The translations under genes and the position numbers were made by a program. From contig JAZLFE010000047.1 in the NCBI GenBank assembly GCA_045615605.1, forward strand, positions 1 to 33,773: 33,773 nt of DNA, read 5' to 3'. The stretch comes from Bacilli bacterium (GTDB lineage Bacteria; Bacillota_I; Bacilli_A; RFN20; CAG-826). The notes beneath the pieces are model-generated. The model saw nothing but the letters and a program-made list of their open reading frames with translations, was not told the DNA's origin and did no database searches. Shown here in pieces: positions 1-33,773 of this stretch (position 1 is its first letter; every line of letters starts with the position of its first letter).

Positions 1-122
<122 letters not shown>

Positions 123-207
123 TTTAATATCTAGTTCAAAAATAAATTATCTGGTTTGTGTTTCAAAATTCAAAACAAAAATAAATTGACATTATTATTG
201 TTGTACA

Positions 208-275
208 TCTGTTCAGTTTTCAAAGATCTATGCACGTTATCTATACTACGTATAGGTTTCCACCGAATTGGTGGA
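208..275 (-). promoter_or_regulatory. rrn leader: boxA/processing-stalk sequence and leader hairpins
   Basis: GATCTTTGAAAACTGAACAGA on the minus strand (208-228) is typical of Bacillota rrn leaders. Hairpins ctatac-tac-gtatag (241-255) and tccacc-gaatt-ggtgga (259-275). Confidence 0.7.
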
Positions 276-286
276 CGTGCTTTTCA

Positions 287-315
287 ATATTATCACTTTG
301 AATTATTCGTGTCAA
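287..315 (-). promoter_or_regulatory. sigma70/sigmaA promoter of the rRNA operon
   Basis: Minus strand TTGACA (315-310), 17 bp, TAATAT (292-287), with an extended -10 TG. Confidence 0.75.
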
Positions 316-334
316 ATTATTTTTAAGAATTTTT

Positions 335-380
335 TAAATGCCCGAAAAACCGCATAAATACAAGGGTTTTCGGGTATTTA
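335..380. repeat. imperfect intergenic inverted repeat
   Basis: taaatgcccgaaaa ... ttttcgggtattta: 14-bp arms with one mismatch around an 18-nt spacer. Confidence 0.55.
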
Positions 381-546
381 GAACGTAGATAATAGAAAAT
401 ATTTTTTAAAAATGAAAATTTTAATAGCACCGCTTGTGCAAATATTAAAATATGCGAATACGCGTATATAAAAGAAAATAAAAAATTTTGTAGAACTTAT
501 TTTTAGCGACATTTCCTAGTGTTTTTGCTTATTACTTTAATATATA

Positions 547-577
547 AATAAAAAAAGATGCACGCGACATGCATCTT
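547..577 (-). terminator. intrinsic terminator after tRNA-Lys
   Basis: Minus strand AAGATGCA-TGTCGCG-TGCATCTT followed by a T run, 11 nt downstream of the tRNA CCA. Confidence 0.8.
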
Positions 578-588
578 CTAATTTAATC

Positions 589-664
589 TGGTGATCCGCC
601 GGAGACTCGAACTCCGGACCCATTGATTAAGAGTCAATTGCTCTACCAACTGAGCTAGCGGACC
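589..664 (-). tRNA. tRNA-Lys (anticodon CUU)
   Basis: Reverse complement GGTCCGCTAGCTCAGTTGGTAGAGCAATTGACT-CTT-AATCAATGGGTCCGGAGTTCGAGTCTCCGGCGGATCACCA: 76 nt cloverleaf, GTTCGA T-loop, encoded CCA. Confidence 0.96.
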
Positions 665-675
665 AGCGTTTATAT

Positions 676-704
676 ACTTTAAACTAAACTATATCTATTT
701 GCAA
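676..704 (-). promoter_or_regulatory. tRNA promoter
   Basis: Minus strand TTGCAA, 17 bp, TAAAGT, ending 11 nt upstream of the tRNA. Confidence 0.6.
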
Positions 705-908
705 CAATTAAGGGATTCCGTTAGTAAAAATCGAAACTTTCTTTTAAAATTTAAGGATTCTTATTTAAAAAGAAATTAAGCTATTAGTTTACTAATTAAT
801 TGTCACACCAGTTAAGACTGGCATCAATTCTTATAAAGTCGCTCGGAATTTAGTAAACGGAAAAATCATTAGTGTCATTTTTAACTTAAATTTGAAGAAA
901 GTTTTTAA

Positions 909-1511
909 CTAATGATTTAAGTGGTAATGAACATAATGAGATAAAGTAGTCCTATGTACTTTTAAATATTTGCCCGCTTTAGTGTAACTATATCCTTTAT
1001 CTAATAAATATTTAATCTTGACTTCTTGTCCATATAATTTGTAATAAGTCATCTTACTAACTCCTTTAGCCCTACCTAACTTTTTGCCATTCGCTTGTAG
1101 GCGATGAAGCGCTTCTTTAGTCCTTTGACTAATTAAGGTTCTTTCAATCTCTGCGCTTAGACCAAAGGCAAACGCTAATACTTTAGATTGAATATCATCA
1201 CCTAAGCGATATCCATCTTTTATTGTCCAAATCTTTGCTCCTTTATTAAGACACATATTTAATATGCTCATAATCATAAATAGTGATCTACCTAATCTAG
1301 ATAATTCACTACATATAATTAGATCATTAGACTTTATGTGTTTTAATAATTTACCTAATTTTCTTTTATTACATTCCTTTAGACCACTAACAGTCTCCTC
1401 TATCCATCCATCAATATTTAATTTCTCTTTTTTGCAAAAATTAGTGATTTCAAATCTTTGATTCTCAACAGTTTGTTTATCACTACTAACTCGTATATAA
1501 CCATATACCAT
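909..1511 (-). CDS. small serine recombinase (resolvase/invertase), Mpi-like DNA invertase
   Basis: YGYIRVSS catalytic-Ser motif, ELSRLGRS, IERTLISQRTKEAL, GKKLGR and a C-terminal HTH. MVYGYIRVSSDKQTVENQRFEI and GDDIQSKVLAFAFGLSAEIER match the Bacteroides Mpi-type family as I recall it. AAGGAG RBS upstream. Confidence 0.92.
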   Translation of the reverse strand: MVYGYIRVSSDKQTVENQRFEITNFCKKEKLNIDGWIEETVSGLKECNKRKLGKLLKHIKSNDLIICSELSRLGRSLFMIMSILNMCLNKGAKIWTIKDGYRLGDDIQSKVLAFAFGLSAEIERTLISQRTKEALHRLQANGKKLGRAKGVSKMTYYKLYGQEVKIKYLLDKGYSYTKAGKYLKVHRTTLSHYVHYHLNH

Positions 1512-1692
1512 ATGTATTTATTCTCCTTTTAAGAAGAAAGTTTATATCTTGGTTGAATAAATAAAATAAAATATTAAAACTTGCATAGCCTAAAACAATA
1601 TAAAATATTTTTTTATAGTATAAATGGTAATGTTAAGCAGTTAGACAAATAATAACACCTTACAAAGCGTACATTTATCATATATTAAATTT

Positions 1693-1758
1693 AAAAAAGA
1701 TTGGTCCTACGTTTACCCGTACACCCATCAACTAACCGACAGGAGGCCAACCTTAATT
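1693..1758 (-). ncRNA. putative small structured RNA downstream of DUF3800 (candidate DUF3800-type RNA motif)
   Basis: GC-rich island in AT-rich DNA. Outer stem AAGGTTGG-CCT / AGG-A-CCAATCTT encloses hairpins CCTGTCGG-TTAG-TTGATGGG and TACG-GGTAAA-CGTA and ends in a T6 run. It has its own promoter. Confidence 0.62.
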
Positions 1759-1764
1759 GTCTTT

Positions 1765-1793
1765 AGTCTAAACTAATTTTAATGGTGTGTCAA
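1765..1793 (-). promoter_or_regulatory. promoter for the small RNA
   Basis: Minus strand TTGACA (1793-1788), 17 bp, TAGACT (1770-1765), starting 10 nt after the DUF3800 stop. Confidence 0.7.
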
Positions 1794-1803
1794 TATAGCC
1801 AAC

Positions 1804-2403
1804 TTAATTAGATGGCGACGCTTCTTTGATCATTCTTTTTAATAAAAAATAAAAAATATCTGCCCATTTATATTTGTTATCTATATCGCTATTTAACCTG
1901 ATAACGCTAGAAATGTTATCAACATATTGAATTCCATGACATTTTTCTGAATTTGCTGAGATTACTTTTATTACATTTTTGCAAGTTAATATTTTTTTCT
2001 TAATACTATCTTCAAAATCTTTCTTATTAAATGCATCAAAAATTACTTCGATTTTGTCTGGTATCACTTTGATTATATTTATAAGCAAGGAAACATAGAC
2101 CCTTTCTTTTAATATTTGATTAAGAACTTTTTTATTTTTATTATATTTTGAATATATTATTGAGCATGGCATTCTAGAAATTGATTCAAGCATCTTCAAT
2201 TTAATTTTTTGATAATCATAATCTAATAAATGTGATTTAAACTCGGTAAAGATAATAGATTTATACTTAGGACTAACATAAATTAATTTTGCGGAATTTT
2301 TAAACATTTTATAATTTTTTTCTAAAGTTAAAACAGAATCTACTAAAAGACCCGTCACAATAAAATAATTTTTGTTTTCAGTTTCGTCAATATATAAAAC
2401 CAT
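1804..2403 (-). CDS. DUF3800 domain protein (RNase H-like fold predicted)
   Basis: N-terminal LYIDETE, EFKS, VIFD and C-terminal GIQYVDNISSVIR (QxxD) motifs. Start moved from 2451 to ATG 2403, which has TATAAT 6 nt upstream (leaderless). Confidence 0.8.
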   Translation of the reverse strand: MVLYIDETENKNYFIVTGLLVDSVLTLEKNYKMFKNSAKLIYVSPKYKSIIFTEFKSHLLDYDYQKIKLKMLESISRMPCSIIYSKYNKNKKVLNQILKERVYVSLLINIIKVIPDKIEVIFDAFNKKDFEDSIKKKILTCKNVIKVISANSEKCHGIQYVDNISSVIRLNSDIDNKYKWADIFYFLLKRMIKEASPSN

Positions 2404-2476
2404 AATGTCATTATATAACAGATCATTTTTATTTTGTGACCAGGAAAACATAATTGTATTTTTTAATTAATAAAAA

Positions 2477-3283
2477 GTGCTGAAAATAAACGACCCTTTT
2501 GATTTTACAACTGCAATAACTGCAGATACTACGATATATGCTAAGTTTGAAGAAGAAGTTAAAACCTGGACTGTTACATTTGATACCGGAGATACCGGAT
2601 ATTATGTAGCCCCTCAATTCATTGAAAATGGCAATAAAGTAACTAAACCCGGGGATCCATACATAGAAGGCAAAACATTTGAAGGCTGGTACTATGTTCC
2701 GGATCCAACTAAACCAACTGAAGAAGTTTTGTGGCAATTTGATACTAATACTGTCACATCAAATGTTGAGCTAAAAGCTCATTGGAACTCTAGCGTTTCT
2801 TATACAGTTAATTTCTATGATTTTGAGAATAATATAATAAGTACAGAGACTGTAGAAAGTGGCGAGAGTTTAACTAATATTCCTGATGGCCAAGATTATT
2901 TTGATGATGTTAATAATAATCGTTATTATTTCGTTGCTTGGACACCTGAAGTAGAAATAACTCCAACTCATAACGCGGACTATCATGGAATGTATGACCT
3001 TGATAATAATATAGATTTAGATTTTACTAGCAATAATCCTGAGTACAAAGTTGATGGCAAATCATCGTTTATTCAATATTTAAGATACGGAAATATTGTT
3101 TCTTATACTTTAGATGGTGAATCCGTTGCACCTGCTAATAGTGTTCATGTTTATATAAATGGAAGCTCAACCGAAGCGATTCAAGGCACAGATTATACTT
3201 ACATTAACGGAACAATTACCATTAATACTAAGCAAAATCAAACAGTTAAATACGCTAGTACCATTAGTATTGTAATCGATTAG
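2477..3283 (+). CDS. headless alternative C-terminal cassette of the InlB-B/Flg_new repeat surface protein
   Basis: Begins mid-repeat (DPFDFTTAITADTTIYAKFEE) with no signal peptide or RBS. Colinear with residues 951-1195 of 15344..18931 (YYFVAWTP vs HYFVGWTP, YDLDNNID vs YDINNNID, RYGNIVSYTLDG vs RYGNVISYQLDG). The GTG start is probably not used. Confidence 0.85.
   Translation: MLKINDPFDFTTAITADTTIYAKFEEEVKTWTVTFDTGDTGYYVAPQFIENGNKVTKPGDPYIEGKTFEGWYYVPDPTKPTEEVLWQFDTNTVTSNVELKAHWNSSVSYTVNFYDFENNIISTETVESGESLTNIPDGQDYFDDVNNNRYYFVAWTPEVEITPTHNADYHGMYDLDNNIDLDFTSNNPEYKVDGKSSFIQYLRYGNIVSYTLDGESVAPANSVHVYINGSSTEAIQGTDYTYINGTITINTKQNQTVKYASTISIVID
2490..2554 (+). repeat. inverted repeat, left copy (65 bp)
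   Basis: acgacccttttgattttacaactgcaataactgcagatactacgatatatgctaagtttgaagaa equals the reverse complement of 16019-16083 except at 2513 and 2545. Confidence 0.95.
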
Positions 3284-3303
3284 TTAATAGTGAGGTTTAA
3301 GAT

Positions 3304-6300
3304 ATGAACAAAAGAAAATTATTAGTGTTATCAATCGGAGCAATGTTTCTTGTTTTGCCAGCTACTATAGTAATTGGACACGACACAATTAACAATGTTG
3401 TTAATCCAACAAATGGTCTAAAGAAAGTTACTATTTATTGTGATAATTGTTTTGTAAAAGAAAACAAAGAAGGAGCTACTCAAAGGAAGCAACTTACTAA
3501 ATACGTTCCAGAAAAAGAGAATTTATCTTTTATCTTTACTCCGTCTGCTCAGATTGCTAGCGATGTATTCCCTTACATTTCATCTTTTTTAGTTGATGGT
3601 AACCCAGTAAACTCAGGCTATTACACGTATGTACAAGCCTCTGGCCAATTAGATTTTAGTGCTACTGGTAATGCTAGCATTACAGTTAAATGCGGTACTT
3701 CATTTAGTACCGAATTTACCTATCTTAATAATGAAACTAATGAAGATACAATAACCATTGACTATAACGGTTCACTTGAATCAATTGATTGGGGAGACGG
3801 CACAACAGATCAATTAAAAACGCACACTTATAATAAAAGTAATACTGAAAGAACTATTAAAGTAAATGGCGAAATCAGTTCTATTGAGATAAATTCAATT
3901 AATCAAAATGAAATGCCATATATAACTTCAATTAATTTTGGCGATTCAATTACAACTATTAGAGATAATTCTTTTAATAATTTTACAAATTTAACTTCGA
4001 TAAATTTTGGAAAAAGCGTTTCCTATATCGCAAATACTTCTTTTAATAATTGCCCAAATTTATGCTATATAAATATTGATAAAGAAAACGAGAATTATAC
4101 TTCACCAAAGAATTCTAATGTGCTCTTAGAAGATTCAACATTAATTTTAGCTGGATCAAAATCAGTCATCCCTAGCGAAGCTGAAGAAATAGGTTCAAAT
4201 GCTTTTAGTGGATCTACAATTAGAAATATTACTATTCCAAGTAATGTGAAAACAATTAAATCAAATGCTTTTAATAATTGCAAAAATTTAAGTACTGTTA
4301 AATTCACAAGCGGAATTCAAAATATTAATTCATTAGCCTTTAACAATTGTACAAATTTATCAAATTTAGATTTTACTTCTTTTGATTCTTCCTCTATCGC
4401 TTTTGATATGGCCTCAGATGCTTTTGGTACTTTAACAAACCACTCTTTAAATTTACCAGAAGAGTCACAAGCAAGAGCTTTCGTTGGTCAATTAATACCT
4501 AGCACTTATCAAAATTGTATTGCTGAAGTTTGTGCTGTAACAATAGGTATTAACATACCAGAGGATAGCACTAATAGAGAAGTCAGCGTATTATATTGGG
4601 ATACATCTTCAAATGATATAACAATAGATTGGGGCGATAACTCTAATGATGGATATGTTTTTAATAATCATACTTACAGTAAACCTGGTTCTTATACAAT
4701 TAAAGTATATGGAACTAAAATTGATTCTCCTTGTTTGTCAGATGAAAGCAAATCGTTTGCAACTAATCTTTCTTTTTCATCAAGCGTTCATAATTTAATG
4801 CAAACCGGAGGATTTTCCTATTATAGTAATTTATGTTCTTTTGATGCTAAGAATGCATCATTTTATAATAACACATTACAAGATTATGCTTTTTCAAACG
4901 ATTCAAAACTTACCAATATAGAACTTCCTGATAACTTATTAACGATTTCTAAATATTGCTTTAATAATTGTTTTTCCCTCATTTCTTTAAAAATTCCAAC
5001 TTCTGTAACTTCAATAAAACAATGGGCTTTTTCTAGTTGTTCAAGCCTTGAAAAAATAATTATTCCTACTAATTCTCAATTAAATGAATTAGGTAGTAGT
5101 ACTTTTCATAGCTGCATGTCTTTAACTTCTGTAGACTTTAGTAATGCTAGAAATATTACTAGTCTTCCTGAAGGCTTATTTTGGAAATGTTCTTCTTTAA
5201 CTAGTGCGACTTTTAGTTCTAATATAACTAGTTTAGCTAATAGCGTTTTTAACGGTTGCTCTTCGTTGTCAAATATTTCTTCATTTCCGAATGTTACCAC
5301 TATCGGTTATACTTGTTTTGCTTATACTAAGATAACTTCTTTTGAAATAGGTCCTTCTTGCATAGATATCTCCACAAACAATATTTTCCTTGGTTGCGAT
5401 ACATTAGAATCTTTAAAAGTAAATTCTGCAAACACTGTTTATACAGATTTAGGTCAAAATATAATTCTTAAAAAAAGCGACAGAACATTAGTTGCTATGT
5501 GCAAATCATCTATAATTCCAGATGATTGTATAATACCAAGCGATTCGCAAAATATCTTTATTTGTACACCTGAAGAATTCACTATTCCTAAACAAATAAT
5601 AGATTTACCTAAATATGCTTTCCAAAATAACAAAAACATTAAAAAAGTTATTATTCCTAATACTTTAAAAACTTTATCTTTAAAATGTTTCGAAAATTGT
5701 GTCAATTTAAGAGAAGTTGTGTTTGAAGATGGGTGTCAGCTTACTTCTTTATCAGAAAATTGTTTTAATGGATGTGAAAATTTATCTATAATTAATTTAC
5801 CGTCTTCAATTAAAACATTATTAAAATATTGTTTTAATGGATGTAAAAATTTAACTAAAGTGCCTGTGAGTGATGGACACGTTTTTACTTCTATTGGAGA
5901 TTATGCGTTTGCTGGAACCGGAGTAACAAAAGGTATTTTGTTTAATGCCACGCTTGGAACAAATATCTATAGTGAGTGTACGAATTTAAATGAAATAGAA
6001 ATAGAAGAAGGTGTTACAACAATACCTGCTTCTACATTTAATGGATGTAAAAACTTAGTTAGTGCGGATTTAAAAAATATCGTTACCGTCTCAACCTCAG
6101 CTTTTAATGATTGTAAGAGTCTTGAAACAGTCAAATTTTACGAAGGATTAACTACTATAAGTGCTAAGTCTTTTTATAATTGCGCTATGATTGAAGAATT
6201 GGATTTCCCTAGTACAATATCTACTATTGCATTTTCAACTAAAGATAATCCTTTTATTGGCTGCAATGGATTAAAAAAGATTAGTTTAGCAGGAGAAGAA

Positions 6301-7143
6301 AATGCTAAATATAAGTGTATAAATGGTTCTAACTATATTACTAGTAAAGATGGAACTATATTATATTTATCACTTGTTGGTATTCCAAATGATTCAAAAA
6401 TTATCAATTTATATTCAGGTTCTGTTGCCGGCCTTGAAAAGAATTGTAATATTAATATCCCTGCTCAAATTACTACATTTTCCTATAATTTTATTGCTGA
6501 TGCTAATCTTGTTAATAATGTTACTGTCGATAGCGAAAATACTACTTTTAGTGACTGCGGGCATAATGGTATTTTTAATATAAAAACTTCAGGTAAATGT
6601 TTACTTGTAAGGGCGTTTAGACATACTACTTTATTCGAAGGAGTTACAGAGTTATCAGCTAATTGTTATAGCGACACAGACATTGACAATCCATATTTAA
6701 ACAATTTACCAAGCACTACTACTAAAGTTAATAGTTCAACATTTGTTAATTCAGGGTTTAAATATATAAATTTATCTCAATTTACTACTACTATAGCTAA
6801 GCTTGCTTTTGGTGGTTCTACTAAATTAGAAGAATTTGTTTTGCCAAACACTTCAAGCAAAGATGGAGGTACGCTTATTCCGACCAATTATATTACAGGA
6901 TGTACTTCGTTAAAAAAATGTACTGTATTAAACTACGATAGAGTCCAAAAATGCGAAAATACACTTGGCGATACCCCTTCTTTAAAAGAATTATATTTAT
7001 ATATAAACCCGGAAAATTGCGATAGCAGTAAATTAATTACTACTTCACTTAACAAGGATTTAAAAATATTTGTTCCTTTAGAATATTATTCGAGTTGGGC
7101 TAATAGTTATCCAGATTGGGCTGAACATTTAGTTATAATATAA
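3304..7143 (+). CDS. BspA-type (LRR_5) leucine-rich repeat surface protein, variant B
   Basis: N-terminal basic and hydrophobic segment, many xIxxxAFxxCxxLxxIxLP repeats, two PKD-like IDWGD...HTY modules, GAGGT RBS. Confidence 0.92.
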   Translation: MNKRKLLVLSIGAMFLVLPATIVIGHDTINNVVNPTNGLKKVTIYCDNCFVKENKEGATQRKQLTKYVPEKENLSFIFTPSAQIASDVFPYISSFLVDGNPVNSGYYTYVQASGQLDFSATGNASITVKCGTSFSTEFTYLNNETNEDTITIDYNGSLESIDWGDGTTDQLKTHTYNKSNTERTIKVNGEISSIEINSINQNEMPYITSINFGDSITTIRDNSFNNFTNLTSINFGKSVSYIANTSFNNCPNLCYINIDKENENYTSPKNSNVLLEDSTLILAGSKSVIPSEAEEIGSNAFSGSTIRNITIPSNVKTIKSNAFNNCKNLSTVKFTSGIQNINSLAFNNCTNLSNLDFTSFDSSSIAFDMASDAFGTLTNHSLNLPEESQARAFVGQLIPSTYQNCIAEVCAVTIGINIPEDSTNREVSVLYWDTSSNDITIDWGDNSNDGYVFNNHTYSKPGSYTIKVYGTKIDSPCLSDESKSFATNLSFSSSVHNLMQTGGFSYYSNLCSFDAKNASFYNNTLQDYAFSNDSKLTNIELPDNLLTISKYCFNNCFSLISLKIPTSVTSIKQWAFSSCSSLEKIIIPTNSQLNELGSSTFHSCMSLTSVDFSNARNITSLPEGLFWKCSSLTSATFSSNITSLANSVFNGCSSLSNISSFPNVTTIGYTCFAYTKITSFEIGPSCIDISTNNIFLGCDTLESLKVNSANTVYTDLGQNIILKKSDRTLVAMCKSSIIPDDCIIPSDSQNIFICTPEEFTIPKQIIDLPKYAFQNNKNIKKVIIPNTLKTLSLKCFENCVNLREVVFEDGCQLTSLSENCFNGCENLSIINLPSSIKTLLKYCFNGCKNLTKVPVSDGHVFTSIGDYAFAGTGVTKGILFNATLGTNIYSECTNLNEIEIEEGVTTIPASTFNGCKNLVSADLKNIVTVSTSAFNDCKSLETVKFYEGLTTISAKSFYNCAMIEELDFPSTISTIAFSTKDNPFIGCNGLKKISLAGEENAKYKCINGSNYITSKDGTILYLSLVGIPNDSKIINLYSGSVAGLEKNCNINIPAQITTFSYNFIADANLVNNVTVDSENTTFSDCGHNGIFNIKTSGKCLLVRAFRHTTLFEGVTELSANCYSDTDIDNPYLNNLPSTTTKVNSSTFVNSGFKYINLSQFTTTIAKLAFGGSTKLEEFVLPNTSSKDGGTLIPTNYITGCTSLKKCTVLNYDRVQKCENTLGDTPSLKELYLYINPENCDSSKLITTSLNKDLKIFVPLEYYSSWANSYPDWAEHLVII

Positions 7144-7318
7144 GTTGTTTATTAATGTTTTAATTATATGCAAATAAATATTATTAGATAAAGATTCCAT
7201 GCATCGTTCAAAAATAATACTTTATGATTATGATATACAAAATTATGAGTGTATACTATTAGAAATTTTTAAAATATAATATATTTATTTTTAATATATG
7301 ATAGTATACTAGTATATT

Positions 7319-7969
7319 ATGAAACTTTATTATGGCGCTGATGCACTAATTAAACAACCAGTATTTGGTAAAGGTAATCCTATAAATGATTACGGCCTAG
7401 GTTTTTATCTTACTCCAAATAAAGAGATGGCTAGATTATGGGCAAGTAAAAACACAAATGGTGGATATTTAATAACCTACAAAGTAAATATTAATAATTT
7501 AAAATGTTTAAATCTTAAACGTATTAATAGATTAGATATCTTGAGATGGATAACTATTTTAGTTTCCCATAGATTCTCGCATGATGAATATATTACATAT
7601 AAAGAAAGAATTGAATGGTTAAAAAAGAATTATTCTATTGATATTAATGAATACGATTTAATAATTGGATATCGCGCAGACGATAGTTATTTTATGTATT
7701 CAAGAGACTTTGTTGCAAACGAGTTATCTATTAATGTATTAGAGGACGCCTTAACAAATGGAGAGTTAGGCGATCAATATGTTCTTATAAGTCAAAAAGC
7801 TTTTAATAATATTAAATTCATTAATGCAGAACACGTTGCTTATAGTGATGAATATTCAAGTTTTAGAAATAAAACTCATAACGAATATTTAAATATTAAG
7901 AAGTTTGATAATGAATCTAATACATTTATTCGGGATTTAATGAGGGGGAAGGATTATGGAAATAGTTAA
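7319..7969 (+). CDS. DUF3990 domain protein (ADP-ribosyltransferase-like fold, putative toxin)
   Basis: MKLYYG...KGNPINDYGLGFYLT...A..WA, YDLIIGYRADDSYF and LGDQYVLISQKAF motifs. Confidence 0.8.
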   Translation: MKLYYGADALIKQPVFGKGNPINDYGLGFYLTPNKEMARLWASKNTNGGYLITYKVNINNLKCLNLKRINRLDILRWITILVSHRFSHDEYITYKERIEWLKKNYSIDINEYDLIIGYRADDSYFMYSRDFVANELSINVLEDALTNGELGDQYVLISQKAFNNIKFINAEHVAYSDEYSSFRNKTHNEYLNIKKFDNESNTFIRDLMRGKDYGNS

Positions 7970-8804
7970 CACTATATTGGTAAAGAAGAAATTCGCTACT
8001 CTACTTGAAAAACTCGTTTTAGGCTGTTCATTAAACTATGAAGTGATTGAAGAGAAAATTATTACTGATCCATATTTTTGTTTCTTAGAAAACGGTGGAT
8101 GTAATAATTTTCTTAGTCAATCATATTCATCAATAATTAATAAATTATTTAATATGGAAATTATTTTTGATGAAGAAGTTAAATACTCTCCTATTTATTG
8201 GGCAGGTATGGAATATATGAATATAGTATTAAATACATTTATACCCTTGCAGACTGTTATCCTTTTATGTCCTTTAAAGGAAATGATAAATAATTATTCG
8301 ATTTATCACGAGATGAATGACATTAAATTGGTAGACAAGTTCTTAAAAGAAAATTATCAAAGAAGTATTATTAAGACTCTCGCTAAAAAAAGAGGGATTA
8401 GTATCCCTACTTTAAGTAAATTAACTAATATCAGTGTAACTACTTTAAGGTATTTAGTAGATAATCAACATTTATACAAGACAACTTTTATTAACATTAA
8501 TCAATTAGTAAAGATATTTAAAGTAAGCGATTCAATATTTAAAGAACACGCTGATATAAGTTATTTTCCTCATAACATTCTAGAAGATAAAGTGTTTGCT
8601 AAATGCTTTATTAGTGAAATAAATTATTATTTAAAGGATCCAATTAATATTAATAAAATAAATAATTTGAAATTAGGCATTAGTGGACTTAGCTATGATT
8701 TAAATAAAAAAAATAAGACGGTTGAAATTAATGATGCTTATTTAAAATCATCATTATTTAAAACATTAAAAAAAGTAAATAAAGAAAATAATCTTATTTT
8801 ATAG
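7956..8804 (+). CDS. HTH (XRE-like) domain protein, partner of DUF3990
   Basis: Overlaps the DUF3990 stop, GGAAGGA RBS. YWAG...YHEM region followed by HTH-like KKRGISIPTLSKLTNISVTTLRYL. Confidence 0.65.
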   Translation: MEIVNTILVKKKFATLLEKLVLGCSLNYEVIEEKIITDPYFCFLENGGCNNFLSQSYSSIINKLFNMEIIFDEEVKYSPIYWAGMEYMNIVLNTFIPLQTVILLCPLKEMINNYSIYHEMNDIKLVDKFLKENYQRSIIKTLAKKRGISIPTLSKLTNISVTTLRYLVDNQHLYKTTFININQLVKIFKVSDSIFKEHADISYFPHNILEDKVFAKCFISEINYYLKDPININKINNLKLGISGLSYDLNKKNKTVEINDAYLKSSLFKTLKKVNKENNLIL

Positions 8805-8818
8805 GTTGATGAACACTT

Positions 8819-8840
8819 AAAAGAGATATAACTCTTTTCT
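8819..8840 (+). terminator. possible weak terminator
   Basis: aaaagag-atataa-ctctttt hairpin 14 nt after the stop codon. Confidence 0.4.
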
Positions 8841-9048
8841 CAAAAGTAAAATATTTCAAATCTAGGATGTGGTTTGGTCAAACGTTTAAAGAAGCTTGTC
8901 CAGATACATTAATAAAGAATCAGTTCATTGGTCTTAAATCTTTATAAGATCGAAAAAAACGTTTTGTCGGTAAAAATTAGTAAATAGAATATTAAAGTAA
9001 CCAAATTTATATCTTTTGCATTCTAAACATTGAATATTTTATTAACAA

Positions 9049-9108
9049 TTCGGCAGAAAGTACAATGCATTGTTGTTTTTGCCGAAATTGGTGATATAAT
9101 GCATTATA
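9049..9108 (+). promoter_or_regulatory. palindromic operator-like sites and extended -10 promoter
   Basis: ttcggcagaaa-gt-acaatgcattgt-tg-tttttgccgaa (9049-9086); TGaTATAAT (9092-9100); tataatgcattata (9095-9108). Confidence 0.6.
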
Positions 9109-9119
9109 GGAGAAATATT

Positions 9120-10382
9120 ATGTACTACCATAGAACAATCGAAAATACTATTAATAAAGCTATACAGCAATTTCCTTGTATTACTCTTTATGGAGCAAGA
9201 CAAGTAGGAAAATCAACTTTAATAAGAAACATCTTTGGGAATAAGATTAATTATATTAGTCTTGATGATTCAGAATTAAAACAACAAGCAGAAAATGATC
9301 CTAAATTATTTCTTGATGACCATGAATGGCCAATAATAATAGATGAAATACAAAAAGCCCCATCTCTATTAAACGAAATTAAAATTCGCATTGATAATAT
9401 TACATACGAATGCTTAAAAAAAGATGAGAAAGTACCATTTATGTATGTGCTGTCTGGTTCTAATCAACTAGATTTAAGAAGTAAAGTTGATGAATCACTT
9501 GCGGGAAGAACAGCGATTCTTAAATTATGGAGTCTATCTAATAACGAAATAATGAAAATAAAAGGTTCGCTCTTTAATCCTGAAATCGACATAATCAAAG
9601 AAAAATATAAAAAGCTTAATATAGAGCAAATTTATAAAACAAGAAAACAAATATTTAATGATATTTTTCGAGGTGGAATGCCTAATTATGTAATTAATAA
9701 ATTAGATCGTGAAATATATTTTTCTTCTTATATTAGTACTTATATAGAAAAAGATATTATAAAAAATATTGGATTAAATAAAGAAAATGACTTCCGCAGA
9801 TTCTTAAATTATATGGCTTTAAGGACTGCTCAACAAATTAATTATGATGATATTTCAAGAAGTATTGGGATAGATGCTAGAACGGTTAAGTCTTGGATCT
9901 CGTTACTAATTACTACTGGTATTGCTTTTACACTTGAACCGTACGCGAGAAATTTATCAGATCGAGTAGTTAAAAATGCTAAATTCTACTTCGCTGACAC
10001 TGGATTGTGTTCATATTTATGTAAATGGCAAGATGCCGAAATGCTTGAAAACGGCATAATGAATGGAGCTTTTTTTGAAACATATTGCATTAGTGAAATA
10101 ATAAAAAGTTTTATTAACAATAATGTTGATTATATTGGTAAAGTTTTCTATTATCGCGATCGAGATAAGAAAGAAGTGGACTTAATTATCGAATATGCTG
10201 ATTGTATTGTTCCAATAGAAATTAAAAAAGGAGTCGATTCAATAAAACCCAATTTTAATTTTAATTTTCTTAATAAATACGGCAAAAAGATATTAAACGG
10301 ATTAGTGATAAATTCAAGAAAAGACATTGTTTCGGTTGATAAAAATGTATATCAAATTCCTTTGTTTATGATAGGAATATAG
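9120..10382 (+). CDS. AAA_14 ATPase with C-terminal DUF4143 (PD-(D/E)XK-like)
   Basis: Walker A GARQVGKS, Walker B IIIDEIQK, SGS, ESLAGR, KFYFADTGL, G.FFE, YYRD..KKEVDLI and PIEIK. Start moved to ATG 9120, which follows the AGGAGA RBS. Confidence 0.92.
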   Translation: MYYHRTIENTINKAIQQFPCITLYGARQVGKSTLIRNIFGNKINYISLDDSELKQQAENDPKLFLDDHEWPIIIDEIQKAPSLLNEIKIRIDNITYECLKKDEKVPFMYVLSGSNQLDLRSKVDESLAGRTAILKLWSLSNNEIMKIKGSLFNPEIDIIKEKYKKLNIEQIYKTRKQIFNDIFRGGMPNYVINKLDREIYFSSYISTYIEKDIIKNIGLNKENDFRRFLNYMALRTAQQINYDDISRSIGIDARTVKSWISLLITTGIAFTLEPYARNLSDRVVKNAKFYFADTGLCSYLCKWQDAEMLENGIMNGAFFETYCISEIIKSFINNNVDYIGKVFYYRDRDKKEVDLIIEYADCIVPIEIKKGVDSIKPNFNFNFLNKYGKKILNGLVINSRKDIVSVDKNVYQIPLFMIGI

Positions 10383-10474
10383 TTAATTAAAAAGTATTTG
10401 CTAAAACAGCAAAATTCTATAATTGTATAATGCAGTAGATTAAACTAAATCAATTATAAAAAATTTATCAAATT

Positions 10475-11554
10475 TTAATCAATTAAGTATTGGTTCCAAG
10501 GTGATAAAAAAGATAACGATTGCGTTGCACAAAATAAGAGACGCCCATTGAATTGTGTCTCTTTAACTAAACTAGGACTTGGATGACTATATCTGTTCCC
10601 AATTCCATATGATATAAATAAATTAATTGCAGAATCTTTTAAATCTTTCATTTTCTCCCAATTTCCAAATGATCCATGATGTGGTATTTGAAGATATTTT
10701 ATGGAATTATTTCCTAAATATTTTTTACACAAATCTATCATGTAATCATCGAATTCAGCATCGCCTGTTAGCATCGTAACTTCTCCTAAATTATTAGAGG
10801 GGTGATGTATAACAACTGTGCTTGAGGTATTTAATTTTTTTGACCCTATATATGTCTCATAAATAGATTTTATTTCATTTAATCCGTTTTTATTTAAGGA
10901 TAAATATTTTTTAACATCTTCTAAATCTTTTCCTCCGACTTTTGATGCGATATCATTTTTAATTCTATTGATTGTTTCTTCTTTAATACTTTTATTTATT
11001 AAATAAAATTTCCATTCATGATTGATTATAATTTTAAAATGATAATCATATGCATAATTCGAGTAATTTTCTAGTTTTTTCCATTCATTATGATAATCTT
11101 TATTTCTTTTGTATTCTTGAGAAGAGTATTTTTTTATTAAAGTGTTAAAGTACCTTAAATGACTATCAAAATTATTAGAATTAGCATCTTTTAATGATAA
11201 AAAATAAGATATGAATTCTATATAACAATCATCACTCATATAAGGCAAAATAATGTTTTCAATATTTGCGTAATTATTCAGTATTTCTATTCCGTTAAAA
11301 TGATCATCGTGTAAGTGAGAAATAAATACTAAATCAATTGTCTCTCCTTTAAAAAAATCGTTTTTAATTGCATTTTCTAGATATGTTTCGTGACCGGCAG
11401 ATGTCGAGCCACAATCAAATACAAACCTAAATTGACTTTTGTTCATAATATTACCTTGAGGCGTAATATTATAACAATATGATGAATAATTAACATTGAT
11501 TCTGCCACTATAAAACAGCCCCTGGCCTACATTTAAGAATCTAAATAAATTCAT
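10475..11554 (-). CDS. MBL-fold metallo-hydrolase (ComEC/Rec2-like hydrolase domain, stand-alone)
   Basis: NVGQG, FDCGS, ISHLHDDHFNG (HxHxDH), LTGDA, QIPHHGS and YSHP motifs. Confidence 0.88.
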   Translation of the reverse strand: MNLFRFLNVGQGLFYSGRINVNYSSYCYNITPQGNIMNKSQFRFVFDCGSTSAGHETYLENAIKNDFFKGETIDLVFISHLHDDHFNGIEILNNYANIENIILPYMSDDCYIEFISYFLSLKDANSNNFDSHLRYFNTLIKKYSSQEYKRNKDYHNEWKKLENYSNYAYDYHFKIIINHEWKFYLINKSIKEETINRIKNDIASKVGGKDLEDVKKYLSLNKNGLNEIKSIYETYIGSKKLNTSSTVVIHHPSNNLGEVTMLTGDAEFDDYMIDLCKKYLGNNSIKYLQIPHHGSFGNWEKMKDLKDSAINLFISYGIGNRYSHPSPSLVKETQFNGRLLFCATQSLSFLSPWNQYLID

Positions 11555-11752
11555 AAGTACCTCTCTCTATAAACATTAATATATATTAGTATTTTCGAAG
11601 TGCAACTACAAAATTTAATAATCATAATAATCTTATATTTTATTATCATATTTTCTAGTTTTTCTTTAATTTCCTAAAAAACATAATGTACTATTACACT
11701 TAACTATTTTAGACTTAATTAAAATAGCATTTCTTATAGTGCGTTAATAAAC

Positions 11753-14700
11753 TTACAAAGCAATCATTCTTGATTTAAAGTCATCAGTGTATGCTAGTGA
11801 ATTTTTAAAATTATTGTAATATTCTGATGGGACGTAAATTTCAGTATTATCTCCATAGCAGCACACGTCGCCTGCCGATGTATAATCGATAGAACCTCTT
11901 GTATTAAGGAATAATTTTTTTAAATTCGGCAAAGGCGAAGTGAAAAACGCTTTATTATTAAAAGTTGTACTTAATCCGTTAACTGTTAATTCCTCTATTT
12001 TATCGCAACCAGAGGCTAATAACGCTCCTGTTCCTGTAACTTTTGTACCACAATTAATAATTGCTTTTTTTAAACATGGACAATCCGAAATTAATCCCGA
12101 TCCAGGTACTTGGGCTTGAGTAAATAAGTTTAGATTAAGTGTTTCAAGTTGATGCAAACCAAGTAAAGTATCTGCCATGGATATCTTAAACGCGCTCTTT
12201 AAAGTGTTTAACTTTTTAATATTTTTTGAAGTAAACGAAAATTGTCTAGTACTTGTAAATGTAGAGTCATTAGGAATTTCTTCTGTTAATGCGGTAGCCG
12301 AAAGAATATATGTACTAGAAGCGGTAGCATACAAACAATTTGTTTTTGTGTCAAAGGCAAAATCTGAACTGTTACTTGTAAATTTTTCTACAGAAGATAA
12401 AAATTTAAATGACCCGTTAGCAATACTTGTAACGGCGGATGGTATAATTACCTCTTTAATATCACCAACAAAAGAATTCACAAGAAATTTAGTAGCGTTT
12501 TGTGGAATATTATTTGAGGCGGTTAACACAACTTCATTATTGGAATTCGTGACGCAAGAATTAGCTAAAGTAAAACCGCTCTTCACAGTTCCACTTATCT
12601 TATTTAATTTATCACAATGATAAAAGATATATGCAGCAGTAGTTACATTTAATTTACTAAGATCAACGTTAGGAGCAAGTTCAATTTCTTCTAAACTAGA
12701 ACAATCATAAAAAGTATAACTTTTAATTTCAGTTAATGCATTAGGGCATTTAAATTTAACTAACGAGGAGCAATATGCAAAACCATATAACCCGATTGTA
12801 GATATAGAATCTGGTAAAACAATGTCTTGTAAACTAGAACAATTTTGGAATGCATAATTCCCAATTGATGTTATGGTTGAGTTACTAGAGTTCTTAAAAA
12901 CTACTTTCTTTAAATTTTTACAATTTTGGAAACAAGAAACCGGAATTTCAGTGATAGAGTTAGCCGGTATTGATACTTCCTCAATAACGTTGTTATTTGC
13001 AAAACAAGATTCATTTAAATAGGTAACAGAATCTGGGATATCCACGATTTTAGGAGAGGAGGAAAAAGATCCAGCCGTGATGCCAAGTAACGGGTGAGAA
13101 GAACTGATTTTAGTAAGATCAGTATTTTTAGAAGCCAATAATAAAGTGCTAGAAGATGTTTCAATTAAAGCATTACAATTATCTCTAGAATCATATTTTG
13201 TATTATTAACTACACTTATATTTTCTACGTTATTGCAATTTTTAAATGCATTTTCTCCAATAGAAGATAAAGAAGAGCCAAAAGACAATTCTTTAATATT
13301 TGTATTAGAAAACGCAGCCTTTCCAATACTAATAATATTGCCAAAATTTATATTAGTTAATTTAGAACATCCGTTAAATGCATTATCTCCGAATGAAATG
13401 CATGTGTCAGGCAACTCTATGTTACTAAGATTTTCGCATCCTTTAAATCCTTGAACAGGTATATTAGTTATCGAAGTGCTATTAAATGAAATAGTTTCTA
13501 AGTTTTTACAGCTTTCAAAGCAAGATGAACCAATGCTAGTTAAGGTCGAAGGTATCTCTATGGAGGCAAGATTTTCGCAATTTAGAAAAGCACTGGCTCC
13601 AATTGAAGTAACGTTGTCGATATTAACACTTTTTAACTTTTTATCATTATTAAAAACATAGCTGTTTAATATTTTAACTGTTTTTGGCAAATAAATTTTT
13701 TCTAATGATGTATTGGCTCTAAAGCAGCTTTCAAAAACCACATCATTCGGACTAATATGAGCCACTTTAGAAAAGTCCATTGTTTTACAATTAGTTAAAA
13801 ATCCCATCCCATAATATTTCTCAGTAGTATCTTCAAAAAGTGATTTTACATACTCTGTACAAGAAATGCTTGTAATATATTTATCACTTTTCAAAGCTTG
13901 AGAATAATTGTAATAAGTATTAAAACCAGTTATATTTGTTCCGTAGACTTTAACGGTATAATCTCCTTCACTAGTGTAGGTATGAGTTAGTTCGGTTCCA
14001 GATGATCCATCTCCATAATCAATAGAAGAAACGCCATTAGCATTAATCCCTAAGGATAAATTGGCATTTGGTAATGATGCTAAAATAGTTATCGCTGGTG
14101 TTTGAGCGAAATATGAGTCAGAAATACCAGATGCTTTTAAATTATTTTTTAATGCTGTTGCAAGTGTACTATCAGTAGGAAAAACAAATGGTTTGCTTGG
14201 AATAGAAAGATCAAATGAATCACTAGCAATTATAATGTTACTATCGGTTAAATTAGAAAAATCAATCGTATTAAAAACGTTTCCGACAAAAGCCTTACTA
14301 CCTAATTCGATATCATTATTAAATTTAACCATTTTTAAACTTTCGTTGTTGATGAAAGCATATGGTTCAATTTTTGTGACATTGCCTGGTAATTCTAAAG
14401 AATTAATGGTCGTATTAATAAAAGAATATTGTTTAATAGTTTTAACATCTTCAGAAATTATTGATTTAGAACAGCCTAATAATAAGTCTCCTGTATCCTT
14501 ATTCAATAAAATATTATTGTTATTATTTCCAGAAGTAAAAATCTTATTTTTAGTATCTACAATAATTGAATTTAAAGTCAAAGATTGATCGTTCGAAGAA
14601 AAAATCAAACCGTTAATATTTTTAACATTAGGTCCGACTTTTAAATTTCTTAAATTAGTTAATCCACCTAATGCGCAATTAGGAATGGTATCAACACTGC

Positions 14701-15340
14701 CTTTTAAGGCAATGGCCTTAATATACTTATTACCGTTAGCAATTAAACCATTTGTATCTTCATTATAAAAAGATATAGAACTTATATTCCCATAAACTTT
14801 TACAGTGTGTATATCACTGCTTAAAGTAAATGAATGACTTGATTTTAATTCATCAGTTGTCGAATTATCGCCCCAATCTATTTTAGAAAGCGTTCCATTA
14901 AAATTAAATCCTACTGTTTCATCAGACGTGTTGTTATAGTAGTCAAAACTAATAGTCTCGTTTTCGTCAATATCGGATTTAACAATTATGTTAGTATTTC
15001 CTTTAATTGTAAAAGCTAAATTATTATCAGCATAACTGTAATCGCTACTTTGTGAACCTCCAACAGTAAAATTAAGAATTTTAGGATCGTCAAATGAATC
15101 ATCATTCTTTTTAAAATTACAATTAACCTCATTATTAGCTTGAAACATTTTAGAAAATTTCTTTACATAATTATCTTTACCACTTTCTGATACAGAGCAA
15201 TTTTCGCAGTAAATGTTTAATCTATACATACCGTTATCTACATTCATTATGTTTAGATTTTTAGTATCTGTTTTTATTAAAAAACTAGGAAGGATAATAG
15301 CTGTTCCAATACCTAAAAATACAAAATATTTTTTGTTCAT
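11753..15340 (-). CDS. BspA-type (LRR_5) leucine-rich repeat surface protein, variant A
   Basis: Same architecture as 3304..7143 (hydrophobic N-terminus, IYCENC vs IYCDNC, IDWGD and IDYGD modules, LRR_5 repeats). Starts 3 nt after the upstream stop, GGAGG RBS. Confidence 0.92.
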   Translation of the reverse strand: MNKKYFVFLGIGTAIILPSFLIKTDTKNLNIMNVDNGMYRLNIYCENCSVSESGKDNYVKKFSKMFQANNEVNCNFKKNDDSFDDPKILNFTVGGSQSSDYSYADNNLAFTIKGNTNIIVKSDIDENETISFDYYNNTSDETVGFNFNGTLSKIDWGDNSTTDELKSSHSFTLSSDIHTVKVYGNISSISFYNEDTNGLIANGNKYIKAIALKGSVDTIPNCALGGLTNLRNLKVGPNVKNINGLIFSSNDQSLTLNSIIVDTKNKIFTSGNNNNNILLNKDTGDLLLGCSKSIISEDVKTIKQYSFINTTINSLELPGNVTKIEPYAFINNESLKMVKFNNDIELGSKAFVGNVFNTIDFSNLTDSNIIIASDSFDLSIPSKPFVFPTDSTLATALKNNLKASGISDSYFAQTPAITILASLPNANLSLGINANGVSSIDYGDGSSGTELTHTYTSEGDYTVKVYGTNITGFNTYYNYSQALKSDKYITSISCTEYVKSLFEDTTEKYYGMGFLTNCKTMDFSKVAHISPNDVVFESCFRANTSLEKIYLPKTVKILNSYVFNNDKKLKSVNIDNVTSIGASAFLNCENLASIEIPSTLTSIGSSCFESCKNLETISFNSTSITNIPVQGFKGCENLSNIELPDTCISFGDNAFNGCSKLTNINFGNIISIGKAAFSNTNIKELSFGSSLSSIGENAFKNCNNVENISVVNNTKYDSRDNCNALIETSSSTLLLASKNTDLTKISSSHPLLGITAGSFSSSPKIVDIPDSVTYLNESCFANNNVIEEVSIPANSITEIPVSCFQNCKNLKKVVFKNSSNSTITSIGNYAFQNCSSLQDIVLPDSISTIGLYGFAYCSSLVKFKCPNALTEIKSYTFYDCSSLEEIELAPNVDLSKLNVTTAAYIFYHCDKLNKISGTVKSGFTLANSCVTNSNNEVVLTASNNIPQNATKFLVNSFVGDIKEVIIPSAVTSIANGSFKFLSSVEKFTSNSSDFAFDTKTNCLYATASSTYILSATALTEEIPNDSTFTSTRQFSFTSKNIKKLNTLKSAFKISMADTLLGLHQLETLNLNLFTQAQVPGSGLISDCPCLKKAIINCGTKVTGTGALLASGCDKIEELTVNGLSTTFNNKAFFTSPLPNLKKLFLNTRGSIDYTSAGDVCCYGDNTEIYVPSEYYNNFKNSLAYTDDFKSRMIAL

Positions 15341-15343
15341 AAA

Positions 15344-18300
15344 TTATGCCTCCACAGAAATGGTAGTAGCCCATCTAAACGCTTCTGCTTTAGTATCAAT
15401 AGTAAATCTACCATCGTTATATTGATATCCTGAAGAGACAACAGTACCATCAACTTTAACAGTAATAGTAGATGGGAAAGAGGATCCATCTAATTGGTAA
15501 GATATAACATTACCGTATCGTGCAGTAACACCAAATGTATTCTTTCCGTCAATTGTGAAATTTGTACTAGAGAAGCTGAAGTCGATATTGTTATTAATAT
15601 CATACATTGCGTAATAATCAGCATCAGCATGTATATCTTCTGTAATTACACTAGGAGTCCACCCAACAAAATAATGACGGTAATTTGCATCATCGATATA
15701 GTTATTTGGATCATTTGGCATTTCAAAACTTGAACCTTCGCTAACTTTTATTTGTTCACCGTATTGTCCAAAATCGTCATAGAAAGTAATAGTAAATTTA
15801 GTTGCATCTTCAAATCTCGCATATAAAGTAATATTAGTTGTAATTTCAGTTGCAAAATCGAATTTAGTTCCTGCTTCAGCATCTGTATACCATCCCGCAA
15901 ATTTCTTACCTTCATCAGCTGTTGGACCTGCTATCTCAATAGCGCATTCACCATTTTCAACAGTTTCGGTGTAATATGTATCCTCTCCGTTTTTAAATGT
16001 AACTGTTTTAGTAGTAATTTCTTCAAATTTAGCATATATCGTAGTATCTGCAGTTATTGGAGTTGTAAAATCAAAAGGGTCGTATTGATCTGACGCATTT
16101 TTTATATACCATCCATCAAAAGTATATCCAGCTTTAGTAGGATTCTTAGGTTCATAAGCTGTCGAACCATGTTTAATAGATTGCGTACCATAACTTGTCT
16201 CTTGATCATCCATATCTACAAAACTTACAGTATGGAACACATCTCCACCTTTTTTGAATAGAGCGGTATAAACTTCTGAATACCCGCCTTCTGTTTTAGG
16301 AACATTAAATGGTAAAATACCAATAGCTCCATCAGATTGGCGCTGCCATCCAATAAATATCATTGTAGAATCTGAATTAGAAATAGTAGAAAGTTTATCG
16401 TCGGTTGGAGTGGTATTAAAATTGCCAGTAACATCTAAGTTATCAGTAGTTACTATACCAGATTCATCTTTCCATTGTCCCCCCTTTTCTATATTAGGAT
16501 TAAACTGAACCTTATATTGATTAACAGTATAATTTGCTAATAAGGTTGTGGTATCAGTAAATTTCTGACTATCTGAAATGTCTTCACCGTTTAAAGTCCA
16601 TTTACTAAAGGTGTTACCAATTTTAGTTGCAGTAGGGATACTTTCTTTAATACTTGCCCAAGTGCTTCCTTTAGTTACTACTTTAACAGTACCACCACTA
16701 AGGGTTCCGCCATTAGCATCAAATACAATCGCTACTTGTTCGGCATGTTCGTCCCATTGTGCAATATAAGTAGTGTCTTGTTTTGCTGGAGCTAAATCTG
16801 GAGACCAGCCAGTAAAATAATAAGTTTTACTCTCAGCAGTTTTTATTAAAGTATCGCCAGGATTAGGAATTTCGCCATAATTAGTAGTAACCTTTTTAAT
16901 ATCAGAACCGCCGCCAGTAACCCAAGTACCACCATCTGGATCAAAACTAATTTCATACGTTGCTAATCCGCTCCATTTAGCAACTAAGGTTGTATTAGTG
17001 TTAAAAGTATGATCAGCAAATTCAGAACCATCAATTAACCACTTATCAAAAGTATGACCGGTATATTCTGCAGTAGGTATTTGATCAGAGGAAATTTCGC
17101 TCCACTTAGTTCCTTTATTAACAGTAATCATATTACTACCTGTTTTTAAAGTACCACCATTAGCATCAAAGAAAATACTCACTTTATTTTCTACTTCAGA
17201 CCACCGAGCAGTATATGTAGCATCTTCTGTAGCTTTCGCTAAAGGTTTATCCCAACCTGTAAAGGTCCAAATTTTTCCTGCTTCTTTCTTTTCTAATGTT
17301 CCTGGAACTTGAGGCACTTCACCCCATTTAGTTTCAACTGTCTTATCAGCAGTAGTTTGATCGTCGACCCATGTTCCACCACTAGGTTTAAATGTAATGT
17401 TATATTTATTAACATCACCATATAAAGCATATATTACGGTATTATCTTTGAATTTAGTATCATCAGTGATTTCATCAGTTCCAGAAGCAGAATTTGTATA
17501 TCTAGCTGTATCAGGATAACCATCCTTTTTACATGTAGGAAGTTTATTAGCATCTTTTAAACTCTTGTATGTAGTTCCATAATTAACTGTAAGAGAAGAA
17601 GCGCCACCTTCTGCAATAGAACCACCATTAGCATTTATATAAATAGTAACAGTAGTGACATCGCCCCATTTGCCATTTAATATAAAATGCTCTCTATCTC
17701 CTTCTATAGGATCAGCAGGGAATCCATGGTCCTTATCTAAAGGATTATTAAAGTCCCACTTTTGTTCTTGACCTGAAGAATTAGTCCAATACCAAGCATC
17801 AAATGTTTTTCCTTCAGTAGTTGGATCATCAGGTTTAGTTATCTTTTCACCATAGTTAATTGTTTGAGAAGGTACAGTTGCTCCATCGATAGCAAAATCA
17901 ACGGTAGCAGTTTTAATGTTCTTCCATCTACCATAAATGATAGTGTCAGACTTAATTAATGTATTATCAAAATCAAATGATGTACCGCCTTCCTTTGTCG
18001 TATACCAATTATCGAAGTCATAACCATCTCTTGTTGGATCTGGAGTTGGTCTAGAAGCTTTTTTACCAAATTCAACTGTTTGAGCAGCTACATCCGCGCC
18101 TTCAATACTAAAAGTAACATTGTATTTATTAATGTTCCATTTAGCGTATAAATCTAAATTATCATTAATAGGTGTATCAAAGTCAAATTCCTGTCCCTCA
18201 CTACATTCTTTATTTTTATACCATCCATCAAATGTATAGCCTTCTCTAGTAACAGTTATTGGAGAAGTTGGATAACCTACAGTAACAGTTTTAGTTTCTA

Positions 18301-18931
18301 CAACTTCTGGATCACTACCATCGTTATGATGGAATGATACAGTCTTTAAATTAGTTACTTCACTAAATTGTGCAGTATACTCGGTATCTTTATCGATTAC
18401 TAAATCAGGATTAGGTAACCATCCAGTGAATTCGTAATCACCTTCTTTATCACCTTTATATTCAGGAGTTCCATCTGGCACTGTAGGCTTAGTACCTTTT
18501 GTGCAAGTATTTGCCGCATATAAAGACCCATCATTATTAAGCCATTTAACATCAAGTGTATCTTCATCTTCTTTAGAATAAATAGCATAAATAGTAACAT
18601 CCTTACTAAATACAAATTTAGGATCAATCAATTCATCTGGCTTACTAGTAGAATCTAATGAATAACCCTTGAATTCATGATTTGCAAATTCGATATCATC
18701 GCTAGCAGGAAATTTATCTTCATTAAATTCAAAATAAGTATATTTACGAACTTGAATTTCAATTGGTTCTTCAAAAGTGCTAGAGGAGGACAAATCACCA
18801 CCATTTAAATTAACAGTAACTTTAACTTTTTCAATCCCGTTATCATTTGTTAGATAATCAGCAGCGCTTCCAGCACATGCTGTTGTTAGGAATCCAAAAG
18901 AAATTCCTGCAAGTAAAACAATTTTTTTCAT
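15344..18931 (-). CDS. InlB B-repeat (Flg_new, Listeria-Bacteroides repeat) surface protein, possible lipoprotein
   Basis: Signal peptide ending LTTAC (non-canonical lipobox). More than ten repeats of V.F..NGG...P...GYTFDGWY...FDF.TPI..D..LYAKW. Contains the right IR from codon ~950. Confidence 0.92.
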   Translation of the reverse strand: MKKIVLLAGISFGFLTTACAGSAADYLTNDNGIEKVKVTVNLNGGDLSSSSTFEEPIEIQVRKYTYFEFNEDKFPASDDIEFANHEFKGYSLDSTSKPDELIDPKFVFSKDVTIYAIYSKEDEDTLDVKWLNNDGSLYAANTCTKGTKPTVPDGTPEYKGDKEGDYEFTGWLPNPDLVIDKDTEYTAQFSEVTNLKTVSFHHNDGSDPEVVETKTVTVGYPTSPITVTREGYTFDGWYKNKECSEGQEFDFDTPINDNLDLYAKWNINKYNVTFSIEGADVAAQTVEFGKKASRPTPDPTRDGYDFDNWYTTKEGGTSFDFDNTLIKSDTIIYGRWKNIKTATVDFAIDGATVPSQTINYGEKITKPDDPTTEGKTFDAWYWTNSSGQEQKWDFNNPLDKDHGFPADPIEGDREHFILNGKWGDVTTVTIYINANGGSIAEGGASSLTVNYGTTYKSLKDANKLPTCKKDGYPDTARYTNSASGTDEITDDTKFKDNTVIYALYGDVNKYNITFKPSGGTWVDDQTTADKTVETKWGEVPQVPGTLEKKEAGKIWTFTGWDKPLAKATEDATYTARWSEVENKVSIFFDANGGTLKTGSNMITVNKGTKWSEISSDQIPTAEYTGHTFDKWLIDGSEFADHTFNTNTTLVAKWSGLATYEISFDPDGGTWVTGGGSDIKKVTTNYGEIPNPGDTLIKTAESKTYYFTGWSPDLAPAKQDTTYIAQWDEHAEQVAIVFDANGGTLSGGTVKVVTKGSTWASIKESIPTATKIGNTFSKWTLNGEDISDSQKFTDTTTLLANYTVNQYKVQFNPNIEKGGQWKDESGIVTTDNLDVTGNFNTTPTDDKLSTISNSDSTMIFIGWQRQSDGAIGILPFNVPKTEGGYSEVYTALFKKGGDVFHTVSFVDMDDQETSYGTQSIKHGSTAYEPKNPTKAGYTFDGWYIKNASDQYDPFDFTTPITADTTIYAKFEEITTKTVTFKNGEDTYYTETVENGECAIEIAGPTADEGKKFAGWYTDAEAGTKFDFATEITTNITLYARFEDATKFTITFYDDFGQYGEQIKVSEGSSFEMPNDPNNYIDDANYRHYFVGWTPSVITEDIHADADYYAMYDINNNIDFSFSSTNFTIDGKNTFGVTARYGNVISYQLDGSSFPSTITVKVDGTVVSSGYQYNDGRFTIDTKAEAFRWATTISVEA
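16019..16083 (-). repeat. inverted repeat, right copy (65 bp), intragenic
   Basis: Encodes DPFDFTTPITADTTIYAKFEE; 63/65 identical to 2490-2554 in the opposite orientation. Confidence 0.95.
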
Positions 18932-18933
18932 AG

Positions 18934-21177
18934 TTAGTTATTACTACCTCCTATTTCAAATATGGGTACTATGCCTTTTACATCATGAGCGTCCTGTGAA
19001 TAATATAAATCTCCGTCTATCTCACCTAAATTACCGTCAGTTCCAACGGCCCAAGCGTAAACAGGCGAAGAAACATCAATACTTCTAGTCCAGTAAGCAT
19101 GAGATTCTTCTGTGCCTTTTTTCTTAACGCGCTTCGAAGCCTCAACGCCATTATAATATTTAAACGCTGAACCTTCATTGGAGAATTCACCACCATACGT
19201 TTGACCATAGGTAAAGCCTAATTCTGTTGCACTTGGTATATAAAATATACGATCAATATCCTCATTATGATTTGAATCTGCACAAATAATATTCTTAGCT
19301 TCATTAACATTATTCACAAATTCCTGATCAAAATATTTTGGAAGGTCTTTATTAACAAAATTATCTAATGTTCTTTCACCATACTTAGCAGGATTATCAA
19401 ATTCTAATGTTTCCTCATTGAACTTTGCGCTTTCATCAAACATTACATCTGACAAATCAATAATTTCATCGAATTGGAAAGCTAAATAGTTGTTATGAGA
19501 TTCGACTTCTGTGGTGTTTTGATCATCAAGATCATTTTCATCAACAACAGTAACATTATAAATTTTGCCATTAGCTTCAACAGTTCTAGTAAGACCTACA
19601 AAGGTGTTTTCTTTCTTTCCGCCTTCTTTTGATTTGTACTCGTCATAATAAGGATTATTTTCGCGTTCTTCTCCATTCTCAAAGAAATCAATAATGTTAT
19701 CTTTAAAATCGCTCCAGGAATCTTTTGCAAAATCACCAGAAGATTTATATTGAGCAGTAAATGTATGTGGTCCACTTATTTTGTAATCATCATTTATTTT
19801 ATTTCCCTGTTCGTCCTTATAACCAGTCCAATCTTTAGAAATACCCTCATTTACTTCAGTCTTATATTCATCTTTGTATTCATCCCAAGTGTCTCTCTCA
19901 GGGAACCAGCCTTCTTTATGTCGAGGAGTGCCAAATCCTTCTTCGCCGCCATCAAATGTAATATTTACAGAACAACGAGCAACAATATATAGTGACTCCC
20001 CGTTTAAACCCAATATTTTGTCACTATCATTAATATCAACAAAAGTTTTTTCATTTCCAGGAGCTAAAACTTCCCTTTGCCAGTGATAAAAGCGATAAGA
20101 ATCTTTATATTTTGTATCATCTTCGTAATCATTAAAGTCTTGTTGATGTTCTTTCTTAAAATCTCCAAAGGCTGTGCCAGCTTTTACTTCATAAGTTTTT
20201 TCATTACTTGTAGAATTATAATGTTCCCCAGGATCAATAGTAACACTTAAATATTTAACTTCGTAATCAAGTCGAATATTAACATTTGAATAAACTTTAT
20301 AATCTCCAGATACAGAAATCCAATCGTGGGTGTTATCATCGTAAATTTTAAATTCGCTAAATTTTTTGGCCCAATCAGGAAGAATAATGTCAAATTTCTT
20401 TTCTATCTCCAAATTAAGACTCTGACCTAAATTAGTGTCAGGTTTAACTTTATACGAATAAGATTGTTGGATGTTAGATGAGGTTCCATCTTTAAGCCTA
20501 AGACCCCCCCCATTCGCATCAATAAAAACAGTACAGTCTTGTGTGGCCTCAGCAACAACAGATACATTGCCGTTTAAAGTAACAATAATCTTCCCAGTAT
20601 AGTTATCGTAACTATATTCATCCGCTTTAACACCTTGAACAGTGATTTCAGATGGTAACTCATAAGAATTCTCTGCACGTAAATCTAATTCAATTTTCTT
20701 ACCGTATTCAAACTTGTCATTAAATTTAGAGACTTCCTCTCCATTATAAGAAACAAAACAATGTTTACCTACAAATGATAAATCACTTAAAGGTTGTTTA
20801 TCTAAAGAAAATACTAAAGCAGTAGTAACACCTACTGCAGCTACTGCTAAAGTAGCAATTACTAGACCATTAACAAGTTTTTTCTTATTCTTACGAGGCT
20901 TAAGAGATTTATCAATAACTTCGTTATTAACTTTGAGTTTGGATTTAATAAAATTATCAGAATAGTGTTCTAGAACACCTTCTTTTATTTCAGAATCAAT
21001 ACGTTGCTTCGCTAACTGAATAACTTCTGGTTTAGTTAAGTTATTACCATCTTCGATAATTACATAACGGATAATGTTATATCCCTTAAAATCAAAAGAA
21101 ACCTCTACTATAGAACCAATAGAGGGATTATTTTCAGTTATCTGATACTCAAAATGCGCAAATCTTCTCGTTGCCAT
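18934..21177 (-). CDS. membrane-anchored surface protein with B-repeat-like domains and a C-terminal DUF6273-like domain
   Basis: About 100-aa soluble N-terminus, basic stretch, TM helix LVIATLAVAAVGVTTALVFSL, degenerate D.NGG repeats, C-terminal YIPSATEL...FKYY...YWTRS...AWAVGTDG...GIVPIF. GAGG RBS. Confidence 0.75.
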   Translation of the reverse strand: MATRRFAHFEYQITENNPSIGSIVEVSFDFKGYNIIRYVIIEDGNNLTKPEVIQLAKQRIDSEIKEGVLEHYSDNFIKSKLKVNNEVIDKSLKPRKNKKKLVNGLVIATLAVAAVGVTTALVFSLDKQPLSDLSFVGKHCFVSYNGEEVSKFNDKFEYGKKIELDLRAENSYELPSEITVQGVKADEYSYDNYTGKIIVTLNGNVSVVAEATQDCTVFIDANGGGLRLKDGTSSNIQQSYSYKVKPDTNLGQSLNLEIEKKFDIILPDWAKKFSEFKIYDDNTHDWISVSGDYKVYSNVNIRLDYEVKYLSVTIDPGEHYNSTSNEKTYEVKAGTAFGDFKKEHQQDFNDYEDDTKYKDSYRFYHWQREVLAPGNEKTFVDINDSDKILGLNGESLYIVARCSVNITFDGGEEGFGTPRHKEGWFPERDTWDEYKDEYKTEVNEGISKDWTGYKDEQGNKINDDYKISGPHTFTAQYKSSGDFAKDSWSDFKDNIIDFFENGEERENNPYYDEYKSKEGGKKENTFVGLTRTVEANGKIYNVTVVDENDLDDQNTTEVESHNNYLAFQFDEIIDLSDVMFDESAKFNEETLEFDNPAKYGERTLDNFVNKDLPKYFDQEFVNNVNEAKNIICADSNHNEDIDRIFYIPSATELGFTYGQTYGGEFSNEGSAFKYYNGVEASKRVKKKGTEESHAYWTRSIDVSSPVYAWAVGTDGNLGEIDGDLYYSQDAHDVKGIVPIFEIGGSNN

Positions 21178-21205
21178 AAAAACCTCTTTTATGGAAATAA
21201 ATATA

Positions 21206-21219
21206 TCACATAAATGTGA
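21206..21219. promoter_or_regulatory. operator-like palindrome upstream of the surface operon
   Basis: tcacat-aa-atgtga, about 28 bp upstream of the start codon. Confidence 0.35.
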
Positions 21220-21402
21220 ATATTTCTATAAAAACCATAAAAGCGTTACATTATTATCTTCAGATACATTAAATTTAGATTCAAAATTTATATGAAATTT
21301 ATTTAATATTTTCTTAATAATTTTATGGATTACTTGTAATCAATCTTATAAAATTAAATAAATAATCTAAAAGATTATTTAAACGACAAAAATATAAATC
21401 GT

Positions 21403-21545
21403 AGTGCAAAAATTTGAGTTTAAAAAACATTAAAAGTGCAAAAATTCAAAAACAGTCAAAAAGTGCAAAAATTCAAAAGTAAAAAATGCCGAAAAGTGCA
21501 AAAATTTAAGTTTAAAAAACATTAAAAGGTGCAAAAATTTAAAAG
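21403..21545. repeat. five spaced direct repeats GTGCAAAAATT
   Basis: Copies start at 21404, 21436, 21463, 21496 and 21529 (spacing 32, 27, 33, 33). Confidence 0.85.
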
Positions 21546-21590
21546 TAAAAATAAAAACTTGATTTGTTGGATTTTTACTTAAAAAAGAAT

Positions 21591-21660
21591 TTTTGTTAGA
21601 TTTTGTTAGACTTTGTTAGACTTTTTTACTTTTGTTAGATTTTGTTAGATTTTGTTAGAT
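21591..21660. repeat. 10-bp-period tandem repeat (T/C)TTTGTTAGA, two triplets
   Basis: tttgttaga starts at 21592, 21602, 21612, 21631, 21641 and 21651. Confidence 0.9.
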
Positions 21661-21666
21661 TTAATA

Positions 21667-22038
21667 TTATTTATTAAACGAATCCTTTAATTTATTAGCC
21701 TTAACAATGTAATCAAGTCGATTTTCGAATTTATCCATTCGTGTCTCTAATCTGTCTATACGAGAATTTACTTGAGAAAAACCTTGCTTCATTTCTTTTC
21801 TAACAGCAAATATTTCTCCTCGCAATGATTGAAGTATTTCTTCTTTCATGTCCTGAAGCATTGATTCAATTTTACTAGGTTTTCTCTTTTTCTTTTTTTC
21901 CATACTAGGCTTTTTAATTTCATCAAGTTCAGAAATAGTAATAAACTTTTCTTTATCTTGATCTTTCCTAATTAATTTATCATATTCTTTTCCTGAATAT
22001 GTATTAATTTTGTAATTCTTCTTATTTATTTTCATCAA
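21667..22038 (-). CDS. hypothetical coiled-coil protein
   Basis: AGGAGG RBS; heptad run VNSRIDRLETRMDKFENRLDYIV. The likely start is ATG at 22035. Confidence 0.75.
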   Translation of the reverse strand: MMKINKKNYKINTYSGKEYDKLIRKDQDKEKFITISELDEIKKPSMEKKKKRKPSKIESMLQDMKEEILQSLRGEIFAVRKEMKQGFSQVNSRIDRLETRMDKFENRLDYIVKANKLKDSFNK

Positions 22039-22134
22039 ATAATCCTCCTACTATACATATATGCAAGAAAGAAGAAAAATGTGACGAAATTAAATTGATA
22101 TTTACTAAGTAAATATATTTTTGCACGTAAAATT

Positions 22135-22170
22135 AAAAAGTTAACCAAATCACGCATTAGTTAACTTTTT
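22135..22170. terminator. inverted repeat, possible terminator for the prfA-rpiB transcript
   Basis: aaaagttaac-caaatcacgcatta-gttaactttt with A and T runs on either side. Confidence 0.45.
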
Positions 22171-22185
22171 TACTATAATTTAATT

Positions 22186-22314
22186 ATGCAAAAGAAAAAG
22201 GTAACCATTAAAGATCCTAACGCGAAGGCGATGTGGGGAAGAGTGCGCTCCACTACTTTTAAAGACAAAACAAAATATACTAGAAAACTAAAACACAAAA
22301 ATAAATATCAATAA
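22186..22314 (+). CDS. 42-aa basic protein, ArfA/BrfA-like alternative ribosome rescue factor candidate (not in ORF track)
   Basis: Manual translation MQKKKVTIKDPNAKAMWGRVRSTTFKDKTKYTRKLKHKNKYQ*. TATAAT 6 nt upstream. Stop abuts the rpiB stop. Confidence 0.6.
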   Translation: MQKKKVTIKDPNAKAMWGRVRSTTFKDKTKYTRKLKHKNKYQ

Positions 22315-22743
22315 TTACTGTTCAATTAATTTAATACGCTCAAAGTGACGTCCACCATCAAAAGGAGTGTTTAAAAATATATCTACACGCTCTAATACAT
22401 CTTTTAGATTCATAAACTTTTCACCAAATGCAATAGCGTTCGCATCATTATGGTGTCTCATTAAAGAGACTACTTCATTAGAATAACCTAATCCACATCT
22501 AATCCCTTTATAGCGATTAGCTGTCATCATAACTCCTTCTCCAGTAGTGCACACTAAGATAATTCGATCCACTTGATTATTAACTAACATCTCACACGCT
22601 TTTTTAGCGTATATTGGATAATGAGTAGATTCTTTTGTATTAGTGCCGCAATCAAAAACTATATGATTGTGTTCTTTTAAATATTTAATGATTTCATTTT
22701 TATAATTTAGACCGCCATGGTCACTAGCTAAGGCAATTTTCAT
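22315..22743 (-). CDS. rpiB: RpiB/LacA/LacB family sugar-phosphate isomerase
   Basis: IALASDHGG, ILVCTTGEG, ANRYKGIR, RHHNDAN, FDGGRH..R. Confidence 0.93.
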   Translation of the reverse strand: MKIALASDHGGLNYKNEIIKYLKEHNHIVFDCGTNTKESTHYPIYAKKACEMLVNNQVDRIILVCTTGEGVMMTANRYKGIRCGLGYSNEVVSLMRHHNDANAIAFGEKFMNLKDVLERVDIFLNTPFDGGRHFERIKLIEQ

Positions 22744-23345
22744 AATTTGTTATATAAATTAATTAATTTCCTAGAAGGAACTTTTCCTTCTCGGATTACT
22801 TTTATTTTATCACTAATTGAGATTACCGTAGATGGTTTATCCGGTTTTATTTTTTTAACTATAACCGCGCTTAATTCCTTAGAAAATTCTTTTTTAATAT
22901 CGTTAATATCGTTAAGCGGAGGTTTATCACTTCGATTTAAAGAAGGCACTAATAAAGGACCAGTTAATTTAAGTAAAGATAAAGTTGATTTAAAATCAGG
23001 AACTCTAAATCCTATATATCCATCTTTACTTAAATAAGAAGGAAGATTATCTTTTGCCTTTATAACAATAGTGACTGAACCTGGTAATATCTTCTTAATA
23101 AAAGAATCAATTTTTTTATTAGTAACGGCAAACTTCTTTATATCTTTAATATCACCAAGCATTAAAGTATAAGGTTTATTTGGCTTTCTTCTTTTTAATT
23201 TATTAAGTGCATTATAAGCTTTTATAGAATCGTATCTAGCAGCTACTCCATAGACAGTTTCGGTAGGAAAGGCTACTAATTTAGATGCTTTTAAAAGCTT
23301 ACTAGCCTTAACTAAACTATCTTTAGAACTATTTAAAATTAACAT
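22740..23345 (-). CDS. tsaC: L-threonylcarbamoyladenylate synthase (TsaC/Sua5/YrdC)
   Basis: VAFPTETVYG, KRR..NKP, LPGSVT, GFRVP, PSLNRS, PSTVI, IREG. Confidence 0.93.
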   Translation of the reverse strand: MLILNSSKDSLVKASKLLKASKLVAFPTETVYGVAARYDSIKAYNALNKLKRRKPNKPYTLMLGDIKDIKKFAVTNKKIDSFIKKILPGSVTIVIKAKDNLPSYLSKDGYIGFRVPDFKSTLSLLKLTGPLLVPSLNRSDKPPLNDINDIKKEFSKELSAVIVKKIKPDKPSTVISISDKIKVIREGKVPSRKLINLYNKL

Positions 23346-23623
23346 TAATGAACCGATCTATAATAATGCTTCGCGTAGTAGATAATCTTACCATTATTAA
23401 TAAGAGCTTTAATCTTCTCTTTCGCAAAATTCATCGCTGATTTATCATCAATCTCTTTATCAACAAATATAAAATAAGATACTAATAAATCTTTATAAGG
23501 AAATCTAACTTCTATTTCTTTAAATTTAGTGTTGTCTTTATTGTCTTTAAAAGAGAAAGTGAAATCTTTTAAAGAATAATCTTCACTTTTTTTAAAAACT
23601 TTGGTGTCATTATTCTTTTCCAT
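23345..23623 (-). CDS. small hypothetical protein
   Basis: Fills the prmC-tsaC gap, TAATG coupling to tsaC, TATAAT 8 nt upstream of ATG 23623. Confidence 0.65.
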   Translation of the reverse strand: MEKNNDTKVFKKSEDYSLKDFTFSFKDNKDNTKFKEIEVRFPYKDLLVSYFIFVDKEIDDKSAMNFAKEKIKALINNGKIIYYAKHYYRSVH

Positions 23624-23663
23624 ACCCAACAATTATATATGAGTTTTAAATATATTTAAAGAT

Positions 23664-24488
23664 TTATATCGCAATGGTAAGAAAACGGATTTTCTTATTA
23701 ATATCATAAGAAAAATTAAAACTCGCTTTATCTAGTGACCTCGCCATTAACTTCTTAAGATCATCAACTAAATTAGGAGCGATTTCAAATAACATCAAAC
23801 TAGGTTTATTATATCGATTACTATTAATAACTTTTTTATATACATTATTAGAAGATAATATAAATAGAGCATCATGAGGTTCATAATCTAAAACACTTTT
23901 ATCGACATCTTTTTTATATTTTATATAAGGCGGATTAGAAATAATCACATCGTAATTAACTTTATTATTTGGGAATGTATCCGCCTTATATAAATTAATA
24001 TCAACGTGATTCTCTTTAATATTCCTCTTTGCAACTTTAAGTGCTTGCTCACTAATATCAGTAGCGTCTATAGTAGCGTATTTAAATTCCTTTTTTAAGG
24101 AAATAGCGATTACTCCACTTCCAGTACCAATATCTAATATTCTTAATTTCTTTTTATTAGGAAAATATTCTTTAATTCTTTTTATCGCTAAGACGACTAA
24201 TTCTTCGGTTTCTACTCGAGGGATAAGAACACCCTTATCTACATAATAAATATTGCCTAAAAAGTATGCTTTATTAGTGATATAACTAAGTGGTTCGCCT
24301 TTAATTAATCGATTAAAGGCTTTTCTAATCCTAGAAGTATCAATAATTTCTTCATCTAATTTTAAATAAAAAGATGATGATTCTTTTAATTTAAGAATAT
24401 CGGTAATTAAAAAACGAATATCCATTTCGTTTATTTGATATTTCTTACCTTCTTTAATTAATGATATATATAAATCTTTTAATTTCAT
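23664..24488 (-). CDS. prmC: release factor glutamine methyltransferase
   Basis: [33 protein letters not shown]; overlaps the prfA stop. Confidence 0.96.
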
Positions 24489-25558
24489 TTATTAAGCATC
24501 TTTTGTTCATTATCAAAATGGATTAAGGCTTCAATAATATCTTCAATATCCCCTTCCATTACTCTATCTAATTCTTGTAATGTAAAGTTAATACGATGAT
24601 CAGTGACTCGATTTTGTGGATAGTTATAAGTTCTTATCTTCTCGCTTCGTTCTCCATGCCCTACTTTAAGTTTTCTTTCTTTGCCTAACTTCTCTTGTTG
24701 TTCATCAAGGGCTTTTTGATATACCTTAGTTCTTAACATCTGCATGCAGATTTCTCTATTTTGTATTTGGCTCTTCTCGGTTTGACAAGAGACGACAATT
24801 CCAGTAGGTTTATGCGTCATTCTTACTGCCGATTCAGTCTTATTAACGTTTTGACCCCCTGCGCCTTGACTACGATAAGTATCGACTTGAATATCACTAG
24901 GGTTAATTACAATATCAATTTCTTCCGCTTCTGGCATTACTAGTACAGTAGCGGTAGATGTATGAATACGCCCACTCGCTTCCGTTTTAGGTACGCGCTG
25001 TACACGATGCGCGCCCGATTCATATTTAAGTTTAGAATATACTTTTTCTCCGCTTATCTTAAAGGAAATATTAGAGAATCCTCCCGCATTAGAATATGAA
25101 GCATCTAATAATTGAATTCTCCAATTATTCTTTTCAGCGTACTTTGTATACATTCTAAATAAATCACCTGCGAAGATATTAGCTTCATCTCCTCCTACCG
25201 CTCCTTTAATCTCAACAATAATGTTTTTATCATCATTAGGATCTTGCGGTAATAGTAAAACTGTTAACTTAGCGATTAATTCTTCCATTAAATTAGATAA
25301 TCTTTTATGTTCTTCTTTACCAAAATTAGCAATCTCACTATCTTTATCATTAGACATTACTAAAGCATCTTTAATATTCTTCTCCGCTTCTAGATATTGT
25401 TTAAATAATTCATTAATTTCTTCAAGTAACGCTCTTTCTTTACTTAAATCACGAAAAAGCTTCTTGTTTTTAATAGTAGATTCAAGAAGTAATTGATTAT
25501 CAATTTCTTTTAATCTAGTCATAGAAGCGACTAGACGATTACGCATATTTTCTTCCAT
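24485..25558 (-). CDS. prfA: peptide chain release factor 1
   Basis: [19 protein letters not shown] (PxT specificity motif), [27 protein letters not shown]. Confidence 0.98.
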
Positions 25559-25576
25559 AATCGTATTGATTATAAA

Positions 25577-26467
25577 TTAACTTTTCTTTTTTTTCATTAA
25601 AGCTTGATACGCTACATCAAGAATTAACTCTTTTCTTTTTTTAATCATCGAGTAATAAAATTTCTTTTGAATATTACTTAAACAATCAATTTCATCAATT
25701 ATTTTTTTGATTTCATTTAGATTAATCTTAGGATTTAATTCTTCTAAAGCTTTATTACAATCTTTATTTTCTAATGAATTAATAAAATTAAAATAATTTA
25801 TTTTCTCATTATTAAGTGTAATCGCGCTTAAAGGACGATCGTATATCCTACGCATAATCTCTTTATTATTATTTAAGATTGCCAACATCATTTTCTCATC
25901 CGCTTGAGGGAATAAAGAAGAACCGTTATCAAATACTGGAGCAATCTTTACATCATCTTTATCTATATTATATAAATAACCCCAGTTACCGTTATGGCGA
26001 TCCCAATTACCTAATAAAGCATCTATAATAAATACTCTCCAAAAGAAATCATTAATAACATCAAACGCGATGATATCTTGATTAGAAAAAGTATCCATTA
26101 TATCTTTTAGTTCAGTAGAATGACCTAAACTTTTTGAATCAACAACTTGATTATGTAAAGAGATAAAATCATAGAAACGATATCCCTTAATCTCAAAGTC
26201 TTTACATAGGACCGCTAAACGTTTAACACTATTATAGGTATAAAAACCTAAAACAGTTTCTTGAACTGGAATTCCTACTAGAGAGAAAATTTTAGACGCT
26301 AAATATTCACTAATTGGAGAATTAGCGTAAGATAATTTATCGTTCATTGAAGCTTTATTAGGTAGTTTAAGCATATAAAGTTCATTTTGATAAATAACTG
26401 ATTTTTTATTGCCATTCGCACCACCATAACTTTTCTTTTTAGTAATTAAAGAAGTAAAATCTAACAT
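25577..26467 (-). CDS. HipA-like kinase domain protein (putative toxin)
   Basis: YGGANG, YMLK, SEYL, VLCKDF, DALLGNWDRHNGNWG, APVFDNGSSL. Confidence 0.85.
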   Translation of the reverse strand: MLDFTSLITKKKSYGGANGNKKSVIYQNELYMLKLPNKASMNDKLSYANSPISEYLASKIFSLVGIPVQETVLGFYTYNSVKRLAVLCKDFEIKGYRFYDFISLHNQVVDSKSLGHSTELKDIMDTFSNQDIIAFDVINDFFWRVFIIDALLGNWDRHNGNWGYLYNIDKDDVKIAPVFDNGSSLFPQADEKMMLAILNNNKEIMRRIYDRPLSAITLNNEKINYFNFINSLENKDCNKALEELNPKINLNEIKKIIDEIDCLSNIQKKFYYSMIKKRKELILDVAYQALMKKKKS

Positions 26468-26468
26468 A

Positions 26469-26912
26469 TTATTCCTCCAATAAATTTAAATATTTTTTAA
26501 ATAGATAATCGTATTGTTTTCTAGTAATTTCCTGTTTGATAAATGAACTTTTAATCTCGCTAGTTAAAATTGATAAATAGTATTCAATACCACCTAAATT
26601 ATTATTAACAAATGCTCGTTTATATCCGTTTAATGCATGCTTTATCTTCTTAGGTAAATCTATTTCTAAATATGATTCATCCTTAGGCATTTTAGTTATC
26701 TTATCAATTTCATCTGGTTGATCTAATTCAATTAAATATTCCATTGATACTTTTAAAGACTTCGCTAATTTATATAATGTATCACCACTAGAATTTTTAA
26801 TTAATGTTCTTCCTGAACATATATCTACAATAGTAGTACGAGGTACACCACTAACAACACTTAATCGATATTGAGTCATTTTCTTTTTTAAGAGTAAGTC
26901 AAGAAAATTCAT
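26469..26912 (-). CDS. XRE-family HTH regulator (putative antitoxin)
   Basis: MTQYRLSVVSGVPRTTIVDICSG HTH. Start moved to ATG 26912, directly behind a promoter. Confidence 0.85.
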   Translation of the reverse strand: MNFLDLLLKKKMTQYRLSVVSGVPRTTIVDICSGRTLIKNSSGDTLYKLAKSLKVSMEYLIELDQPDEIDKITKMPKDESYLEIDLPKKIKHALNGYKRAFVNNNLGGIEYYLSILTSEIKSSFIKQEITRKQYDYLFKKYLNLLEE

Positions 26913-26918
26913 AACTAA

Positions 26919-26947
26919 ATTATGTCGGTACACCAACATATAGTCAA
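26919..26947 (-). promoter_or_regulatory. promoter with embedded operator palindrome
   Basis: TTGACT, 17 bp, CATAAT, 6 nt, ATG. Palindrome tatgtcggt-ac-accaacata (26921-26940) covers the spacer and -10. Confidence 0.75.
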
Positions 26948-27044
26948 GCAAAATATATTTAATCGCTTAAAATAATTTGCTTTAATATCATTAAAATCTT
27001 ATAATCTATTAGTCTGTTTATATATAAACAAGGTTTTTAAAAGT

Positions 27045-29183
27045 ATGAAAAAGTCAAAATTTATTACAGGCCTATCAGCTGCATTCATCTCAGCGATGGC
27101 ATTAATGAGTTGTACCGCACAACTACACGCTAAAAGCGGAGTTATTTTAACCATAGATGGAGTTGAGTATACTGCAGAGGATTTATTTAACGATCAAAAG
27201 ACTCCTGCAGCAGCAGAAGCGAAGTTCAATGCAGTTTATAAAGTAGCAGTTCGTCGTTACTTCATGGATGACCAAGAAGGTCATACTTTCATGCCTGAAA
27301 TTACTCAAAACACAAAAATTAAAATCAGTGAACAGAAGGCAATCGCTAAATCAAAAGCAGACTCTTCAGGCACTAAATACGCAGATGAATGGCAAAAAAT
27401 ACTTGATGAAAACAACGTAGATGATGAACAAGGTTTATATAATAAATTTGAATACGATCTTCAAAAAGAGAAGTTCGAAGATAAATTTTATTCTAATAAC
27501 TACGATGCCTTAAGAGAAGGTAATCCATTCCCAAATGAAGAAGAGTATCACAATAGATTCAAAAATTATCTTGAAGGCAAACAACCATATCATATCAAAC
27601 ATATTTTAGTTAAAGTTTCTGCTAAGGATGGCGATAACACCAATGGTGAAATTACAGCTAAAGAGGCTCAAAACATTGGTAATGTTATTATCAAATTAGC
27701 GGAAGGAGAAAGCTTTGAAGATGTTTCTGACGACTTTAACGAAGATGATACTGCTAAAAAGAATAAAGGAAGTTTAGGCATCATGAGTCGTGATACTTCT
27801 TTTGTTAACGATTTTAAACTTGGTATTTACATGTATGAATCTTTCTTTGGAAGCAGCACAAAAGAAAACACACAAAAAGAAGGTTATAAATCTAAGTGTG
27901 CTAAAGAAGAGTTATTCGGCAAAGAAAATAGTTACAAAGAAGGAACTGCAGGTAATTATGCTACAAAAATTAGCGAACTTAAAGATCCAACTTCTGAATA
28001 CACCGATGAGCAGAGTACTACAAAATATCACGGAATAGGACAAATTCCGTTTGAAGCCGCGATCAATTTGGTTAAGTATGCTAATTATGATTTTAGTGGT
28101 GATACGGATGAATCTAATAAAGTGATTGAAAGATTTGATAAAGAAAAACTGGATAAGGACGATGTTGCTGCAAAATATTATCCTAGAAATGTCATATTTA
28201 ACAAATATTTTAACAAACATAATATCATGGTTATAACTCCAAAAAATATCCATAATTACAAAGGTACAAAACAAAATCCTGAAACAATCGCTAATTGGAC
28301 AACTAACGATGGAAAGAAAAGAAATAATCAAAAAGATTTTTATACAGGTACATACAATGAAGATTATGTTAAAAATTATCCTGGTTTTAGTAAATCCGCT
28401 AAAAACAAAGACGAATTAAATTTTAAATTTGCGGACGGTCCTACAGAAGAAGGTTCGAATGAAAATGTGCTACGCGATCAAAATGGAAGAATAATACTAG
28501 TCTTCCGTAGTGGCACCGGAGGCGATTCTTCTAATGATGGATATCAAGGTATTCATTTTGTAGTTATTGAAAGAAGTCCGTTTATTGGCCTAGAATACGA
28601 CAGTGTAGATGAAAGCCAAGAAATTAATCCAACATCTTTAAACGAATACTTCTGGCACACCTATCCTGGACAAGAAGGATTAAGAAAAGAAGATAAACAT
28701 CCAACATACACTCAAGACAGCGATGATTGGAAAAAAACTTTTGTAAATTACTTCCCTAGCCTACCACAGACTAGTGTTCTTAAAGAACGTGCAGAGACCG
28801 TTAAAAAAGAAATTAAAAATTGTGATCCGTTGTTAAACACTTATATCTACCAAACTATTGAAAAAAATATAACTTGGACTGATAAAGCTTTGGAATTAGG
28901 AATCAAAAAAGATATTGATAATTGGATCAAACTCAAAAGAATCACTCAAGACATTGATACAAAGAAAAATTGGGATGATACTTGGGAGCAATATTATTAC
29001 TCTTTAGAAAGTCAAGTCGAGCAAAGAGAAGAAATTCTGGGAGCAGATGGTTCTATTCATAATAGATTAGTTCCAGAAGCCTGTGAGATTGCATTTATTG
29101 ACGATTCTTTCTTAGTAACAACTGGAGAAAATAAAATTACTTTACAAACTTTATTCGGCAAAGGAGGCGTTTTCCATGAATAA
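27045..29183 (+). CDS. large lipoprotein with parvulin/rotamase domain (PrsA-like foldase)
   Basis: Lipobox LMSC; YHIKHILVK, LAEGESFEDVSDDFNED...KGSLG, FVNDF and a distant YQGIHFVVI. Confidence 0.75.
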   Translation: MKKSKFITGLSAAFISAMALMSCTAQLHAKSGVILTIDGVEYTAEDLFNDQKTPAAAEAKFNAVYKVAVRRYFMDDQEGHTFMPEITQNTKIKISEQKAIAKSKADSSGTKYADEWQKILDENNVDDEQGLYNKFEYDLQKEKFEDKFYSNNYDALREGNPFPNEEEYHNRFKNYLEGKQPYHIKHILVKVSAKDGDNTNGEITAKEAQNIGNVIIKLAEGESFEDVSDDFNEDDTAKKNKGSLGIMSRDTSFVNDFKLGIYMYESFFGSSTKENTQKEGYKSKCAKEELFGKENSYKEGTAGNYATKISELKDPTSEYTDEQSTTKYHGIGQIPFEAAINLVKYANYDFSGDTDESNKVIERFDKEKLDKDDVAAKYYPRNVIFNKYFNKHNIMVITPKNIHNYKGTKQNPETIANWTTNDGKKRNNQKDFYTGTYNEDYVKNYPGFSKSAKNKDELNFKFADGPTEEGSNENVLRDQNGRIILVFRSGTGGDSSNDGYQGIHFVVIERSPFIGLEYDSVDESQEINPTSLNEYFWHTYPGQEGLRKEDKHPTYTQDSDDWKKTFVNYFPSLPQTSVLKERAETVKKEIKNCDPLLNTYIYQTIEKNITWTDKALELGIKKDIDNWIKLKRITQDIDTKKNWDDTWEQYYYSLESQVEQREEILGADGSIHNRLVPEACEIAFIDDSFLVTTGENKITLQTLFGKGGVFHE

Positions 29184-31203
29184 GAAAAAATTATTTACCC
29201 CATTATTAATCGCTTCAAGTTTTTTAATAATTGGATGTTCTACAAGCGAAATTGTTGGGCGCCCAAGTTGGATTGATACACCAATTGTTGAGGATGTGAC
29301 AAAAGATAACACATTAAAAGAGATTTATGACGCAATTAAAGAATTAGGTGACACAAACTCTAATGTATTAAATAAAATCATGTATCAAATTGCACAAAAA
29401 CAAATTGGTCATTTTGAAGATGTAATAGATGAAACAGGGGGCACTATTGAAGTTGGTTTAAAAACTATCAATGATGGAAAAGCAACAGAAGACCAAATTA
29501 AACAATTTATTGAAAACTATCCTATCTATAAATGTGATGAAAAGACATACGTATTAGATAATAACTTTATTCCAAAAGAAAGAGCGTTGACCGATCAAGA
29601 GAAATTAGAAAATTCTAAAAACAAAATTAAAGAGATGTATTCACGAATTTACGAAAGTATATTCGAAAAACTATATAACGAAATTAAAGATGGTTCTTAT
29701 TCAACTAAAATTGATAAATATTTTGAAGAAGATTATTTCGTACAACATTTATATAAAGAGATGTATTATGACGATTATGATCCAGAAACTACTCCAGATA
29801 AATTAGCTAAAGATAGAGTGTTTATTCCAAAAGAATCTAATCAAAAATGGTCAGAATATGTTAACTATAAAGAAAATGCAGATGATGAAAATCAACCGAC
29901 TGGATTTATTAATGTTGTGGATGAAGATAATAACTTTACCGATTATTATCATGAATATATTAAACGCAAGTTATTACCAGACATTTATAGAACTTTATTA
30001 ATTGAAAAATATGTTGCTGAGCAAAGGTCTAGTAATTTAGGCCGCAGTTACGCTCGTAAAATTAATATGATAAAAGTTCCCCATAACGATGATAAAGATA
30101 TAAATAGTAATATTCGTAAATTCTTAAATAATTATTCTACAACAAAAATTACTATAAATAAGAGTGCTCCTGACACAGACTTTGATCAAATCGCAAAAGC
30201 AATGATTGGTTTTGCGTGCACAGATACAACGTCTAAAACGCCAACTGGATCTCAAACTTACATTGAAGGTAGTGAACAAGAAAAAGGCGTTTATAATCTA
30301 ATAAATGTAGGAGAAGAACCAAAAAAAGAATCTTTATTAAAGCCATTAGAAATTGGTGGTAATAAATTAATATGGGAAATTAGAACTGATGATAATGGTG
30401 TGACTCTACCTAAAGATAAACATCGCAGCACTTATGTTTATAAAGGAACTAAACTTTATGATTTAGCTCTTAAATATTTAAAGTTTATGGATGTTACATA
30501 TACAAGCGAAACACCAAGCGATACTTATGCTGATTTTAAATTCGACAAGAAAAACCATTTAACATCAGATCAACAAACTGCACTTGAGGATATTACTAAC
30601 AAGGGTGCATACACGATTGAAAAAGGATTAGAAATAAAAGAAAGAGAAGCCAGATTAACTGATATGACTACTGATGGATGGTTTCTTAAGAGTAGCGGAG
30701 TTTCTGAACTAAGCGACGAAATTAAAAATAATTTATTCAACATTAATGTTGCTAACATTATTGATAAAGAGATTGCTACCGATACTACTAAGTCTGGTGA
30801 TAAAGTAAGATACTTCGGTGAAAATAATCGAGACAAAACTAAAGGTACTTATTTAAGTCGTAAAGCTTTCTTATTCGATGCTCAAAAAGCAAAGGAAACT
30901 TCTGTCGTTCTTGATGATGATAGCAACTTCTACATCGTTGAAGTTCAAGAAGCTGTTTCTAGTTCAAAATTATCAACAACTGACGTAAGCAATTCTTACT
31001 TAGAACTAAAGGCTACCAAAAATCCTTTAGATACTAATGTAATTACTAACGAGATTACTAGTAAGGTTACCGAACAAGTAGCAAGCGGAGACACCTACAA
31101 AAAGAACGCTGAACAATATTACTTAATGATTAGTAATATTCTCTTCTATGATCAAAGCGTTTATGATTACTTTAAATCACAATTCCCTGATTTATTTAAA
31201 TAA
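29176..31203 (+). CDS. large lipoprotein of unknown function
   Basis: Lipobox IIGC, AAGGAGG RBS, 8-bp overlap with the upstream gene. Confidence 0.8.
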   Translation: MNKKKLFTPLLIASSFLIIGCSTSEIVGRPSWIDTPIVEDVTKDNTLKEIYDAIKELGDTNSNVLNKIMYQIAQKQIGHFEDVIDETGGTIEVGLKTINDGKATEDQIKQFIENYPIYKCDEKTYVLDNNFIPKERALTDQEKLENSKNKIKEMYSRIYESIFEKLYNEIKDGSYSTKIDKYFEEDYFVQHLYKEMYYDDYDPETTPDKLAKDRVFIPKESNQKWSEYVNYKENADDENQPTGFINVVDEDNNFTDYYHEYIKRKLLPDIYRTLLIEKYVAEQRSSNLGRSYARKINMIKVPHNDDKDINSNIRKFLNNYSTTKITINKSAPDTDFDQIAKAMIGFACTDTTSKTPTGSQTYIEGSEQEKGVYNLINVGEEPKKESLLKPLEIGGNKLIWEIRTDDNGVTLPKDKHRSTYVYKGTKLYDLALKYLKFMDVTYTSETPSDTYADFKFDKKNHLTSDQQTALEDITNKGAYTIEKGLEIKEREARLTDMTTDGWFLKSSGVSELSDEIKNNLFNINVANIIDKEIATDTTKSGDKVRYFGENNRDKTKGTYLSRKAFLFDAQKAKETSVVLDDDSNFYIVEVQEAVSSSKLSTTDVSNSYLELKATKNPLDTNVITNEITSKVTEQVASGDTYKKNAEQYYLMISNILFYDQSVYDYFKSQFPDLFK

Positions 31204-31228
31204 TAGATAAATTATTTATTGAACGAAT

Positions 31229-31250
31229 AGGAGACTCTTGTCTCCTTTTT
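31229..31250 (+). terminator. intrinsic terminator
   Basis: aggagac-tctt-gtctcct-tttt. Confidence 0.75.
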
Positions 31251-31268
31251 GTTCTATAATAATTGCGT

Positions 31269-31685
31269 ATGGATAATTGTATATTTTGTAAAATCATTAA
31301 AGGTGAAATACCTTCAAGTAAAATCTATGAGGATGATGATGTATTAGCGATCCTAGATATATCACAAGCTACTCATGGTCATACTTTAGTTATCTCTAAG
31401 CAACATTATGATAACTTCTTATCTACTCCTAAAGAAATTATGCATAAGGTTATGGATGTCGCTCAAAGAATAGGACAAGTAGAGATTGCCGTTTTAGGCG
31501 CTAAAGGAGTGAATATATTAACTAATGTAGGTGAAGAGGCAGGACAAACTATCATGCATTACCATGTTCATGTAATTCCTCGTTATACCCGCGATGCTGG
31601 ATTCCAGATTACATTAAAAGAAAACGCAGTAGATAAATCACTCCTCCCCGCCCTCGCAAACAAAATCAGGGAAAACCTCAACTGA
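31269..31685 (+). CDS. hit: HIT family nucleotide hydrolase (HinT)
   Basis: CIFCKII.GEIPS, GHTLVI, AGQTIMHYHVHVIPR histidine triad. ATG 31269 preferred as start. Confidence 0.95.
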   Translation: MDNCIFCKIIKGEIPSSKIYEDDDVLAILDISQATHGHTLVISKQHYDNFLSTPKEIMHKVMDVAQRIGQVEIAVLGAKGVNILTNVGEEAGQTIMHYHVHVIPRYTRDAGFQITLKENAVDKSLLPALANKIRENLN

Positions 31686-32057
31686 TTCTTCAGGTTTACT
31701 AGACAATTTTATTCGCTTATAAGAATTTGCTTTATCATTTGGATGTGGCTCGATTGCTACAACAGTAATTTCACCACGATTAGGGCCATAAACCCAATAA
31801 ATCCTTCTTGCCGCAGGAACATTATTTTCTACATAAGAAGTAAATACTTTTTCTCCAAACTTGTTAGTTAATTCTTTGATTTCATGACTATTTAATCCAG
31901 GGGCAAAAGGATTACGTGATAATAATTTAAAAGTATGTTTAAGTTTTTTGTGCAATATTAACTCGCCTCTATTTGCAAGTCCTTACTTGCATCTATTAGA
32001 TAATTCACTCAAATATGATTCAACTTCAGGTATTCCAGGTAATATAGTAAATTTCAT
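31638..32057 (-). pseudogene. RelE/ParE-like toxin candidate interrupted by an in-frame TAA
   Basis: ATG at 32057 overlaps the upstream stop (TAATG). Reads MKFTILPGIPEVESYLSELSNRCK*GLANRGELILHKK... with TAA at 31985-31983, in frame with the 105-aa track ORF. NPFAPGLNSHEI...SYVEN...RRIYWVYG...IEPHP is RelE-like. Confidence 0.7.
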
Positions 32058-32305
32058 TAAAATTTTTTCAGATTAATAGGTTTGCCAACTTTTCCTTTTT
32101 TAAAATTCTTAATAGAACTATCCATCATGTTTAACGAATTTTCGGAAATTGATAATGGATCAATTAATTCTCTAGGTTCAAGAATAATTATTCCATTATT
32201 TTTATGTTTAACATGATAATACTCATATTTCGCATTACGAATTGTAAGACGTCTTTTAGAGTCTAGTTTGGCATCATAACTATTTAAAACTGCCTCCATA
32301 TTCAT
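32057..32305 (-). CDS. AbrB/MazE-like small DNA-binding protein (putative antitoxin)
   Basis: AKLDSKRRLTI...NGIIILEP swapped-hairpin motif; AAGGAG RBS. Confidence 0.75.
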   Translation of the reverse strand: MNMEAVLNSYDAKLDSKRRLTIRNAKYEYYHVKHKNNGIIILEPRELIDPLSISENSLNMMDSSIKNFKKGKVGKPINLKKF

Positions 32306-32321
32306 ATTTTATTCTCCTTTT

Positions 32322-32383
32322 ATAGTGGGATAGTGGGACATCCCATTTGATATAATATTATTATACATGAATAATTAATGCAA
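32322..32383 (-). promoter_or_regulatory. promoter and TGGGA/TCCCA operator repeats
   Basis: TTGCAT, 17 bp, TAATAT (32383-32355). atagtggg occurs twice in tandem, and tggga-ca-tccca is a palindrome (32334-32345). Confidence 0.55.
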
Positions 32384-32411
32384 ATATTCTTATTAAATAA
32401 AAAAAGACTAA

Positions 32412-32747
32412 TTATCGATTATTTAATGTAACAGCGGTAATAATAATTGCTAAAGAAGTTAATATAATAACCGCTGATACTATTAAACAAATTAAAGGAA
32501 ACGTTTTATTTTCGCTTAATTTATAGGATTTAATTGATATTGGCAATAAGATTAAAGAACAGATTAAAGAAGCGATAAGGGCTATTACAAATAAAGCAAT
32601 AATTATTATCCCTCCTAATATCGTTCCGATATTATCTTTCATCGCTTTCATAGCGGTTGAAAATAAAGCAATAGATAGAATCGTACCCAGTATAGTGATA
32701 ATTAAAAAGATAAGTAATGGAATGAAATATTTAACTTGTTTTTTCAT
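32412..32747 (-). CDS. small integral membrane protein (about 3 TM)
   Basis: Three long hydrophobic stretches; follows yhaM by 7 nt. Confidence 0.75.
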   Translation of the reverse strand: MKKQVKYFIPLLIFLIITILGTILSIALFSTAMKAMKDNIGTILGGIIIIALFVIALIASLICSLILLPISIKSYKLSENKTFPLICLIVSAVIILTSLAIIITAVTLNNR

Positions 32748-32754
32748 GTAATAA

Positions 32755-33684
32755 TTATTTCTTTTTATATAATCTACGCATATCCATGTTCATTAAACGA
32801 TTAGTGAACTCACCTGGATTAATATCTTTTGTGTTATTATCATACATCATCATCTTCGCATCTAGATCATCAATAAAGTTAACCATAATAGCTTCTTTAG
32901 ACGCTCCTAAGACAGGAGAGCCGTATTCATATTTACCATGACTTGATAATACACAGTGTTCAATATGAATAATCTTCTCGTTATTCTCTAAATGATATTT
33001 AGTAGCAACATTATTGATTAAATTAGTAGCGATCACTAAATGCCCTAATAGGTGTCCTTCTGTAGTATATTCAATAGGTAATAGACCACTTAATTCTTTT
33101 ACTTTACCTAAGTCATGTAAGAAGACACTCGCTAAAACAATATCACTATCAATATCGTTATAATGCTTTATTAAGAAGTTAGCGACATCTAGCATACTTA
33201 CTGTATGGTAAAGTAGACCACTAGCGAAAGCATGATGATTATTGCTTGCAGCAGGATAAGTTAATATCTTATCTTTATAAGTGTCATATAAATCATCGAT
33301 TACAGTTTTAATATCTTTATCTTTAATCTCTAATAAATAAGATTCTAATTTCTTTTGCAATGTCTCTTTTGGGATAGGAGAAGAAGGAATATAGTCTTCT
33401 AATTTAGTAATGGTTACTTTATTCGCATCTTTAATTCTTAATTCAATCTTATCTTTATAAGAGGTAACATCAAATGACATATTAACAAAGTTACCCGCTT
33501 TGAAGATATCTAGATCTTCACTATTAACATCCCATTTTTTAGCGTTCATTACACCACTTTTATCTTGTAGGACAATAGATAAAAAAGTTTTATTATTAGA
33601 TGCAGTCACTCCTTTAGTAACGCTTTTAACTAAATATATTTCGCGATAAGATTCGCCTTCTTTTAATGTATTAAGATATATCAT
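32755..33684 (-). CDS. yhaM: 3'-5' exoribonuclease YhaM (OB fold plus HD domain)
   Basis: LQDKSG..AKKW OB fold, YPAA..NHHA..GLLYHT, LHDLGKVKEL, YTTEGHLLGH, LSSHGKYEYGSP, IDDLDAKM. GGAGG RBS favours ATG 33684. Confidence 0.92.
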   Translation of the reverse strand: MIYLNTLKEGESYREIYLVKSVTKGVTASNNKTFLSIVLQDKSGVMNAKKWDVNSEDLDIFKAGNFVNMSFDVTSYKDKIELRIKDANKVTITKLEDYIPSSPIPKETLQKKLESYLLEIKDKDIKTVIDDLYDTYKDKILTYPAASNNHHAFASGLLYHTVSMLDVANFLIKHYNDIDSDIVLASVFLHDLGKVKELSGLLPIEYTTEGHLLGHLVIATNLINNVATKYHLENNEKIIHIEHCVLSSHGKYEYGSPVLGASKEAIMVNFIDDLDAKMMMYDNNTKDINPGEFTNRLMNMDMRRLYKKK

Positions 33685-33773
33685 AATCATCCTCCATCAC
33701 TAATTTTATTTTACTATAGCTATAACCCTTTTTGTGTAACGCCTTCATAATTTTTTCTTTATCTACATATATT
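33671..33773 (-). CDS. 3' end of an upstream gene, possibly RecX-like (partial)
   Basis: Open frame IYVDKEKIMKALHKKGYSYSKIKLVMEDDYDIS* overlapping the yhaM start. K..K.L.KKGYS...I resembles a RecX C-terminal repeat. Confidence 0.4.
   Translation of the reverse strand, partial: IYVDKEKIMKALHKKGYSYSKIKLVMEDDYDIS

What the first reader, a model, noticed from the sequence alone, without database searches (positions are those of the whole stretch)
2490..16083. 13.6-kb shufflon-like inversion that would swap a surface-protein C-terminus together with its downstream LRR gene
Seen: a 65-bp IR (63/65 identical) at 2490-2554 and 16019-16083. The right copy lies inside the 1195-aa B-repeat gene (Asp951 onward). 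The left copy is where a headless paralogous C-terminus begins, with no homology to its left. Both copies read AC|GAC|CCT in the same frame, so inversion gives residues 1-950 plus an alternative 263-aa tail (1213 aa) instead of the present 245-aa tail. Each tail is followed by a complete, divergent BspA-type LRR gene, so one flip changes gene 2's tail and all of gene 3 of the operon. Established: intragenic inversions swap C-termini in the R64 shufflon, the Mu Gin system and type I hsdS loci. Inference: this is a binary antigenic or adhesin switch with unusually long arms. I do not know of a described case for Flg_new plus BspA operons.
Basis: partly seen in the sequence, partly recalled or inferred. 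Interest (0 to 1): 0.93.

Follow-up and report, generated by a model that had tools for sequence, protein, structure and literature searches.

The report
Invertase-linked switch for a surface-protein tail
A small gut-type bacterium appears able to flip a 13.5-kb DNA segment, so that a surface lipoprotein gets a different tail and a different leucine-rich-repeat partner gene, using the same design phage Mu uses for its tail fibres, but the flipped form has not yet been observed.

Summary
A 65-nt inverted repeat (63/65 identical) lies at 2490-2554 and 16019-16083, and the 808-kb assembly holds only these two copies. One arm lies inside a 1195-aa Flg_new lipoprotein gene at Asp951. The other starts a headless, in-frame paralogous tail. 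In-silico inversion gives an open 1213-aa protein, followed 20 nt later by the second BspA-type LRR gene.

It scores above the NCBIfam cutoff for the Mpi DNA-invertase family, and its closest solved relative is the phage Mu Gin invertase. It is the only serine recombinase in the assembly. Homologues 62-65% identical in related genomes sit beside headless specificity-domain cassettes of Eco57I/MmeI-type restriction-modification genes, a published class of programmed gene-altering inversions.

The repeat is 97% identical against 54% for the rest of the tails. The headless tail has no ribosome-binding site, yet it has stayed open far beyond neutral expectation.

No reads, contigs or proteins show the flipped form, so activity is inferred (about 0.65). 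The design matches the Mu G segment, not a shufflon. It is a new target family for a known mechanism.

The parts
909..1511 (-). Serine DNA invertase (200 aa), the proposed catalyst, outside the invertible segment
   Evidence: Pfam Resolvase E = 7.8e-33. NCBIfam NF009949 'master DNA invertase Mpi family', 308.2 bits against a cutoff of 272. PHROG 125 'DNA invertase' E = 8e-43. Best solved relatives are Gin invertase 4m6f/3uj3, with Ser9 of YIRVSSDKQ aligned to the Gin catalytic serine. It is the only Resolvase-family match in the assembly.
1804..2451 (-). DUF3800 gene lying between the invertase gene and the left repeat arm; role unknown
   Evidence: Pfam DUF3800 E = 5.6e-5; no NCBIfam, PHROG or PADLOC match.
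2490..2554 (.). Left arm of the inverted repeat, at the 5' edge of the silent cassette
   Evidence: 63/65 identical to the right arm.
2477..3283 (+). Headless alternative tail B. The 263 codons used after inversion run from Asp at 2492. It has one Flg_new repeat plus about 160 aa.
   Evidence: Flg_new E = 6e-8; 41% identical to residues 951-1193 of gene 2. No Shine-Dalgarno sequence before its GTG, and the frame is open for 268 codons (P about 3e-10 in random sequence of this composition).
3304..7143 (+). LRR-B: complete BspA-type LRR gene (1279 aa) with N-terminal signal/anchor, silent-side partner of tail B
   Evidence: Pfam LRR_5 E = 8e-113; GAGG Shine-Dalgarno sequence and ATG 20 nt after the tail B stop.
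7319..11554 (.). Cargo in the middle of the segment, as two convergent sets. Plus strand: DUF3990 (7319-7969), HTH protein (7956-8804), AAA_14/DUF4143 ATPase (9030-10382). Minus strand: MBL-fold hydrolase (10475-11554).
   Evidence: Pfam. PADLOC candidate-defence models: PDC-M42A E = 5e-36, PDC-S01 E = 3e-92, weak LmuA E = 3e-7.
11753..15340 (-). LRR-A: BspA-type LRR gene (1195 aa) currently downstream of gene 2
   Evidence: Pfam LRR_5 E = 1.5e-83; 30% identical to LRR-B.
15344..16018 (-). Tail A: present C-terminal part of gene 2 inside the invertible segment
16019..16083 (.). Right arm of the inverted repeat, inside gene 2 (from the codon before Asp951)
16084..18931 (-). Constant head of gene 2 (residues 1-950): lipoprotein-type signal (…LTTAC) and Flg_new repeats
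   Evidence: Pfam Flg_new, 7 stretches, E = 6e-73; N-terminus printed.
18934..21177 (-). Gene 1 of the operon (747 aa, DUF6273), constant, 2 nt upstream of gene 2
   Evidence: Pfam DUF6273 E = 3e-12; no orthologue found in 5 same-genus genomes.

Best explanation
This is a two-state, gene-altering programmed inversion built like the phage Mu G segment.

A constant part lies outside a 13.5-kb segment: the operon promoter, gene 1 and codons 1-950 of the Flg_new lipoprotein gene. The segment carries two convergent cassettes at its ends. Each cassette is a tail for gene 2, then a complete BspA-type LRR gene, then one or more further genes.

The serine invertase encoded just outside the far end (909-1511) recombines the two 65-nt repeats. 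Because both arms are in the same reading frame, each flip fuses the constant head to tail A (1195 aa, followed by LRR-A) or to tail B (1213 aa, followed by LRR-B). The population would then carry two alternative surface outfits.

Shown: the anatomy, the frame, the invertase family, DNA-level conservation of the repeat, and selection on the headless tail. Inferred: that inversion actually occurs, that this invertase catalyses it, and that the proteins act in adhesion or antigenic variation.
For: 1. Anatomy: the repeats are in frame, the copy is headless, and the flipped ORF is open for 1213 aa with LRR-B 20 nt downstream.
2. The repeat is conserved as DNA, not only as protein. Nucleotide identity is 97% against 54% for the other 221 aligned codons. 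Identical codons occur at 19 of 20 conserved degenerate residues in the repeat against 46 of 85 elsewhere (Fisher p = 5.7e-4). The best other match of the repeat within gene 2 is 42/65.
3. The headless tail has no Shine-Dalgarno sequence, whereas gene 1, gene 2, LRR-A, LRR-B, the MBL gene and the invertase gene each have one (two other genes checked, DUF3800 and DUF3990, also lack one). Its 268-codon frame is still open. In neutral-decay simulations from tail A, 0.2% of 4000 runs stayed open at 20% substitutions and 0 of 4000 at 30%, while the tails differ at about 46% of sites.
4. An Mpi-family serine invertase lies 979 nt from the left arm and is the only serine recombinase in the assembly.
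5. Sister systems. Among the 13 of 400 other same-order genomes with a 56-70%-identical invertase, G140, G217 and G055 have a headless cassette that begins within 2-89 nt of the invertase start codon. Paralogous copies sit inside long Eco57I/MmeI-type methyltransferase frames in G140 and G217. One of these, in G217, also carries TaqI_C, has a PLD+SNF2 neighbour and has a convergent headless TaqI_C cassette. In G140 the head and the cassette share at least 55 nt at 100% identity, and a contig breaks inside that repeat.
6. Milman et al. 2023 (PMC9881135, sections 26-27 read; section 28 as passages) report three relevant points. Headless-copy asymmetry is the strongest predictor of such inversions. 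Mpi-family recombinases are enriched beside their targets (odds ratio 16.1, P = 8e-48). Long reads confirmed Type II R-M loci with PLD+SNF partners.
7. Control: 0 of 67 other Flg_new loci from public contigs carry an inverted repeat of at least 35 nt at 88% or better, so Flg_new repeat conservation does not generically produce such a repeat.
Against: No flipped form was observed.
- No sequencing run could be listed.
- The repeat core has no exact match in the metagenome or genome collections.
- No long protein carries tail B; the best of 6 hits is 44% identical.
- No close relative of the locus was found.

The contig runs unbroken through both arms, so one orientation dominated in the sampled population.

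The invertase is not immediately next to the arm: a DUF3800 gene lies between them, whereas the sister systems have gaps under 100 nt.

I found no convincing dyad-symmetric crossover site in the repeat. The best is 7 of 9 within 19 nt. A hix-like half-site at the outer edge is a weak impression by eye only.

The spacer is 13.5 kb with four unrelated genes, which is long for this class.

Other homologues of the invertase sit in unrelated contexts: next to a conserved housekeeping-type gene (not identified by a search) in one genus, and next to a DpnII R-M system in G107. The inverted repeats beside three family-level homologues lie at the 3' ends of surface-protein genes, where inversion would change nothing.
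Confidence: 0.65

Rival explanations
1. Relic. An old duplication/inversion left a truncated second copy. The 65-nt identity is a recent gene-conversion patch, and the neighbouring recombinase serves something else, such as resolution or movement of an accessory island. The locus no longer switches.
For: No flipped form was found anywhere. The contig is unbroken at both arms. The invertase is separated from the arm by another gene. Invertase homologues occur in varied accessory contexts. The operon looks accessory, with no gene 1 orthologue in 5 same-genus genomes.
Against: The conversion patch would have to start exactly at the truncation point and in frame. The tail frame has stayed open far beyond neutral expectation despite lacking a start signal. 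The silent LRR gene is intact at 1279 codons. Sister invertases sit beside the same headless-cassette design.
Confidence: 0.17
2. The segment does invert, but through general homologous recombination across the 65-nt repeat rather than through the neighbouring invertase.
For: Between the two mismatches the arms share a 31-nt perfect core. From recall, that is near the minimum length for RecA-type exchange. No recognisable invertase crossover site was found in the repeat.
Against: An invertase of the right family sits next to the locus and is the only one in the assembly. Sister invertases pair with repeats of only 25 nt (G217:C109), which is too short for efficient homologous exchange. I did not search for recA, so its status in this 61%-complete assembly is unknown.
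Confidence: 0.1
3. Assembly artefact: the contig is chimeric across the repeat, and the true genome has a different arrangement.
For: The genome is a fragmented metagenome-type assembly (71 contigs, 61% complete).
Against: Many contig ends share exact 141-nt overlaps. That points to a final assembly k-mer of 141, more than twice the repeat length, so each junction was spanned with unique sequence on both sides. The two arms also differ at two positions.
Confidence: 0.02
4. Tail B is an independent small gene translated from GTG 2477, and the repeat reflects ordinary paralogy.
For: An ORF with a GTG start exists at 2477-3283.
Against: It has no Shine-Dalgarno sequence and no signal peptide. The ORF begins 13 nt before the repeat, directly after stop codons. 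The 97% against 54% identity step is not explained.
Confidence: 0.03

Closest known systems
Phage Mu G segment / P1 C segment (Gin/Cin serine invertases switching tail-fibre genes S-U and S'-U')
   Same: The topology is the same: a constant 5' gene part outside the segment, two convergent cassettes inside (each an alternative 3' gene part plus a whole downstream gene), inverted repeats at the fusion point, and a small serine invertase encoded just outside the far end. Gin is the closest solved relative of this invertase. The Mu anatomy is from textbook knowledge (recalled). Milman et al. cite Grundy & Howe 1984 for it (reference list seen).
   Different: The operon is cellular rather than a phage tail-fibre gene. 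The segment is 13.5 kb against about 3 kb. Four unrelated cargo genes lie in the middle, and one gene lies between the repeat and the invertase gene. The repeat is 65 nt, and no gix/hix-type dyad site was recognised. Dependence on an enhancer and a Fis-like factor is unknown.
Programmed inversions of Type IIG/Eco57I-MmeI-type R-M specificity domains with Mpi-family recombinases (Milman, Yelin & Kishony 2023, PMC9881135)
   Same: The invertases are 62-65% identical. Each has a headless C-terminal cassette beside the invertase gene and a repeat at the domain boundary of a long gene. The headless-copy asymmetry and the recombinase neighbour match the paper's predictors.
   Different: The target here is a surface lipoprotein plus an LRR gene, not a DNA methyltransferase. 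InlB-B-repeat/Flg_new and LRR proteins are not in the paper's Table 1 of enriched targets.
R64 shufflon (Rci, pilV C-termini)
   Same: A constant N-terminal part of a surface adhesin is fused to alternative C-termini by inversion.
   Different: From recall, the shufflon uses a tyrosine recombinase (Rci) and many asymmetric sfx sites that bound several segments; the listing of PMC11852207 mentions Rci and sfx. Here there are only two repeat copies, and the only recombinase in the window is a serine enzyme.
Bacteroides fragilis Mpi (master promoter invertase)
   Same: The recombinase passes the NCBIfam equivalog cutoff for this family.
   Different: From recall, Mpi flips short promoter segments at many loci. 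Here a single 13.5-kb coding segment is flanked by intragenic repeats, and no further repeat copies exist in the assembly. I could not verify the published Mpi site consensus in the library.
Phase variation of BspA-like proteins in Ca. Mycoplasma girerdii (PMC5476646)
   Same: BspA-type LRR surface proteins vary within a population of a wall-less, small-genome bacterium.
   Different: The mechanism there is length change of dinucleotide repeats causing frameshifts, not DNA inversion (passages read).

Membership tests
Small serine recombinase (resolvase/invertase) family | N-terminal catalytic domain with the nucleophilic serine in a Y-x-R-V-S-x-x-x-Q motif | tested here: met
   Pfam Resolvase, residues 2-144, E = 7.8e-33. 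YIRVSSDKQ aligns with YVRVSTNDQ of Gin 4m6f, Ser9 to Ser9.
Small serine recombinase (resolvase/invertase) family | C-terminal helix-turn-helix DNA-binding domain; total length about 180-200 aa | tested here: inconclusive
   Length is 200 aa. The HTH_23 hit at residues 166-195 scores 21.0 bits, below the 24.6 cutoff. The NCBIfam Mpi model covers residues 1-198.
Mpi-family DNA invertase (NCBIfam NF009949) | Score above the curated equivalog cutoff | tested here: met
   308.2 bits against a cutoff of 272, model positions 1-197 of 203.
Mpi-family DNA invertase (NCBIfam NF009949) | Catalyses inversion at its cognate inverted repeats | not testable with these tools
   No reads were available and no flipped form was found in the databases.
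Gin/Hin/Cin-type invertible-segment system | Two recombination sites in inverted orientation flanking the segment | tested here: met
   65-nt inverted repeat, 63/65 identical, two copies only.
Gin/Hin/Cin-type invertible-segment system | Crossover site of about 26 nt with two half-sites in dyad symmetry around a 2-nt core | tested here: inconclusive
   The best dyad in and around the repeat is 7 of 9 within 19 nt. A hix-like half-site at the outer edge was seen by eye only.
Gin/Hin/Cin-type invertible-segment system | Invertase gene adjacent to the segment | tested here: met
   The invertase start codon is 979 nt from the left arm, with one gene between. Sister systems have gaps of 2-89 nt.
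Gin/Hin/Cin-type invertible-segment system | Recombinational enhancer bound by Fis or an equivalent factor | not tested
   No search was made; no model of such an element was at hand.
Gene-altering programmed inversion (sense of Milman et al. 2023) | Inverted repeat of at least 22 nt inside CDSs on opposite strands, no more than 15 kb apart, one copy lacking everything upstream of the repeat | tested here: met
   criteria read.
Gene-altering programmed inversion (sense of Milman et al. 2023) | Both orientations present within a species or population | not testable with these tools
   No run was listed and no same-species genome is held. The collections hold no close relative.
R64-type shufflon | Rci-type tyrosine recombinase | tested here: not met
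   No Phage_integrase match among the 20 window ORFs of at least 100 aa that I scanned. The only two matches in the assembly are on other contigs, C11 and C48.
R64-type shufflon | More than two repeat sites delimiting several invertible segments | tested here: not met
   Only two copies exist in the whole assembly.

The most novel reading that the evidence does not exclude
One flip of a cellular Gin-type segment re-outfits the cell in two ways at once. It exchanges a matched pair of surface parts, the lipoprotein tail plus its cognate LRR partner, analogous to a phage fibre tip plus its assembly or partner protein. It also changes which of two cargo sets lies downstream of the operon promoter. 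One set carries candidate phage-defence genes (PDC-M42A-like and PDC-S01-like); the other is a single MBL-fold hydrolase with a weak LmuA-like match. Surface identity and phage defence would then be coupled in one stochastic switch in a small-genome gut bacterium.
Probability: 0.12. Interest if true: 0.7.

Novelty: new member of a known kind. Interest (0 to 1): 0.5.

Why it matters
If the segment flips, this shows the Mu-type 'constant head, swappable tail plus partner gene' design working in a cellular surface operon of a poorly sampled, small-genome, low-GC gut lineage. It would add Flg_new/InlB-B-repeat lipoproteins and BspA-type LRR proteins to the list of inversion-switched gene families.

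These families are abundant on gut Firmicutes and mycoplasma-like bacteria, and their ligands are largely unknown. A natural two-state switch gives a handle for asking what the tail and the LRR partner bind, and whether they work as a pair.

The locus also shows that one invertase clade serves both restriction-specificity switching and surface-protein switching.

The mechanism itself would not surprise a specialist.

Tried and rejected
Direct evidence for the flipped form was sought and not found.
- The look-up of sequencing runs with window:900-4000 listed no run, so read laying could not be used.
- Exact scans with a 26-nt stretch of the repeat core found 0 stretches in metagenome contigs and 0 in genome contigs.
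- A search of 5.8 billion proteins with tail B for longer proteins gave 6 hits, the best 44% identical. Even the window's own 1195-aa protein was not listed, so the lineage seems absent from that collection.
- Protein-pattern scans with the two-tail alignment A1 gave 21 + 46 loci, all distant. The '94%' of L073 covers only 18 residues, and blastn of L073 and L054 against the window found nothing.
- Gene 1 has no orthologue in 5 same-genus genomes; only two matches near E = 1e-4 over 80-90 residues.

Invertase neighbourhoods.
- I fetched 15 stretches from the 13 genomes that have homologues.
- Inverted repeats appeared in 5 of the 15 stretches.
- In G259, G351 and G338 the repeats lie at the 3' ends (C-terminal anchors) of paralogous surface-protein genes, where inversion would not change coding. 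In G239 they are 71%-identical paralogues. In G230 the repeat is a borderline 22-mer.
- I do not count these as support.

Other negative or unusable results.
- Recombination-site motif: no convincing dyad. The repeats of the window, G140 and G217 share no k-mer longer than 7 nt. All three begin with a purine-CGA, which is too short to mean anything.
- A literature search for a recalled Mpi site consensus found no paper, so I make no comparison with it.
- Promoter and terminator scans gave counts at or below shuffled expectation, so they are uninformative.
- Structure prediction of tail B with the 2-sequence alignment gave mean pLDDT 38.3 and pTM 0.28. It was unusable and no fold search was run.
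- ESM Atlas on tail residues 105-268 scored 0.85 or less, all Flg_new-type clusters, so these are leads only.
- Pfam on the three invertase-adjacent fragments gave 0 families for two of them and a sub-threshold MmeI_TRD hit (E = 0.032) for the third. Their identity rests instead on the paralogous copies inside long Eco57I/TaqI_C frames.
- The second inverted repeat in the assembly (C69) was considered as another invertase target and rejected. It sits upstream of two start codons and looks like a duplicated promoter/operator.
- GC skew was considered as a record of past flips and dropped, because skew here follows the coding strand.
- Complex prediction for the tail with its LRR partner was not run. 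I do not claim binding, and the single-chain model was already poor.
- The supplementary tables of PMC9881135 were not available and could list Flg_new or LRR targets.


Full report
**1. The observation**

The window is a whole contig (C47) of an 808-kb, 71-contig assembly estimated 61% complete, with about 29% G+C.

The repeat finder reports arms 2490-2554 and 16019-16083: 65 nt, 97% complementary, 13464 nt apart. The next best inverted pair in the window is 50 nt at 70%. Against the whole assembly the pair has E = 9e-27, and there is no third copy; other hits are 22 nt or shorter. Similarity stops abruptly at 2490 on the outer side. On the inner side it drops to paralogue level after 2554.

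Both arms read xAC|GAC|CCT in the same frame. The right arm starts at Asp951 of ORF 15344-18931(-), 1195 aa. The left arm is 13 nt into ORF 2477-3283(+).

A scripted inversion gives an open 1213-aa frame. It is identical to the present protein through residue 971 and is followed 20 nt later by the ATG of the 1279-aa LRR gene. The tails are 41% identical (108/263, E = 4e-46). The two LRR genes are 30% identical over 1042 residues. Pfam calls gene 2 Flg_new (7 stretches) and both downstream genes LRR_5, the BspA type.

**2.

ORF 909-1511(-) encodes a 200-aa serine recombinase, supported by four searches:
- Pfam Resolvase, E = 7.8e-33.
- NCBIfam 'master DNA invertase Mpi family', 308 bits against a cutoff of 272.
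- PHROG 'DNA invertase', E = 8e-43.
- Closest solved structures are the phage Mu Gin invertase (4m6f, 3uj3), with the catalytic serine motif aligned.

It is the only Resolvase-family match in the assembly. The two tyrosine-recombinase matches are on other contigs. Its start codon is 979 nt from the left arm, with a DUF3800 gene between. A tRNA-Lys lies just beyond its 3' end.

**3. Is the repeat more than paralogy?**

Codon-aligned, the first 21 codons are 97% identical at the nucleotide level. The remaining 221 aligned codons are 54% identical. Identical codons are used at 19 of 20 conserved degenerate residues in the repeat, against 46 of 85 elsewhere (Fisher p = 5.7e-4). The best match of the repeat to any other Flg_new repeat end in gene 2 is 42/65.

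As a control, none of 67 Flg_new loci pulled from public metagenome and genome contigs has an inverted repeat of at least 35 nt at 88% or better. The DNA itself is therefore being conserved or homogenised at exactly the point where the headless copy begins.

**4. Is the headless tail alive?**

It has no Shine-Dalgarno sequence before its GTG and no signal peptide. Gene 1, gene 2, both LRR genes, the MBL gene and the invertase gene all have GGAG/GAGG-type sites; two other genes checked, DUF3800 and DUF3990, also lack one. Gene 2 begins with a lipoprotein-type signal ending in LTTAC.

Even so, its 268 codons are open. The chance in random sequence of this composition is about 3e-10. In simulations of neutral substitution starting from tail A, 0.2% of 4000 copies stay open at 20% substitutions and 0 of 4000 at 30%, without modelling indels. 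The tails differ at about 46% of sites.

A tail that cannot start its own translation but has been kept open needs a head, and inversion supplies one.

**5. Sister systems**

In 400 other genomes of the same order, 13 have an invertase 56-70% identical. Seven of those 13 genes lie within about 350 nt of a contig end.

In G140, G217 and G055 the stretch between the invertase and the contig end is a conserved open frame that begins within 2-89 nt of the invertase start; two of the three lack a start codon. The same domain occurs inside long frames elsewhere in those genomes. Pfam identifies those frames as Eco57I/MmeI-type methyltransferases. In G217:C109 the frame also has a TaqI_C specificity domain, an upstream PLD + SNF2-helicase gene, and a convergent headless TaqI_C cassette.

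In G140 the long frame on contig C10 and the cassette beside the invertase share at least 55 nt at 100% identity, and C10 ends inside the repeat.

This is the class that Milman, Yelin & Kishony (PMC9881135) predicted and confirmed with long reads. I read sections 6, 26 and 27 (part 1) and passages of sections 28-29. They report three relevant points:
- Headless-copy asymmetry is the strongest predictor of such inversions.
- Mpi-family recombinases are enriched next to targets (odds ratio 16.1, P = 8e-48).
- They accepted repeats up to 15 kb apart.

The invertase clade to which the window's enzyme belongs is therefore repeatedly found doing this kind of C-terminal cassette swapping.

**6. Evidence that does not fit, or is missing**

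No flipped form was seen. No sequencing run could be listed. The repeat core has no exact match in two large contig collections. No long protein carries tail B. No close relative of the locus was found.

The contig is unbroken at both arms. Because many contig ends overlap by exactly 141 nt, the assembler's k-mer probably exceeded the repeat length. That argues against a chimeric contig, but it also means one orientation dominated in the sample.

I could not recognise a crossover site. The best dyad is 7 of 9, and the repeats of the window, G140 and G217 share nothing longer than 7 nt.

Other homologues of the invertase sit in unrelated contexts. The inverted repeats near three family-level homologues lie at the 3' ends of surface-protein genes, where inversion would change nothing.

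**7. Mechanism proposed**

The segment 2555-16018 is bounded by the repeats and holds two convergent units:
- Tail A, then LRR-A, then an MBL-fold hydrolase, on the minus strand.
- Tail B, then LRR-B, then DUF3990, an HTH protein and an AAA_14/DUF4143 ATPase, on the plus strand.

The constant part lies outside on the right: the promoter region, gene 1 and codons 1-950 of gene 2. The invertase lies outside on the left. Recombination between the arms fuses the head to one tail or the other and places the matching LRR gene behind it.

This is the topology of the phage Mu G segment (Sc | Sv-U … U'-S'v | gin; recalled textbook knowledge). It is not the topology of the R64 shufflon, which uses a tyrosine recombinase and many sites. 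Both of those shufflon features were tested here and not met. I put 0.65 on a working invertase-driven switch, 0.17 on an inactive relic, 0.10 on inversion by general recombination, and a few percent on an artefact or an independent small gene.

**8. Novelty**

The mechanism is known. The target appears new.

Two full-text searches found no report of inversion switching for these families. One used BspA / leucine-rich repeat with DNA inversion / phase variation. The other used Listeria-Bacteroides repeat / InlB B-repeat with invertase / inverton / shufflon. In the second search, none of the 10 listed of 54 papers contained either repeat-family term.

BspA-like proteins of Ca. Mycoplasma girerdii vary by dinucleotide-repeat frameshifts (PMC5476646, passages). 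I file the locus as a new member of a known kind.

**9. Cargo**

The middle genes match PADLOC candidate-defence models: PDC-M42A E = 5e-36, PDC-S01 E = 3e-92, and a weak LmuA match. No terminator-like site was found between either LRR gene and its downstream genes, but that scan performs at chance level. A flip might therefore also change which cargo lies behind the operon promoter. This is speculation and is scored as the novel case.

Noticed in passing
window 7319-11554: The middle of the invertible segment carries genes matching PADLOC candidate phage-defence models: DUF3990 protein to PDC-M42A (E = 5e-36), AAA_14/DUF4143 ATPase to PDC-S01 (E = 3e-92), and MBL-fold hydrolase weakly to LmuA (E = 3e-7). 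They form two convergent sets, each co-oriented with one LRR cassette.
   Followed up: partly
window 21403-21672: Upstream of gene 1 there are two arrays of direct repeats: about four copies of a 33-nt unit (21421-21546) and a run of 10-nt TTTTGTTAGA-type units (21591-21672). They lie in the likely promoter region of the surface operon and could be regulatory or length-variable.
   Followed up: no
window 589-664: A tRNA-Lys(CTT) gene on the minus strand lies about 240 nt beyond the 3' end of the invertase gene. The surface operon has no orthologue in 5 same-genus genomes, so the region may be an accessory island.
   Followed up: partly
G000 contig C69 (L125) 3047-3105 and 10970-11028: C69 looks like part of a conjugative plasmid (Rep3 initiator, T4SS pilin, TraG-type coupling protein) that also encodes Flg_new_2, LRR_5 and Flg_new surface proteins. 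A 59-nt inverted repeat (83% identical), containing a TTGTACAA palindrome and a -10-like TGCTTAAAAT, sits upstream of two of these genes. It reads as a duplicated promoter/operator rather than an inverton.
   Followed up: partly
L132 (G140:C10:1-55) with L050 (G140:C6:242-296); L133 (G217:C109) 6679-6703 and 7498-7522: Related genomes carry Eco57I/MmeI-type R-M genes with headless TaqI_C-type specificity cassettes beside invertases 62-65% identical to the window's. In G140 a contig breaks inside a repeat of at least 55 nt at 100% identity. These are probably active specificity switches of the published kind.
   Followed up: partly
L038 (G259:C10) 6672-6720, 8070-8112, 12771-12826; L041 (G351:C67) 6795-6906 and 13101-13212; L042 (G338:C9) 1582-1669 and 4152-4235: Family-level homologues of the invertase sit among paralogous surface-protein genes whose last 15-40 codons (C-terminal membrane anchor) are 81-88% identical at the DNA level while the rest of the genes is not detectably similar. 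Inversion between these repeats would not alter coding, and the reason for the local DNA conservation is unexplained.
   Followed up: partly
window 25577-26951: A HipA_C-domain kinase gene (25577-26467) lies directly downstream of an HTH_3 (Xre-type) gene (26469-26951), a likely HipBA-type toxin-antitoxin pair next to prfA/prmC.
   Followed up: no
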